DNA of 64,000 nucleotides from Clostridia bacterium (lineage in GTDB: Bacteria > Bacillota > Clostridia > UMGS1883). How positions within the stretch are numbered: position 1 is the first letter of the stretch; every line of letters starts with the position of its first letter. Where the stretch lies: contig JAUNBL010000005.1 of assembly GCA_030527235.1 (NCBI GenBank), positions 9,798-73,797 on the forward strand. Reading direction: 5' to 3'. Below the pieces are notes generated by a model. That model saw nothing but the letters and a program-made list of their open reading frames with translations, was not told the origin of the DNA and searched no databases. Below, in pieces: positions 1 through 64,000 of the stretch. The position numbers and the translations under genes are program-made.

Positions 1-245
1 TTGACTTTGGTAAGCCCGATTTTCTCGGTCTTCCACTCAAACGGCGCCACTGCGCTGTTAATCGAGAACTTTCTCTTGATTTCTTCAGGGTCGTAATCGG
101 TAACGGTCGTTCCTTCGGTCACCTTGCCGAAACGGTCAGACGCTCCCGCGATATGAAGCAGAGCTTCGGCAAGACTCGTCTTTCCGCTTCCGCCGTGACC
201 GAGAAGCACAATGTTGCGAATGTTGTCTCCAGAAAATTTTGCCAT
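1..245 (-). CDS. EF-G-like translational GTPase, N-terminal fragment (gene runs off the window start)
   Basis: Reverse translation from the ATG at 245-243 gives MAKFSGDNIRNIVLLGHGGSGKTSLAEALLHIAG...TDYDPEE. It has a GTPase P-loop and EF-G/EF-G2-like N-terminus. It is absent from the ORF track because the window edge truncates it. Confidence 0.7.
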   Translation of the reverse strand, partial: MAKFSGDNIRNIVLLGHGGSGKTSLAEALLHIAGASDRFGKVTEGTTVTDYDPEEIKRKFSINSAVAPFEWKTEKIGLTKV

Positions 246-387
246 AATTTTTCCCCCAATCGGTATATTTAGTTACTGTTTTTATTTATTCGTCAAAACT
301 TCGTTCTTTCCTCCAAAGGTTTTCATAAAAACTGCACAAATGTTTTGTCTGATTTATGTACACTATAGACAAACGGCAAAAATTAGC

Positions 388-416
388 TTGACATTTTCGT
401 TTTCGGCAGTTATAAT
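388..416 (+). promoter_or_regulatory. Sigma-A-type promoter of the rpsF-ssb-rpsR operon
   Basis: TTGACA (388-393), 17-nt spacer, TATAAT (411-416). Both hexamers match consensus and lie about 70 nt upstream of the rpsF start. Confidence 0.6.
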
Positions 417-435
417 ATTTTAGTATCAAATCCTT

Positions 436-456
436 GCCACGTTTTCACAGCGTGGC
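436..456 (+). promoter_or_regulatory. Hairpin in the rpsF 5' leader (possible S6:S18 autoregulatory leader)
   Basis: GCCACG (436-441) pairs with CGTGGC (451-456) around a 9-nt loop, just upstream of the AGGAGG RBS. An rpsF leader motif bound by S6:S18 is described in Firmicutes; identity is not verified here. Confidence 0.3.
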
Positions 457-483
457 CATATGTCCGAAAGGAGGTGTCGAAGA

Positions 484-780
484 ATGGCGGAAATCATCAA
501 CAAGTATGAAACCATCTATATTCTCGACGCGGCATTGGAGGAAGAGAAACTTGCGGCCTTGTCCAAAAAGTTTCAGGACCTTATTGCTGCGAACGGGACG
601 GTGGAGAGCGTTGAGGAATGGGGCAACAGAAAGCTCGCTTATCCCATCGACTACAAAACCGAAGGTTTCTACACGCTTGTAAAGTTTTCTTCCGCTCCCG
701 AATTCCCCAAAGAGCTTGAGAGAATATACGGGATTACGGACGGCGTTATCAGAACCCTTGTTATCAGAGCCGAAGATTAA
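484..780 (+). CDS. rpsF: 30S ribosomal protein S6
   Basis: MAEIINKYETIYILD...WGNRKLAYPI is S6-like. I chose the ATG at 484, which follows AGGAGG, over the ORF-track start at 460. Sits in rpsF-ssb-rpsR synteny. Confidence 0.9.
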   Translation: MAEIINKYETIYILDAALEEEKLAALSKKFQDLIAANGTVESVEEWGNRKLAYPIDYKTEGFYTLVKFSSAPEFPKELERIYGITDGVIRTLVIRAED

Positions 781-792
781 GGAGTGGTACAG

Positions 793-1242
793 ATGCTCAA
801 CAAAGTAATACTTATGGGTCGTTTCACCAAGGACCCGGAGCTTAGAAGTACGCCTCAGGGCGTGAGCACCGTTTCTTTCACAATAGCATGTGACCGCAAT
901 TTTCAAAAAGCCGGCACGGAGAAACAGGCTGACTTTATCGGCTGCGTTGCATGGCGGCAGACGGCGGAGTTTATTTCTAAGTACTTCAAAAAAGGAAGTA
1001 TGATTGCCGTTGAGGGAAGTATTCAAACCAGAAACTGGGATGACAATGAGGGCAAAAGGCATTACGTCACCGAAGTTGTGGTAGACAGGGCGCATTTTGC
1101 GGAGAGCAAGCGGGATTCCGCTTCCGGCGGCTCGCCTTACGGCGATGCTATGCCGAATTACGGCGGGTCTCAGGAGCCGTCATACGGCGATTTGCCGACT
1201 CCGGTCGCTCCTATTGCCACAGAGGACGATTTACCGTTTTGA
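793..1242 (+). CDS. ssb: Single-stranded DNA-binding protein
   Basis: MLNKVILMGRFTKDPELR forms an OB-fold N-terminus, followed by a Gly/Pro/Ser-rich linker and the acidic tail EDDLPF. The ATG at 793 is preceded by AAGGAG. Confidence 0.9.
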   Translation: MLNKVILMGRFTKDPELRSTPQGVSTVSFTIACDRNFQKAGTEKQADFIGCVAWRQTAEFISKYFKKGSMIAVEGSIQTRNWDDNEGKRHYVTEVVVDRAHFAESKRDSASGGSPYGDAMPNYGGSQEPSYGDLPTPVAPIATEDDLPF

Positions 1243-1268
1243 GGAATTCGATAGGAGGTTAGATTATC

Positions 1269-1520
1269 ATGATGGACAGAGAAAAGAGTGACAGACCGTT
1301 TCGTCCGCGTAAGGCGAAGAAAAAGGTTTGCGCATTCTGTGTTGACAAGGTAGAGCACATTGACTATAAAGATGTCGCCAAGCTCCGCCGTTTCGTTTCC
1401 GAAAGAGCTAAAATTCTTCCCAGAAGAATTACGGGCACCTGTGCGAAACATCAGCGCCAGCTCACAACCGCAATCAAGAGAGCGCGCCATATCGCGCTGC
1501 TTCCCTTCTCTGCGGAATAA
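1269..1520 (+). CDS. rpsR: 30S ribosomal protein S18
   Basis: RKKVCAFC...IDYKD...[27 protein letters not shown] is a canonical S18 sequence. Confidence 0.95.
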
Positions 1521-1530
1521 GAAGCAATCA

Positions 1531-1565
1531 AAGGGATGCGTGTTGCGCGTCCCTTTTCATTTTTG
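1531..1565 (+). terminator. Intrinsic terminator after rpsR
   Basis: AAGGGATGCG / CGCGTCCCTT stem (one G-U pair), followed by TTTCATTTTT. Confidence 0.55.
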
Positions 1566-1569
1566 AGGT

Positions 1570-4041
1570 GTGAAAATGGAGAAGCTTATCATTATCGACG
1601 GCAACAGTATTATAAACCGCGCTTATTACGGCGTTCGGCCTCTTTCCACACACAGCGGAATTCCGACAAATGCCGTTTTCGGGTTTATGAATATACTGCT
1701 GAAATATCTGACCGACATTGAACCGGACTATGTCATTGTGGCTTTTGACCTGCCCGCCCCGACGTTTCGGCACAAAAAATACGCGTCCTACAAAGCGCAG
1801 CGCAAGGGTATGCCGGACGATTTGGCGCAGCAGCTGCCGCATTTGAAAGATGTCCTTGACGCGATGAATATTTTGCGCATAGAGCGCGAGGGTTATGAAG
1901 CCGACGATATTATAGGCACGGTTGCGAAAATGTGCTCCGAAAACGGAGTATGGTGCGGTATTATAACAGGCGACCGGGACGATTTGCAGCTTGCGGCGGA
2001 CAACGTGTGCGTTTTGCTCACTGCCACCCGCGCGGGGCAGACTGTCACCGAGGAGCTGGACCGAAACGGCGTTATCGAAAAATACGGCGTCACGCCGGAG
2101 GAATATTTGCAAACAAAGGGACTGATGGGCGATGCTTCCGACAATATACCGGGTGTTGCCGGAATCGGCGAAAAAACTGCATTTTCACTGATACGGGAAT
2201 ACCATTCGATAGAGAATGTCTATGCGAATCTGGATAACCTGACAGCCAGCGTGCGCACGAAGCTTGAAAACGGACGCGACGAGGCGTTTTTAAGTCTTGA
2301 GCTTGCCACGATTGACTGCGGGATTCCGCTTGGAATTTCCATGGCGGATGCCGCGCGGCGCGAATATGACGCGAAGAGGCTGTTTGATAAGCTTACGCTG
2401 CTCGAACAGAAAAAGATTATAGAGCGGCTGAATCTCACACTGCCGACGCCCACTGTGCAGCGTGCCGTACCTTCTGACGGAAAGGACGCGCTGAAAGCCA
2501 TAGCGGACACTTTTGAATTCATTTTAGACGGCAGTGTTATTTTTTGGCACGGAGGCTGCTTTGAGGCGGACGCGGAAAGCTGCAAAGCAATATTTGAAAA
2601 TAAGGACATCCGCAAAATAACGCACGATTACAAGAGCGTATGTCACACGCTCGCCCAAAACGGCATTGAGCTGCGCGGCGAATATTTTGATACTTTGCTT
2701 GCGGCGTATGTGCTCGACCCCACCCGCCAGCGCTATGACTTTTATGAGCTATGTGCATCACAAGGCGCGCAGTCGCCAAAAGAGCTCTCTCTCCGGCAGC
2801 TTGAGCGCATTAACGAGCTTGGTCAGCACGATTTGCTTTACGATATAGAGTTTCCTCTTGCGAGAGTTCTCTACAATATGGAAATGCGCGGATTTTGCGT
2901 TGACAAAGCTGAGCTTGAGCGCTTCGGAACGCTCCTGGGTGAAAGAATAGACGCGCTTGTCAAGCAGATAAGAATGCTGACGCTTTCCGACATAAATCTC
3001 AACTCCACCAAGCAGCTGGGTAAGCTCCTTTTTGAGGATTTGGGGCTTCCTGCCATAAAGAAAACAAAGACCGGCTACTGCACAGATAACACGGTTCTGG
3101 AGAAGCTGCGCGGAAAACACCCCGTTATTGAGCTTTTAATGGAGTACCGCCATATTTCCAAGCTGAAATCCACGTATACAGATTCGCTCCCCCCCTTGAT
3201 TGACGAAAACGGGCGCATACACTCCTCTCTTAATCAGACCGTGACGGCAACAGGGCGCATAAGCTCCTCAGAGCCCAATTTGCAGAATATTCCCGTACGC
3301 ACGCCGCTCGGGAGTGAGCTTCGTAAAATGTTTACCGCCGCTGAGGACAGCGTACTTGTCGGAGCTGACTACTCGCAGATAGAGCTGCGCTTGCTGGCGC
3401 ACCTCTCAAATGACGCTGTGATGATAGAGGCTTTTGAAAACGATGCTGACATACACACGCTAACCGCAGCAGGGGTGTGGAACGTGCCGGAGTTTTTGGT
3501 TACAAGTGAAATGCGCTCGCGCGCAAAAACTATAAACTTCGGCGTTATATACGGCCAGGGCGAGTTCTCGCTGGCGCAGGAGCTGCACATCACAAGGCGC
3601 GAAGCCAAGGAATATATAGAGAATTATTTCAAGCGTTACGACGGCGTTCGCCGTTACATGGAGGAGACCATAGAGAAAGCAAAGCACGATGGGTATGTGG
3701 AAACGATATTTCACCGCCGCCGCCACCTTCCTGAGCTTACGGCCGCAAACTTTAATCTGCGTTCTTTCGGTGAGCGCGTTGCCCGCAACACCCCAATACA
3801 GGGGAGCGCGGCTGATATTATCAAAATCGCGATGGTTAACACGGAGAAAGCTCTCGCCCGCGAATGCGCCGAGGCGAGGCTCATTATGCAGGTACACGAT
3901 GAGCTTATAGTCGAAGCGCCAAAGGATAAAGCGCCGGCGGCCGCCGACATACTGCGCCGCGAGATGGAAAATGCGGCCAAGCTGCGTGTGCCGCTCAAGG
4001 CGGATGTCAAAATAGGTCGTAGCTGGTACGACACAAAATAA
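1570..4041 (+). CDS. polA: DNA polymerase I (5' nuclease plus a Klenow-like polymerase whose 3'-5' exo-like region looks degenerate)
   Basis: The N-terminus is FEN-like (LIIIDGNS, GDRDDLQL, GVAGIGEKTA). Pol A motifs are DYSQIELR, RSRAKTINFGVIYG and QVHDEL. I saw no clear DxE ExoI motif in the middle domain. Confidence 0.95.
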   Translation: MKMEKLIIIDGNSIINRAYYGVRPLSTHSGIPTNAVFGFMNILLKYLTDIEPDYVIVAFDLPAPTFRHKKYASYKAQRKGMPDDLAQQLPHLKDVLDAMNILRIEREGYEADDIIGTVAKMCSENGVWCGIITGDRDDLQLAADNVCVLLTATRAGQTVTEELDRNGVIEKYGVTPEEYLQTKGLMGDASDNIPGVAGIGEKTAFSLIREYHSIENVYANLDNLTASVRTKLENGRDEAFLSLELATIDCGIPLGISMADAARREYDAKRLFDKLTLLEQKKIIERLNLTLPTPTVQRAVPSDGKDALKAIADTFEFILDGSVIFWHGGCFEADAESCKAIFENKDIRKITHDYKSVCHTLAQNGIELRGEYFDTLLAAYVLDPTRQRYDFYELCASQGAQSPKELSLRQLERINELGQHDLLYDIEFPLARVLYNMEMRGFCVDKAELERFGTLLGERIDALVKQIRMLTLSDINLNSTKQLGKLLFEDLGLPAIKKTKTGYCTDNTVLEKLRGKHPVIELLMEYRHISKLKSTYTDSLPPLIDENGRIHSSLNQTVTATGRISSSEPNLQNIPVRTPLGSELRKMFTAAEDSVLVGADYSQIELRLLAHLSNDAVMIEAFENDADIHTLTAAGVWNVPEFLVTSEMRSRAKTINFGVIYGQGEFSLAQELHITRREAKEYIENYFKRYDGVRRYMEETIEKAKHDGYVETIFHRRRHLPELTAANFNLRSFGERVARNTPIQGSAADIIKIAMVNTEKALARECAEARLIMQVHDELIVEAPKDKAPAAADILRREMENAAKLRVPLKADVKIGRSWYDTK

Positions 4042-4067
4042 CCCTTACGGGTATTGTGGTGATTAAT

Positions 4068-4658
4068 ATGGACAAGCTTATACTCGGCGTGACCGGCGGA
4101 AGCGGAAGCGGGAAATCGCAGGTTTGCAGTCTGTTTTCCTCAATGGGCGCGCAAATTGTGGATGCGGACGCCATCGCGCACAGCATTACCGACCGCGATG
4201 ACGTGCACGGTGAGCTGCGCGTGGAGTTTGGGAGCGGCATCTTTAACCCCGACGGCACGTTAAATCGCCGCGCTCTCGGCAAAATTGTGTTCTCCGATGA
4301 AAAAGAGCTTCATATACTTAACATGATAACGCACTACCGTATAAGAGAGGCTATAGAGACCGCAGTGCGCGAATCTTGCTCGAACTTCGTTGTTATTGAC
4401 GCGGCGCTGCTTGTAGAGGCTAAGCTTGATACGCTTTGCACATTTGTTATCGCTGTAGTGTCGCCGAGAGCGATGCGCCTTCAGCGCATTATGGAGCGCG
4501 ACCATATCCCCTACGATGACGCTCTTGCGCGTATCAACTCCCAAAAACATGACTGCGAGTACGCCGCTCAGTCGGATTTTGTGATAATCAATAATGGAGG
4601 AGTCGAGGAATTGAACCGCCGTGTGATAGAGATATTTCAGACTATCCGCGACAGATGA
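4068..4658 (+). CDS. coaE: Dephospho-CoA kinase
   Basis: MDKLILGVTGGSGSGKS provides the P-loop, and the gene follows polA as in Bacillus. I preferred the ATG at 4068 (GGTGA 5 nt upstream) to the GTG at 4056. Confidence 0.85.
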   Translation: MDKLILGVTGGSGSGKSQVCSLFSSMGAQIVDADAIAHSITDRDDVHGELRVEFGSGIFNPDGTLNRRALGKIVFSDEKELHILNMITHYRIREAIETAVRESCSNFVVIDAALLVEAKLDTLCTFVIAVVSPRAMRLQRIMERDHIPYDDALARINSQKHDCEYAAQSDFVIINNGGVEELNRRVIEIFQTIRDR

Positions 4659-4723
4659 TTGGCAAGAGTCTGCAATCGCGAAGAAAGGACGCTTTCACAT
4701 TTTGAAAGCCGTGGTCATTATTT

Positions 4724-5254
4724 ATGAGAGGTTTTCTGAAAACTACAGCCGTTATCATCATTCTTGTCTTGGCAATATGCTTTATATATTCGCTGTTCCC
4801 CCTCTCCTATGCCGACATAATCGTACGCGAAGCTGAGGCAAACGGCATAGACGCACACCTTATCTGCGCCCTGATTAAAGCTGAAAGCGGATTTGACAAT
4901 TCCGCTGTTTCCGGAGCCGGCGCAAAGGGGCTTATGCAGCTGACCGATGAAACAGCAGCCGAATGCGCAAGAGAGTTAGGCGCGGCAGAGTACGATGTTT
5001 TTAACCCCGCCGACAATATCCGTTTCGGGACATACTATATAAAAAAGCTTCTCGATATGTATAAAGGGGACACAGAGTGCGCACTCGCCGCTTACAACGC
5101 CGGATATGGCAACGTGAACAAGTGGCTCTCTGACGCTTCTTATTCATCCGATGGTGTTAAGCTTGAAAAAATCCCCTTTGCCGAAACAAGCGCACACACC
5201 GACAAGGTTCTCAGATATGTTTTATTTTACCGCTACTTATATCCCAATTTGTAA
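4724..5254 (+). CDS. Lytic transglycosylase (SLT domain) with N-terminal membrane anchor
   Basis: N-terminal TM helix, then the SLT motifs AESGFD...GLMQL...AYNAGYGNV. Confidence 0.8.
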   Translation: MRGFLKTTAVIIILVLAICFIYSLFPLSYADIIVREAEANGIDAHLICALIKAESGFDNSAVSGAGAKGLMQLTDETAAECARELGAAEYDVFNPADNIRFGTYYIKKLLDMYKGDTECALAAYNAGYGNVNKWLSDASYSSDGVKLEKIPFAETSAHTDKVLRYVLFYRYLYPNL

Positions 5255-5259
5255 AATGA

Positions 5260-5285
5260 CCCGCGAGCAGCGCTCGCGGGCTTTT
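5260..5285. terminator. Hairpin between convergent genes (bidirectional terminator)
   Basis: CCCGCGAG / CTCGCGGG stem followed by CTTTTG. It lies between the stops of the SLT gene (+) and the 102-aa gene (-). Confidence 0.55.
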
Positions 5286-5286
5286 G

Positions 5287-5595
5287 TCAGCTTATTTGTA
5301 TCAAATGGTCGCGTATCATCGTAAGCTCGTTTTTGGCGGCAATTATACACGCCTCAAGCTGCTCGTTATATTCGTTTTGCTCTATTGCCTCGCTTATCGT
5401 TGCCAGTGCGTTATATACGGCCGGCTCATAGTACTCAGAGCCCCATTCGTCCTGCGCCTGGTGGCGTGCGCCGAGGGCCAGTTTTGCCTTGTTCAAAAAT
5501 TCAATCGCGTTCTTGTCATTTGCACGAAACGCCGCCAAGACGCGGCAAAGTGAGTCTATATGCCCGTCTAAAAGGGCAATGTAATTAGTTTTCAT
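5287..5595 (-). CDS. Hypothetical 102-aa protein (probably helical by composition), third gene of the dnaD-like/dnaI operon
   Basis: The ATG at 5595 is preceded by GGAGG and lies 13 nt after the dnaI-like stop. I recognised no family. Confidence 0.55.
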   Translation of the reverse strand: MKTNYIALLDGHIDSLCRVLAAFRANDKNAIEFLNKAKLALGARHQAQDEWGSEYYEPAVYNALATISEAIEQNEYNEQLEACIIAAKNELTMIRDHLIQIS

Positions 5596-5608
5596 TGAAA
5601 GACCTCCG

Positions 5609-6601
5609 TTAATGATTTTCCTCTTTTATCTTCTGGCGTATGTCCTCACCGAAAAACTCAATTGCCGTAAAGCTGCCTATAAGCCGTGAGACTATTCTCT
5701 CTGAGTATATTTTTGGTATCTCGGCGTAGGACAGATTTGAAGAAAATACCATCTTTTTTTCAGAAAGCAGCCTTGTGTTTATAATGCGGAAAAACTCTGC
5801 CGACGTAAACGGCGTCACAAATTCCGCACCCACATCGTCCAGCACCAGCAGTTCACAATCCGCCGCATGCTTTGCCAAATAACGCGAGCGTTCCGAAATA
5901 TCACGGCAAAAGTGAATATCCTCAAGGATTGGGAAAAGCACATTCGCGCTTATGTAGACAACATCTCTGCCCGCCGCGGTCAGCGAAGACGCTATCGCGC
6001 TGGAGATAAATGTCTTGCCCAGTCCGCTCGGGCCGTAGAGCCATAAGTTCTCGTTTGAAACATCAAATTTTTTTACAAAGTCCATCGCCGCCGCCTTTAT
6101 GCTGCGTGCGTTATCACGCGGCGAGATGCCTTTTTGCGGATTTATCTCACGGTCATAATAGGTAAGATTGAAATTCTCGAATGTTTGGGAGCGCAAAATC
6201 TTGGTCAGGTTAGCGCCGCGGAGCGCCGATTCCGTAACCGCCTTAACAACGCACGTACAGCGTTTGCCGTCTTTGGTGTACCCTGTATCGGAGCATTTGC
6301 CGCACACAAATTTAGGCTCTAAAAAATCCGGCGAGAATCCGTTTTCTTCCAAAAGCTTTGCACGCTCCGCGCAGAAGGCACGGTTCTGCTTCATAATACG
6401 CTCCGCCGCCTCTTCGGGAGACACGTTATCTTCCGCAACGGCGCTGAGCATCTTCATCCCCGTGGCATCAAGCTGTTTTTCTATTTCTGCAATCCGCGGC
6501 ACAAGGCGGCATACTTCCGCCTTGCGCGCAGATATAAGTGCCGCCCGTTTTGCCCGCCGCGTATCCAGCATATCTCTTGCATCGGCATAAAAATCAGCCA
6601 C
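5609..6601 (-). CDS. dnaI: DnaI/DnaC-type helicase loader ATPase
   Basis: Walker A is LYGPSGLGKT and Walker B is LLVLDD, with an N-terminal Cys-rich region (CGKCSDTGY...CTC). The GTG start at 6601 overlaps the upstream gene by 8 nt and has GGGGAGG upstream. Confidence 0.8.
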   Translation of the reverse strand: MADFYADARDMLDTRRAKRAALISARKAEVCRLVPRIAEIEKQLDATGMKMLSAVAEDNVSPEEAAERIMKQNRAFCAERAKLLEENGFSPDFLEPKFVCGKCSDTGYTKDGKRCTCVVKAVTESALRGANLTKILRSQTFENFNLTYYDREINPQKGISPRDNARSIKAAAMDFVKKFDVSNENLWLYGPSGLGKTFISSAIASSLTAAGRDVVYISANVLFPILEDIHFCRDISERSRYLAKHAADCELLVLDDVGAEFVTPFTSAEFFRIINTRLLSEKKMVFSSNLSYAEIPKIYSERIVSRLIGSFTAIEFFGEDIRQKIKEENH

Positions 6602-7583
6602 CGCTCTCTACCTCCCCGCCATATTTGGCGATTCGTCTTTGCAGCTCTTTTCTTGCTATATCTTCAAAATCATATGTATTGTTTGCGCCTTGTGTTCTTG
6701 TTTTTGGCAAGCCTTCTTCAGCGCTTTTAAGCGCCGCGGGGCTCTTTATTCCCTTTGAGCTCCATGCGGCAAGGATTTTTCCCATATAAGCAAATGATAG
6801 CTTGCCGGTGTTATGCGTAGTTCGCGAATACGCTTCCTTTATCATAGTTTCGCTCATTCCCCAATTCGTTGTCCAGTTTATTATATGCGCTACCTCCGCA
6901 TCGGAAAAGGCGCGTTCAAGTCCGAATATCTTCTTGCAGCGATTGACGGCGCTGCGCTCCTTTGCACGGCGTTTCAAAAGCTTTTCCGCCGCTTCAACGG
7001 TGGTTATTCCCTCGTCCGACCAGCTTTGAGCCACTTTCTCTATATAAGAAAAGTTCTTTATCTTATCTTCACAAGCGCAGTGTTCAAGCAGCATAAGCAC
7101 AACCTCTTTCGGCAGAGAGTACCAATCCATAAACGAAAAAAGCGTATTTATCTCTTTTTGCGAAAGCGGTTTTTTCAGCAGCGACTCCGCCATGGTTATC
7201 ATGGTTTTCAAATCAGCGTCAACGCTCATGCGGTTTGAGATTTCTGTCATCGAAAGCGCTTCGCGCTTCGGTTCAATCTCCCCGCTCCTGGAATCGTCCC
7301 GTACAGGCGCGGCTTTTGAGTCCGTAAAAGTCACGTTGCCGGCCGCATCAATGGACACTAAGCCCGCTTTCTTCCAGTATCGCCATGCTTTTACCACATC
7401 GGACTCTAAAATGTCAAGCTGAGCCGCTATATGCGCATTGTCCGCTTCCTGCGAATTTCGGGCACACAAAGCGAGCGCGTATATGTACACCATCACGTGC
7501 GTGTGGTTCGCTTTCGGCATATAGTTCAGTACAAAATCCGCCGACAGCGCAATCTTGGGATTAGGGTTGTGAAATGTTGCCAT
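6594..7583 (-). CDS. Replication initiation/membrane attachment protein (DnaD/DnaB_2 domain, two C-terminal copies)
   Basis: Two DnaD-type repeats are visible (FSFMDWYSLPKEVVLMLLEHC... and IINWTTNWGMSETMIKEAYSRT...). It sits directly upstream of the dnaI-like gene, as dnaB-dnaI does in B. subtilis. I set the start at MATFHNP (7583), not the ORF-track 7652. Confidence 0.7.
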   Translation of the reverse strand: MATFHNPNPKIALSADFVLNYMPKANHTHVMVYIYALALCARNSQEADNAHIAAQLDILESDVVKAWRYWKKAGLVSIDAAGNVTFTDSKAAPVRDDSRSGEIEPKREALSMTEISNRMSVDADLKTMITMAESLLKKPLSQKEINTLFSFMDWYSLPKEVVLMLLEHCACEDKIKNFSYIEKVAQSWSDEGITTVEAAEKLLKRRAKERSAVNRCKKIFGLERAFSDAEVAHIINWTTNWGMSETMIKEAYSRTTHNTGKLSFAYMGKILAAWSSKGIKSPAALKSAEEGLPKTRTQGANNTYDFEDIARKELQRRIAKYGGEVESGG

Positions 7584-7683
7584 AAAATCATTCCTAAAAC
7601 ATTTGTAGTGTAGACAAAAGATATTATAACACATATCGTTATAATGTGCCAAAAAAAATTTAATAAAAACGCAAATTTTTTAT

Positions 7684-7712
7684 TTGCATTTTCATTAAAA
7701 GTGTGTTAGAAT
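7684..7712 (+). promoter_or_regulatory. Promoter of tRNA-Arg
   Basis: TTGCAT, 17-nt spacer, then TGT-TAGAAT (extended -10). The hexamer ends 20 nt upstream of the tRNA 5' end. Confidence 0.5.
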
Positions 7713-7732
7713 ATTTCAGTGTGATAAAAAAT

Positions 7733-7809
7733 GTGCTTGTAGCTCAGTTGGATAGAGTATTTGGCTACGAACCAAAGGGTCGGGGGTTCGAATCCCTCCA
7801 AGCACGCCA
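7733..7809 (+). tRNA. tRNA-Arg (anticodon ACG), CCA encoded
   Basis: I folded a cloverleaf by hand: a 7-bp acceptor stem (GTGCTTG/CAAGCAC), D-arm GCTC/GAGT, anticodon loop CTACGAA, and T-arm GGGGG-TTCGAAT-CCCTC. It closely resembles E. coli tRNA-Arg(ACG). Confidence 0.95.
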
Positions 7810-7866
7810 CGTCGCAGCGGACTTCGCTGTTATCGAAATGCCCGCTCAAAAGAGTGGGCATTTCTC

Positions 7867-7994
7867 ATGCGCTCCGTCGCTGCTCCTCTTTCGCAAAAAG
7901 GCTCGCTCACATCGCCTGTTCGGTTGTAGGTGCCCTCACGACGGCGCACTGTCGCTACCACCTTTTTGCGATTTACGCCTGCGGCGCAGTGCAT
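7867..7994. repeat. About 128-bp GC-rich imperfect palindrome (long hairpin) downstream of the tRNA
   Basis: ATGCGCTCCGTCGC (7867-7880) pairs with GCGGCGCAGTGCAT (7981-7994) at 13 of 14 positions including wobbles. TCGCAAAAAGG (7891-7901) pairs perfectly with CCTTTTTGCGA (7961-7971). No credible ORF is present. Confidence 0.4.
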
Positions 7995-8018
7995 CTATAT
8001 CGTTCACTTCGTCCATGA

Positions 8019-8060
8019 CAGAACCGTAATTTTGATAAAAAATTGTGGTTCTGTTTTTTT
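8019..8060 (+). terminator. Strong intrinsic terminator (plus strand)
   Basis: A 15-bp stem, CAGAACCGTAATTTT / AAAATTGTGGTTCTG (two G-U pairs), followed by T7. Confidence 0.6.
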
Positions 8061-8111
8061 GCCCGAAAGCCCTGTTTTCAAAGGATTTCACGGCTTTACA
8101 GCATAATAACC

Positions 8112-8150
8112 AAACCGCGCCGAGGCAATTTTCGGCGCGGTTTTTAGTTT
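8112..8150 (+). terminator. Second intrinsic terminator (plus strand)
   Basis: Stem AAACCGCGCCGA / TCGGCGCGGTTT followed by a T-rich run (TTTTTAGTTTTTT). Confidence 0.6.
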
Positions 8151-8633
8151 TTTCGTTTTTTCGACTCGGAGTAAAAGTTTTCTTATGGGATAATTGTTTT
8201 TTATGGAGGTGTCTTCGATAACTAAAACAACTTTGTTGTGATTATATTTTTTGAAATGCTCATGCAGAACACCATATCAGACAATTCCGCGTTATATCTA
8301 CCGAAATACTGTCGGTTAAGCCGCTTCTCGGACGGATACTGTAAGCCTGTCCTTGCGCCACATCTCGCTCACGTAGCCTCAGCCGCGAAAATGTTCCAAA
8401 AGTGCAACCGCTTCTGTCAGCTGTTTATGTTCCTTTTTTGTTACATTATACTGTGTTGTGATATTAATATACATACCGCCTTTTGTATATTGTATATTAA
8501 CTCCGATGTAGGGAAATAGTAAGCGATTTGTGGGAGTATATGCTATGAATGTGTGGTAATTGCACTTGTCCATACCTTGTGGAAACACTTTAGCGTTGCA
8601 GAAAATACTAAAAATATAAGACCAAATATGTAT

Positions 8634-9098
8634 TTAACGTTTCGGATATCTTAATTGTAAAATGATATTTTTTCCCTGCTCATTATGTTCCGCTATTGTT
8701 TTGCTTAATTTTGCGACCTGTTTTGTTTCAAATGTTTTTTCTTTGTATCCTGCAAATATGTATTCATGCCAGTAAAAACTCGCATCTGATTTCTCGAACG
8801 AGTATTGCTCGACTAATTTTTCCAACTCAGCACTTTCAAAACCTGTTTTTCTAATATACAAGTTGCATATCGCTGCTTTGCTTGAATTGAAAATGCGGAG
8901 TGATTTCATTTCCTCTTCAATATAATGGTGGTAATCAACAATAGTAATAACGTTTTCAGGAAGAATAAAAAGTACTACTTCCCAGTATTGCTGAAATATA
9001 TTAAACGACAGATCCTTTTTTGTAGCAAATAGTGCTAAAAAGATAACAATTATTAGCACAATTGCTCCGAAGTATAGTGAAATTACGTTGAGAGTCAT
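8634..9098 (-). CDS. Hypothetical membrane-anchored protein (154 aa), AT-rich
   Basis: It has one N-terminal TM helix (ISLYFGAIVLIIVIFLALFA). GAGGAG precedes the ATG. It lies 82 nt downstream of the giant SLH gene. No family recognised. Confidence 0.5.
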   Translation of the reverse strand: MTLNVISLYFGAIVLIIVIFLALFATKKDLSFNIFQQYWEVVLFILPENVITIVDYHHYIEEEMKSLRIFNSSKAAICNLYIRKTGFESAELEKLVEQYSFEKSDASFYWHEYIFAGYKEKTFETKQVAKLSKTIAEHNEQGKNIILQLRYPKR

Positions 9099-9180
9099 AC
9101 CGTTCTCCTCGTAGCGGCAGGGACCGTTGAACGTTAAATGAGTTTAACGAATGGCAGTCCCTGCTACAAAATTAATTTAT

Positions 9181-12100
9181 CTATTCGATTTTTTCATTTA
9201 TTGCAATATCATTGAAAATCAGCTTAACATATTCATCTGATGTCTCGCTTGTACCCACACTCATCAAGCCAATATTACCTGTACCTCCAAAATAATACGA
9301 CATCTCATTTATTGGAGTGACTTGTGATGTTACACTATCGTACTCAAAAACTGTCCATAATGTTCCTTCGCCTTGCGGAACACTAAATGTGTAAAGCGGA
9401 ACAGGTGAGGCTTCGTGGAAGACCTGAACATATGCGCCCGAATTGGCCAATGATGTGCTATTGCTTGAACCACGATTTGAATAATCATGAATATAAAAAC
9501 AGTATTTCCCGCTTACCGGCTTGTAAATTGTAGTTGTTTCTGGTCCATAGCTTGAAACATCATCTAAATCTAAATCTGCCATTTTAGTGTTATTTTCATA
9601 ATTACTCTTCTTCGCATAATAGGTGTGAAATAGTCCTCCATTCAAAGTAGGACCAACAAGATGTGAATCTAAGTCACGCGGAAGTTCACCCCATTTTAAC
9701 ACTATTCTCATTTGCGAAACATCCAGAGAATTTGTTACTACTCCATTTTGCGCCGTTATAGTTTTATTCCCAAGCACCTTAATGTTAAACATATTCTGTA
9801 AATATCTATCGTTCTCATCTGACAAGGAACGTTCATCAAGAATTTGCACACAATAATTGCCTGCCGGCAATGAACCCGTAATATAACTTCCATCGTTTGA
9901 TGTAGTTAAAACAGAAACAACTTCTCCATTATCAATGTTGTTAAGTCCGTTTCGAATATTCAAAGTCAGGTCAGAAACACCACTACCAGTTAGAACATCG
10001 TAAACAATACCAGAAGCATATCCATTCCCTTCAAACTCATTAGGAATAGATTCAAGAGTTGCATTATAATAGTTAATTTGTCCTTGTTTAATCACTATTG
10101 TTTGAATCAGTGGAATATGCCCTGTTTTTTCCACAGTTACAGTATATAGACCTGCCGGCAATTCGCTGATAGTATATATGCCATCAGTTCCCGTTTGTGT
10201 GGATTTGGTAAGTGATTGTGATCCCGTGATTTTTGCTATCGTTACCTTTGCGCCGGCAAGTGCGACATTATTAGTATCATTTGTGTCAGTATCTGCAATC
10301 GTCACTTTTCCCGTAACCTGGTTTGAATAAAGTGTATCAAGAACAACATCTAGCGTTTTATTACTGTTGCCAACGTCTACATCGGATGCAGTATAGGAAG
10401 TATATCCGGTTTTTTCAAATTTAACCTCATAGATACCGCTGAGTACGCTGGGAAACTCGTAGTACCCTTCGGCATTGGTTTTAACTGTGTTCGGTTGAGC
10501 CGATAAATCATCCGTTCGTTTTAAAGTTACGATTGCATCAGCAATTATAGGATTATTGCTATTATCTCTGTCACCATCGGCTGCAGTGACCGTTCCTGTC
10601 ATTTTTGTTGTGGCAATACCAGATTCAAGAAACATTTTTTCCCATTCAAAACTCTTTTCTAATCCACCTTCCCAATTAAAACCTTTGGCGATTAAACGAA
10701 AATCGCCGTTAACTCTTCCGCCAACACCCTGACTGAAAGACGCATTTCCATCAATATCGAATCCATCGTTATTCAATGCAATGCTTCCTTCCATGTTTGC
10801 TTCTGCCCTGTAAAAAACCACACCACTCACACTTGCGGGCATAATACCCGCTATCATAACACCAGCATTAATTCCTGCACCAATCTCAAATTTTGCTTCA
10901 GCTGAACCTTCGAGCTGTACTTCGAGAGATGGTTTTTCATTTTTTTTGCTCGCTGATTGTCCGCACACATCGAAAATTTCCAACTGTCTGTCAAATGGTA
11001 ATTGATAACTCTTTTGTCCTAAATTATTGTTTAGTGAACCATATGCGCCAGAAAAATCCTTTTTCTGAAGATTGAATCCTTTTTCGTTATAAGAGTTGTA
11101 TGAAAATGTTAATGTCACCTCACCTTTAACACTTCCATCTAAATCTAAAATAATTGAAAAGAGAAGTATTGGGTTGAACGGTATTGCGACAGACTGGTTA
11201 GAAATACTTTGAATGGTGCCTGTAACAGTTGGAATGGCGATGCTTACACCGAAGGATGCAAGTACAATTTTTTTATCAAATTCAACGCCACTAATCCCCA
11301 ATCCCATGAATTCCCTTCTGTTATCAAAGCCCCCATTCATGGCTTTAACAAAATCTCCAGTATCAATTTCAGCCTTATAATTAGCTTTTAACTCTGATAC
11401 CGTTTCATAAGTTGTTTTTGATAGAATTTGCTGTGGCAAAACATCAAAACTCCAAGGCCAAAAATTAGGATGCCATTCTACACCTCCTATATGTTTTAGG
11501 TCTTTAATTCCAAATTGTCCACCCACAGTGATCTGATCGTTTTTTGTTGTAATTGAACCATCCTTATCATAAATAACAACATCGTTAAGTTTAATCAGTA
11601 AATCAGTTTTATTTTGATTGCCATTACTAGTATTTGAAAAAGTTGGAATGAGGCCTTTTACCAATTCCTTGGGTTGCCAACCCGGTGTGGTAAAGTTCTC
11701 TTGCGCCGCCATCAGACTTATTTCACCGCCGTCATCTATAGAACACTGAGTGCCATCAGGAAGCATAATAAAAGCAATTGGATTTTCGCTATCTATACCA
11801 CCAGAAAAATCTAGCCTTACATCGCCACCAAAAAGCTCGTCCAATGATGGGGTACTAAAACGAACAACTTCATATTCGTTTGCTGGGTAGCTTCCTGTAT
11901 CATCACTTTCAAACGTCCCTTCTATAGTGCCTATAAATCCTACTAAGAATTGCTCACTTTGGGGCAGTGCATATGTATCACCTATTGCAAGCTTATTAGT
12001 TCTAATTGCATTTATCAATGGAGAGGTTTCTTGCATTAATACGCAGGTATAGTCATCAGAATAGTCTTCTGTGTCTTCACCTTCATTCCAAAAACATACA

Positions 12101-13350
12101 ATGCTATCATATACCGTTTGAGTGTCTTCTACATCAGTTGTTTTCAGTGTTGAAGCAAATGTAACTTCCGTACTGAGTCTGTCAACATGAATACTTTCTA
12201 TTTTAGTATTATTGCTTACATCTGTTACAGTTACAGATATGTTATTACCACCTATGCTTAATGGTATCGTAATTTCAAAATCTTCAAGCCCATTTACTGT
12301 AAGCGTATTTTCATCGCCAGTATTTGTTACATTTACTCCAACAATACTTTTTATAGCTTTGTTATCTGTTGCTTTTCCTTTGAGGATAATAGTATCGCTA
12401 GATGTTTGTATAATACCATCGCCTATTTCCATACCTGTTTTTTCAAATGTCAATGTTGGTGCGGTTCTGTCGGTAGTTGAACCGCCGCCGCCGCCGCCAC
12501 CGCCGCCGGAACTTTTGATTATGTATTCACCGCTGAAAATATCACTTACAAGCACACCGTTTTTAACGGCGATTGCCTGTAATTTTTTTGTGCCTGTTGT
12601 CAGGCTGATTGCTTTTGTATATTTTGTGCTTTTGGCAGTAGGAGTTGTTCCGTCTATTGTATAATATATTTCAGCATCCTTAGTTGCAGTTGTCAGCGTT
12701 ATGCTTTTTGTTCCTGTGTATGTACCCGCCTCAAGTGACGCTATAGGTGCAATTAACTCAGCTTTCAGACCGTCAAAAACCATCTGCGCCACATCGCCGC
12801 GAGTAGATGCTTTACCCTTTCTGCCCTTAAGACTATTTGTTATGCCTTTATCTTTTGCCGCAGCAAGATATCCGGCAGACCAATCGTCCGGGTCAACCGT
12901 TATTCCGTCGTCAAAGCCCAAAGCGCATACAACCATTTTGATTGCTTCTTCATACTTAACATCATCTTCGGGACGAAATTTTCCGTTTCCGTCGCCGTTT
13001 ATAATACCTTCATCCGAGGCAATGTTAATATAACCGCTTGCCCAGTGATTTGCGGCAACATCGTCAAATTTTGTTTCGCCTGCAGCTTTTTCGGCATCGC
13101 TTTCCTTATCGATTACACGACAAGTGATTGCAGCCATTTCCGCCCTTGTGATTGACTTATCAGCTCCGAATGAGCCGTCCTCATATCCGGCTAAAATATC
13201 CAACACGGATAATGCCTCGGCTGCCTGTGCGTAATACTCCGTACCTTCAACGTCGGTAAATGTTTTTGTGTCCTCGGCAAAAGCTAATGTTGCCGGCAGC
13301 ATGGTGATAAGCATTGCTATTGATAAAATAATACTCAGTGTCCTCTTCAT
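9181..13350 (-). CDS. Giant SLH-domain cell-surface protein (1389 aa)
   Basis: The start at 13350 has GGAGGAGG upstream and a signal peptide (MKRTLSIILSIAMLITMLPATLAFA). Three SLH repeats span about 12762-13260. Then come a chitobiase-C/Fn3-associated-like module, a Gly9 linker, Ig-like modules, an unassigned region of about 310 aa, three carboxypeptidase-regulatory-like repeats, and a C-terminal DUF2135-like module. Confidence 0.85.
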   Translation of the reverse strand: MKRTLSIILSIAMLITMLPATLAFAEDTKTFTDVEGTEYYAQAAEALSVLDILAGYEDGSFGADKSITRAEMAAITCRVIDKESDAEKAAGETKFDDVAANHWASGYINIASDEGIINGDGNGKFRPEDDVKYEEAIKMVVCALGFDDGITVDPDDWSAGYLAAAKDKGITNSLKGRKGKASTRGDVAQMVFDGLKAELIAPIASLEAGTYTGTKSITLTTATKDAEIYYTIDGTTPTAKSTKYTKAISLTTGTKKLQAIAVKNGVLVSDIFSGEYIIKSSGGGGGGGGGSTTDRTAPTLTFEKTGMEIGDGIIQTSSDTIILKGKATDNKAIKSIVGVNVTNTGDENTLTVNGLEDFEITIPLSIGGNNISVTVTDVSNNTKIESIHVDRLSTEVTFASTLKTTDVEDTQTVYDSIVCFWNEGEDTEDYSDDYTCVLMQETSPLINAIRTNKLAIGDTYALPQSEQFLVGFIGTIEGTFESDDTGSYPANEYEVVRFSTPSLDELFGGDVRLDFSGGIDSENPIAFIMLPDGTQCSIDDGGEISLMAAQENFTTPGWQPKELVKGLIPTFSNTSNGNQNKTDLLIKLNDVVIYDKDGSITTKNDQITVGGQFGIKDLKHIGGVEWHPNFWPWSFDVLPQQILSKTTYETVSELKANYKAEIDTGDFVKAMNGGFDNRREFMGLGISGVEFDKKIVLASFGVSIAIPTVTGTIQSISNQSVAIPFNPILLFSIILDLDGSVKGEVTLTFSYNSYNEKGFNLQKKDFSGAYGSLNNNLGQKSYQLPFDRQLEIFDVCGQSASKKNEKPSLEVQLEGSAEAKFEIGAGINAGVMIAGIMPASVSGVVFYRAEANMEGSIALNNDGFDIDGNASFSQGVGGRVNGDFRLIAKGFNWEGGLEKSFEWEKMFLESGIATTKMTGTVTAADGDRDNSNNPIIADAIVTLKRTDDLSAQPNTVKTNAEGYYEFPSVLSGIYEVKFEKTGYTSYTASDVDVGNSNKTLDVVLDTLYSNQVTGKVTIADTDTNDTNNVALAGAKVTIAKITGSQSLTKSTQTGTDGIYTISELPAGLYTVTVEKTGHIPLIQTIVIKQGQINYYNATLESIPNEFEGNGYASGIVYDVLTGSGVSDLTLNIRNGLNNIDNGEVVSVLTTSNDGSYITGSLPAGNYCVQILDERSLSDENDRYLQNMFNIKVLGNKTITAQNGVVTNSLDVSQMRIVLKWGELPRDLDSHLVGPTLNGGLFHTYYAKKSNYENNTKMADLDLDDVSSYGPETTTIYKPVSGKYCFYIHDYSNRGSSNSTSLANSGAYVQVFHEASPVPLYTFSVPQGEGTLWTVFEYDSVTSQVTPINEMSYYFGGTGNIGLMSVGTSETSDEYVKLIFNDIAINEKIE
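9830..10602 (-). repeat. Three tandem carboxypeptidase-regulatory-like (CarboxypepD_reg) domain repeats within the SLH protein
   Basis: The repeats carry the recurring pattern G.V....G..I..A.V.L......T.T...G.Y.F..L..G.Y.V...K.GY. Examples are GTVTAADGD...GIYEVKFEKTGY, GKVTIADTD...GLYTVTVEKTGH and SGIVYDVLT...GNYCVQILDE. Confidence 0.6.
12481..12507 (-). repeat. In-frame (GGC/GGT)9 trinucleotide tract encoding Gly9
   Basis: The plus strand reads ACC GCC GCC GCC GCC GCC ACC GCC GCC. It translates to SSGGGGGGGGGSTT in the SLH protein. Confidence 0.9.
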
Positions 13351-13530
13351 AAAATACTTCCTCCTCCAAAATATTAGTTTTTTGTGATGCGATTTTAAGC
13401 TAAAGTTTGCGCCCCCTCTCACAATGGCAATAGAATTGCGATTATCCCCCTCAATTATCTGCCGTACCTCCTCTAACTGACACGCTTTATGCTTCAATTA
13501 AATGCTTTCAAGATGTTTTCTTGTATATTA

Positions 13531-13560
13531 ATTATACATCATGACAGTAATGGTTGTCTA
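13531..13560 (-). promoter_or_regulatory. Candidate promoter of the SLH-protein gene
   Basis: The minus strand reads TAGACA, an 18-nt spacer, then TATAAT. This implies a 5' UTR of about 175 nt. Confidence 0.4.
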
Positions 13561-13689
13561 TACCTGTTTATCCCAATAGGAGGCATATTTATCAGGTTCA
13601 GCGCTATTTTTGAAGTTTTATTATTTTTTTAAGATACTGCTTGCAATTATTCTGTTTGTATGCTATTATAATGATGAGGTGATATTAAA

Positions 13690-14631
13690 TTGTCCGATAA
13701 AAAGCACATGACGTCAATCGGCGGCGCGGCAGTCATGGAAGGTGTTATGATGCGCGGGCCTAAAGAGATAGCTACGGCAGTGCGAAAACCCGATGGGGAA
13801 ATAGTGCTTCAGAAAAAACCTGTTTCTTCTCTTGTAAATCGCTTAAAGCTTACAAAAATTCCGCTGGTGCGGGGAGTTTTCGCATTTTTTGACTCGATGG
13901 TAACAAGTGTTTCCGCGTTGATGTACAGCGCGGAGTTTGTAGATATCGAAGCAGACGAGGACGAACAGCCGTCAAAATTTGAAGCGTGGCTTACAAATAA
14001 GCTCGGTGACCGCTTTAAGGACGTGCTGATTTACTTTTCGGTTTTTGTTTCACTTGTATTTTCCATTGCTCTTTTTATGCTCCTGCCTAACTTCATAGCG
14101 GGTTTTGTGCATAATTACGTGTCCTCCGGCGTTATAATGTCTTTGGTAGAAGGTGTTATACGTATCGCAATTTTTTTGAGCTATATTCTTCTTGTTTCGC
14201 GCATGAGAGATATTCAAAGAGTTTTCGAGTATCACGGAGCGGAGCATAAAACCATATTTTGTTATGAGGCGGGGCTTCCTCTTACTCCGGAAAATGCGCG
14301 CGCAATGTCCAGACTGCATCCGCGCTGCGGAACGAGCTTTCTCGTTTTTGTTATGCTGGTAAGTATTATCCTTTTCTCGTTTATCTCATGGGACAGCATG
14401 TGGGTACGCATGGGGATGCGCCTGCTCCTGCTTCCTGTTGTGGCTGGAATATCATACGAAATAATTCGCTGGGCGGGTCGCAGCAGCAACCGCATTGTGT
14501 GTACTCTTTCAAAGCCCGGCATGTGCCTTCAAAATCTTACAACCCGCGAACCGGACGACAGCCAGTTAGAGGTCGCCATTGCCGCCATGAGCGCAGTAAT
14601 CACGGGTGACAAAGATGAGGATAAATGGTAA
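13690..14631 (+). CDS. DUF1385 (YqhQ-like) membrane protein
   Basis: SIGGAAVMEGVMMRGP...EYHGAEHK...LHPRCGTSF is the typical DUF1385 signature, and the gene lies upstream of prmC as in many Firmicutes. The TTG start follows GAGGTGA. Confidence 0.8.
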   Translation: MSDKKHMTSIGGAAVMEGVMMRGPKEIATAVRKPDGEIVLQKKPVSSLVNRLKLTKIPLVRGVFAFFDSMVTSVSALMYSAEFVDIEADEDEQPSKFEAWLTNKLGDRFKDVLIYFSVFVSLVFSIALFMLLPNFIAGFVHNYVSSGVIMSLVEGVIRIAIFLSYILLVSRMRDIQRVFEYHGAEHKTIFCYEAGLPLTPENARAMSRLHPRCGTSFLVFVMLVSIILFSFISWDSMWVRMGMRLLLLPVVAGISYEIIRWAGRSSNRIVCTLSKPGMCLQNLTTREPDDSQLEVAIAAMSAVITGDKDEDKW

Positions 14632-15392
14632 GGCTTCTAAACAGTCTTTCCACGCGTCTGAACAGCCGCAGCGATGCACGGGCCATAATTGAGAGCGTTA
14701 TCGGCTGTGACGCGCTGCTTTGCCGACGAGCGCCCACAGAAGGCGAGCTTGAACGTGTCAACGCTATTGCCGAGCGCGTTTTGGGCGGCGAGATGCTTGC
14801 TTATGTTTTGGGTAAAACGGAATTTATGTCCCTTCCGTTTTATGTTAATACGGATGTACTTATTCCGCGGCAGGATACCGAAACGCTTGTCGAGGCGGTT
14901 ATGGGGATCGCCAAAGGCGGTGAAAGGATTCTTGATTTGTGCTGCGGGAGCGGCTGCATCGCGATTAGCCTATCCAAATATATTAAGGGTGCACACGTTA
15001 CCGGGGCGGACATTTCCGCCGCCGCACTCGACGTTGCACGGCGCAACGCCGCACTGAACGGTGTGGACGCTGAATTCGTTTTCATGGACGTTTTTGGGGA
15101 ATCTTACGGCGAATGGGATATCATTGTTTCCAATCCGCCGTACATCTCAAGCAAAGAGCTTCAAAACCTTTCCGTTGCGCGCCACGAGCCGCTTATCGCC
15201 CTTTGTGGGGGGGACGATGGGCTTGATTTTTACCGGGCGCTGACACGCACGGCAAAATCCTCGTATCTTGCAATGGAAATCGGCTATAATCAGGCCGAAG
15301 CAGTGAAAGCTCTTTGCGAAAAGCGCTATTCTAACGTAGAGGTTATCAGGGACTATTTGGGGAATGATAGAGTTATTATTGCCTCGCATTAG
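14625..15392 (+). CDS. prmC: Release-factor glutamine N5-methyltransferase
   Basis: The SAM motif is ILDLCCGSGCI and the catalytic motif is NPPY (IVSNPPYI). It overlaps the upstream gene by 7 nt. Confidence 0.9.
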   Translation: MVRLLNSLSTRLNSRSDARAIIESVIGCDALLCRRAPTEGELERVNAIAERVLGGEMLAYVLGKTEFMSLPFYVNTDVLIPRQDTETLVEAVMGIAKGGERILDLCCGSGCIAISLSKYIKGAHVTGADISAAALDVARRNAALNGVDAEFVFMDVFGESYGEWDIIVSNPPYISSKELQNLSVARHEPLIALCGGDDGLDFYRALTRTAKSSYLAMEIGYNQAEAVKALCEKRYSNVEVIRDYLGNDRVIIASH

Positions 15393-15421
15393 CATGGGAC
15401 AATAATAAAGGGGGTTGTTGT

Positions 15422-16243
15422 ATGGGACAAGTTTGCAGGTGTCTGCTGTTTTGCTGTGCATTTTTTATGGTTGCTTCTGTTTCTGCGTTGGCGGCGGCGG
15501 TTACATTTGTACCGCAAAACTACATAACTGTTGCCGATGGTGTGACTCTCACGATAGAACCCGGCGCCATCTTGTGTAATTCGGCAGGTACCGTAACACT
15601 TGAGGACTGTGAGACTTCACAAAGTCATACCAATTCTGTTGTGATTTTTCCGGCGGCGCAGAGCGTTACTCTTTCAAACAACACAATACGCGATTCATCG
15701 GAAAACGGCATTGTTGTTCCGGACAACGGCTGCCCCGTTATTGAGTCCAATACGATTACCCGAAGCGGTTCTTTTGCGCTTCGGGTTAGTGGCGCGCCTA
15801 TTTTTAGTCCTGTGCGCGGAAATATATTTTCGGAAAACGGACGCAGAGTTTCCCTAAGCTCTTGTCGCATTGAAGGCAGCCAACATGGCATTGTTTCCGA
15901 AGGTTTTCCCATTTCGGCGGTAAAATGTGAATTTGCAGACAGTTCTATATTCGACATTTTTCTTAAAAATAACGCGATAGCATCTGTCTTAGAAGACAAC
16001 TTATACCAAAAAGGTGCGCAAATAGAAGGCAATCTCACCCAGGATGCCGTTGTTATAGGCGAGTATCAGCTTTCGGGCGCGGTACACGTTGCCGGTGGCA
16101 GCAGCCTTACTGTTGCCGGAAATATAAAAGGCGGCGCACTCGGCATAAACATTACCGGTGCACTTATCTCAAGCGGCGTTTCTCTTCCGTCGCTTACTAT
16201 TTTGGAAGGGGGGCGGCGGAGATTAAAAAGTGCAACGTTATAG
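15422..16243 (+). CDS. Secreted right-handed beta-helix repeat protein (hypothetical)
   Basis: It has a signal peptide and parallel beta-helix-like repeats (NNTIRDSSENGIVV, SNTITRSGSFALRV). AAGGGGG precedes the ATG. The 3' end may be truncated at a G6 run (see findings). Confidence 0.6.
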   Translation: MGQVCRCLLFCCAFFMVASVSALAAAVTFVPQNYITVADGVTLTIEPGAILCNSAGTVTLEDCETSQSHTNSVVIFPAAQSVTLSNNTIRDSSENGIVVPDNGCPVIESNTITRSGSFALRVSGAPIFSPVRGNIFSENGRRVSLSSCRIEGSQHGIVSEGFPISAVKCEFADSSIFDIFLKNNAIASVLEDNLYQKGAQIEGNLTQDAVVIGEYQLSGAVHVAGGSSLTVAGNIKGGALGINITGALISSGVSLPSLTILEGGRRRLKSATL

Positions 16244-16412
16244 GCGATGTGTCTGTAACCTCCGCCGCCCAAACCTCATGCATCGTGCAGGAAATTGAAC
16301 CTCTGGCCGCTATGGAAGAGAAAACCTTTTAAGTTTCGCAGGGCGCAAAATCTTTCGTATGGGATTGCTCAATGCGTACTGCTAATGTCATTTCGCGCAC
16401 CGCAAAAAAAGC

Positions 16413-16441
16413 TTGACCTGCCAAGGCGCATCATATATACT
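16413..16441 (+). promoter_or_regulatory. Promoter of the GH30 gene
   Basis: TTGACC, 17-nt spacer, TATACT. Confidence 0.5.
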
Positions 16442-16479
16442 TATTGTTGTATATATTTTGTCAGAACGGAGTGAACTCA

Positions 16480-19266
16480 ATGAAAAAAGTTTTCGCAGCG
16501 CTGCTCGCATCTTGCATGCTTATTGCAATGTGTCCCGCATCTATGGCGGCATCACATGTTACTGTGCATGTGGACGCGGCAGACACCTCGCCCTTCGGCG
16601 CGTTTGAGGGCTGGGGAACTTCGCTTTGCTGGTGGGCATCGCATTTTGGCGATTTACCTGAAGATGAGCGTAAAGCGCTTGTCGCCGCGTTTTTTGACGA
16701 GGAGACGGGGCTTGGGCTAAACATTGCACGCTACAACATCGGAGGAGGCGATGATCCCACTCACAATCATTTGAGGTCTGACGGACGAGCAGTTCCGGGA
16801 TATATGAACAAAGACGGAAGCTACAATTTTGACGCCGACCAAAACCAGGTCAATATTTTGAAGGACGCTATTTCCTATGGCTGTGACATAGTGGAGGCAT
16901 TCTCTAATTCGCCGCCGTATTTTATGACAAAAAGCGGATGCACGAGCGGCGGTGAGGACCCCAGCGTAAACAATATAGACCCCGCGATGTTTGACGAATT
17001 TGCCGACTATCTCACAGAGGTTGTCCTCTATCTTCGCGATAAGCAGGGCATTGAGGTTGACACGCTTGAACCAATGAACGAGCCTGACACTAATTATTGG
17101 AAGGCGGGCGGCTCACAAGAGGGTTGCCACATAGACGCAGAGGACCACAGTGCACTTATCGTTGCAGTTGACAAAGCGCTTAAAGCGAAAGGACTTACCC
17201 AAACGGCTGTTGCCGCGGCGGACGAGACAAGCGTTGATACCATGCTCGGCTATCTTCCACTGTATACGGAAGAAGCAAAAGCGGCGCTTGGGCAGCTGAA
17301 TGTGCATACATATTGGGCCAGCAACTATGCGGGACTGCGCGATTTGGCCGTAGACTGGGGCAAAAAGCTCTACATGTCCGAAACGGATTACGACCGCGCC
17401 ATCGGCACAAACGCCGGAGAAATGGGGCCGGCGCTTTGGTTCTCGAACAAGATTACAACAGATTTGCGCTCACTTGAGGCTGCGGCATGGTGTGTGTGGC
17501 AGGTAACGGGTCCTGCTTATTCCGGCAGTAATTCGGACCGCGGGTATTGGTATCTTTCGCAGTATGACAGGGCAAATAAACGCCTTGACCTTTTCAAGAA
17601 ATATTACGCATTTGCGCACTACACAAAGTTTATCAGGCCGGGCTATTATCTTATGGCAACAGACTCTCCGGATGTTCTGGCTGCGTATGACCGCGTAAGC
17701 GGCAAAATAGTGCTTGTGGCAACCAACTACAAGCCATATGATATGACATTTGACTTTAATCTTTCGGGGTTCGCGTCCTCGGCAGCTGTTGTGGAGGCTT
17801 ACCGCACAAGCAAAACTCAGAACCTTGAAAAGATAACGGACGGGACATTAATCGGCAACACTCTCAAAACCACACTTTTGCAAAATACTATCACAACGTA
17901 TGTACTCTCTCCGCAAACTCCGCCGAGCGGAACGCTTTACGGCATGAGTATAAAAGAAGCCGGCGGAGCGACAAGCACGTTTTCGGGCAAGACGCTCAGC
18001 TTCAGCGCCTCTTTCCTGCCTGCTGAACAGCCAGACGCCAAACTTGTCTGGTCCGTGAGCGCACCGGAGGGAGCCTCTGTACCGGCAAGCGTCAATGAAA
18101 ACGGGGTGGTAACGGTAACCGGCCAGGGCAAGTTTACCGTTAAGGCGGCTCTTGAAAGCAATCTTGCGATTTATTCCACGCTTGACATTTCAAGCGTGGG
18201 CGAAGGAAGTGTTGTGCAGATAATAAATAAGCACTCCTCCCTCGCCCTTGCCGTAAACTCTGATGGGACGCTCATACAAACCGCACCGTCAGACGCTTCA
18301 AACCAGTACTGGAAGATGATGCGTTCTTACGCAGGGTATATGTTTATAAATCTAAAGACATCCCAAGCGCTTGACGGAGGTATATCGCTGCACACCTCAA
18401 AGCTTACGGCGGGAATTCCGCAAATGTGGAAAATCAAAGATGCGTCAGGCGGATATATGCTTGAAAATGCCGAAACCCACAAGGTCGCCGATGTTTTTGA
18501 CAGCTCAATGTCAGATGGCGGCAAGGTAGATATGTATGATTCAAACGGCGGAGATAATCAGATATGGAACTTTGTTCTCTCCGAACGAGAGGCTGTTCTT
18601 GAAACCGAAGAGGAGTTATCCGGCACAAAAATCAGCGCCTCTGTTCACAGCGGCACAGCGCCATATCTTCAGGATGAAAACGCTGCGTTTGACAAAGCAT
18701 TAGACAATGATTTCGAGACTTATTTTGACGCTGCCGATGCAAGCGAAAGCTCTGTCGTTTTTGATTTGGGAGAGGCAAGCGCGCCGCTTACACTGTTCAA
18801 ATACTGCCCGCGTTACGGTTACGCTTGGCGTATGCTGGGTGCAGAGCTTTACGGCTCAAACGACAACAGCACATGGACTAAAATTGCCTCGATTGAAACC
18901 GAACCGTCTGAATCGGTATGGAATTCCCTCTATATTGAAAACGACACTTCCTACCGTTATATTAAATACGTGACTCCCAAGGACGGGTATTGCAACATTG
19001 CGGAAGCGGAGTTTTGGAGCTATCCTCTCACCGTTACGGCGCAGCTGCATGACAAGCTTACAATAAGCGTGAAAAACTATTCCGGCCCTAAAAAGCTAAC
19101 TCTTACAATTACATATTATAAAGATGGTATCGCCGCGCAAACCGATACGCTCACAAAAGACGCCGGCCGTTTTTCCACCGTTGATTTTGAAAGTGAGATA
19201 AGAACCGGATTTGACAGCGCCGTAATTTCCATTGACAACGTATATAGCGCCTATATACATTTTTGA
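16480..19266 (+). CDS. Secreted glycoside hydrolase family 30-like enzyme with Big_2, ricin-type lectin and F5/8-type-C (discoidin) modules
   Basis: The signal peptide starts at MKKVFAALLAS. The FGAFEGWGTSLCWWA...NIARYNIGGG motif is typical of GH30 O-glycosyl hydrolases. Also present are a Big_2-like segment, Q.W repeats (QYWKM, QMWKI, QIWNF), and a discoidin-like segment. Confidence 0.8.
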   Translation: MKKVFAALLASCMLIAMCPASMAASHVTVHVDAADTSPFGAFEGWGTSLCWWASHFGDLPEDERKALVAAFFDEETGLGLNIARYNIGGGDDPTHNHLRSDGRAVPGYMNKDGSYNFDADQNQVNILKDAISYGCDIVEAFSNSPPYFMTKSGCTSGGEDPSVNNIDPAMFDEFADYLTEVVLYLRDKQGIEVDTLEPMNEPDTNYWKAGGSQEGCHIDAEDHSALIVAVDKALKAKGLTQTAVAAADETSVDTMLGYLPLYTEEAKAALGQLNVHTYWASNYAGLRDLAVDWGKKLYMSETDYDRAIGTNAGEMGPALWFSNKITTDLRSLEAAAWCVWQVTGPAYSGSNSDRGYWYLSQYDRANKRLDLFKKYYAFAHYTKFIRPGYYLMATDSPDVLAAYDRVSGKIVLVATNYKPYDMTFDFNLSGFASSAAVVEAYRTSKTQNLEKITDGTLIGNTLKTTLLQNTITTYVLSPQTPPSGTLYGMSIKEAGGATSTFSGKTLSFSASFLPAEQPDAKLVWSVSAPEGASVPASVNENGVVTVTGQGKFTVKAALESNLAIYSTLDISSVGEGSVVQIINKHSSLALAVNSDGTLIQTAPSDASNQYWKMMRSYAGYMFINLKTSQALDGGISLHTSKLTAGIPQMWKIKDASGGYMLENAETHKVADVFDSSMSDGGKVDMYDSNGGDNQIWNFVLSEREAVLETEEELSGTKISASVHSGTAPYLQDENAAFDKALDNDFETYFDAADASESSVVFDLGEASAPLTLFKYCPRYGYAWRMLGAELYGSNDNSTWTKIASIETEPSESVWNSLYIENDTSYRYIKYVTPKDGYCNIAEAEFWSYPLTVTAQLHDKLTISVKNYSGPKKLTLTITYYKDGIAAQTDTLTKDAGRFSTVDFESEIRTGFDSAVISIDNVYSAYIHF

Positions 19267-19280
19267 AACGCTCTAAATCT

Positions 19281-19314
19281 AAAACCGCGATGCGCAGCGC
19301 CTCGCGGTTTTTTT
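19281..19314. terminator. Bidirectional terminator between the GH30 and DUF4130 genes
   Basis: AAAACCGCGA...TCGCGGTTTTTTT, with an A-run on one side and a T-run on the other. Confidence 0.6.
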
Positions 19315-19315
19315 G

Positions 19316-20056
19316 TTACGGCTGAAACTCAGTCATGTCTTTTCGATATCGTTTGGGGAGCATATTAAGCTGGCAGCGCGGGTTGGCGCGTTCCTTAATG
19401 GCCACGGAATCAAAAAATCTTTTCCACAGCGTGCGCTGAATTATTTCGTCTTCAGTAACGGGCGGCGGCTCAAAACCTTTTGCGCTGACAACCATCTTGT
19501 TCTTAGTATCGTAAGCGCCCAGCAGCGCGCGATTTTTATCGTAAATCACAAACGCTATGGAACGCAGTCTGCCCACAAAATGAGCCATCAGGGGCTGCAA
19601 AACATTGTGTTTCGGAGATATTGCCGCATACAAGAAGCCCGCCTTTGTCTGCGAAAAGCGGCAAAACCCTCGCAAATGCTCCACCTCTCTGCCCACCTCA
19701 TCGCGCAGTTTGAAAAACTTGGCATTAACGCAATCGGCGCGGGAGCGGGCATCTTTGCTGTCATAAAACGCACTGTGAAGAAACGCGTAAATAGTCTCCT
19801 CCTTGTCTGACGCGCAGTTCAGGAAAGCATATGACACGTCATGATACGTACTTGCGCCCAGTTTCTCGCAAATGCCTTTTTGCACACGGGCAGAAAGCGC
19901 GTGGTCTGTCACCACGCGCTCTGTCTGCGAAAAAATATCATTCTGAACTCTGCCGGACGAGGCTATTGCGCTCACTGTCCTCCTATCGCGGAAAGCGCAA
20001 AACACCACAGTCAGAAAGCCTTCAAAAGTTCCGTCGTACTCGTAAGCAGTACTCAT
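19316..20056 (-). CDS. DUF4130 / TIGR03915-type probable DNA metabolism protein
   Basis: The N-terminus MSTAYEYDGTFEGFLTVVFCAF matches the signature start of this family. Its ATG overlaps the GH2 stop as ATGA. Confidence 0.65.
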   Translation of the reverse strand: MSTAYEYDGTFEGFLTVVFCAFRDRRTVSAIASSGRVQNDIFSQTERVVTDHALSARVQKGICEKLGASTYHDVSYAFLNCASDKEETIYAFLHSAFYDSKDARSRADCVNAKFFKLRDEVGREVEHLRGFCRFSQTKAGFLYAAISPKHNVLQPLMAHFVGRLRSIAFVIYDKNRALLGAYDTKNKMVVSAKGFEPPPVTEDEIIQRTLWKRFFDSVAIKERANPRCQLNMLPKRYRKDMTEFQP

Positions 20057-23000
20057 TTTTCTATCGCTGCGGTAAGCGGCTCAAATGCTCCGTCTGTACT
20101 AACTGCCATAATTTTCAGTGTGCAGCCGTTTTCGTATTCTGTAAGCGCAAACGTTGCTTGTGTCGCAGCAGAGGCTGAAAGATTAACATCTTTAACTTCC
20201 ACGGCTTTAAGTACTCCGCCCGAGTAAATCGCGGCAATCAGTTTTGCTCTGCCGGATGCGGGAGCATAGAGTTTTGCCGTCTTGCTGGCGCTGTCGTAGG
20301 TAAGGCTGTAATCCGACGAAGAGTATACGTTAAGATTATCCACTCTAAACTGCCACGAAGGCGCACCGCTTCCGCCCTTGAGCGAAACCTTGGCGATATT
20401 GGACGTGGCCGGCGAGTTAGTGCGGAAGGTATAGTTGCTCGCCACAAGAGTATTGTTAACATATACCGTATATGTTCTTGCGGCAATGTTTATCGTACCT
20501 CGCACGTGGTATGTCTGACCCGCAGAATACGAAAGCGAAGTTACCGCCGAGAACGCGCCGGCATTTCTCACGTCTATCGTGCCAGAGGGATTGAATCTGA
20601 CGGCACAATTATACGAATCCCATGTCGAAGGCGTATTTGATGACCCGACAAAGCCGACAAAGCCGTCAATGTTGTTTGAAAACGGCGTCGCGTCGTATTC
20701 AAAATTCACAACACCTGATACCGGTGTAAGTGCGGACGTTGTCCACGAATATGTCGAAAACAGCATGCTGTCCGCATTCAAAACCTGCTCCACAGAGCCG
20801 ATAAGCCTCATCTCGCCTATTTCACCGCTCCATGCGGAATTAGACGGGTTGGACAGGCGTAAAAAGCGAAATGCTCCGCTCTGGCGAGGCGTGTAGACCT
20901 GCCAGTCTGTTCTGTTAGTCACAGCGTTTGTGAGGGCAGACCATGTTTCCCCGTCCTGTGAAGCGTACAAAACCGTGCCCGCGCTCACCGAAGGATCGGC
21001 GCTGTAGGCTTTAATCCAAATTTCCGAAAGCGCTGCGCCATAGCCTTCGCCAAAATCAAATATCATCCACGATGATACTGACGGACATGTCGCCGCGCGA
21101 TTATCAGTCAACAGCGAATAGTTGTACGCTCCGTCCACATCATATGGCGTATGGATAGACGCGTATTGCGGTACGTTTATAACCTCAGTTCCGTCGGCAA
21201 GCGTCACCGTGTCATCAAGCTTCACAAGCGCTTTATACGCTTTATAAAGATTATCCGCTAAAGTTACAAATATCTCCGAAGATATGCTCGTTCCGCCAAG
21301 CGCGTCACAGGCGACAAGGTAATTGTCAAGCGTTTTCTGGTTATAGCGGCCAAGCGGGTCGAATTCGCTGCAAATCAAGTCAACAAAGGCATCCGCATTG
21401 TTAAATACTTCAAAATTATAAGTAATAATCCTCTCATCAGCGCCCTTGGTCACTATAACCTCTACTATGCCCGAACGTGTACCCTTGACAGTGAGCGTGC
21501 CGGCCGCATATACAAAATCCGCCGTGCCTTCAACTTCAATTTCACCCTCTATAGAAGTCAAAGGCGCACTGTACTCCCCGTCCTCAGGCAGGTAGTATGT
21601 GTTATTAATGCTGTAAACCTTGGGCGCAAACTCACCCAGAGCAGCCGAAAGTGAATTTCCGTAAGAGTCTACAAGCACAACATAGTCGCATAATTCACCC
21701 GCCAGTGAAATTGTCTCGCCTGCGTTGCACTCGCGCATGTAAATCTTATACGTGTCATGGTTCAAGCTGTTATTTCTCCACATCTCGCTGACACCTGTGT
21801 CTTCAAAGCCAGCGTCTGTAATCCACGTATGCGCAACGCCGCTGTCCGTCGCAAGGACAAAGACTTTTGCATTCTCCTTCATTTTGAACGTCATTCCGCC
21901 GTTATACTGTCCGTCACTCATACGCTTCGTTCCGATAAGACGCGCGTTCTGGATTATAGACGGAATTTTGGAAAACGTGTTGTCGCAGTTAGCCGTCTTA
22001 GCAGTATTATCGGATGCGCTCTGGTAATAAACTGCCTGATTCTCAACCAGAGGAGTATCCACATAAACGGGATGGTTCACAGAATTTGTGCAGTCAAGCG
22101 CTTCTATGGGCTCATCTCCCGCTGCTGCCGCACCTGTAGACGAGTTTGAGAAGTATATAACCGCCGTGTCCGTATTGCCGTCGGCATCTGTCGCCACAAT
22201 TGTATTCTTACCGTTTGTAAGCACACCGTCCCAATAGAATACATTATTTATAGCAAAATTATTCGGGTGCTTATATACGCCGTTGTCCTTAGTTCCCTTT
22301 GAAACACCGTTTACAGTCAGTGTCACGGCTGAAGAATTGGAATATACTTTTATTGCATTGCCTATATTCTCGCGTACAAACCAGTTCTTTCCAACAACCT
22401 GAAGCACGGGGATATCCTTACGCGCGTAAGCTCTCCAAAGGTAATACACATCCTTTTTATAGCCACCGTAGGTTATCATCGCCTTTGAGTTGATATGGCT
22501 CTTGTACTTGGTATCGCCGAACTCATAGAACGTCCAGTATGTATACATAGGAATCTGGTCCGGCGTTGTCACAAACGTGTATTGAAGCTGACGCTCCACA
22601 CAAAGCTGCTGATATTCTTCCGGCTCCCATGAATCGGTCAGCATTGCGGTTGTGCGCGCTCCGGTCACAAAGTAATCGTTGTGCGTTGTTGCCACGCCGC
22701 CCGCGCTTGTCTCCGAAATATAGTTACTGTTTGCGCCCGGGAAATCGTAATACTCACCGCTGTACCATCCGCGATAGAGGTTGAATCCAAAAATCGCGTC
22801 GGTGTCCTGCATTTGCGCGAACGTATACTGTGAGCCGGTATAACCCATTGAGCACGCATACGCTGCATAGCGAGAGGAATCTTCTTGTTTGACCACTTCA
22901 TAAAGCTCTCGGTTCGCAACAGGAATCTTATCTGTTTCATTTCCGAAGCTCCAGAACACAATCGAAGGATGGTTAAAATTCTGCCGCACCATCTCACGCG

Positions 23001-25098
23001 TTATCCGGCGCTGATTATACCACGCAAAATTATCCGATGCGCTGTCCCCTGACCATTGAATTGCCGTATTTCCGTTCTCCGCCCAAACTAAAAGTCCAAG
23101 TTCATCGCAGCGGTCATACTCGTACTTAACCCTCGGATAATGCGCCAGGCGCACAAAGTTCATTCCTTGGTCCTTAAATCCTCTGAGAATCATGTCGAAT
23201 TTTTCTTCAGTCATCACCGACACGCACTCTTCAAGCTCCTGATGATACGCCGCGCCTCTGAGCAGCTCACTCTTGCCGTTGAGCGTAGAGCTCGTGGGTG
23301 TCGTTTCATATGTACGAAAGCCCGTACGTTCTTCTACGACATCAACAACAACACCGCCCACGGAAAGCTCCACTTTTACGTCGTAAAGGTTGGGGTCCTC
23401 TATGCTCCAGCGCTGCGGATTATTTATATGTCCGCTCAAAGTCATGAACTGTTTGTTCGTTGCGTTAATCTCATACTCTTCGCTGCCGTTTGCAATCAGA
23501 AAGCCCGCCACATTAACATTGTAACCGTTCGACGTGCTTGCGGTTGACAAAGAGTTTTTCTCGTTAAGGTTAGTCACCTTAATCGTATGCGGACCAGTAT
23601 CGCCAAACTCATATTCCCATGTCCTAATACGTCTGCGCGATGCACTGTATAAGTCCACAGTTTCGGATTGTCCGTCCACTTCAACAAGAAGTTTGCCGCA
23701 ATCTGCGTTCTTGACGTTATACATTTCTATATAGTCGCCCTCAAAAGTTATCGTCATATACTCCTTGCCGAAGGAGCTGTAAGTTGTATTAAAATTCTGC
23801 GACTCGTTGCGTGACTCCATCACGTCGTATTTGTTAACGTAATAGTTCATATCGCTCATCGAAACCAGCCCGTCATATATTACAAGAGTATCAATTTCAA
23901 ACTCACCCGTTGATTTTGACGGATTTACATCATAGTCGGGACCGATTCCAAGCAGCCGTATCGTATGAGTGCCTTTTGGGACGACCGTTCTGAACGCCTC
24001 ATATTTATATGTATAACGATTTCCGCTCGTGCAAAGAGAAACCGTGTCCTTAAGCTCCCCGTCTATAAACACCTTCACTTTGCCCTTATTCGGACCGGTT
24101 GTAGCCGTCCAGACAACTGTAGTATTTTCATACGGCGCCGTGAACCTGTACTCCGCATAGCAGCTGTCCGCTTCCGCAGTTGGTTTTGCAATCCATGCTC
24201 CGCCGTTGCTGCGCGCGCTGCTTGTGTAAAAGGACCACGACTCCTCCGGATAATACGTAATACTCTTTGAAAACTCCGTATCATCAACAAGCGCGTCGTT
24301 GTAGGTTGATATGTCCCAGTTAGGCGAATAATAAAGCACCGCGTTGCTTGCCGCGACCTTCTGCGTGCCGCTGAGCTGGGCTGCCACTGCACCGGTCGGA
24401 TCCGTATAAGTCACGTTAACGGTAACGTCCTCTTCCTGTGCGCCTGCGTTTTTAAGAAGCACCTGCGCCGCAACGTCAACCCCGGCGTCCGTCAGATTGG
24501 ACTGTGAAAGATATACACCCGTGGATGCCATATCCGTTGGGTCAACATGCACCTTATTCGTCTTTGTAAGGCGTACATTTCTGTACATGCCTCCCCATTG
24601 CTGATACAGGCTCTGTATACACGGTATCGCATCTCTTATATCGTTCTCAATATTGCTCGCCATTACAGCTATTGTGTTCTCACCCGTACGCGCAACGTGG
24701 GTGATATCAAAATTGAACGCAGTATAGCCGCCCTTGTGTTTGCCCATATGTACGCCGTTTACATATACGTCCGCCACGCTCATAACGCCATCGAAGGTCA
24801 AATATAGCTCCTTATTCACATCTTCCTCTTCCAGGGTGAACGTGCGGCGGTACCACGCATTTGAGTAACGAGGACGGTTTTCATAATCCGCCCACGAATG
24901 CGGCACCGTTACCGATTCCCACTGTGAATCATCGTAGGCAACACCCTCAACGCCGGTCAAGGTATTGCTCGCGATAAATTTCCACTCTCCCGAAAGAGAA
25001 ATCTCTTCCCTTGTCGCTTCTTCCGCCGCCGCTTCAAAAGCTGCGGTCAGCGACATGACCATTGCAAGGACTAAAACCAAAGATAGAATTTTTTTCAT
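20053..25098 (-). CDS. Secreted multi-domain glycoside hydrolase family 2-like enzyme (1681 aa)
   Basis: The signal peptide is MKKILSLVLVLAMVMSL. It has a GH2 sugar-binding N-domain and a TIM barrel with NHPSIVFWSFGNE. Two inserted CBM-like modules, a discoidin-like domain, a LamG-like domain and a C-terminal beta module are also visible. Confidence 0.8.
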   Translation of the reverse strand: MKKILSLVLVLAMVMSLTAAFEAAAEEATREEISLSGEWKFIASNTLTGVEGVAYDDSQWESVTVPHSWADYENRPRYSNAWYRRTFTLEEEDVNKELYLTFDGVMSVADVYVNGVHMGKHKGGYTAFNFDITHVARTGENTIAVMASNIENDIRDAIPCIQSLYQQWGGMYRNVRLTKTNKVHVDPTDMASTGVYLSQSNLTDAGVDVAAQVLLKNAGAQEEDVTVNVTYTDPTGAVAAQLSGTQKVAASNAVLYYSPNWDISTYNDALVDDTEFSKSITYYPEESWSFYTSSARSNGGAWIAKPTAEADSCYAEYRFTAPYENTTVVWTATTGPNKGKVKVFIDGELKDTVSLCTSGNRYTYKYEAFRTVVPKGTHTIRLLGIGPDYDVNPSKSTGEFEIDTLVIYDGLVSMSDMNYYVNKYDVMESRNESQNFNTTYSSFGKEYMTITFEGDYIEMYNVKNADCGKLLVEVDGQSETVDLYSASRRRIRTWEYEFGDTGPHTIKVTNLNEKNSLSTASTSNGYNVNVAGFLIANGSEEYEINATNKQFMTLSGHINNPQRWSIEDPNLYDVKVELSVGGVVVDVVEERTGFRTYETTPTSSTLNGKSELLRGAAYHQELEECVSVMTEEKFDMILRGFKDQGMNFVRLAHYPRVKYEYDRCDELGLLVWAENGNTAIQWSGDSASDNFAWYNQRRITREMVRQNFNHPSIVFWSFGNETDKIPVANRELYEVVKQEDSSRYAAYACSMGYTGSQYTFAQMQDTDAIFGFNLYRGWYSGEYYDFPGANSNYISETSAGGVATTHNDYFVTGARTTAMLTDSWEPEEYQQLCVERQLQYTFVTTPDQIPMYTYWTFYEFGDTKYKSHINSKAMITYGGYKKDVYYLWRAYARKDIPVLQVVGKNWFVRENIGNAIKVYSNSSAVTLTVNGVSKGTKDNGVYKHPNNFAINNVFYWDGVLTNGKNTIVATDADGNTDTAVIYFSNSSTGAAAAGDEPIEALDCTNSVNHPVYVDTPLVENQAVYYQSASDNTAKTANCDNTFSKIPSIIQNARLIGTKRMSDGQYNGGMTFKMKENAKVFVLATDSGVAHTWITDAGFEDTGVSEMWRNNSLNHDTYKIYMRECNAGETISLAGELCDYVVLVDSYGNSLSAALGEFAPKVYSINNTYYLPEDGEYSAPLTSIEGEIEVEGTADFVYAAGTLTVKGTRSGIVEVIVTKGADERIITYNFEVFNNADAFVDLICSEFDPLGRYNQKTLDNYLVACDALGGTSISSEIFVTLADNLYKAYKALVKLDDTVTLADGTEVINVPQYASIHTPYDVDGAYNYSLLTDNRAATCPSVSSWMIFDFGEGYGAALSEIWIKAYSADPSVSAGTVLYASQDGETWSALTNAVTNRTDWQVYTPRQSGAFRFLRLSNPSNSAWSGEIGEMRLIGSVEQVLNADSMLFSTYSWTTSALTPVSGVVNFEYDATPFSNNIDGFVGFVGSSNTPSTWDSYNCAVRFNPSGTIDVRNAGAFSAVTSLSYSAGQTYHVRGTINIAARTYTVYVNNTLVASNYTFRTNSPATSNIAKVSLKGGSGAPSWQFRVDNLNVYSSSDYSLTYDSASKTAKLYAPASGRAKLIAAIYSGGVLKAVEVKDVNLSASAATQATFALTEYENGCTLKIMAVSTDGAFEPLTAAIEK

Positions 25099-25133
25099 AA
25101 AAACAACTCCCCCCAAAATTTGTTCTTGTAATT

Positions 25134-25162
25134 ATTGTACATCACTTCATAAAAAAAATCAA
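25134..25162 (-). promoter_or_regulatory. Candidate promoter of the GH2 gene
   Basis: The minus strand reads TTGATT, 17-nt spacer, TACAAT. Confidence 0.45.
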
Positions 25163-25177
25163 TAGCGTTTTTTACTA

Positions 25178-25206
25178 TTTACTTTTGCGTATATTGTTGT
25201 TATAAT
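25178..25206 (+). promoter_or_regulatory. Candidate promoter of proBA
   Basis: TTTACT, 17-nt spacer, TATAAT. Confidence 0.5.
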
Positions 25207-25266
25207 GGATAGCGTCTAAGATTACTGTAATTTTAGTTATTTCTCTATCTCCAAAGGAGCTCATAT

Positions 25267-26046
25267 ATGAAAAGAATTGTAATTAAAGTAGGTACATCAA
25301 CGCTTGCACATCCGAGCGGTAAGCTCAATCTGAGACATATAGAAGAACTCACCCGCGCAGTGTCGGATTTGTGCAACCGCGGCATTGAAGTGGTCCTTGT
25401 ATCTTCGGGCGCGATAGGGGCAGGCATGGGCAAGCTTTCGTTGAAGAACAGGCCTGCGGATGTACGGGAAAAGCAAGCCTGCGCCGCCGTGGGACAGGCG
25501 GAGCTGATGACAATGTACATTCGTTTTTTTGCCATGTATTCGCAAACAGCCGCTCAGATACTTATTACGAAGGATGTTATAGACGACCCCAATCGCCACG
25601 AAAATGCCGTAAATACGTTTAACACGCTGCTTGACTGGCATATAATACCGATAGTTAACGAGAACGACACCATTTCCGTAGAGGAAATTCTGTTTGGCGA
25701 CAACGATACGTTGAGCGCTATAGTTGCCACAATAGTGAAGGCGGATACGCTCATAATACTTTCGGACATTGACGGTCTTTACGATAAAGACCCGCGGCTT
25801 CACAAGGATGCAAAAATAATCCAAACTGTACACGAAATAACTCCGGACATCATGCATGCCGCCGCACCAAGCGCCACAGCACAGGGAACCGGCGGGATGA
25901 CAACAAAGATTCATGCCGCAAAAATCGCTCTTGAAAACGGAATTGATATGATTATCGCAAATGGAAAAAATCCCGAAAAAGCGCTGTACAGCATTTTGGA
26001 CGGCGAAAGCATCGGTACTCTTTTTACCAAAGGAGAAAAAAGATGA
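25267..26046 (+). CDS. proB: Glutamate 5-kinase (short form, no PUA domain)
   Basis: IVIKVGTSTL...VLVSSGAIGAG...NENDT, followed by proA with a 4-nt overlap. Confidence 0.9.
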   Translation: MKRIVIKVGTSTLAHPSGKLNLRHIEELTRAVSDLCNRGIEVVLVSSGAIGAGMGKLSLKNRPADVREKQACAAVGQAELMTMYIRFFAMYSQTAAQILITKDVIDDPNRHENAVNTFNTLLDWHIIPIVNENDTISVEEILFGDNDTLSAIVATIVKADTLIILSDIDGLYDKDPRLHKDAKIIQTVHEITPDIMHAAAPSATAQGTGGMTTKIHAAKIALENGIDMIIANGKNPEKALYSILDGESIGTLFTKGEKR

Positions 26047-27272
26047 ATATAATTGATATGGGAAAAGCTGCAAGAAAAGCTGCGGCTGCTTTAGCCGCCC
26101 TTTCCGCCACTGATAAAAATCTCTTGCTCCACGCCATGGCAGATGCGCTCGTTGCGAACTCTGATTCTATACTAAATGCCAACGCACAGGACGTAGCGCT
26201 CACGCGTCTTAAAGGTCCCATGGTAGACCGTCTCACTTTGACTTCAAAGCGAGTAGAGGAAATCGCCGCGGGCGTTCGTGCTGTTGCCGCGTTAGACGAC
26301 CCTGTCGGTGAAATGGTTTCGATGGCGGAGCGCCCAAACGGTCTTATAATAGGAAAAAGAAGAGTCCCCATGGGTGTTATCGCTGTTATATACGAAGCTC
26401 GTCCGAACGTCACTTCGGACTGCGCGGCGCTTTGCATTAAATCAGGCAACGCTTGCATTCTTCGCGGCGGAAGTGAAGCGATTCGCTCCAACAGCGCCAT
26501 TGCGAGCATTATGCGAGATGCCATCGGCGCAGCTGGTTTTAATCCGGATGCGCTTCAGCTCGTGGAGGACACCTCCCGCGAAAGCGCAGCGGAGCTTATG
26601 CGCCTTAACGAATATGTCGATTTGCTCATCCCGCGCGGAGGCCGCTCTCTCATAGAGAGCGCCGTCAAAAACGCCACCGTACCGGTTATTGAAACAGGTC
26701 TTGGCAACTGCCATGTTTATATTGACCACCCGTGCGATGAAGAAATGGGCGTGGATATTATTGTGAACGCCAAAACAAGCCGTCCCTCTGTTTGCAATGC
26801 GGCGGAGACGCTGCTTGTACACGCCGCAGCGGCAAAAAGCTTCCTTCCGAAAGCGGCGGCGGCGCTCACGGCACATGGAGTGGAAATTCGCGGCTGCCTA
26901 AGGACGCAGGAGATTATAAGCTGCACCCCTGCCTCCGAGACAGACTGGTCCACAGAGTATGACGATTTAATTCTTGCTGTCAAAATCGTCGATTCTTCCG
27001 ATGAAGCAATAGAGCATATAAACCTGTACAACACGCGCCATTCGGAAGCCATTGTAACGAAGAGCTATGAAAACGCACAAAAATTCCTGCGCCTTGTGGA
27101 CGCGGCGGCAGTTTACGTTAACGCCTCCACTCGATTTACCGATGGCGGCGAGTTCGGAATGGGAGCCGAAATAGGCATCAGCACTCAGAAAATGCATGCA
27201 CGGGGACCGATGGGCCTCCGCGAGCTTACAAGCACAAAATATATTATCTACGGAAACGGACAAGTGCGCTGA
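26043..27272 (+). CDS. proA: Gamma-glutamyl phosphate reductase
   Basis: It is aldehyde-dehydrogenase-like and carries PMGVIAVIYEARPNV and CNAAETLLVH. It is coupled to proB. Confidence 0.9.
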   Translation: MNIIDMGKAARKAAAALAALSATDKNLLLHAMADALVANSDSILNANAQDVALTRLKGPMVDRLTLTSKRVEEIAAGVRAVAALDDPVGEMVSMAERPNGLIIGKRRVPMGVIAVIYEARPNVTSDCAALCIKSGNACILRGGSEAIRSNSAIASIMRDAIGAAGFNPDALQLVEDTSRESAAELMRLNEYVDLLIPRGGRSLIESAVKNATVPVIETGLGNCHVYIDHPCDEEMGVDIIVNAKTSRPSVCNAAETLLVHAAAAKSFLPKAAAALTAHGVEIRGCLRTQEIISCTPASETDWSTEYDDLILAVKIVDSSDEAIEHINLYNTRHSEAIVTKSYENAQKFLRLVDAAAVYVNASTRFTDGGEFGMGAEIGISTQKMHARGPMGLRELTSTKYIIYGNGQVR

Positions 27273-27321
27273 TGTCTAAGCTGTTCAAAATCAACGGATT
27301 TAGGAAAGGGAGTAATCGCAA

Positions 27322-28524
27322 ATGAAATATGTTGTAATCCTCGCCGACGGCTGCGCAGACATGCCCGTGGAAGCTCTCGGCGGTAAAACGCCGCTCGACG
27401 CGGCGGATAAGCCTCATATGGATATGTTTGCACGAGACGGCAAACTTTTTTTGGTCAAAACGATTCCTGACGGCATGAAGCCCGGCAGTGATGTTGCCAA
27501 TATCGCCGTACTCGGTTATGACCCGCGTACCTGCTACACGGGCCGCTCTTCGCTTGAGGCGGCAAGTATGGGGATAGAGCTTAAAGACAATCAAACTACG
27601 TTTCGTGTAAATCTCGTCACTCTTTCCGACGAAGCGAATTATGCTGACAAAACTATGCTCGATTACTCGGCCGGCGAAATAACCACCGCTGAAGGCAACG
27701 CGCTTATGGCGGAAGTTGAAAAGCGCCTCGGCGGAGGCGGGATGCATTTTTTTGGAGGCGTGAGCTACAGAAACCTCTGCATTTGGGATAATGCTCCCAA
27801 AAAGTTTAACCTGACTCCCCCGCACGATATTTCGTCCCGGATTGTAGGGGATTATCTGCCGGACAACGAGGCGCTGCTTCGCCTTATGGTTGAGAGCAAT
27901 AAATTTCTCCCCGATTGTGAGGTCAACAAAAAAAGAACTGCGTCCGGCAAGAACACAGCCAATTCGCTTTGGATTTGGGGAGAGGGCACAAAGCCGACCA
28001 TGGAAAACTTCGAGGCGAAAAACTCTGTTCGGGGAGCAGTTGTCTCGGCAGTGGACCTTGTAAAAGGCATTGCCATCCTCGCAGGCATGAAATCCATTGA
28101 TGTTCAAGGCGCTACCGGAACTTTGTCCACTAATTTTGCCGGCAAGGCGCAAGCCGCGATTGACGCTCTGCTCAAGGACGATTTCGACCTTGTGTATGTC
28201 CACCTCGAAGCCCCTGACGAATGCGGGCATCAAGGCGATGCGGCCGGCAAGATAAAAAGTCTTGAACTCATTGACTCGCTCGTTATAGCGCCTATTCTAT
28301 CGGCTCTTGAAAAAAGCGGCGAAGACTATTCCTTTATGCTTATGCCCGACCACCCCACCCCTGTCAAAACGCGTACTCATGATTCAACTGCGGTACCGTG
28401 CGCGATATATCGCAAGAGCGACTCAAAGAAAGAGTCCAGTACGCGCTTTTGCGAAGCGGACGCAAATACCAAGGGCGAATATATTGCCGAAGGCTTTACG
28501 ATGATGAAACGATTCCTCGGATAA
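27322..28524 (+). CDS. Cofactor-independent phosphoglycerate mutase, archaeal-type (ApgM family metalloenzyme)
   Basis: MKYVVILADGCADMP...GKTPL...HLEAPDECGH...DHPTP are signature motifs of the ApgM family. Confidence 0.75.
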   Translation: MKYVVILADGCADMPVEALGGKTPLDAADKPHMDMFARDGKLFLVKTIPDGMKPGSDVANIAVLGYDPRTCYTGRSSLEAASMGIELKDNQTTFRVNLVTLSDEANYADKTMLDYSAGEITTAEGNALMAEVEKRLGGGGMHFFGGVSYRNLCIWDNAPKKFNLTPPHDISSRIVGDYLPDNEALLRLMVESNKFLPDCEVNKKRTASGKNTANSLWIWGEGTKPTMENFEAKNSVRGAVVSAVDLVKGIAILAGMKSIDVQGATGTLSTNFAGKAQAAIDALLKDDFDLVYVHLEAPDECGHQGDAAGKIKSLELIDSLVIAPILSALEKSGEDYSFMLMPDHPTPVKTRTHDSTAVPCAIYRKSDSKKESSTRFCEADANTKGEYIAEGFTMMKRFLG

Positions 28525-28552
28525 AGTATTTTAGCACAATGGAGCTGATGAT

Positions 28553-29650
28553 ATGGATAAACAATGGGAAAAATGGCAGGTGTTAGCGCATAAGCTGTTA
28601 ATTGTCGGCGTGCTCGGCGGCGCGGCAGTGCTGCTCTTATTTCTTTTGCCGCGGGCGCTTATCTTGTTTTTGCCGTTTATAATTGCATTTTTCATATCCT
28701 GCATTGCCGGTCCGGTATACCGGCTCATGCGCCGCGCGCATTTCCCGCGCCAGCTTGGAGCGCTTCTTTCTGTGGTGCTTGTAATTGCCGTTGTCGGAGG
28801 AATACTAACGGCAATAGTTTTTAAGATTGCTACGGAAACCGTATCGTTTGCGCAGAACTTTTCCTCGATATACTCGACGGCAGCGGTGTACATCGAGGGC
28901 GCTCTTGTCGATTTGCGTGAATGGATACGTCTTTTGCCCGAAGGTGCGGTTACCGGGATAAACAACTTCTTAATTAACGCTGTAGACCAGTTCGGAGAAA
29001 TTATAAACACCGTCTTCTCAAACCTTGTAACTGCCATTTCCACAGGCGCTCTCAACGCGGCAAAGAACGTCCCTTCACTGCTTGTGGCTTTCATCGTCAC
29101 CATTCTCGCGTCGTATTTTATGCTTTCTGACGGGATTAAAATCTCAGCGTTTTTCAGGCGCACTATAGGCGACGACGCATACGCCAATGCCGTCGGGGTC
29201 AAGAATGACTTGTTCGCCGCGCTTGGAGGCTATGTCAGAGCACAACTTATTTTAATGTCAATTACATTTTGCGAGCTGTTGGTAGGCTTTCTGATTCTGC
29301 GTGTGGATTACGCGTTTTTGCTCGCTCTTCTTATCGCATTTATAGATGCCATTCCAATACTCGGCACCGGTACCGTACTGCTTCCGTGGGCTCTGGTGCA
29401 GCTGCTCATGCAGAATTACGCCTTCGCGCTCGGATTGCTGATTCTTTACGGCGTCTGCCTTGCGGTGCGCCAGCTCTTGGAGCCAAAAATTGTCAGCACC
29501 CAAATCGGCGTTCATCCCCTTGTGACGCTGATTTCGATGTACATAGGACTGAGGCTATTCGGGTTTCTGGGCATGATTTTGGGTCCGATAATAGTCCTCA
29601 TCGTGAAAAATCTCTTAATACGGCTGAGAAAGAATAAGCCTGCGCAGTAA
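28553..29650 (+). CDS. AI-2E/PerM family membrane protein (YtvI-like)
   Basis: It is polytopic and carries the FIDAIPILGTG..LLPW motif characteristic of the AI-2E/YtvI family. Confidence 0.7.
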   Translation: MDKQWEKWQVLAHKLLIVGVLGGAAVLLLFLLPRALILFLPFIIAFFISCIAGPVYRLMRRAHFPRQLGALLSVVLVIAVVGGILTAIVFKIATETVSFAQNFSSIYSTAAVYIEGALVDLREWIRLLPEGAVTGINNFLINAVDQFGEIINTVFSNLVTAISTGALNAAKNVPSLLVAFIVTILASYFMLSDGIKISAFFRRTIGDDAYANAVGVKNDLFAALGGYVRAQLILMSITFCELLVGFLILRVDYAFLLALLIAFIDAIPILGTGTVLLPWALVQLLMQNYAFALGLLILYGVCLAVRQLLEPKIVSTQIGVHPLVTLISMYIGLRLFGFLGMILGPIIVLIVKNLLIRLRKNKPAQ

Positions 29651-29655
29651 ACGTG

Positions 29656-29690
29656 AGATGCGCCCTGTGTTATCAGGGCGCATCTTTTTT
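29656..29690 (+). terminator. Intrinsic terminator after the ytvI-like gene (the hairpin is shared with the convergent gltX)
   Basis: An 11-bp stem, GATGCGCCCTG / CAGGGCGCATC, followed by T6. Confidence 0.65.
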
Positions 29691-31341
29691 ATCTCTTTAA
29701 GTCCTCAAGGGCTTTTTTTATTCTTTCCCCGGCGCGTTTTTCGCCCAAAGTCTGTGAAATGCACCATACGTCCGGCGAATTCAGGCGGCCGGTTATCGCG
29801 GCGCGGATTACGCCGCTGACGTCTCCCACATGCCCCTTGTATGCGTTCGGGTCCTTCTTGTACAGCTGCGGCTTCGGAGCGTAGCCTTGCTTTTCACCCA
29901 GGGCACGAATCTTTTCAAACCATTCGCTCTGAGTGTCTTTGTGGTTGTAGCTTGACAAATATCCCTCCAGGATGCTGATGCAATCCTCTCTCGACACATT
30001 GGCTGGATAGTGGTCTTCTATAGTGAAAAGCTCGTCGAAAAAGAAGCTGTAAAAAGTTTTGGACTGTTTCCATGATGAAATATCCTTCCGCGGCTTATCC
30101 CCGCCCCGACCTATTGATATCATGGAAATAGAAAAATCCTTATCTCTGGTTAAGAGCTGATAGTACTCCCTGTCGCACTCCTTCGCCCACGCGGTAATAG
30201 CATCATATACGGTCTGCGCATCGAGCGAAGCAATATAATTCTTGCTGACGTCGGAAAGCTTCTCAATATCAAACAGCGCACCGGAAACACTCATTTTCTC
30301 CGTGGAAAATGCGAACTCCTCAAGCGGAAGCTGCGCATTCTCCATCCGCCACTGCTCAAAATTCGAGTTCAAAACGCCTATCAGGTACTCCCGCACCGCG
30401 GTAGGCGTATACCCCTGGGCTTTATAAAACTCAAGGGAAAGCTCCGGGTCCTTGCGCTTTGAGAGCTTGCGTTTCACGCCGCCGTCTATCTTCATCAACG
30501 TCGCCGTATGACAGTAAATCGGCCTTTCCCAGCATAGAGCCTCAAAAAGCTGTACATGCACAGGCAGCGTTGCCAGCCACTCCTCACCGCGCACCACATG
30601 CGTTGTACGCATAAGATGGTCATCCACCACATGCGCAAAATGATAGGTCGGTATCTTGTCAGATTTCAGCAGCACAACATCCATATCATTTTCAGGCATA
30701 CGCAGAGTACCGCGAATAGCGTCTTCCACCTCTATATACCTGCCTCTCGGCTCAGGCGCCCGAAAGCGCAGCACATAGCTTTTGCCCTTCTTAAGTTCTT
30801 CTTCAATTTGCTCTATTGTGAAATCGCGGTGCTTTGCCCATTTGCCGTAATAGCCGAAATTCTCTTTCTTTTCTTCCTGCTCGGCGCGCATCTGAGCAAG
30901 CTGCTCTTCAGTGCAAAAGCACGGGTACGCCAATCCCTTTTCAACAAGCGCTTTCGCAAAGGTTTGATATATGGCGGCTCGCTCGCGCTGGCGGTATGGA
31001 CCATACGCTCCTGTTTCACCGTTTTTATCTGCGCCCTCGTCAAAGTTAACTCCAAAATAAGAAAGCGTATCGGTCAGCATTTCAACCGCGCCGGGGACTG
31101 TGCGCTTCTGGTCGGTATCCTCAATTCTCAAATAAAACACGCCGCCGCTTGTATGCGCAAGGCGCTCATCCGCCAATGCGCCGTAGAGATTGCCCAAATG
31201 TATAAAACCGGTCGGACTGGGACCAAGCCTCGTTACTTTCGCACCCTCCGGCAAATCGCGCGGGGGATACAGCTTCTCGTAGTATTCACACGTTTTGTCA
31301 ATGTCGCCAAAAAGAAGCTCGGCAAGCCTTTTGTTGTCCAT
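29689..31341 (-). CDS. gltX: Glutamate--tRNA ligase (class I, long clostridial form)
   Basis: PSPTGFIHLGN (the HxGx signature), FYLRIEDTDQKR, and KLSKRK (KMSKS-like). Confidence 0.75.
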   Translation of the reverse strand: MDNKRLAELLFGDIDKTCEYYEKLYPPRDLPEGAKVTRLGPSPTGFIHLGNLYGALADERLAHTSGGVFYLRIEDTDQKRTVPGAVEMLTDTLSYFGVNFDEGADKNGETGAYGPYRQRERAAIYQTFAKALVEKGLAYPCFCTEEQLAQMRAEQEEKKENFGYYGKWAKHRDFTIEQIEEELKKGKSYVLRFRAPEPRGRYIEVEDAIRGTLRMPENDMDVVLLKSDKIPTYHFAHVVDDHLMRTTHVVRGEEWLATLPVHVQLFEALCWERPIYCHTATLMKIDGGVKRKLSKRKDPELSLEFYKAQGYTPTAVREYLIGVLNSNFEQWRMENAQLPLEEFAFSTEKMSVSGALFDIEKLSDVSKNYIASLDAQTVYDAITAWAKECDREYYQLLTRDKDFSISMISIGRGGDKPRKDISSWKQSKTFYSFFFDELFTIEDHYPANVSREDCISILEGYLSSYNHKDTQSEWFEKIRALGEKQGYAPKPQLYKKDPNAYKGHVGDVSGVIRAAITGRLNSPDVWCISQTLGEKRAGERIKKALEDLKR

Positions 31342-31353
31342 AAACTATTCCCC

Positions 31354-32958
31354 TCAGTATAAAATATTTGCCTCTTGTGCAAGCGGCATCATTACATCGT
31401 TCCATAGGAACACCCTTGCCGTAATGCCGCGAATGCTGCCTTCAACCATTTCGCTCAACGAAACAGAATTAAAACCACTCTCTAACACAAGCTTTTTAAG
31501 CGACGCTTTAACAAGCCGTTCATTCTCAAAGAGCACCATCACGAGAACTGCATTTTTCGCCGCATCTGGGTTATATATCGGCACGTCAACAAAAACCTCT
31601 GTCACATCTCCGCGAAGCGATACCTTTTCGGACGATGCCTGCGCAACAAGATTATTTGCGCTTACAAAAACTTCAAATGACGACACATTCCCCTTATAAA
31701 GCACATTCACTTTTTGAGGACCGATTTTTTGCGCACCAAAACCGCTTATTGTATAGTCCTCCGTTATCTGGCTTGTATTGTCTGCGTAATTCACTGTTAC
31801 AATCATATCGCTTGTATCAAGCTCTTCGCCCAGAATATATTCCGTTTTGGACGGCGCCGTCACCTCGACAGACGAAACAGGACTTATCGTACCCTCGTAT
31901 ACGGCAAAATCATCGAACGAGACGCCTGCACTCATCCAGCGCATGTTTATAAGCAGCAGATTCCATTCATCAGTCGTATGAAGCACCCGCGTACGTGTTT
32001 CCCATTCATTGGATGCCGTTATTGTGGAATAGTCTCCGTCAATCTTGCCCGGCACAAGGCTGTTCGTCTCTTCACGCCAAGTTTGCATCTGCGCTGCGCT
32101 GTACCCGTTGGAGGTAGTTATCTCCAGACCGTTGGCATCCGTTATCGAGGGACCAAACCACATCTGACCTCCGGAAAACGTCGATTTGATTTTATATGTG
32201 ACGGTATATGTCTTATTCGGTTCCAGCTGCAAATACCGTTTTATCGCACCGGACAAATTTGTCCCGCTGTTTTGACCGGTAGAGGTTATATAGTGGTTGT
32301 CGCCCTCAGAATTGTATGCGAAGTTTGAAGTTGTCATCTGCTGGACGCTGGTTTTGCCTTTCGAGCCGGCGCCGACTGTCCAGTCGGTTATATTCGTTCC
32401 GGAAATGCTCTCAAAATCACCGTTCGTGAGCAGATTGACCTTTATGTCCTCATCGTCATAAGCGAAGAAGTTTTCGCAGTTTATCGATGCCGCTGTAAAC
32501 GCATCGTCCAAAAACGCGGCCGCATAAGTCGCACTGAAGTAAAGCGGAAGCGATGAGACGCGCTTAAAGCGAATTGCAAACAGTTCAATCGAGCCGAGCG
32601 TTTCCACCTCGTCGCCGGCGCACATCACTTCAAACGCACCGCTTGAAAGCTCTTTAATATACGTCTTGAAGTTTCCCGCAAGGCGTTCCTCCAGCGCATC
32701 GGACAAAAATTGCGTCTCTTCTCCGTTTTCATCAACCGGAACCGCCGAAAAAGAGTCAAACTCAATTTTCACATCACATGAGAGAAACTTATTGACGCTC
32801 ATCTCCTCAAGCGATACGGTCAGCAAAAACACATCGCCCACTTCAGTCGTGTCCGCAATCGATGCCGTAAGATTTGCCGAAGCCGCGGCAGATGCCACTG
32901 CCGGAAACAGACATAAAACACATATAAGACATATAGCTCTTTTTCTAATATTACTCAT
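31354..32958 (-). CDS. Secreted protein with cohesin-like N-terminal module, CBM-like module, Ig-like module and C-terminal beta module
   Basis: The signal peptide is MSNIRKRAICLICVLCLFPAVASA. The cohesin-like pattern is GDVFLLTVSLEE...DVKIEFDS...IELFAIRFKRV. It also has NLLTNGDFE (CBM4/9-like) and a Big_3-like segment. The start is ambiguous between 32958 and 32979. Confidence 0.55.
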   Translation of the reverse strand: MSNIRKRAICLICVLCLFPAVASAAASANLTASIADTTEVGDVFLLTVSLEEMSVNKFLSCDVKIEFDSFSAVPVDENGEETQFLSDALEERLAGNFKTYIKELSSGAFEVMCAGDEVETLGSIELFAIRFKRVSSLPLYFSATYAAAFLDDAFTAASINCENFFAYDDEDIKVNLLTNGDFESISGTNITDWTVGAGSKGKTSVQQMTTSNFAYNSEGDNHYITSTGQNSGTNLSGAIKRYLQLEPNKTYTVTYKIKSTFSGGQMWFGPSITDANGLEITTSNGYSAAQMQTWREETNSLVPGKIDGDYSTITASNEWETRTRVLHTTDEWNLLLINMRWMSAGVSFDDFAVYEGTISPVSSVEVTAPSKTEYILGEELDTSDMIVTVNYADNTSQITEDYTISGFGAQKIGPQKVNVLYKGNVSSFEVFVSANNLVAQASSEKVSLRGDVTEVFVDVPIYNPDAAKNAVLVMVLFENERLVKASLKKLVLESGFNSVSLSEMVEGSIRGITARVFLWNDVMMPLAQEANILY

Positions 32959-33703
32959 AGCTTTTGCCCTCATTTGCAAGTATAATCTGAAAATCAGCCA
33001 GATTTATAATCCCGTCGTCATTAATGTCAAGATTCTCCTGCCCATCGCTGCTCTCTCCCCACGCAGTCAAAATCTCCTGAAGATCAATGTTGTCTATAAC
33101 CCCGTCCGCCGTGACATCACCGCCGTACAGCTCCACATTGCCAAGGTTAATACTGCTCGTCGCGTCTACGTCCTTATATGTTTTATATAAGTATCCCTCG
33201 CGCCCCAACACAACATCATAAATTCCGGGCTCAACCACCAATGTGTATCCCCCGCCTTCGTTAAGCGCAGCCGTGGCTGTACCCGCGCTGACGCTCACCC
33301 GCGTTATGTTTGCTCCGCCGCGTACGCTTGCGCTGCCTCGTATTCTCGAAAGCCCATCGTTAATAAGGGCAATCGTACCTGTAGCATACGAGTCAAGGTC
33401 TATGCCTCCCAGGTAATACGTATACGTCTGCGCACTGTTTTTAAGAGGCACCGTGAAACTCACCATAGAGCCTTCCACTTTCTTTTGACCCATATAGCAA
33501 ATATCCTCATCGCTATAATTAATAATGCTCTTGTCAGACGGTAAAACAAGAATCGTCGCAACCTGCTCGTCCAAGCTGTCGGCATATGAGAACGCAACAA
33601 CAGCCATCGTCACATCGCTCTCAATGTCTACATCCGTTATTCGCGCCGCATATGCACCGGTTGCGGCAAACAGCGCCAAAACCATTACTATGGCCTTTTT
33701 CAT
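32951..33703 (-). CDS. Secreted dockerin-containing protein
   Basis: It has a signal peptide. The C-terminus carries a duplicated Ca-binding dockerin repeat (GDVTADGVIDNIDLQEIL and LDINDDGIINLADFQIIL, about 32954-33135), preceded by a carboxypeptidase-regulatory-like fold. Confidence 0.7.
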   Translation of the reverse strand: MKKAIVMVLALFAATGAYAARITDVDIESDVTMAVVAFSYADSLDEQVATILVLPSDKSIINYSDEDICYMGQKKVEGSMVSFTVPLKNSAQTYTYYLGGIDLDSYATGTIALINDGLSRIRGSASVRGGANITRVSVSAGTATAALNEGGGYTLVVEPGIYDVVLGREGYLYKTYKDVDATSSINLGNVELYGGDVTADGVIDNIDLQEILTAWGESSDGQENLDINDDGIINLADFQIILANEGKSYE

Positions 33704-33749
33704 GCCTCAGTCGCCTCGCTTCATCTTTTGTTTTTCCCTTGTTCGTTTT

Positions 33750-33778
33750 ATTATACAATAAAAGCTGTGATATTACAA
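33750..33778 (-). promoter_or_regulatory. Candidate promoter of the dockerin/cohesin-like/gltX transcription unit
   Basis: The minus strand reads TTGTAA, 17-nt spacer, TATAAT. Confidence 0.5.
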
Positions 33779-33870
33779 CACTTTTTTATCGCTCTCCGCT
33801 ATTATCCTGCTGTAGTGCGCTGCAAAATTTACAACCGCAGAAAAAATTTCTATTTTTTATAATAAAACTA

Positions 33871-34138
33871 TTGACTTTTCCTTTTTGTGCGTTAGAGTGT
33901 CTGCATGTGATATGTATTTCATGATTTGATAACTTCCATCGTACAAATGCGGTTTTCGTTTATACGCTGATATCTGAACAGTGAAACCGTACGTACGTGC
34001 AGTCAGACAATCAGACGGCAAAGTTTATGGTCTGACGCTCTGTTTTGATGGATTCGCCAATTTCCATATCTCACCATGTATTGCTCCTGTCAAGCGGCTG
34101 CCTGTGTTTAACAAGCGCGGCGCCGCTTTTTTTATTTT
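33871..34138 (+). ncRNA. Candidate small RNA (promoter-like element to orphan terminator), unclassified
   Basis: TTGACT-16-TAGAGT at 33871-33898 and a plus-strand intrinsic terminator at 34092-34138, with no credible ORF or RBS between them. Confidence 0.2.
34092..34138 (+). terminator. Orphan plus-strand intrinsic terminator
   Basis: AAGCGGC(T)GCC pairs with GGCGCCGCTT, followed by TTTTTTTATTTT. No plus-strand gene lies upstream. Confidence 0.5.
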
Positions 34139-34336
34139 GAAAAACAAAAGCGCATGCCTTGTATGAAATAGCTCGGCATGCACTTTTTGTAAATTTTACT
34201 GCCTGTTTGGAAAACTCATGACATCCTGCGTTTTTATTCCCAATCTGCGGCGGCTATTAACTCGGCTCACATACGGGAGTCAAAGAACCAAACTCGGCAA
34301 AAGCTTTTTTGTCCCTGCTGCCTCCGCACAAGTATG

Positions 34337-34546
34337 CTATTTCCGCCAAAACGTAGGACATTCGGTTCTTTCAAGCAGATAGTCTATGGACACATTGAAA
34401 TAAGCGGCGATACTGATAAGCTCTGCATAGCCGGCTTCGCGCTCCCCTGTCTCATATCTGCTAATCGTATTTTGACTCATATTCAAATCCATTGCAAGCT
34501 TCAACTGTGTAATATTCCGGCTTTTGCGCAATTCCTTCAATCTCAT
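34337..34546 (-). CDS. XRE-family helix-turn-helix transcriptional regulator (69 aa)
   Basis: MRLKELRKSRNITQLKLAMDLNMSQNTISRYETGE is a classic HTH_3. The ATG at 34546 is preceded by AGAGG. Confidence 0.8.
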   Translation of the reverse strand: MRLKELRKSRNITQLKLAMDLNMSQNTISRYETGEREAGYAELISIAAYFNVSIDYLLERTECPTFWRK

Positions 34547-34557
34547 AACGTTACCTC

Positions 34558-34586
34558 TTGACAGCATTGTACCAATTTGGTATAAT
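34558..34586 (+). promoter_or_regulatory. Consensus sigma-A promoter facing the REC-EAL gene
   Basis: TTGACA, 17-nt spacer, TGG-TATAAT. Both hexamers are perfect and there is an extended -10. Confidence 0.65.
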
Positions 34587-34588
34587 GC
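34564..34588. promoter_or_regulatory. 25-bp palindrome (12-1-12, one mismatch) carrying both divergent -10 elements; candidate XRE operator
   Basis: GCATTGTACCAA-T-TTGGTATAATGC. The minus strand reads TGG-TACAAT and the plus strand reads TGG-TATAAT. Confidence 0.5.
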
Positions 34589-34797
34589 TAATATCCCGTA
34601 ATGGTATATTATTTGGCAAAAACCACTTTAATAACAAAAAAATTCTTTTTTTGAAGCGCGAAAATGATTATAAATATAGACAAAACGAAAGATTCATGCT
34701 ATACTGACAATCAGGTGCGCTTGCATTTTGGCAGTTTATAAATGCGAACAAGAGGATTTGCTGAATATGCTCTGAAGAAGGGGAGGCGACAGCTGCT

Positions 34798-36459
34798 TTG
34801 AGAAAAGTGCTTCTGGTTGAGGATAACTTAATAAACAGAAAAATGCTGCACGATATTTTGTCCGATGACTATGACGTAATGGAAGCGCAGAACGGGCAGC
34901 AGGCGCTCGACATTCTGGCGCAGTGCGCAGAGGAAATTTCAATTATTTTGCTGGATATTGTAATGCCCATTATGGACGGCTACACGTTTTTGTCTATTGT
35001 GAAGAATACAGCCCAATACTCTTCGATTCCTATAATTGTGACAACGCATAACGACCATGAATCTGATGAGGTTTTGGCGCTTGAGCGCGGGGCAACGGAT
35101 TTTGTTACAAAGCCGTATAAGGCAAACGTCATTCTTCACAGAGTGGCAAGCCTTATAAAGCTGCGTGAAACCGCCGCAATGGTTAATTTGTATCAATACG
35201 ACCGCTTAACGGGACTTTATACGACGGAATATTTTTACCAGCAGGCGCGGAATATTCTTACCGGCAACCCTGATAAGACGTACGATATTGCCTGCTGTAA
35301 TATAGAAAAATTCAAGCTGTTGAATGACGTATTCGGAATTCCGGCGGGAGATGCTCTGATACGCGCTCTTGCGCAGATTATCAGTGAGTCTGTGGACAAA
35401 AGAGGTATTGCATGTCGTTTGTGGGCGGACCAGTTTGCTTGTATGGTGGAACGCCGCAGTAAATATAGCAACGAGGATTTTGAAAGAATCCTTGATATTC
35501 TCAAATCAAAATTCAATTTACAAAATGTTGTTATTAAATGGGGCATATGTCCCGTGGACGCTCAGGATTTGTCGGTGGAAAAAATGTGCGACAGGGCGAT
35601 GCTTGCGGCAAAGAGCATTTACGGACAGTACGGGAAACATTTTGCCGTGTATGATGATTTAATGCGGGGACAAATGCTTCAGGAGCAGGCAATTACGGAC
35701 GGTATGCAAGAAGCGCTAAACGAGAAACAGTTTGAAGTCTTTTTGCAGCCGCAGTTTAGCATTTCGCAAAATACAATAAGCGGTATTGAAGCGCTGGTTC
35801 GCTGGAAACATCCGGAGATGGGCTTTTTATCACCTGCGGCATTTATACCCGTGTTTGAAAAAAACGGATTCATAACGAAGCTCGATGAGTATGTCTGGGA
35901 CAGGGTGTGCGAGATGATGCGCGGCTGGGATGAAAAAGGCTATCCGAAACTTCCCGTTTCTGTAAATGTGTCAAGAGCTGACGTCTATAATGCGGATTTG
36001 CCGGACACACTGGCTCAAATAATTAAGAGCCATGCTCTGACTCCCGACCGGCTGCACCTTGAGGTAACCGAGAGCGCATATATAGGCAATTCCGAAAATA
36101 TTATCAGTATAATTGAAAAGCTGCGCAGCATGGGCTTTCCCATTGAAATGGATGACTTTGGCAGCGGATATTCGTCGCTAAACATGCTGAACGATTTGCC
36201 CATTGATGTGCTTAAACTGGATATGCGATTTGTTCAGAATAAGACCGGGAAGCCTATCCGCCACGAGATTTTACAGTTCATTATAGATTTGGCTAAGAAG
36301 ATGAAGCTCAAGCTGATTGCCGAGGGCGTGGAAACAAAAGAGCAGCTTGAGCGGCTTAGAGTAATAGGATGCGAGTATGTTCAGGGATACTATTTTGCGA
36401 AACCTATGTCTCAGCATGAATTTGAAGCGCTTTTAGAACGAGAAATGGCCAATGTGTGA
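34798..36459 (+). CDS. Response regulator: REC, degenerate GGDEF, and EAL (c-di-GMP phosphodiesterase)
   Basis: REC is shown by LLVEDN...LLDIVMPIMDG. The GGDEF-like domain has WADQF (35422-35436) where GGDEF would be. The EAL domain keeps EAL (35788-35796), NVS, EVTE, DDFGSGYSSL, KLD, EGVE and QGY. The TTG start follows GGGGAGG. Confidence 0.85.
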   Translation: MRKVLLVEDNLINRKMLHDILSDDYDVMEAQNGQQALDILAQCAEEISIILLDIVMPIMDGYTFLSIVKNTAQYSSIPIIVTTHNDHESDEVLALERGATDFVTKPYKANVILHRVASLIKLRETAAMVNLYQYDRLTGLYTTEYFYQQARNILTGNPDKTYDIACCNIEKFKLLNDVFGIPAGDALIRALAQIISESVDKRGIACRLWADQFACMVERRSKYSNEDFERILDILKSKFNLQNVVIKWGICPVDAQDLSVEKMCDRAMLAAKSIYGQYGKHFAVYDDLMRGQMLQEQAITDGMQEALNEKQFEVFLQPQFSISQNTISGIEALVRWKHPEMGFLSPAAFIPVFEKNGFITKLDEYVWDRVCEMMRGWDEKGYPKLPVSVNVSRADVYNADLPDTLAQIIKSHALTPDRLHLEVTESAYIGNSENIISIIEKLRSMGFPIEMDDFGSGYSSLNMLNDLPIDVLKLDMRFVQNKTGKPIRHEILQFIIDLAKKMKLKLIAEGVETKEQLERLRVIGCEYVQGYYFAKPMSQHEFEALLEREMANV

Positions 36460-36473
36460 AAGGACGGATTGTT

Positions 36474-36857
36474 ATGGGAGAGATTCGAGATACACGAGCT
36501 TTGTGTGAAGCATACGGCGTAAACTACGATGAAACCATGGAGCGATTTATGGGAAAGGAGAAATCATATCTAAAATTTTTGGGTATGCTGTTTGACGATG
36601 GCAGCCTTGACAGCCTGAAAACGGCGCTTGACAAAAATGATTTTGAAGGCGCTTTTCATTTTGCGCATACGCTAAAAGGGCTTAGCTCCAACTTGGGACT
36701 TGTGCGCATGTATGAACAGACTGTCGTAATTGTGGAAAGTCTGCGCACAAAGGATACAAAAGCAGATTATCAAGCAATGTACAACGTCCTTTTACAGCAG
36801 TTTGAAAAGGTGAAAGAGTTTTATGCGAAAATGCAAGAATGTGTAAATGAACAATAA
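36474..36857 (+). CDS. Stand-alone Hpt (histidine phosphotransfer) domain protein
   Basis: HFAHTLKGLSSNLGL has the HxxKG phospho-His motif, with the His codon at 36666-36668. It starts 14 nt after the REC-EAL stop. Confidence 0.7.
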   Translation: MGEIRDTRALCEAYGVNYDETMERFMGKEKSYLKFLGMLFDDGSLDSLKTALDKNDFEGAFHFAHTLKGLSSNLGLVRMYEQTVVIVESLRTKDTKADYQAMYNVLLQQFEKVKEFYAKMQECVNEQ

Positions 36858-36909
36858 TTTTTCAAAGATGACAACACAGAAATATCACAAAATAAAAGGA
36901 ACAAATTGC

Positions 36910-36938
36910 TTGACAACTTCGTTCAAATATATTAAACT
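36910..36938 (+). promoter_or_regulatory. Candidate promoter of the PepSY protein gene
   Basis: TTGACA, 17-nt spacer, TAAACT. Confidence 0.5.
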
Positions 36939-36997
36939 CTAAATGTGCCGGGCGTTGGCACGAAGAGAGAAAATTAATGAAAAAGGAGATGACTTAA

Positions 36998-37819
36998 ATG
37001 AAGAAAAAATTTACGGTGGTAGCGGCAGTTGTGATGTGCGTAATATGCGTGGCGATAGGAGCGACATGCGCGACTGTGGTACAGACGATTCAGGCTGAAA
37101 TCAGGCCCGACTTCAGCGTGGTGATTGACGGACAGGAGACAGTTTTCAAAAATGCACAGGGTGATGTCGTTTATCCGATGTTTTATAACGGCACAACATA
37201 TCTTCCCATCCGTGCGATAGGGGAAATGATGGGCAAGACGGTTTACTGGTATGAGGAAGATAAGCGCATAGAACTTAAAAGCGAAACTTCAACCGTGACC
37301 GATGCCGATGTTATAATCACAAGCGGGGGCGGCGCCGGACGTACTGCAATCACGACAAGCGGCAGTGAGATTACCCTGGACGAGGCAAAGGCGATTGCCC
37401 TTGACAAGGCAGGACTTGATGAGAGCGTGGTCACTTTTACAAAGGCAAAACTTGAGACTGACGACGGCGTTCGTGAGTATGATATTGAGTTCTGGAAAGA
37501 CAACGTGGAATATTCTGCGGAAATCCGCGCGTCGGACGGCGCTGTCTTGTCGTGGGATATTGACATGGAGAGGACGCTCAGCGACACAAGCGCATCCGTC
37601 GAACAGACGGGAGATATCGGCTTGGAAAAGGCTAAAGAGATTGCTCTTGCAAAGGCGGGGTTTGACGCTTCGGAGGTTGTTTTCACAGAAACATCTCTTG
37701 AGTATGACGATGGCAGACGCGTATACGAGATAGAATTTGTAAAAGACTATGTAGAGTATTCGGCAGAGATTCTCGCTTCAGACGGGACGCTTGTTTCCTG
37801 GGATATTGACAGAGACTGA
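36998..37819 (+). CDS. Secreted/anchored protein with copper-amine-oxidase N-terminal-like stalk domain and two PepSY domains
   Basis: N-terminal TM helix, then NGTTYLPIRAIGEMMGKTVYWYEEDKRIEL (Cu_amine_oxidN1-like). Two tandem repeats of about 68 aa end in VEYSAEI.ASDG...SWDID (about 37371-37570 and 37612-37816). Confidence 0.7.
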   Translation: MKKKFTVVAAVVMCVICVAIGATCATVVQTIQAEIRPDFSVVIDGQETVFKNAQGDVVYPMFYNGTTYLPIRAIGEMMGKTVYWYEEDKRIELKSETSTVTDADVIITSGGGAGRTAITTSGSEITLDEAKAIALDKAGLDESVVTFTKAKLETDDGVREYDIEFWKDNVEYSAEIRASDGAVLSWDIDMERTLSDTSASVEQTGDIGLEKAKEIALAKAGFDASEVVFTETSLEYDDGRRVYEIEFVKDYVEYSAEILASDGTLVSWDIDRD

Positions 37820-37831
37820 AGAATGCTTGAG

Positions 37832-37861
37832 AAGAACCCCGCTTTTATCGGCGGGGTTCTT
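37832..37861 (+). terminator. Hairpin after the PepSY gene (weak T-run)
   Basis: Stem AAGAACCCCGC / GCGGGGTTCTT. Confidence 0.4.
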
Positions 37862-37931
37862 AACTGAATTTTGATTGCGGCCGCAGCGTATGGCTTCGGC
37901 TGTTTGTTTTATTTTTCGCGGAGGTGAAAGT

Positions 37932-39515
37932 ATGCAAAGCACGCGCCGGGGACTTGCGTTTATATTGGCTATTTATATGTTTGCGGCGCCAGTTTGTTCT
38001 ATGGCGCGGGAGAGAGAAAGCGTAATGCTTGCCGCTGCGGATTATTTGGCGGCGCTGACTAAAAACCCACACACTGCCGTTACCGGGGGGGAATGGCTTG
38101 TTATTGGGCTTGCACGGAGCGGAGCGCCCTGCGGAGAACACGCGTCAAATTACTACCAAAATCTCTGTTCACATTTGCGCGAGCGAGGCGGAATTCTGAG
38201 CGCCAGCAAATATACGGAATATTCGCGCGCAGCGCTTGCGCTCACAGCGATAGGAGCGGATGCTTCCAATGTTGCGGGCTTTGACCTGACAAAACCTCTT
38301 GGAGATATTGAGAAGGTTGCCGCACAAGGCTGCAACGGTCCGATTTTTGCGCTTCTTGCGCTCGACTGCGGAAACTACTTTGCTGCTGAAGGCGTTCGAG
38401 AGGAACTTGTAGCCCGTATACTCTCGTGTCAGAGCGAGGAGGGCGGTTTCTGCGCAGCTCCCGGGACAAAGGCGGATGTGGATATTACGGCGATGGCGTT
38501 GTGCGCCCTTGCCGAATATACGCAGGATGCCGCCGTGCGCGCAGCGCAGGAGCGCGCGCTGGAGTTTCTTTCAAACAATCAGCTTGCCGGCGGAGGATTT
38601 GAAGGGGCGTACGGCGAAAGCGCGGAGAGCTGCGCACAGGTTCTGATTGCTTTGGCTGCGCTTGGTATCAGCGCGCAGGACGAGCGATTTGTAAAGGACT
38701 CCTATACCCCGATAGACGCTCTCCTTGCTTGTTATGTACCCGGCGAGGGGTTTTCCCGCATCGCGGGCGGGCAGACAGACCCTATGACAAGCGAGCAGGC
38801 GCTGTGCGCGCTTGCTGCATACAAGCGATTTGAAAACGGTGAAAGCGCTTTTTACGACATGAAGGACGCTGTGGTAATTTACGGCGGAGAAAGTACGTTT
38901 GGTCTGAACAACAGAAGTGAGAGAATCAATTTTGTACCACTGCTGTACCCTGGTAAAAGCTTTGAAGATATACAAACCATTGCTGCAAGGGAATCTATAG
39001 AGGCGCTTGCTGCACGAGGGATTATAAGCGGCAGAAGCGCCGGTGTGTTCGATGGGGAGGGAGGTATAACACGCGCGGAATTTGCCGTAATCATGACCCG
39101 CGCGCTCGGAATTGCCACGGAAAATGAATGCGCGTTTTCCGATGTCCACCCGAATTCCTGGTACTCTAACAGTGTCGCTGCTGCGCACAGCGCAGGTCTT
39201 ATAACCGGAGTGACAGAGAAACTGTTTTGCCCCAACGATATGGTAACTCGTGCGCAAGGCGCTGTTATCTTAGCTCGTGCCGCAAGCTTGTGCGGGCTTG
39301 AAACGGATTTTACCGATTCCGCCGTGCGCGATGTGCTTTCACAGTTTGAAGACTATACAACTGTAGAATCATGGGCGCGTAAAGCTCTTGCGTTTTGCTT
39401 TGAAAGTGGTATAATGGAACAAAGCGCAATGGAAATCGGAGCTGATTTACCGTTGGAAAGATGTCAGAGCGCGCAAATGGTCTATGAACTTATGCGTCTG
39501 GCAAGGCTTTTGTGA
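37932..39515 (+). CDS. SLH-anchored surface protein with prenyltransferase/terpene-cyclase-like alpha/alpha-barrel domain
   Basis: GGAGGTG precedes the ATG at 37932, and a signal peptide follows. Repeated helical-hairpin motifs (GEWLVIGLARSG, GPIFALLALD, EEGGFC, AGGGFEG) span about 38030-38870. Three SLH repeats lie at about 38959-39512. Confidence 0.7.
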   Translation: MQSTRRGLAFILAIYMFAAPVCSMARERESVMLAAADYLAALTKNPHTAVTGGEWLVIGLARSGAPCGEHASNYYQNLCSHLRERGGILSASKYTEYSRAALALTAIGADASNVAGFDLTKPLGDIEKVAAQGCNGPIFALLALDCGNYFAAEGVREELVARILSCQSEEGGFCAAPGTKADVDITAMALCALAEYTQDAAVRAAQERALEFLSNNQLAGGGFEGAYGESAESCAQVLIALAALGISAQDERFVKDSYTPIDALLACYVPGEGFSRIAGGQTDPMTSEQALCALAAYKRFENGESAFYDMKDAVVIYGGESTFGLNNRSERINFVPLLYPGKSFEDIQTIAARESIEALAARGIISGRSAGVFDGEGGITRAEFAVIMTRALGIATENECAFSDVHPNSWYSNSVAAAHSAGLITGVTEKLFCPNDMVTRAQGAVILARAASLCGLETDFTDSAVRDVLSQFEDYTTVESWARKALAFCFESGIMEQSAMEIGADLPLERCQSAQMVYELMRLARLL

Positions 39516-39539
39516 GAATAGAAAAGGAGCTATCTAACA

Positions 39540-40229
39540 ATGCGCAGTAAGGTTGTAACAGTTATCATTATTTTAGCAGTTCTCGCTTCAGCGTATTTCT
39601 TTACCCCGCGCCTGACACAAAAGGCGGAGGCGCCTTTGCCGACCAATCCTGCGCTGCCGGCTGAGCAGACCAATCAAACCGAAGCGAAAATTCAGCCCGA
39701 TGCAATAATTCAAACGGAACCGCTTCTGCCGGAAACAGCGCCGAGCTCAGCTTCTGTTCAAACAGAGTCTCCGAGTGAGGCGGAGGTTGAAAAAGAGCTT
39801 GAGCTGTTATGCACAATAGAGGTGGAGTGCAAGACAATTCTTAACAATATGGGAAATCTTAACTCAGACAAGAAAGAGCTTGTCCCGACAAGCGGGGTGA
39901 TTTTCGCAAAAACATCCGCCGTATTTTACCCTGGCGAGAGCGTGTTTAACGTACTGCGTCGCGAGATGAAGAAGGCTCAGGTGCATTTTGAGTTTGTAAA
40001 CACGCCTCTTTATAACAGCGTCTATGTTGAGGGGATAAACAACCTTTACGAGTTTGACTGCGGCCCGCTTTCGGGCTGGATGTACAGTGTAAACGGCGTT
40101 TTCCCAAACTACGGCTGTTCACGCTATGAGCTTTGCGGCGGCGATGAGATTAAATTGGTGTACACGTGTGATTTAGGCCGTGACGTGGGCGGCGACTATG
40201 CCGCGAATAAGGGGCTTTACGATGAATGA
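39540..40229 (+). CDS. DUF4430 (transcobalamin beta-domain-like) protein with N-terminal anchor and P/E/T/Q-rich linker
   Basis: N-terminal TM helix and a low-complexity linker. The C-terminal domain carries GPLSGWMYSVNG...GDEIKLVY, typical of DUF4430. Confidence 0.75.
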   Translation: MRSKVVTVIIILAVLASAYFFTPRLTQKAEAPLPTNPALPAEQTNQTEAKIQPDAIIQTEPLLPETAPSSASVQTESPSEAEVEKELELLCTIEVECKTILNNMGNLNSDKKELVPTSGVIFAKTSAVFYPGESVFNVLRREMKKAQVHFEFVNTPLYNSVYVEGINNLYEFDCGPLSGWMYSVNGVFPNYGCSRYELCGGDEIKLVYTCDLGRDVGGDYAANKGLYDE

Positions 40230-41103
40230 ATTCAAAAATTTCCACCCTCTCGTGAACGTGGTGTATTTTGCGCTTGTGATGCTGCTTTCCGCAATTTTGA
40301 CACACCCTGTCTGTCTTGCCGTATCGCTCTCTTGCAGCGTATGCTTTGCATTGCTTCTGAACAATGGGAAAGCCGGCAGGACAGTTTTGTTTATATTGCC
40401 TGCGGCTCTTTTTGCCGCACTTATAAATGTTGCCTTCAATCACCGCGGCGCAACGATTTTGGCGTACTTTCCGAGCGGCAATCCGTTCACAATGGAGTCC
40501 GCTGCATATGGCGCCGCCGCCGCCGCGATGGTTGTTACCTCGGTGTGCTGGGCTATGGGTCTTGTAAAAACGCTGACCAGCGATAAGATAGTTTATCTTT
40601 TTTCAAAATCATCTCCCTCGCTGTCGCTTGTATTGTCCATGACGCTGCGGTTTGTGCCGCTTTTTACAATGCGACTTAAAACCGTCGCCGCCGCGCAAAA
40701 GGGGCTTGGCGGAGGCGAAAAAAGCTCTGTACGAGCACGGGTCAGAAATGCAATTTCGGTTTTGTCGATAGTGCTGACTTGGAGCATGGAAAACGCGATT
40801 CAGACGGCGGACAGTATGAAAGGGCGCGGGTATTCTCTGCCTAACCGAAGCGCGTTTTCGATTTTTCGCTTTGACAAACGCGACGGCGCAGCAATGGTCT
40901 ATATAATGCTTTTTGGTGCATCTACTGCGGCGGCGTATTTTTCAGGGGCGATACGGTTTTCGTATTTCCCGATTTTTAAAACATCTCAGCCGTCACCCAT
41001 GACGGCCGTAGGAATGGCGGCGTTTTTGATGCTGTGCGTAATGCCTATAGCCATAAACCTGTGGGAGGGATACAGATGGAAATCGTTAAAGCCGAAAGTT
41101 TGA
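40222..41103 (+). CDS. ECF transporter transmembrane (T) component, CbiQ/EcfT family
   Basis: Polytopic CbiQ-like protein. Its ATG overlaps the DUF4430 gene by 8 nt. Confidence 0.75.
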   Translation: MNEFKNFHPLVNVVYFALVMLLSAILTHPVCLAVSLSCSVCFALLLNNGKAGRTVLFILPAALFAALINVAFNHRGATILAYFPSGNPFTMESAAYGAAAAAMVVTSVCWAMGLVKTLTSDKIVYLFSKSSPSLSLVLSMTLRFVPLFTMRLKTVAAAQKGLGGGEKSSVRARVRNAISVLSIVLTWSMENAIQTADSMKGRGYSLPNRSAFSIFRFDKRDGAAMVYIMLFGASTAAAYFSGAIRFSYFPIFKTSQPSPMTAVGMAAFLMLCVMPIAINLWEGYRWKSLKPKV

Positions 41104-43502
41104 GTTTTAGGTATCCTTGCGCGGCAGAGGACACGCTTCGGGATATTTCGTTTTCCGTTGCGCGCGGGGAGTTCGTCGTGGTTTGCGGAATGACGGGCTG
41201 CGGAAAATCCACGCTGCTGCGGCAGCTTAAACCTTCTCTTGCGCCCCAAGGCGAGAGGAGTGGGGAAATCTTTTTTGAAGGCGCGGCTCTTTATGATATG
41301 TCTTTTGAGGCGCAAAGCCGCAAAATAGGCTTTGTGGCACAGGAGGCGGAGGGACAGGTTGTAACGGACAAAGTCTGGCACGAGATGGCGTTTGTCCTTG
41401 AGAGCTTTGGCTTGCCGAGTGAACAGATACGCGCGCGCGTTGCGGAAACGGCGTGCTTTTTCGGGATACAGTCATGGTTTTACAAGGATGTGAGTACACT
41501 CTCGGGCGGGCAAAAACAAATTCTGAATCTTGCCTCAGTGATGGTGGCGGAGCCATCGCTTTTGCTTTTAGATGAGCCGACAAGCTCGCTTGACCCTGTG
41601 GCGGCAAAAACGTTTTTTGAAACTCTCGCAAGGATAAACAGGGAGACCGGGACCACTATAGTTTTATCAGAGCATCGCATGGAAGACGTTTTTCCTCTTG
41701 CTGACAGAGTTATAGTGATGGATGCGGGAAAAATCATAGCGGACGGAACACTTTCCGAAATTTCACTCAAATTGAAGGAACTAAACCACCCGTTAATAAG
41801 TGCCTTGCCTACCCCGATGCGTATATTTACGGCTTTAGGCGGGGATGGCGAAAGTCCCGTCACGGTTCGCGAAGGGTGCGAGTGGCTTACAGACTTTGCA
41901 AGGAAGCACACTCACAGCGAAAAGCTCTTTGACAGAGGCGAGAGCTTTGCATCAGACGAGACCGCAGCGGAATTGGACAATGTGTGGTTTGCATATGCAA
42001 AAGATGCCCTGCCTGTGCTGACGGGAGTTTCACTCAAAGTGCGCAAGGGCGAGTTCTATGCCATACTGGGAGGAAACGGAGCCGGAAAAACAACGGCGCT
42101 GTCTCTCATAAGCGGCGCAAACGAACCGTTTAGAGGGAAAGTAAAGCTGTTTGGGAAGAAAAAACGTCCGGGGTATGACCCACGAGTAGCTTTGCTGCCT
42201 CAGGAGCCACAGTCGCTTTTTTTGAAGAGTACCTTGGAGCTTGATTTATATGAAAAACTCGGAAGCGACAAAAAAAGTTCTGTCGAGCGCGTGATGAAAC
42301 TTTGCGAGATAGAACACCTACGAAACAGTCATCCCTATGACCTTTCCGGCGGAGAAAAGCAGCGTGCTGCGCTGGCGAAGGTGATTTTATCCGAGCCTGA
42401 TATTTTGCTTTTGGATGAGCCGACAAAGGGACTTGATGCGGCATTTAAGTATGCATTTGCGCAAATCCTCTCCACCTTGCGCATTAACGGCATGACAATC
42501 ATCATGGTGTCACACGATGTGGAGTTTTGTGCAAGATACGCCGACAGGTGCGCAATGTTTTTTGAAGGCACCGTTGTCAGCGAGGGCGAACCGAGAGAGT
42601 TTTTTGCGCAAAAGAGCTTCTACACCACTGTGGCAAACCGCATGGCGCGCCCCGTGCTGCCGGACGCTATTTTGGCGGAAGATATCATACTTGCCTACGG
42701 CGGCGAGATAGCAAAGCCGCCCGAATACGAGCCGCCGAAAGCGCCTTTGGAAAAGGCAGAAACAAAGGAGCCGAAGGTTAGGGAGCGAAGTTCGTGGAAA
42801 AAGGAACGCGTAGTTTGGCTCATACTTTGTGTTTTGATACCGTTCACGATATTTTTTGGCATTCGTTTTATGGAGGACAGAAAATACTTTTTTATATCCC
42901 TGCTTATCGTTTTGGAGTCTATCGCGGCATTTTGCACCGTGTTTGAAAAACGTTCGCCGCACGCGCGGGAAATAGTCACACTAAGCACTCTCGCGGCGCT
43001 GGCGGTTGCATCGCGATTGGTGTTCTTTGCGCTGCCTCAGTTTAAGCCGCTTGCGGCAGTAGTGATAATTGCCGGCGTCAGCCTTGGCGCCGAAGCTGGT
43101 TTTCTGGTGGGCGCGGTTGCCGCGTTTGTGTCAAATATGTTTTTCGGACAAGGTCCGTGGACGCCGTGGCAGATGTTTGCCTTCGGAATGGTAGGCGCGG
43201 TTGCAGGAGCGCTTTTTAACAGCCCAATCCTGCAAAACCTGAAAAAAAAGAAGACCCCGCTGTGTGTTTTCGGAGCGCTTGCTGTAATGCTTATATACGG
43301 CGGTATAATGAATGCCGCCTCAGTGCTGATGTGGCAGCAAAATCCCACGGTGCAGATGTTTTCCGCAGAATATGTCTCAGGCGTTCCGTTTGATGCCGTT
43401 CATGCCACAGGAGTGGTGTTTTTCCTCTATTTTGCCGCAGAACCGATACTCGAAAAAATCGAAAGAATAAAAAACAAATACGGCGTAATGAAGCGCAATT
43501 AA
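41076..43502 (+). CDS. Fused ECF ATPase-ATPase-membrane (S-component-like) protein, 808 aa
   Basis: There are two ABC cassettes (GMTGCGKST / LSGGQKQ / LLLLDEPTSSLD and GGNGAGKTT / LSGGEKQ / LLLLDEPTKGLD). A hydrophobic multi-TM C-terminal domain of about 230 aa follows (from about 42816; QGPWTPWQM motif). The ATG at 41076 follows GGGAGGGA. Confidence 0.75.
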   Translation: MEIVKAESLSFRYPCAAEDTLRDISFSVARGEFVVVCGMTGCGKSTLLRQLKPSLAPQGERSGEIFFEGAALYDMSFEAQSRKIGFVAQEAEGQVVTDKVWHEMAFVLESFGLPSEQIRARVAETACFFGIQSWFYKDVSTLSGGQKQILNLASVMVAEPSLLLLDEPTSSLDPVAAKTFFETLARINRETGTTIVLSEHRMEDVFPLADRVIVMDAGKIIADGTLSEISLKLKELNHPLISALPTPMRIFTALGGDGESPVTVREGCEWLTDFARKHTHSEKLFDRGESFASDETAAELDNVWFAYAKDALPVLTGVSLKVRKGEFYAILGGNGAGKTTALSLISGANEPFRGKVKLFGKKKRPGYDPRVALLPQEPQSLFLKSTLELDLYEKLGSDKKSSVERVMKLCEIEHLRNSHPYDLSGGEKQRAALAKVILSEPDILLLDEPTKGLDAAFKYAFAQILSTLRINGMTIIMVSHDVEFCARYADRCAMFFEGTVVSEGEPREFFAQKSFYTTVANRMARPVLPDAILAEDIILAYGGEIAKPPEYEPPKAPLEKAETKEPKVRERSSWKKERVVWLILCVLIPFTIFFGIRFMEDRKYFFISLLIVLESIAAFCTVFEKRSPHAREIVTLSTLAALAVASRLVFFALPQFKPLAAVVIIAGVSLGAEAGFLVGAVAAFVSNMFFGQGPWTPWQMFAFGMVGAVAGALFNSPILQNLKKKKTPLCVFGALAVMLIYGGIMNAASVLMWQQNPTVQMFSAEYVSGVPFDAVHATGVVFFLYFAAEPILEKIERIKNKYGVMKRN

Positions 43503-43523
43503 AGGCTGCAAATTGCAGCCTTT
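43501..43523. terminator. Short palindromic hairpin between the convergent ECF and nrdD genes
   Basis: AAAGGCTGCAAATTGCAGCCTTT. Confidence 0.4.
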
Positions 43524-43537
43524 GATTGTAGTTTTGT

Positions 43538-45901
43538 TCATATTGATTCGGCAAAACGCTTTATGTCCGATGCGTTTGCAAACTGCTTTGCCTCGCCGCC
43601 GTGAACGACAACAAGGGTGGGCGCCTGCCTTACGCCATAGGTTTGGGTGAGCGCACTGTTTTCCTCCGCGTCTATAATCGTGTAAGAAATCCCGTTTCCG
43701 TCAAGTGCGGATTTGGCAATACGACAGTTGGGGCAGGTCTTCGTTGTGAAAAGAAATATTCCGTCCCTATCGCCGCCTGAAACAGCCGTTTCCTCATCGC
43801 TCTTTTGTACGATGTGAGGTCTTAAAGCAGAGGTTTCAACGTTGTAAACCTTACGGCTTTTGTATTCCTCCGCCTTACCATCGTTCCAGTTCTGAACAGG
43901 GCGATAATAGCCCGTTATGCGGCTGTAAACCTCCGTGCTTTCGCCGCAGTCGGGACAGGTGAAGCACTCACCGGAAATATAGCCGTGATTTTTACAGACA
44001 GAATAAACAGGAGAAAGTGTATAATACGGCAGCTTATAGTTTTGCGCAATTTTGCGCACAAACTCCGCCGCTGATTTCCACGTAGGCATCTTTTCGCCCA
44101 AAAAGGCATGAAAGACAGTACCGGAGGTATACAGTGTCTGGAGTTCATCCTGAATATCAAGAGCCGCAAACACATCGTCCGTATATCCTACGGGGAGGTG
44201 AGAAGAATTCGTATAGTAAGGTGTTTTGCCCTTTTCCGATGCTGTAATTATATCGGGATAACGCTCAACATCATGCTTTGCGAGGCGGTATGTTGTAGAT
44301 TCCGCAGGCGTTGCCTCAAGATTGTAAAGGTCTCCGTATTCCTCCTGATAGTCTGCAAGGCGCTCACGCATATGATTGAGTACGTTCTTAGTAAATTTCT
44401 GTGCGTTTGCCTCGGTAAGGTCGCTCTTAAGCCACGAAGCGTTAAGACAAGCTTCGTTCATCCCCACGAGACCAATCGTGGAAAAGTGGTTTTCAAATGT
44501 GCCGAGATAGCGGCGGGTGTAGGGATACAGACCTTCTCCCAAAAGACGTGTTATAATCTCGCGTTTAACCTTGAGCGAGCGCGCTGAAATATCCATCATT
44601 CTGTCGAGCTTTTTGTAAAAGTCCTCTTCGTTCTCGGCAAGATAAGCAATGCGCGGCATATTGATAGTTACCACGCCGATGGAACCTGTGCTTTCACCGC
44701 TGCCGAAAAATCCGCCGGATTTTTTACGCAGCTCACGCAAATCGAGCCTCAGACGGCAGCACATGCTGCGCACATCGCTCGGAGCCATGTCGCTGTTAAT
44801 ATAGTTTGAAAAATATGGGGTGCCGTATTTAGCCGTCATCTCAAAGAGAAGGCGATTGTTTTCAGTGTCCGACCAATCAAAATCGTTGGTTATTGAATAC
44901 GTGGGGATGGGATATTGGAATCCTCTCCCATTTGCATCGCCTTCTATCATGGTTTCGATAAACGCCTTGTTTATCAAGTCCATCTCAGCCTGACAGTCCT
45001 TATAGCAAAAGTTCATTTCTTTGCCGCCCACAATTGCGGGAAGCTCCGCAAGGTCAGCAGGAACCACCCAGTCAAGCGTGATGTTGGAAAACGGAGCCTG
45101 AGTACCCCAGCGGCTGGGAGTGTTAACGCCGTACACGAAGGACTGGATGCAGTTTTTGACCTCATAGTAAGAGAGGTTATCCGTTTTTACAAACGGCGCA
45201 AGATACGTGTCAAACGACGAGAAAGCCTGCGCACCTGCCCACTCGTTCTGCATAATGCCGAGGAAGTTGACCATCTGGTTACACAGCGAAACAAGGTGTT
45301 TCGCCGGCGCAGACGTAATCTTGCCGGGGACTCCGCCGAGTCCCTCCATAATCAGCTGTTTAAGCGACCAGCCGGCGCAGTAGCCGGTGAGCATGGAAAG
45401 GTCGTGTATATGAATGTCCGCATTGCGGTGCGCGCTTGAAATCTCATCGTCGTAAATCTCTGAAAGCCAGTAATTGGCTGTAATCGCGCCGGAGTTGCTG
45501 AGGATAAGTCCGCCAACGGAGTACGTCACAGTGGAGTTTTCCTTCACTCGCCAGTCGGTAACCTTCACATAGCTGTCCACAAGCTGCTTATAGTCAAGAA
45601 GCGTGGACTTCATGTTTCTTATTCTCTCTCTCTGCTTGCGGTAGAGAATATAACACTTCGCAACGTCGGCATATCCCGCTTGAACGAGTACTGTTTCAAC
45701 GCTGTCCTGAATTTCCTCAACGCTGATAAGATTGTTTTTAATTTTATGTGCGTAGTCGGATGTTACTTTAAGCGCGAGCAAATCGATAATGTCGCTGTTA
45801 TACTGCTTTTCCATCGCGTCAAAAGCTTTGCTTATGGCCGCACTAATTTTGGAAATATTAAAATCAGCAATTCCTCCGTCACGTTTCGTTACCTGATACA
45901 T
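43538..45901 (-). CDS. nrdD: Anaerobic ribonucleoside-triphosphate reductase (class III) with C-terminal glutaredoxin/thioredoxin-fold extension
   Basis: It has an ATP-cone N-terminus, a Zn-ribbon (CFTCPDCG), and the glycyl-radical motif SRITGYY (Gly codon at 43910-43912). A linker of about 47 aa and a 74-aa domain with TCPNC (Cys codon at 43733-43735) follow. Confidence 0.9.
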   Translation of the reverse strand: MYQVTKRDGGIADFNISKISAAISKAFDAMEKQYNSDIIDLLALKVTSDYAHKIKNNLISVEEIQDSVETVLVQAGYADVAKCYILYRKQRERIRNMKSTLLDYKQLVDSYVKVTDWRVKENSTVTYSVGGLILSNSGAITANYWLSEIYDDEISSAHRNADIHIHDLSMLTGYCAGWSLKQLIMEGLGGVPGKITSAPAKHLVSLCNQMVNFLGIMQNEWAGAQAFSSFDTYLAPFVKTDNLSYYEVKNCIQSFVYGVNTPSRWGTQAPFSNITLDWVVPADLAELPAIVGGKEMNFCYKDCQAEMDLINKAFIETMIEGDANGRGFQYPIPTYSITNDFDWSDTENNRLLFEMTAKYGTPYFSNYINSDMAPSDVRSMCCRLRLDLRELRKKSGGFFGSGESTGSIGVVTINMPRIAYLAENEEDFYKKLDRMMDISARSLKVKREIITRLLGEGLYPYTRRYLGTFENHFSTIGLVGMNEACLNASWLKSDLTEANAQKFTKNVLNHMRERLADYQEEYGDLYNLEATPAESTTYRLAKHDVERYPDIITASEKGKTPYYTNSSHLPVGYTDDVFAALDIQDELQTLYTSGTVFHAFLGEKMPTWKSAAEFVRKIAQNYKLPYYTLSPVYSVCKNHGYISGECFTCPDCGESTEVYSRITGYYRPVQNWNDGKAEEYKSRKVYNVETSALRPHIVQKSDEETAVSGGDRDGIFLFTTKTCPNCRIAKSALDGNGISYTIIDAEENSALTQTYGVRQAPTLVVVHGGEAKQFANASDIKRFAESI

Positions 45902-45938
45902 TGTCCATCAATCCCCTTTGGTATATTAAAATAGTCTC

Positions 45939-46628
45939 TTAAGTTTCCCTCAAATATACGTTTTTGACATATGGCGCTGCAATCTCTAAAAATTCACGCA
46001 TCTGCGACAGCGAAAAAGCCGAAAGCCCTGCCGGCGCAAGTATATCCGGAGACGCTGCAAAAGATTGCAAAAAATAACGTTCCGCACCGCAAATAAGCTC
46101 TGCCGCACCTCTAATGCTCTCTTTGGTGTGCAGCGGACGTACCAGCGTGGTGCGAAATTCGTATCTAACAGTGTTTTTAAGCAAAAGTTCCACGCTCTCT
46201 CTTATCGGCGTGGTATCAAAATCCGCCTTGCCGACAACCTTACCATACTCGGCGAGCGAACTTTTAATGTCCATCGCAACATAATCCAAAAGATTATCTT
46301 CCAGCATCTGCGCAAGCGCTTTCGGAAATGAGCCGTTTGTATCAAGCTTCACAAGATAGCCCATGTCCTTCACTCTGGTGATAAAGCTTAATAAATCTGT
46401 TTGCATAAGCGGCTCTCCACCGCTTATGCAAACAGCGTCCAAAACGCCTCGCCTTCTCTCCAAATAAGCAAAGATATTTTCTAAGCTTATTACCCCTCTA
46501 ATACTGGAAATAAGTGAAGCGTTGTGGCAAAATGGGCATCGCATATTGCAACCCCCGGTAAATATCGTACATGCCACCTTCTCCGGAAAATCAAGCAGAG
46601 TAACCTTCTGCAATCCGCAAATGTGCAC
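45939..46628 (-). CDS. nrdG: Anaerobic RNR activating protein (radical SAM)
   Basis: GGCNMRCPFCHN is a CxxxCxxC motif. The GTG start follows GGAGGG. It lies directly upstream of nrdD. Confidence 0.9.
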   Translation of the reverse strand: MHICGLQKVTLLDFPEKVACTIFTGGCNMRCPFCHNASLISSIRGVISLENIFAYLERRRGVLDAVCISGGEPLMQTDLLSFITRVKDMGYLVKLDTNGSFPKALAQMLEDNLLDYVAMDIKSSLAEYGKVVGKADFDTTPIRESVELLLKNTVRYEFRTTLVRPLHTKESIRGAAELICGAERYFLQSFAASPDILAPAGLSAFSLSQMREFLEIAAPYVKNVYLRET

Positions 46629-46676
46629 GAGCCAGCCCTCCGTAAAGACAAAAGCAAGATGACTTTGTTATGATTC

Positions 46677-46724
46677 ACACAACATCTTGTACATAGTATA
46701 ACGCAAAAACACTAAATATGCAAC
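46677..46724. promoter_or_regulatory. Two NrdR-box-like sites 32 bp apart
   Basis: ACACAACATCTTGTAC (46677-46692) matches the consensus acaCwAtATaTwGtgt at 12 of 16 positions. ACACTAAATATGCAAC (46709-46724) matches at 10 of 16. The sites overlap the +1 region and the -35 of the nrdGD promoter. Confidence 0.5.
46695..46723 (-). promoter_or_regulatory. Promoter of nrdG-nrdD
   Basis: The minus strand reads TTGCAT, 17-nt spacer, TATACT. Confidence 0.6.
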
Positions 46725-46805
46725 TGTAAAAGCATACAATTTTACAACAATATTTTTGTTAAATATGCCATATTGACAAACATATTATTCTGTGATGGTG
46801 AAAAA

Positions 46806-46835
46806 AATATCCGCGATATTGCTATCGCGGATATT
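46806..46835. terminator. Terminator after pyrG
   Basis: A 12-bp stem, ATATCCGCGATA / TATCGCGGATAT, flanked by A7 and T6. Confidence 0.7.
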
Positions 46836-46837
46836 TT

Positions 46838-48466
<1,629 letters not shown>

Positions 48467-48515
48467 TTAATTCATACTCAAATATTTTACACCATAAAAC
48501 TCAATTTTACAATAG

Positions 48516-49685
48516 CTATTTTCGTCTTTGTGCAACAAATTTTGCGATTCGGGAGAGAGCCTCTTCAATATTTTCTATGGAGTATGCGTAGCTGCAGCGA
48601 ATGAATCCGGCGCCGCTTTCCCCGAACGCGGTACCCGGCACAACCGCTACTTTTTGTGAATTCAGAAGCTCGCTGGCAAACTGCTCGCTTGTAAGATTTG
48701 TAGAGGTTATGTTCGGGAACATATAAAACGCACCTCGCGGCTCAAAACAGCTAAGCCCCATCTCCCGAAAACCCTTTAGCATGACACGCCGGCGATAGTT
48801 GTATTCAGTGCGCATCGCAGCAACATCCTCGTCACAGTTTCGCATTGCCTCAATCGCGGCGAATTGACTTGTCGTGGGCGCACACATAATGGCGTATTGG
48901 TGAAGCTTGGTCATAATTGATATGATTTCCTCTGGGCCTTGCGCGTATCCAAGCCGCCAGCCGGTCATCGCAAACGCTTTTGAAAAGCCGTTCACCGTAA
49001 CGGTGCGTCCGCGCATCCCTTTAATTGTGGCGAATGAAACGTGGTTTTCACCATACGTAAGCTCCGCGTATATCTCATCAGAAAGGACAAAAATATTGGT
49101 CTTTCTAAGCACATCTGCTATTGCCTCCAGGTCGCTGCGCTCCATGACTGCGCCTGTGGGGTTGTTCGGAAAAGGTAAAATGAGGAGCTTTGTCTTGTCG
49201 GTAATCGCGGCGGCAAGTTTTTGAGCCGTAAGCTTAAACTGGTCCTTTTCCTCTGTTACTATGCCTACGGCCTTTGCGCCGGCCATTACAGAGCACGGTC
49301 GATAGCACACAAACGAAGGCTCCGGAATAAGCACTTCGTCGCCTTCTTGAACTACTGCACGAATCATAAGGTCTATTGCCTCGCTCCCGCCCACGGTGAT
49401 AAGTGTTTCACGCGCTGCATCGTAATCGAGAGAGAAACGGCGCTTTCCGTAGGCGCAGATTTCCTGTCTGAGTTCAAGCAACCCTGAGTTTGACGTGTAG
49501 TATGTGTGCCCTTTTTCAAGCGAATATATGCCCGCTTCGCGAATTGCCCACGGCGTAACAAAGTCAGGCTCGCCAACGCCGAGAGAAATTGCGTCTTTCA
49601 TTTCGGAAACAATATCAAAAAACTTACGTATCCCCGACGGGGGAAGAGAATGTGCGACGGGATTTATCTTTGAGTAATCAATCAT
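48516..49685 (-). CDS. Class I/II PLP-dependent aminotransferase (AlaT/AspC-like)
   Basis: NGFSKAFAMTGWRLGY is the PLP-lysine motif. It is coupled (ATGA overlap) to an upstream Lrp/AsnC regulator, resembling B. subtilis alaR-alaT. Confidence 0.8.
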   Translation of the reverse strand: MIDYSKINPVAHSLPPSGIRKFFDIVSEMKDAISLGVGEPDFVTPWAIREAGIYSLEKGHTYYTSNSGLLELRQEICAYGKRRFSLDYDAARETLITVGGSEAIDLMIRAVVQEGDEVLIPEPSFVCYRPCSVMAGAKAVGIVTEEKDQFKLTAQKLAAAITDKTKLLILPFPNNPTGAVMERSDLEAIADVLRKTNIFVLSDEIYAELTYGENHVSFATIKGMRGRTVTVNGFSKAFAMTGWRLGYAQGPEEIISIMTKLHQYAIMCAPTTSQFAAIEAMRNCDEDVAAMRTEYNYRRRVMLKGFREMGLSCFEPRGAFYMFPNITSTNLTSEQFASELLNSQKVAVVPGTAFGESGAGFIRCSYAYSIENIEEALSRIAKFVAQRRK

Positions 49686-50164
49686 AGCGTAATAACCTCT
49701 CTTTGGTCTTTTTCATCAGAGGCAAAGACAACACCATCCTTTTTATACGTCTTAAGAATAAAGTGCGTTGCCGTGGAAATGACTGATTCCATCGGCGCAA
49801 GCTTGCTCGAAACGAACATAGCTACGTCTTGCAGCGTTTTACCTTCTACGATTAGAAGCAAATCAAACGCGCCGGACATAAGCGTAACAGAGCGCACCTG
49901 CGGATACTTATATATCCGCTCCGCAACCTTGTCAAAGCCTTCACCGCGCTGAGGCGTAATTTTAAGTTCTATATACGCCATGATGGAATTGCTCTCTATT
50001 TTTTCCCAGTTGACCATCGCGCGGTAGCCCAGAATAATTTTCTCATCTTCAAGGCGGCGAATTTCTTCTGCTACTTTCTCTTTTGGCATATCAAGCATCA
50101 CGGCAAGCTCGTCCGCACTCTTGCGCCCGTCACGTTCAAGCAATGAAAGTATTTCTTTTTCCAT
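49682..50164 (-). CDS. Lrp/AsnC-family transcriptional regulator (AlaR-like)
   Basis: It has an HTH_AsnC N-terminus (ILSLLERDGRKSADELAVMLDMP) and a RAM-type C-domain. The ATG at 50164 follows GGGGTG. Confidence 0.8.
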   Translation of the reverse strand: MEKEILSLLERDGRKSADELAVMLDMPKEKVAEEIRRLEDEKIILGYRAMVNWEKIESNSIMAYIELKITPQRGEGFDKVAERIYKYPQVRSVTLMSGAFDLLLIVEGKTLQDVAMFVSSKLAPMESVISTATHFILKTYKKDGVVFASDEKDQREVITL

Positions 50165-50273
50165 TGAAAACACCCCGCAAAAAATATTTGCTAATATTAT
50201 ATATCATGCGGAATTAAAAATCCACACTTTTGAAAAACTTTTGTGAAAAGAAATTTTTAATCTGTTGCAGCTA

Positions 50274-50302
50274 TTGACAAACGAATGTTTTTGGAATATA
50301 AA
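50274..50302 (+). promoter_or_regulatory. Candidate promoter
   Basis: TTGACA, 17-nt spacer, TATAAA. Confidence 0.45.
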
Positions 50303-50339
50303 TACAAAGTACAGTTTTTAATAAAGAATGGTGAATTGC

Positions 50340-50867
50340 ATGGAAAATAACACAATATCGACGGCGCGCGGCGAAACTGCGGTAGTGTTTTTATATATTG
50401 ATGAAAACGGCGAATATGTTTTTCTGCCGGCGAGCATAGGCAGCGGGCGGGAAAATGACGAGCATAACGAGGACGCTTACCTTCCGGCGCTGTTTCCGTT
50501 GTACATGGACCCTTCTTCGGAATTTGAAAAGCTGAAAACTGTCATAGACATCATGCTATACAAGTGCAATCATTTTGCTCCTTACATAGAAGAAAAACAC
50601 GGCGGCGTTCCGCTGGAAAACCATCTTTTTTCGGCGCAGGCGGGCAGAAGCGTAATATGCGGCAAGAAAAAATATGTGCTTTGCGTCAACGGAACGCGAG
50701 GCACATATATAGATCGGTTTAAGGCAGGACGGGGTTTTGTGCGGGACAAGACCGTCCGGCTTCCGGAAAAAAGCGGCGCCGAGGAGTTCGCAAATGCAAT
50801 TATGAAAATGCAAGGCGGTGCGGAAAATAAAAGGGAGGCAGTTTCCAATGCGTTCGAGAAAAATTGA
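50340..50867 (+). CDS. Hypothetical protein (175 aa)
   Basis: The ORF has GGTGA 5 nt upstream of the ATG at 50340 (the ORF-track start at 50328 is also possible). No family recognised. It overlaps the downstream AraC-type gene by 20 nt. Confidence 0.45.
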   Translation: MENNTISTARGETAVVFLYIDENGEYVFLPASIGSGRENDEHNEDAYLPALFPLYMDPSSEFEKLKTVIDIMLYKCNHFAPYIEEKHGGVPLENHLFSAQAGRSVICGKKKYVLCVNGTRGTYIDRFKAGRGFVRDKTVRLPEKSGAEEFANAIMKMQGGAENKREAVSNAFEKN

Positions 50868-51363
50868 AAGACAATCTCAGCTTGAAAGCTTTTTGAAGGG
50901 CATTCTCGCCTGTATGCAACAAAAACAGCCGGCGGCAACTCCACTTCCGCTGATAGGTCATGTTTGCCGCTATGTAGCCAACAATATTACGGACTGCAAT
51001 ATTTCCGTGGCTTCGGTGGCGGAACATTTCGGTGTCCCCCAGACAAGGCCGGCAACGCACTTTGTTAAGGAATGCGGCATGCCGCTTTATGAATATATTC
51101 AAACGCTGCGGATGGAACTTATAAAGCATTTCCTGCGCCAAGGTGAAACAGATATGGAGAGTATTGCAAGAAAGAGCGGGTTTTTCAGCGCAGAAGAGCT
51201 GCCGCGAAGCTTTTACAGGGAAAACGCTATGTTTCCGGGGCGGTACAGGCGTCTCGTGGGCATGGCGTACGGAGAAAAGATGCGCGGGGTGCCGCTTCAG
51301 CTAAGGCTGTCCGAAAGCGAAATACCTGTGTGGAGATATATAAACAACAAAAAGTATTTTTGA
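50848..51363 (+). CDS. AraC-family HTH domain protein lacking a recognisable sensor domain
   Basis: ISVASVAEHFGV...YIQTLRMELIKHFL...MESIARKSGFFSAEELPRSF is an HTH_18-type double HTH. GGGAGG lies 9 nt upstream of the ATG at 50848. Confidence 0.6.
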   Translation: MRSRKIERQSQLESFLKGILACMQQKQPAATPLPLIGHVCRYVANNITDCNISVASVAEHFGVPQTRPATHFVKECGMPLYEYIQTLRMELIKHFLRQGETDMESIARKSGFFSAEELPRSFYRENAMFPGRYRRLVGMAYGEKMRGVPLQLRLSESEIPVWRYINNKKYF

Positions 51364-51405
51364 AAAGACATGGAGTTGTCACTGATGCAGGTGGGCAAAA
51401 AGTGA

Positions 51406-51434
51406 TTGACAAGGTTCTGTTTTTCAAGTATAAT
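51406..51434 (+). promoter_or_regulatory. Consensus sigma-A promoter of proS
   Basis: TTGACA, 17-nt spacer, TATAAT. Confidence 0.65.
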
Positions 51435-51465
51435 ATAGCTTAATTTCAGGAAAGAAGGAACGACA

Positions 51466-52902
51466 ATGGCTGAAAACACAAAACTGGTTGAAGAAATAAC
51501 CTCGCGCGATGTGGATTTTGCCCAGTGGTATACAGACATAGTCCGTAAGGCAGAACTGGCAGATTATTCATCTGTACGCGGGTGTATGATAGTTCGTCCT
51601 TACGGATACGCCGTTTGGGAAAACATTCAAAATGAGCTTGACAGGCGTTTTAAGGAAACAGGCCATGAAAACGTGTATATGCCGCTGCTCATTCCCGAAA
51701 GCCTGCTTGACAAGGAGAAAGAGCATGTGGAGGGCTTTGCGCCCGAAGTTGCCTGGGTGACTCACGGCGGCAGCGAAAAACTTGCTGAAAGACTTTGCAT
51801 TCGCCCCACTTCGGAGACTGTTTTTTGCGACCACTATAAAAACATAATACACTCTTACCGCGACTTACCCAAGCTTTATAACCAATGGTGCAGCGTTATG
51901 CGCTGGGAAAAAACCACGCGCCCGTTTTTGCGTACGGCGGAATTCTTGTGGCAGGAAGGTCATACCATGCACGCTACAGCGCAGGAGGCGGAGGAAGAGA
52001 CGCTGCAAATGCTTAACATCTATGCGGATTTTGCCCGTGAGTACCTTGCAATTCCCGTAATAAAAGGCAAAAAAACCGATAAGGAAAAATTCGCCGGAGC
52101 GCTGGCCACATATACAATGGAAGCGATGATGCACGACGGCAAAGCGCTCCAGAGCGCCACGTCCCATTATTTTGGCGACGGTTTTGCAAAGGCGTTCGGA
52201 GTTGAGTTTACTGACCGCGATAATTTGCTTAAAACGCCGCATGAGACATCATGGGGGATGTCTACCAGAATCATAGGCGCCATCATCATGGTACACGGAG
52301 ATGACAATGGACTCATATTGCCGCCCATGATTGCGCCCGTTCAGCTCATGATTGTTCCGATTATGATGCACAAGGAGGGCGTTTTTGAAAAGGCACAGGA
52401 GCTTTTGAAGCGCGCATCCTCAATCTGTCGTGCCAAAGCGGATTTTTCCGATAAAACACCGGGCTGGAAATTCTCGGAATGCGAAATGAAGGGAATTCCG
52501 CTCAGACTTGAAATCGGTCCCAAAGATATTGAACAAGACCGCTGCGTGCTTGTGCGCAGAGATACTCGCGAGAAGTATTTTGTTGCGTTAAGCGACCTTG
52601 AAACGGAGATTCCGAAAATACTGGCTCTTATCCAGCAAAGCATGTATGATGCTGCAAAGGAAAGCCTTGATTGCCGTATTTACGATGCATCTTCTGAAGA
52701 CGAACTCAAAGAGCTTGCTGCCTCAAAGCCGGGATTTTACCGTGCCCTCTGGTGTGGCAGCGAAGATTGTGAAAACGCACTTAAGGAAAGCGCCGGTATC
52801 ACCAGCCGCTGTCTGCCCTTTGAAGGACATCTGCCTAAAGGGAAATGCGTATGCTGCCAAAAAGATGCCGATAAAACTGTGTACTGGGGCAAAGCGTATT
52901 AA
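51466..52902 (+). CDS. proS: Proline--tRNA ligase (archaeal/eukaryote-like short form without INS editing domain)
   Basis: [30 protein letters not shown] is class II ProRS. The 478-aa length and the C-terminal Cys-rich (probably Zn-binding) segment are typical of the short form. Confidence 0.9.
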
Positions 52903-52934
52903 ATCCAACGGCTTTTTAATTGGCGTTTGCACAC

Positions 52935-52976
52935 AAAAAAGGAGCGCACGAATCAGTTTTCGTGCGCTCCCTTTTC
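52935..52976. terminator. Bidirectional terminator between proS and ppa
   Basis: A perfect 10-bp stem, GGAGCGCACG / CGTGCGCTCC, flanked by A6 and a T-rich run. Confidence 0.65.
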
Positions 52977-52982
52977 ATTTGG

Positions 52983-53516
52983 CTATTTATTAAATTTAAC
53001 CTTATACGCAGCAAGAGATTTATCGATTATAGACTCCGCTTCTTTCCTGCCAAGAATTTCTTTTATTGCAGTTTCTTTATTTTCAAGGAATTTATAAACC
53101 TCGAAGAAATGGGAAATCTCTTTGAAGATATGCTCGGGCAGCTGCGTCAAATCACGGTATCCCGAATATGTGGGGTCGTGAAACGGAATGGCAATAATCT
53201 TCTCGTCCACCTCTCCACCGTCTATCATTTTGATAACTCCTATAGGATAGCACTGCACCAGCACAAGCGCGCCTATCTGTTCCTGGCACAACACAAGCAC
53301 GTCAAGCGGGTCGTTATCCTCCGCATATGTCAAAGGGATAAAGCCGTAATTTGCCGGATAATGAGTTGAGGTATAAAGCACACGGTCAAGGCGCAGCATT
53401 CCCGTTTCTTTATCAAGCTCATACTTGTTTTTACAGCCTTGCGTTATCTCTATCACCGCCACAAAATCATCTCTTGTGACCCTTTCCGGTGAAATATCAT
53501 GCCAAATGTTAAACAT
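52983..53516 (-). CDS. ppa: Inorganic pyrophosphatase (family I)
   Basis: NKYELDKETG...YPANYGFIP...DNDPLDVLVL. Confidence 0.9.
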   Translation of the reverse strand: MFNIWHDISPERVTRDDFVAVIEITQGCKNKYELDKETGMLRLDRVLYTSTHYPANYGFIPLTYAEDNDPLDVLVLCQEQIGALVLVQCYPIGVIKMIDGGEVDEKIIAIPFHDPTYSGYRDLTQLPEHIFKEISHFFEVYKFLENKETAIKEILGRKEAESIIDKSLAAYKVKFNK

Positions 53517-53526
53517 AGTTTTATCC

Positions 53527-54192
53527 TCACTGTTTCAATTTATTTATTGCCTTTTTCTCTATGCGGCTCACATATGAGCGGCTTATTCCCAAAAGCCTCG
53601 CCACCTCGCGCTGGGTAAGCGTTGCGGCGCCGGAAAGTCCGTATCTAAGGCGCAAAACCTGCTTCTCCCTGTCATCAAGCAACGCGCGTATTTTTGAGTA
53701 TATCCTGCTTACCATATTGCGCGTATCAAGCTTGCCTTCAATATCCTCCGAATCGGACTGTAAAACCTCCATCAAGCTCACCTCGTTGCCCTCTCCGTCA
53801 AATCCGATTGGCTCCTGGAGTGAGACCTGGTTTGCAAACTTCTTATCGTGGCGCAGCGACATAAGTATTTCATTTTCTACACATCTGGCAGCATACGTGG
53901 CAAGCCGAGTGTTTTTGTCTGCGTCAAACGACATTATGCCCTTTATCAGCCCTATGGTGCCTATGGAAATCAAATCGTCGTTATCCATAGTCCCCGAATA
54001 CTTCTTGACTATGTGCGCCACAAGGCGCAGGTTGTGTTCAATCAGCGTATTTCGCGCCTCATTATCACCGTTTTTATAACGAGTCAGGCACTCGCTTTCC
54101 TCAGCCTCGGAAAGCGGTTTCGGGAAATTTCCGCCAACCTGCCCTACAAGGGGCAAAAGGCATAAAATGTAGTTTATAAACCAATACAGCAT
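53527..54192 (-). CDS. sigK: Sporulation sigma factor K (pro-sigma-K), uninterrupted
   Basis: It has a hydrophobic pro-sequence, then FPKPLSEAEE...ARNTLIEHNLRLVAHIVKKY...LISIGTIGLIKG...ATYAARCVENEILM, closely matching B. subtilis SigK. The ATG at 54192 follows GGAGGG. Confidence 0.85.
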   Translation of the reverse strand: MLYWFINYILCLLPLVGQVGGNFPKPLSEAEESECLTRYKNGDNEARNTLIEHNLRLVAHIVKKYSGTMDNDDLISIGTIGLIKGIMSFDADKNTRLATYAARCVENEILMSLRHDKKFANQVSLQEPIGFDGEGNEVSLMEVLQSDSEDIEGKLDTRNMVSRIYSKIRALLDDREKQVLRLRYGLSGAATLTQREVARLLGISRSYVSRIEKKAINKLKQ

Positions 54193-54237
54193 ATAATCCC
54201 TCCGAAGCACTCAAATCTATGCTTCAAATATATGCTG

Positions 54238-55350
54238 TTACATTTTTAATTGTGTCTGTCCCTCCAAAAGTATATCGGCTATCCTTTCAGAAGCGTGTCC
54301 GTCGCCGTAGGGATTGGACGCGCGGCTCATGCGCATGTACTCGCTTTTATCGCAAAGGAGAGTTTTAACCGCTTCGTAAATCGGCTCCTCATCCGTTCCG
54401 ACAAGCTTCAACGTGCCGGCGGCAATGCCCTCGGGGCGCTCCGTAGTGTCTCGCATCACAAGCACGGGTTTTCCAAGCGAAGGCGCTTCCTCCTGTATTC
54501 CGCCGCTGTCAGTAAGTATCAGGTGCGCCGCGGCGAGGAAATTATGAAAGTCCAGCACATCGAGAGGTTCAATCAGCCGAATCCTGTCGCAGCCCTCAAG
54601 CTCCTCATGGGCTGCAGCTCTGACCGCCGGGTTGAGGTGAATCGGATAAATTGCCTTGACATCCGCTGTTTCCTCCACTATACGCCGAATGGCACGAAAC
54701 ATCCTATGCATAGGCTCTCCCAGGTTTTCACGCCGATGCGCCGTTATCAAAACAAGCCGCGAATCCGCCGCCCAATCAAGCATAGCGTGAGAATAGTCCG
54801 CCTTTACCGTAGTCTTAAGCGCATCTATCGCAGTATTGCCAGTAACATAAACAGTTTTCTCATTCTTCCCCTCGCGGATAAGATTTTGCGCCGCAAGAAC
54901 GGTCGGCGCAAAATTGTACTGAGCTATTATGCCCACCGCCTGGCGGTTAAATTCCTCAGGATACGGCGAGAAAATGTTATACGTGCGCAGCCCTGCCTCA
55001 ACATGGCCCACCGGCACTTGCAGATAATAACATGCGAGCGCGGTGACAAACGTTGTTGAAGTATCGCCATGTACAAGCACCACATCCGGCGCGACAAGCT
55101 CTATGACTGCCCTTATTTTGTCCAGAATGTTTACGGTAATATCAAAAAGGGACTGGCTTTCGCGCATTATGTCCAAATCATAATTCGGCGTCACTCCAAA
55201 CGCATCGAGCACCACGCGAAGCATCTCTCGATGCTGGCCGCTTACGCAGACCGTAACGCTGCACTCGCTTCGTTTTTGGAGTTCTTTCACGAGCGGACAC
55301 ATTTTAATCGCCTCGGGACGCGTTCCGAAAACAAGCATTATTTTTTTCAT
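54238..55350 (-). CDS. wecB: UDP-N-acetylglucosamine 2-epimerase (non-hydrolysing)
   Basis: KIMLVFGTRPEAIKM...HGDTST...TDSGGIQEEAP. It has an ATGA overlap with the upstream glycosyltransferase gene. Confidence 0.9.
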   Translation of the reverse strand: MKKIMLVFGTRPEAIKMCPLVKELQKRSECSVTVCVSGQHREMLRVVLDAFGVTPNYDLDIMRESQSLFDITVNILDKIRAVIELVAPDVVLVHGDTSTTFVTALACYYLQVPVGHVEAGLRTYNIFSPYPEEFNRQAVGIIAQYNFAPTVLAAQNLIREGKNEKTVYVTGNTAIDALKTTVKADYSHAMLDWAADSRLVLITAHRRENLGEPMHRMFRAIRRIVEETADVKAIYPIHLNPAVRAAAHEELEGCDRIRLIEPLDVLDFHNFLAAAHLILTDSGGIQEEAPSLGKPVLVMRDTTERPEGIAAGTLKLVGTDEEPIYEAVKTLLCDKSEYMRMSRASNPYGDGHASERIADILLEGQTQLKM

Positions 55351-56456
55351 TGTAACACTCCGCAATATTCTTGTATTTTGGAATAGTATTTGTCCAACAC
55401 TGTTCGGCGGTCAAAAAACTTTTCCGCCCGTTCCCTGCCCCGAAGACCCATCTGCCTTTTTTCCTCATGCGGCAGGTTTATGAAACGCTCCGCTTTGTCT
55501 GCAAAATCCTGTGCATTGCCCGGCTCAAACAAATAGCCTGTTACTCCATCCTCCACCACGTCTCTGCAGCCGGACACCCTCGACGCGATAACACATCTTG
55601 CGGTCGCCGACGCTTCCAAGATAGAGTTTGGAATGCCTTCGCCCCCGTGCGACGGGAGAACCACACAGTGACATTTATGAAGAAGTTCTTTTACATCTGA
55701 ACAAAAACCGAGGTATTCTATTATTCCGCTCTTTTCGTAACGCTCCATCTCTTTGCCGCGCTCAGGGTCTTCAACTGCTCCTGCTGCAAGGAACCTTACC
55801 CGTGGGTATTTTGCTTTTATAATTTCTGCGCACTTCAGGAACTCGTCCACACCCTTTATCCCGTAAATCCTGCTTGAAAACAGAAAAATGACGTCCTCGC
55901 TTTCGGGATACGGAGCAGCATAGTGCTCTTCCAGATTTACGCCGGAGCCGGGTATCATATCAAAATTGTCCTCCACCATAGAGTGGTGCATAAAATAGTC
56001 CCTGTCGCCCTCGTTCTGAAAATACACAAGCTCCGCATGCTTCACGCTTATGCGGTAGAGAAAGCGAAGCAGCTTTGCCAAAACGGTTTCCCGCAAAAAT
56101 GTCCCACCTGTACCCGTTATATTGCAAATCTGCTTAGTACGCGTTATGCGAGCCGCCAGCGCGCCGTATATGTTGGGTTTTGCAGTATACGAAAGAGCAC
56201 AGGCGGGCTTTAAGCGCCGCATGTAACCTATATAACGTGCCGCAAGCACCGCATCGCGCAGAGGATTTACTCCCCTGCGGTCAACCGGTGCTTCAATGAC
56301 TTTGCAGCCCATGTTACGAAAATAATCATTTCTTTCATCATGAGGAATGGACAAGTACACTTCGTAGTCATCTTCACAGAGCCTCTGTATAAGCTCTTTG
56401 CGGAAAAGATAGAGCGATATAAAGTGGTTTGTCATCATCAATACGCGCTTATTCAA
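55347..56456 (-). CDS. Glycosyltransferase family 4 (GT-B, group 1)
   Basis: The C-terminal half has the GT1 pattern (FLAAG...LPSHGGEGIPNSILEA). The TTG start follows AGAGGA. Confidence 0.75.
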   Translation of the reverse strand: MNKRVLMMTNHFISLYLFRKELIQRLCEDDYEVYLSIPHDERNDYFRNMGCKVIEAPVDRRGVNPLRDAVLAARYIGYMRRLKPACALSYTAKPNIYGALAARITRTKQICNITGTGGTFLRETVLAKLLRFLYRISVKHAELVYFQNEGDRDYFMHHSMVEDNFDMIPGSGVNLEEHYAAPYPESEDVIFLFSSRIYGIKGVDEFLKCAEIIKAKYPRVRFLAAGAVEDPERGKEMERYEKSGIIEYLGFCSDVKELLHKCHCVVLPSHGGEGIPNSILEASATARCVIASRVSGCRDVVEDGVTGYLFEPGNAQDFADKAERFINLPHEEKRQMGLRGRERAEKFFDRRTVLDKYYSKIQEYCGVLQ

Positions 56457-56468
56457 TGCAATCGTCCT

Positions 56469-58307
56469 CTACTCTTCGTCATGAGAATCCGCAGAAGCGG
56501 CAAAGGCTTCTTCAAATTCAAAGCTGTCAAGCTTTTCTTTTTCAAGAAGAGCGTTGGCAACGCTGTGAAGCTTGTCAATATTGTCTTTTATCAATTCTTC
56601 ACACTTTTTGTAACAGTCATCCACAATCCTCTTTATTTCCTCATCTATCATTGCCGCCACACGTTCGCTGTAGTTGCGCCCCTGCGAAAAGTCTCTTCCG
56701 AGGAAAACTTCGTGATCCGGAGTCGTAAACGTGATATTTCCGAGAGTGTCGCTCATACCGTATTGCGTCACCATTTTGCGCGCAATGTTCGTCGCCCTTT
56801 CCAAATCGCTCGACGCGCCTGTATTTATCTCGTTGAAAATAAGCTTCTCGGAAATCCGTCCTGCGAGGCAAAGCATAATGTCCTCAAGCATTTCCAGCTT
56901 GGAAACATAGTTTTTATCCGTATCCGGCAAGCTCATTGTAAATCCGCCTGCCCTGCCTCTGGGAATAATCGAAACCTGATGCACCTCATCTTGCGTTGGC
57001 AGCAGTTTTGCAATTATAGCATGGCCTGCCTCGTGGTAAGCCGTCTGCTTTTTGTCCTTCTCTGTATATTTCTTCGATGCCTTTTCCGGACCCATAACAA
57101 CCTTCAGCATGGCCTCGTCAAGCTCATCCATGCCAATACTCTTTTTGTTGCGGCGCGCCGTTAATATGGCAGCCTCATTGAGCAGATTTTCAAGGTCCGC
57201 GCCTGTGAATCCGTAAGTCGTTTTTGCAATCGTGGCAAGCGACACCTCCTGGGCAATCGGCTTGTTTTTAGAATGCACCTTGAGTATTTCCTCGCGCCCC
57301 TTCTGGTCGGGATAGTTAACGACAACCTGACGGTCAAATCTGCCGGGACGCAAAAGAGCCGGGTCCAATATATCAGGTCTGTTGGTCGCGGCGATTATGA
57401 TAACGCCCGCGTTCGTGCCAAACCCGTCCATCTCAACAAGCAGTTGGTTAAGTGTCTGCTCGCGCTCGTCATGTCCGCCGCCGAGACCTGCGCCGCGGTG
57501 ACGGCCCACAGCATCTATCTCATCTATGAAAATTATCGCGGGCAAGCTTTTGCGAGCCTGCTCAAATAGGTCTCTCACGCGTGAAGCGCCCACGCCGACA
57601 AACATCTCCACAAAGTCAGAGCCGGAAATTGAAAAAAACGGCACATTTGCTTCGCCTGCAATGGCTTTTGCCAAAAGCGTTTTACCTGTTCCCGGAGGTC
57701 CTACGAGCAGCACGCCTTTGGGAATTCGCGCTCCCAAATCGGTAAAGCGGTGCGGAGCTTTAAGAAAGTCCACAATTTCAGCAAGCTCTTGTTTTTCCTC
57801 ATCCGCGCCGGCAACGTCCTCAAAAGTGACCTTTTTCGCATCGTCACTTTGCATACGCGCCTTTGTTTTTCCAAACGAGTTCATCCCTCGCCCGCCCTGT
57901 GACTGGCGCATAAAGAACACCCAGAACCCGACTGCCAAAACAATGAGGAAAAGTGTCGGAAGCATGGAAACCCACCACGAAACCGTTTCGGGCTTGGGCA
58001 TCTCAACTTGCAGCTTACCTGCAGCCATCTGCGTATCTATCTCTTCTCCGAGCCACATATACAGAATGTTCCTTGACACGTCTACAACAACAATACGTCC
58101 ATCGGAATAAGTTGCCGCCGTCTGAAGCTCAGATATTTCGAGCTGGACAATTTGCCCGTCGCGTATGTCCTTTGCCAAATCCGAAAAAATTTCCTTATCC
58201 ACCGAACCTCCGCTCAACGCCATGGCAAGGACTATAGTTATAACCGCCATGAGAGCCACGTAAAAACTGATACTTTTAATGCTGTCCTTCAAATTTCTTT
58301 CCTCCAA
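56469..58307 (-). CDS. ftsH: ATP-dependent zinc metalloprotease FtsH
   Basis: Two N-terminal TM helices, the AAA motif [16 protein letters not shown], and the Zn motif HEAGHA. Confidence 0.95.
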
Positions 58308-58309
58308 CC

Positions 58310-58855
58310 CTACTTTGAATAGATTTCTTTCTTCAAAACTCCCACAAATGGGAACTGCCGGTATCGATAATTATAATCCAGGCCATACCCGACAACAAAC
58401 TCGTTCGGGCAGTCAAAGCCCGTATATTTCGCCTCTATGTCAACGGCTCGGCATATCTTCTTATCAAGCAGCGCGCATAACTCAACGCTGAGCGCTCCCA
58501 TTGAAAACAGATACTCTTTCATCGCTTTAAGTGTGCGCCCGGTATCTATTATGTCCTCAATTATCAATACATTTCTGCCGCCGACAGAAAAATTTTTACT
58601 GGGCCGTATGTCAACCTTCTCGCTTTGTGTGCGCCCTGCTCCATAACTCGAAGCATATATAAACGAAATTGTGGCGGGGGTTTTTAAGCGCCGAATCAAA
58701 TCAGCCGCGAACATGAAACTCCCGTTAAGCACCGACACAAGGCACAGCTCGCTTCCGGCGTAGTCTTTGTCTATTTGCTCTGCGAGAGCGCATACTCGCT
58801 CTTCTATTTGTTCCTTTGTGAAAATGATATGGTCAATAACGTCATCATAATACAT
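58310..58855 (-). CDS. hpt: Hypoxanthine phosphoribosyltransferase
   Basis: The PRPP motif is VLIIEDIIDTGRT. Sits in tilS-hpt-ftsH synteny. Confidence 0.9.
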   Translation of the reverse strand: MYYDDVIDHIIFTKEQIEERVCALAEQIDKDYAGSELCLVSVLNGSFMFAADLIRRLKTPATISFIYASSYGAGRTQSEKVDIRPSKNFSVGGRNVLIIEDIIDTGRTLKAMKEYLFSMGALSVELCALLDKKICRAVDIEAKYTGFDCPNEFVVGYGLDYNYRYRQFPFVGVLKKEIYSK

Positions 58856-60198
58856 TATTTCCCCGCCTCCCTATATTCAATAATCAGAAATTTTTTGGTG
58901 GCTTCTCCGGGCGCGTATAATCTGCTCTGCCTAAGAGGGGGTGCATAAATAATATCATCCCCGCACAGGACTACCGGAAGCGCGTGTCTTTTTGAGAGCG
59001 GCACTTTTGCATCGGAATAAATATCCTTGACGCGTTTTCTCCCACTCATGTTCGCCAGCCGCATAAAATCAGCATCGTGTGCGGCACGGACAATAAGCGG
59101 CGCCAAAATCAGCTCAAAGTCGAATACCGCTATATTATTATCCCCTTTTTCGGGGCGTTTGTCAACACATTTCGCCTCAAGAGTCCAAAAAAAACCTGTC
59201 ACGCTCGCTCCCTCCGCAAGGATTTCACGACCATTATACGTCATCGTCTCACCTTGGACGCAGATTTTGTTTTGCTCTTTTCTCGCAAAGCGTTTTCCAT
59301 CTATGTCCATACGCCGTGCGCTGCGCGATGAACACAAGTTCAAAAGCTCGTCCACCTTGTCCGCGCTTATATTCTTGACTCCCCATCTTTTAAGCGCATC
59401 GTTCGCAATCCTTCTCGCAATCGGGCGCGGCAAAAACAACAGCGCCCCGCAGTCAGCAATTCCCTCGTTGCATAATATGTTTTGCTCGTATTTTTTCGCC
59501 GTGTCCGTCAAAAAAGCGTCATCCTCGCTTATAAGAGACGCAGCGCGAACAATTTTACGCGCCGCGTTGTGCGACACGCTTTCCAACACAGGCATAACGC
59601 TCAGACGAATTCTGTTTCTCGCATATTTTTCCGAAGCGTTCGTGCTGTCGGTACAATACTCAATCGTATTATCGGCAAGGTATTCTTCAATCTCACTCCT
59701 CGCAGCATCAAGCAGCGGTCTGATAATCTTTCCCCGCTTATACGCTATCGCGCGCAGCCCCGCAGCGGATGTTCCTCGCGTCAAACGAAAGAGCACTGTT
59801 TCGGCAGCATCACATAGATTATGTGCCGTAGCAACAACCTCTCCTTCTGCACACAGAGATTCAAAAAAGGCATATCTTTCATTTCTGCCGCATTCCTCCA
59901 AACCCTCGCCGCGAGCAAGGGCAATAGCGGGAATGTCAAGCGTGCGGCAAAAGAGCTGCACACCCTCTCTTTTACACAACTCATGCACAAACTTTTCGTC
60001 CTCAAGCGCCTCCGCACCGCGTATCATGTGGTTCAGATGCGCCGCTGCGACTTCTATTGCGTACTTAGCGGCAAGACGTTTCATCACGTACAGAAGGCAC
60101 ACTGAATCCGCCCCGCCCGAGAGCGCGCATATCACCTTGGACACGCCATCCAAAAGAGCGTGTTTTTTTATTGTCGCACTCACGGTATCGGTCAGCAT
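58855..60198 (-). CDS. tilS: tRNA(Ile)-lysidine synthase
   Basis: The PP-loop is ALSGGADSVCLL, and the C-terminal TilS domain is present. Confidence 0.9.
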   Translation of the reverse strand: MLTDTVSATIKKHALLDGVSKVICALSGGADSVCLLYVMKRLAAKYAIEVAAAHLNHMIRGAEALEDEKFVHELCKREGVQLFCRTLDIPAIALARGEGLEECGRNERYAFFESLCAEGEVVATAHNLCDAAETVLFRLTRGTSAAGLRAIAYKRGKIIRPLLDAARSEIEEYLADNTIEYCTDSTNASEKYARNRIRLSVMPVLESVSHNAARKIVRAASLISEDDAFLTDTAKKYEQNILCNEGIADCGALLFLPRPIARRIANDALKRWGVKNISADKVDELLNLCSSRSARRMDIDGKRFARKEQNKICVQGETMTYNGREILAEGASVTGFFWTLEAKCVDKRPEKGDNNIAVFDFELILAPLIVRAAHDADFMRLANMSGRKRVKDIYSDAKVPLSKRHALPVVLCGDDIIYAPPLRQSRLYAPGEATKKFLIIEYREAGK

Positions 60199-60202
60199 TT
60201 GT

Positions 60203-61534
60203 TCAGCCCCCGCTCCTCATATCCAAATTTGTAAATTTGGTATATTCTCCACGCCATGCCAAATTTACACTCTTACACTCGCCGCCGCGGTTCTTTGCCA
60301 CAATGCACTCAATTACACCTGCATTTTCCGGTTCTTCCTCACCTGATTCGGGATTGTAAAGCAGCATAACAATATCCGCGTCCTGCTCGATGGAGCCGCT
60401 CTCGCGCAAATCCGACATCTGCGGCCGTCTATCCTTGCGCGCCTCAGACGCGCGGTTCAGCTGAGAAAGCGTTACCACCGGTACGCACAGCTCCTTTGCC
60501 ATAATTTTCAGCGCGCGCGAAATCTCTGTAACCTCCTGCGCGCGGCTGTCACGCTTGGAGTGGCTTTCCATAAGCTGAAGGTAGTCTATAATTATAAGCC
60601 CTATATTATGCTCTATTTTCATCCGTCTGCTCTTTGCACGAATTTCAGACGCAGTTATTCCGGGAGTGTCGTCTATATATATCGGTGCGCTGACAAGCGA
60701 TTTCAGCGAATGTGCAAGCTTGGCCATATCGTTTGCGTCCAAATCTCCTACACGCATTTTCTGCGACGGAATCAGCGCCTCCGATGAGAGTACTCTGTTT
60801 ACAAGCTCCTCCTTGCTCATTTCAAGGCTGAATATCGCTACAGGTACGCGGTTGCGTATTGCGGCGTTTTCGGCAATGTTCAGAGCCAAGCTCGTTTTTC
60901 CCACACCGGGACGCGCAGCAATAATCACGAGGTTAGAGTTTTGCAGCCCTGCCGTAAGAGCGTCCAATCCGTCAAATCCCGTAGGGACTCCGGTGATTTT
61001 TCCGCCGCGCTTTTTAAGTTCCTCAAGCAGCGCCATTGCGCTCTTTATAACCTCGCCTATATGGTAAAAGCCCTTTGTTCCCCGTTTTTGCACAATGGAA
61101 AAAATCAGCTTTTCGCTTTGCTCTAAAATAGCCGACACCGATTCCTCATCTCGTACGGACATGTCAATTATTTCACCGGCTGCATCAATAAGGCGGCGAA
61201 GAAGACTTTTCGCTTCGACGATATCGATATAGTAGTTCAAATTCTCTGTTGTAAGCACGTTCTGCACAATTTTTGAAATGTACGAAATACCGCCTACCGA
61301 TTCTATATCCGTCCCCAGCGTGTCAGACAGAGTAACCATATCAAGCGGGGCGCCGCTGTTATATACCTTGGAGGCAGCGGTGAAGATGGTCTTGTGCGCA
61401 TTTGTATAAAAATCGTCCGCAGAAAGCTTTTCCATCACAACGGAAAGCGCATTGGCATCAAAAATCATGCTGCCCAACACGGCTTGTTCCGCCTCGATGT
61501 TATACGGCATTGTTTTACCTATCGGAAGTTCCAT
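60203..61534 (-). CDS. dnaB: Replicative DNA helicase (DnaB family; DnaC in Bacillus nomenclature)
   Basis: PYNIEAEQAVLGSM, Walker A ARPGVGKTSLAL, and IIDYLQLM. Confidence 0.95.
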   Translation of the reverse strand: MELPIGKTMPYNIEAEQAVLGSMIFDANALSVVMEKLSADDFYTNAHKTIFTAASKVYNSGAPLDMVTLSDTLGTDIESVGGISYISKIVQNVLTTENLNYYIDIVEAKSLLRRLIDAAGEIIDMSVRDEESVSAILEQSEKLIFSIVQKRGTKGFYHIGEVIKSAMALLEELKKRGGKITGVPTGFDGLDALTAGLQNSNLVIIAARPGVGKTSLALNIAENAAIRNRVPVAIFSLEMSKEELVNRVLSSEALIPSQKMRVGDLDANDMAKLAHSLKSLVSAPIYIDDTPGITASEIRAKSRRMKIEHNIGLIIIDYLQLMESHSKRDSRAQEVTEISRALKIMAKELCVPVVTLSQLNRASEARKDRRPQMSDLRESGSIEQDADIVMLLYNPESGEEEPENAGVIECIVAKNRGGECKSVNLAWRGEYTKFTNLDMRSGG

Positions 61535-61546
61535 AGCACCTTTCTC

Positions 61547-61993
61547 CTACTCAGCGTCCACATGTACAACAATTTTTGCGCTTATATTCGGGTATATCTT
61601 TATCTCAACCTCACTGTCGCCTATGTTCTTTATGCCGTCCGGCAGATTGATTTTTCGCTTGTCCACAACAACATGCAGCTGATACTTGACGGCCTCGGCA
61701 ACATTCACGTTTGTAATTTTACCAAAGAGTCTGCCGCCCTCGCCGGCCTTTGCGCTAAGCTTAACGACACCGCCATCCAGTTTTGCCGCAATCGCATGCG
61801 CCTCTTCAAGCTCTTGCGCCTTGTGAAACGCTTTCGCCTCATCCTTGCCTTTCACTTCGTTAAGCGCTTCCTTTGTGGCCTCCTTTGCCATTTTCCTCGG
61901 GAGTAAAAAGTTCCTCGCATAGCCATCTGCAGCTTCAACCACATCGCCCTTTTTACCGTGACCTTTCACATCCTGCAAAAGCACTACTTTCAT
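61547..61993 (-). CDS. rplI: 50S ribosomal protein L9
   Basis: [32 protein letters not shown]. Confidence 0.95.
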
Positions 61994-62003
61994 ACGTATC
62001 CTC

Positions 62004-63962
62004 CTAACTCAAACTATCTAAATATTCGTCAATGGCTTCCTTAAGCCGCTCCTCACATTCCAAAACACTCACTCCGCTTTGCTGCGCGGCGCCGGAGAGC
62101 ATATGTCCGCCTCCGCCAAGGCGCTCCAAAATCATCTGTACGTTTATATCGCCCAGTGAACGTCCGCTCACGGAAGAACCGTCCCTGTCCTTTGCCACCA
62201 CAAACGATGCCGCCACTCCCGATATTTCCAAAAGCTCCTCCGCGGATTTTGCTACAATATCCTTTTCGCAGACAAAGTCGGCCTTGGATATTGCAATGTT
62301 ATCCCGATATATTACAGCTTCGGAAACAATTCTGTACTTAGTTTCATAGTCGTCCATGCTTTCCTGAAAAAGTCTTTTGATTCTGATTGTATCCACGCCG
62401 GCAGCTCGCAGATACGCCGCCGCTTCAAATGTTCTCACTCCTGTTTTTACCGTAAAATTATTCGTATCTATGACAATTCCCGCATAGAGCGCCTCTGCGG
62501 TAAACGTGTTCAGAGAGATTCTCGGGTCAATATATTGCAGAACCTCTGTTATCATTTCACTCGCGGAGGATGCAAACGGTTCATGGTACACCAAATCCGT
62601 GTGTCTGAGAAATTCTTCGCTGCGGCGATGGTGGTCTATAAGGACCACTGATTTCGCATCGTCCAAAAACTCTTTTCCTCCTACCATGCTCGGCTTATGC
62701 GTATCACACACCACGAGAAGCGTATCTTTTTGAAAGTATTCCCGCGCCGCCTGCTTGTTCAAGAACACTCCCTCCGTGCCGCTTTTTTCAGCGCTTTTCA
62801 GCATCCCCGCTACTGTAGTGTCACACGACTCAAAATAAACTCTGCACATCTTCCCGCACGATTGTGCTGCACAGACCACGCCGAGACATGCACCGAGCGA
62901 ATCCGCATCCGCAAGACGGTGACACACCACCATCACATTAGACGAATTGGATATAAGTCCCCGCAGCGCCGTTGCCATTACGCGCGCTTTGACACGTGTA
63001 CGCTTTTCAACTTCCTTGCTCTTGCCGCCAAAGTAGCTGAAGTTTGCTCTGTCTCGGACTACCACCTGGTCGCCTCCTCTGCCAAGCGCCATGTCCAGCG
63101 CAGCTTTGGCGTACTCTTCGTTGTCGGCAAGCGTACCGCCATCGGCGCCGATTCCTATACTGATTGTGGGAGGAATTTTTTGCTCACGTCCGGCAGAACG
63201 CACGCAGTCAAGCACTGCAAAGCGCTCTTCCGTAAAGGCGAGAAGCGCAGCTCCGTCAAAAACGCAAAGGTATCTGTCACGTTCAAGTTTTCTGATTATG
63301 CCGTTTTTCTCCCTCACCCATGCCGTAACAGCTCGCTCTATCTCCGAAAGCAGACTTTGACGCACTGCATCCGGTGCAGCTTCTATTGCCTCTTCGTAAT
63401 TATCTATGTTTATCACGGCAATCACGTTCTTTTGGTCCTCAAGCAGTTTTTTGCAAATCTCCGCTTCCGTAATGTCGGTAAATGTCAAAAGCAGTGCGTT
63501 GTTCAGCGTAGCTGCCTTAACCTTGTATACCTCTCCGCCTTCTGTTCGGTAAATATATTCTCCGCCCAGAAGTTCCTTTATTTTCATGTTAGGAAGCACC
63601 GATTCCACGCTGCGCCCAATTTCCGCATTCGCAAACGCCTTTCTAAACGCCTCGTTGTACCAGCAGACTGAACTATCCGGCGCTACTGACAGCATCGGAA
63701 TCGGCACTGTCTGAGAAATCGAAACGTCGGAATTTTCGGACATGAAAAGCATACTGTCAATATACTCCGCACTCTTTTTCGCGCGCACGGTTCGTTCGAT
63801 GGCGGCGTGCACCATCATGGCGGCCGCTAAAACAAGGAGCGCGGCAAAAAGCGCAAAGCTTTTTACGTAGAGCGCGAAAACCGCGCAAAGTATAATGATG
63901 ACGCAATAAAATAATATTGACTTGCCAAACGCCGTATACGAAAAATCGTTTTTGCCGTTCAT
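62004..63962 (-). CDS. gdpP: GdpP/YybT-type DHH/DHHA1 phosphodiesterase (c-di-AMP phosphodiesterase)
   Basis: Two N-terminal TM helices, a PAS-like region, a degenerate GGDEF-like region, DHH (LIDHHRR), and DHHA1 (GGGGH). Sits in gdpP-rplI-dnaB synteny. Confidence 0.85.
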
Positions 63963-64000
63963 GAAGTTTACTCCTTATTTGTTTTCCAAGTGCCTCTTGA

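Follow-up and report, generated by a model that had tools for sequence, protein, structure and literature searches.

The eukaryotic cobalamin binders transcobalamin, intrinsic factor and haptocorrin are single-chain proteins that combine an alpha6/alpha6 barrel with a beta-grasp domain carrying a hairpin insert, and they deliver their ligand to an endocytic receptor. When intrinsic factor is cut by proteolysis, its alpha and beta fragments come together again around cobalamin, so that a binder split over two proteins is plausible. Among bacterial importers, ECF-CbrT of L. delbrueckii (PDB 6FNP), an S component sharing a general ECF module, transports both cobalamin and cobinamide without competition from hemin (PMC5997447). 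CbrUVT, predicted by Rodionov et al. (2009), is a named B12 uptake system (PMC6593275, PMC8123684). In a purely computational study, Burroughs, Balaji, Iyer and Aravind (2007) described surface-anchored transcobalamin-like SLBB domains and alpha/alpha toroids in operons with CbiO and CbiQ, for which they predicted a function in the scavenging of B12 or of B12 precursors (PMC1796856). Verplaetse et al. deleted and complemented the L. sakei genes lsa1836-1840, encoding S, AA′, T, beta-like and alpha-like proteins, and assigned them to heme uptake (bioRxiv 10.1101/864751). This is the only cassette of such a type with genetic data, and we counted it against a corrinoid reading of the locus described here. 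In Bacteroides, BtuG, BtuH and BtuJ are surface accessories for cobamide capture that are encoded with a transporter under B12 riboswitches; according to a 2026 review, a possible part played in capture by the BtuH/BtuJ homologues of Gram-positive Firmicutes is “entirely uncharacterized.”

The operon studied here occupies positions 37932-43502 of a 64,000-nt stretch of DNA (the window) from a Gram-positive gut-type Clostridia bacterium. It consists of four intact co-directional genes on the + strand. An initial annotation, made from the sequence alone, had described a tight packing with a gap of 24 nt between genes 1 and 2, overlaps of 8 nt (genes 2 and 3) and 28 nt (genes 3 and 4) and an intergenic region of 112 nt 5′ of gene 1; all coordinates and spacings were confirmed on re-checking. 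A terminator-like hairpin (GAACCCCGC / GCGGGGTTC; 37834..37859, + strand) was recognized by direct sequence reading at the 3′ end of the upstream PepSY gene. With no more than ~70 nt between this hairpin and gene 1, a riboswitch of ~190 nt would not fit. The sequence and the list of open reading frames place a ribosome-binding site, GGAGG, at 37920..37924 (+ strand), 7 nt before the ATG of gene 1. Thus, we prefer the ATG at 37932 as the start of this gene over an upstream TTG at 37875. The end of the operon is marked by a 16-bp hairpin (43495..43529, strand not assigned) that was found in a terminator scan and is common to the operon and the convergent nrdD gene.

Gene 1 (37932..39515, + strand) encodes a protein of 527 aa that Pfam, PDB, AF2 and Foldseek comparisons identify as a secreted, wall-anchored analogue of the alpha domain. 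Its signal peptide (aa 1-25) leads into an alpha/alpha toroid (aa ~26-320), and three SLH repeats occupy aa 343-527. One N-terminal hydrophobic segment, at aa 7-25, was detected with a simple Kyte-Doolittle scan. Pfam searches gave Prenyltrans PF00432 (7.6e-10) and SLH PF00395 (1.1e-23). The SLH repeats (38958..39512, + strand) are also delimited by matches of aa 339-495 to the Sap SLH domains of PDB 6bt4 and 3pyw at 1e-9, the Sap module likewise having three repeats, and are predicted to form a non-covalent cell-wall anchor. The alpha6/alpha6-type barrel (38007..38891, + strand) was delimited by AF2 helices, Foldseek and conserved columns. The AF2 model of the barrel has a pLDDT of 90.5, a pTM of 0.87 and 13 main helices. 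With Foldseek, the barrel matched transcobalamin structures 2v3n, 2bb6, 4zrp and 7qbe (E 8e-5 to 5e-4, TMq 0.56-0.60) over ~310-320 columns, the whole length of the barrel; it also matched prenyltransferase beta subunits, and transcobalamin was no better than those. By sequence it is nearest to squalene-hopene cyclase and protein prenyltransferase beta subunits, not to transcobalamin. Among 8000 candidates scored, 536 homologues of gene 1 were found at E<=1e-5. An alignment of 19 sequences with ~45% identity to the window's barrel contains 48 invariant columns, suggesting that a surface for a ligand or a partner is conserved.

Gene 2 (39540..40229, + strand; 229 aa) was recognized as the analogue of the beta domain using PF14478, AF2 and Foldseek. 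Kyte-Doolittle hydropathy shows one hydrophobic N-terminal segment, an anchor or signal (aa 5-23), which is followed by a ~65-aa linker (aa ~24-87) enriched in E, P, A, T and Q and by a DUF4430/transcobalamin-like SLBB domain (aa ~88-215; nt 39801-40184, + strand). The Pfam match to DUF4430 PF14478 (1.6e-15) covers aa 132-209, and the motif GWMYSVNG...GDEIKLVY is present. In the AF2 model the core has a pLDDT of 85-94, and a beta-hairpin (150-155, 160-166) comes after the helix, an arrangement shared with the transcobalamin-like clade that Burroughs et al. described (2007; PMC1796856). Down to E 2e-3, all 19 of 19 structural matches were transcobalamin, intrinsic factor, haptocorrin or the DUF4430 structure 3u7z from R. 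gnavus; the three eukaryotic binders were the best matches, with alignments of ~122-136 columns, which is the length of a beta domain, and a TM of 0.74 to 5np4. We found 4813 homologues of gene 2, and a narrow profile of its family did not reach transcobalamin by sequence. Pfam searches gave no Cobalamin_bind (PF01122) match, and the sequence identity of the two proteins to the eukaryotic B12 binders is 12-18%.

The two remaining genes encode the importer. Gene 3 (40222..41103, + strand; 293 aa) is an EcfT/CbiQ-type transmembrane coupling subunit of the CbrU type, judged by PF02361 (CbiQ, 2.9e-10), by synteny, its position being kept in 55 related loci, and by a simple hydropathy scan with at least four hydrophobic segments over the threshold. 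Gene 4 (41076..43502, + strand; 808 aa) is a single-chain EcfA-EcfA′-S fusion according to Pfam, TIGR04520, PDB 6FNP_A and hydropathy: EcfA (aa 1-255) and EcfA′ (aa ~295-520) are followed by a linker that adds two transmembrane helices (aa 578-623) and by the S domain (aa ~630-805). Pfam detected two ABC_tran domains (4e-54) and a C-terminal ECF S component (PF07155, 4e-9; PF12822, 4e-7), and TIGR04520 (ECF_ATPase_1) scored 317 bits against a cutoff of 315. The S domain aligned to CbrT (6FNP_A) with 31% identity over 166 aa (E 2.1e-11), the sole significant match among PDB structures, the next being at E 0.31; sequence comparison thus identifies it as a CbrT homolog. These searches and models establish the domain identities and folds of the four proteins. 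They agree with the initial annotation, which had read gene 1 as a signal peptide, a prenyltransferase/terpene-cyclase-like barrel and three SLH repeats (PF00432, PF00395, hydropathy and AF2 concur), gene 2 as an N-terminal anchor, a linker and DUF4430 (PF14478, the motif and hydropathy) and genes 3 and 4 as a complete ECF transporter (CbiQ, two ABC_tran domains and the S component were all found). Its picture of a split transcobalamin-like pair next to a complete dedicated ECF importer is likewise borne out by domain content and structure models.

In order to assess conservation we surveyed 83 non-redundant related loci, 80 of them from a one-genome-per-species collection. The order barrel, DUF4430, EcfT, AA′(S) in a single co-directional block was found in 55 of the 83, and a gene set that recurs to this extent is far beyond chance. 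An AA′-S fusion of the gene 4 type is present in 45 of the 55 complete loci; among the surveyed relatives, this fusion and SLH anchoring are the forms seen most often and are not peculiar to the window. Single chains that fuse the barrel to DUF4430, a Rosetta-stone arrangement, were seen in both orders (15 loci and P0060). An RF00174 cobalamin riboswitch immediately precedes the genes in 41 of the 65 loci that have at least 350 nt of upstream DNA; this nhmmer survey agreed with Rfam for 10/10 positives and 10/10 negatives checked. Most orthologous operons are therefore under cobalamin-riboswitch control, and they are linked to corrinoid salvage genes, the genes adjoining them including CbiZ, CbiK and BtuR/CobA. 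Both the conservation of the neighborhood and its association with B12 riboswitches had been proposed as checks in the initial annotation. Taking columns at least 90% conserved in the riboswitch-linked orthologs as reference, the window's proteins keep 75/82 (barrel), 48/53, 54/60 and 65/78 (S domain, with 7 columns upstream of the trimmed query set aside).

The CbrT-like S domain, the riboswitches at 41/65 loci and the CbiZ/CbiK/BtuR neighbors together strongly back a corrinoid substrate. We conclude that the operon is probably a dedicated acquisition system for corrinoids (vitamin B12, cobamides or cobinamide). The initial annotation had suggested a corrinoid or another bulky cofactor and left the substrate open; the substrate is now less open than first thought. 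Its analogy to transcobalamin also gains from the matches of the gene 2 model to beta domains, from the TM of 0.56-0.60 of the barrel model and from the natural barrel-DUF4430 fusions.

The locus shares parts with each of the described systems. Like ECF-CbrT it has EcfT, two ECF-type ATPase domains and a CbrT-homologous S component, but its module is dedicated and group I-like, A, A′ and S form one 808-aa chain, the S part has the two extra N-terminal transmembrane helices, and upstream genes encode two extracytoplasmic binder proteins that are missing from the characterized ECF-CbrT. Like CbrUVT, its relatives are B12-riboswitch-controlled and linked to corrinoid salvage genes, whereas the window's operon has no riboswitch. 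As in the class of Burroughs et al. (2007), an exported beta-grasp domain, a toroid partner and CbiO-/CbiQ-like genes occur in one operon. That study stressed fused toroid-SLBB proteins and a Gram-positive C-terminal cell-wall anchor motif, whereas the window has two separate proteins with an SLH-anchored toroid; the identification of the S component as CbrT-like goes beyond it. The same five modules as in the collinear lsa1836-1840 are present, likened by their described modules, with alpha-like and beta-like proteins separate and exported; the L. sakei AA′ and S are separate genes, and no SLH anchoring is reported there, in contrast to the AA′-S fusion and SLH repeats of the window. The pairing of an alpha6/alpha6 barrel with a hairpin-bearing beta-grasp domain is that of the eukaryotic B12 binders, here divided between one wall-anchored and one membrane-tethered protein that would deliver to an ECF importer. 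The logic of capturing cobamides outside the cell with accessory surface proteins is analogous to that of BtuG, BtuH and BtuJ, which have unrelated folds (beta-propeller, DUF4465 and others) and are outer-membrane lipoproteins feeding a TonB-dependent transporter.

We propose that the SLH repeats of gene 1 place the barrel in the cell wall, while the beta domain of gene 2 would extend on a flexible ~65-residue tether starting at the membrane. In the manner of transcobalamin and intrinsic factor, the pair may enclose one corrinoid molecule between them, or the beta domain could bind first and be capped by the barrel. The C-terminal, CbrT-like S domain of gene 4 would then receive the ligand, and EcfT (gene 3) and the fused EcfA-EcfA′ ATPases would topple this domain, releasing the ligand into the cytoplasm.

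Corrinoids could also be imported without such a clamp, with the DUF4430 protein as sole binder and the SLH barrel as a wall scaffold, a docking site or a binder of other corrinoids. Solitary DUF4430 proteins and giant DUF4430+SLH proteins lacking the barrel are common in the same loci, second, paralogous SLBB proteins were noted in such operons by Burroughs et al. (PMC1796856), and the barrel is structurally no closer to transcobalamin than to prenyltransferases. We nevertheless regard this as unlikely, given that the barrel gene directly neighbors the DUF4430 gene, in unchanged order, in 55 loci, that the two domains occur as single chains, that the barrel has its 48 invariant columns and that B12 is contacted by both domains in transcobalamin and intrinsic factor (PMC1796856).

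The corrinoid reading also has to be weighed against features of the window's own copy. No cobalamin riboswitch was found upstream of the operon or elsewhere in the window with the Rfam gathering threshold or the nhmmer profile, and within 36400-38300 there was no match to any Rfam cobalamin model at E<=10, in line with the initial annotation, which had seen none in the 112-nt upstream region. This absence was counted against a corrinoid, as were the lack of any B12-dependent or B12-salvage gene within the 64-kb window, the position of the system on a long branch (43-59% identity to relatives) and an Arg in the barrel where relatives have an almost invariant His. Together with the L. sakei mutant, in which heme accumulation was impaired by deletion of a cassette with the same five modules and recovered on complementation (bioRxiv 10.1101/864751), the missing riboswitch, the divergence and the Arg could indicate that the same alpha/beta capture and ECF import serve heme or another non-corrin tetrapyrrole. 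We consider this improbable. Riboswitch-less loci, about one third of the relatives including the window's copy, form no separate clade and are scattered through the tree among riboswitch-bearing ones, and of the residues that riboswitch-controlled orthologs conserve, ~90% are retained in the window's S domain and in both of its binder domains. Moreover, no heme-related gene lies nearby, hemin is no competitor in ECF-CbrT, and the L. sakei study ran no cobalamin test and fitted the ligand by docking. The window's copy may handle the same substrate and be expressed without B12 feedback, or be regulated in another way.

That gene 1 is instead an extracellular enzyme of the terpene-cyclase/prenyltransferase superfamily, functionally unrelated to the transporter, as its best sequence matches and a “DVDI” remnant aligned with the cyclase DxDD region (second Asp invariant in the family) might suggest, is very hard to reconcile with the loss of the third Asp, secretion and wall anchoring where no isoprenoid substrate exists, strict synteny with DUF4430 and ECF genes whose orthologs are mostly riboswitch-controlled, and fusion of the barrel to DUF4430 in some relatives.

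The initial annotation knew of no characterized example of this architecture; the novelty that this implied does not hold, since Burroughs et al. (2007) and L. sakei lsa1836-1840 precede it. The architecture is thus already known and not new, and corrinoid binding by the window's proteins is predicted. Taken together, we conclude that the operon typifies a widespread cassette, known as a prediction since 2007 but hardly touched by experimental work, and that it most likely captures B12-type cofactors on the surface of the cell by means of a two-piece, transcobalamin-like binder before importing them.

The four genes lie on the plus strand at window positions 37932–39515 (gene 1), 39540–40229 (gene 2), 40222–41103 (gene 3) and 41076–43502 (gene 4). 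The coordinates, the 24-nt gap after gene 1 and the overlaps of 8 nt (genes 2 and 3) and 28 nt (genes 3 and 4) are exactly those of the initial annotation. A ribosome-binding site (GGAGG) is found 7 nt 5′ of the gene 1 ATG. The upstream PepSY gene is terminated by a hairpin (37834–37859). The leader of gene 1 is 112 nt long, and no convincing sigma-70 promoter candidate was found in it. At the other end a terminator scan detected a 16-bp hairpin (43495–43529) that closes the operon and is common to the convergent nrdD gene. Directly 5′ of the operon, 34798–37819 on the plus strand encodes a response-regulator-GGDEF-EAL protein, an Hpt protein and a secreted protein with Cu_amine_oxidN1 and two PepSY domains. 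We found no tie between these genes and the operon, and the last of them has a terminal hairpin of its own.

On the minus strand at 43538–46628, the class III anaerobic ribonucleotide reductase NrdD and its putative activase NrdG converge on the operon; the latter is our reading of an unscanned 229-aa ORF. As the class III reductase NrdD is B12-independent, it gives no information on the need of the organism for B12. Further away the window encodes a GH30-like protein with ricin and F5/8 domains (16444–19266), a 1687-aa GH2 protein (20053–25116) and a Big_3 protein beside a dockerin protein (31354–33703). These glycoside-hydrolase and dockerin genes suggest a fibre-degrading, possibly cellulosome-using Clostridia bacterium, and the remaining gene content of the window consists of housekeeping and glycoside-hydrolase genes of the fibrolytic Clostridia type. 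A Logan contig (run SRR24915838) carries the window sequence as well.

The initial annotation read the first two genes as the two halves of a transcobalamin-like binder, and the domain families that it expected, Prenyltrans and SLH in gene 1 and DUF4430 in gene 2, were all matched by Pfam in those genes. Gene 1 has a single N-terminal hydrophobic segment in a simple hydropathy scan. Its SLH match (PF00395, 1.1e-23) corresponds to a module of three repeats, readable in aa 343–527, of which aa 339–495 align to the Sap SLH module. The barrel was modeled with AF2 (pLDDT 90.5, pTM 0.87) and the model compared with known structures using Foldseek. Protein prenyltransferase beta subunits were matched at E 6e-6 to 1e-4 and full-length transcobalamins at E 8e-5 to 5e-4 (TMq 0.56–0.60 over ∼310–320 columns), so that the former score equal to or above transcobalamin. 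In sequence the barrel is nearer to squalene-hopene cyclases, which a profile of the barrel family also matched among PDB sequences. This profile did not reach transcobalamin, and Pfam found no match to PF01122 (Cobalamin_bind) in gene 1. Judged from the model, the analogy between the barrel and transcobalamin holds at the level of the fold, without a specific family signature. The tetrapeptide DVDI at aa ∼182–185 (window ∼38475–38486) aligns with the region of the DxDD(TA) catalytic motif of squalene-hopene cyclases and is all that is left of DxDD in this extracytoplasmic protein. Throughout the family the site reads A-D-x-D-I-T-A-M-A-L, with an invariant second Asp and without the last one, and looks like a vestige of an ancestral cyclase.

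Gene 2 likewise has a single N-terminal hydrophobic segment in the hydropathy scan, followed by a linker rich in E, P, A, T and Q and a DUF4430 domain (PF14478, 1.6e-15). The core of this domain is confident in the AF2 model. Foldseek matches of the model in the PDB, to E ∼2e-3, are solely the beta domains of transcobalamin, intrinsic factor and haptocorrin and the R. gnavus DUF4430 structure, and the TM-score against the isolated human transcobalamin beta domain (5np4) is 0.74. The model has a beta-hairpin (residues 150–166) after a helix (135–145), the defining feature of the transcobalamin-like clade within the SLBB superfamily (Burroughs et al., 2007, PMC1796856). Among PDB sequences a profile of the DUF4430 family matched only low-complexity linkers and missed transcobalamin. 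Because the profile searches of both families fell short, the link to transcobalamin rests on PF14478 and the fold comparison.

Genes 3 and 4 encode an ECF transporter. Gene 3 belongs to the CbiQ family (PF02361, 2.9e-10, 40.6 bits with a cutoff of 25), and in gene 4 Pfam finds two ABC_tran domains followed by an ECF S component. Among the NCBIfam ECF equivalogs, the gene 4 ATPases score 317.2 bits with TIGR04520 (cutoff 315) and 302 bits with TIGR04521, under its cutoff of 330; NCBIfam has no specific model for gene 2, gene 3 or the S domain. The last 180 residues of gene 4 match L. delbrueckii CbrT (6FNP chain A) at E 2.1e-11, with 31% identity over 166 positions. This is the sole significant match of the S domain among all PDB sequences, the next being at E 0.31, and the identity falls inside the range of 25–60% quoted for CbrT homologues. 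ECF-CbrT imports cobalamin and cobinamide, and hemin is no competitor (PMC5997447). In the hydropathy scan two extra transmembrane helices precede the S core (gene 4 aa 578–623, window 42807–42944), which sets this S-component family apart from the 182-aa L. delbrueckii CbrT. Both helices are also included in stand-alone S homologues of ∼245 aa from Acetobacterium, Paenibacillus and Clostridium, many of which match Pfam DUF6580.

To compare the operon with its relatives we collected database homologues, 536 for the barrel family (E ≤ 1e-5, among 8000 candidates scored) and 4813 for the DUF4430 family, and surveyed 83 non-redundant loci. Of these, 80 came from a one-genome-per-species scan and three from metagenome contigs; the former belong to Clostridia and other Bacillota, including Oscillospiraceae, Peptococcaceae, Anaerovoracaceae, Paenibacillus, Tissierella and Neglectibacter. 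Conservation of the neighborhood, on which the initial annotation had made its reading depend, was observed: barrel, DUF4430, EcfT and the two ATPase domains, with or without a fused S component, follow one another in a single co-directional block in 55 of the 83 loci, and in 45 of these complete blocks the ATPases are fused to the S component. SLH repeats are found on a barrel protein in 60 loci. Fusions of barrel and DUF4430 occur in 15 loci and in both orders, as illustrated by the homologue P0060, in which DUF4430 comes first. Many orthologous clusters are headed by a giant DUF4430+SLH protein of ∼800–2300 aa, whose gene follows the riboswitch and precedes the barrel gene (L007, L009, L010, L014, L019, L021, L023, L028, L031, L076 and others), and some have giant barrel+DUF4430+SLH fusions. 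The window lacks such an extra gene; its own giant SLH protein (9181–13497, minus strand) is without DUF4430.

In the first loci examined, Rfam placed a cobalamin riboswitch (RF00174) directly upstream of the operon. The survey was extended to all loci with an nhmmer profile built from these Rfam-defined riboswitches. The nhmmer calls agreed with Rfam for ten of ten positives and ten of ten negatives. Sixty-five loci have 350 nt or more of upstream sequence, and in 41 of them a riboswitch was detected at the head of the cluster. The neighbors of orthologous operons include CbiZ and CbiK, each with a riboswitch of its own, as well as BtuR/CobA. The riboswitch linkage and these neighbors are strong comparative evidence that the ligand of the cassette family is a corrinoid.

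A second, weaker cobalamin-riboswitch-like element is seen on the opposite strand in three loci (L001, 6985–7192; L024, 5902–6094; L055, 5840–6111; all minus). The one in L001 points at a divergent gene for a 3057-aa DUF4430+SLH protein and overlaps a plus-strand ORF of 206 aa that has no Pfam match and may be spurious. In L068 a glycine riboswitch (4336–4436, minus) sits on the opposite strand just 5′ of an orthologous cluster that has no cobalamin riboswitch, and is probably unrelated to this cluster.

The window's copy departs from this pattern. The initial annotation had seen no cobalamin riboswitch in the 112-nt leader, and three methods (two Rfam scans and the nhmmer profile) bear this out, detecting none in the window. 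A search for other regulatory RNAs upstream of the operon gave nothing at E < 1 save an implausible lncRNA match, and no further B12-related genes were found within the 64 kb. Expression of the operon is probably free of B12 feedback. In a neighbor-joining tree the window's system forms a long branch. We rejected the idea that riboswitch-less loci constitute a subfamily of their own, as they are scattered over this tree among riboswitch-bearing ones. We then scored the window's proteins at columns that are at least 90% conserved in the riboswitch-linked orthologues. The barrel keeps 75 of 82 such columns, DUF4430 48 of 53, EcfT 65 of 78 and the S domain 54 of 60 (7 columns upstream of the trimmed query set aside). 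The window's copy most likely shares the substrate of the family.

One substitution in gene 1 stands out. Codon 276 (CGC, window 38757–38759) encodes Arg in place of the His of the barrel motif GF-x-H, which is His in 48 of 48 syntenic orthologues and 112 of 119 database homologues and Arg in three others. CGC differs from CAC by one nucleotide. Arg276 could be a change in ligand contact or else a sequencing or assembly variant. We consider it unlikely that this riboswitch-less, long-branch Arg276 copy is a functionally shifted variant, that is, a constitutive device for corrinoid “piracy” with an altered ligand preference (a cobamide with another lower ligand, cobinamide, or even heme, the ligand claimed for the L. 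sakei system), whose tethered beta protein would carry ligand from the SLH-anchored barrel through the wall to the fused S domain. We know of no Gram-positive bacterium or ECF transporter for which such a relay has been demonstrated.

The folds, homologies, synteny and riboswitch linkage are documented by the comparisons above, and the most likely mechanism, which we infer, is the following. The wall-anchored barrel and the beta domain tethered to the membrane would clasp a corrinoid between them, possibly with the tether acting as a shuttle, and hand it to the CbrT-like S domain, and EcfT together with the fused ATPases would power import. Transcobalamin, intrinsic factor and haptocorrin carry both domains in one polypeptide, whereas the window encodes them in separate genes. 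A split binder is plausible, as the alpha and beta fragments that proteolysis yields from intrinsic factor come together again around cobalamin.

This architecture has been described before. Burroughs et al. (2007, PMC1796856) described bacterial transcobalamin-like SLBB domains that are anchored at the surface and occur together with alpha/alpha toroids; the operons of these proteins also contain CbiO-like and CbiQ-like genes, and the authors predicted B12 scavenging. Rodionov and colleagues list CbrUVT by name as a B12 uptake system in their genomic reconstructions (PMC6593275, PMC8123684), and it shares with the window's operon EcfT, two ECF ATPase domains and a CbrT-homologous S component. 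The genomic link to B12 of the CbrUVT type is absent in the window but present in the orthologues (RF00174, CbiZ, CbiK and BtuR). Judged by the description of Verplaetse et al. (bioRxiv 10.1101/864751), Lsa1836–1840 of L. sakei comprises the same five modules (S, AA′, T, beta-like and alpha-like), with the alpha-like and beta-like proteins exported separately. These authors assigned lsa1836–1840 as a heme importer by deletion and complementation. This assignment, the one experimental assignment in the family, conflicts with the riboswitch evidence; the comparative evidence given here points to corrinoids. In the literature on DUF4430, CbrUV and corrinoids with SLH we found no biochemical characterization of these Gram-positive proteins, including corrinoid binding, and according to a 2026 review the possible surface role that homologues of the cobamide-binding proteins BtuH and BtuJ have in Gram-positive Firmicutes is “entirely uncharacterized.”

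Taken together, split transcobalamin-like capture coupled to ECF import, as proposed in the initial annotation, is right in substance and now better backed by comparative data; its implied novelty does not stand, the operon being a typical member of a known, widespread and computationally predicted cassette, with little new in the locus itself. ECF transporters are textbook importers without a soluble binding protein; the cassette equips one with two predicted extracytoplasmic binder proteins. It occurs in at least 80 Bacillota species, many of them from gut and rumen samples, environments in which competition for cobamides shapes the community. Riboswitch control of the orthologues and the CbrT-like S domain make a clear, testable case for a corrinoid as the native ligand of the family, and the comparative survey singles out good candidates for biochemistry.
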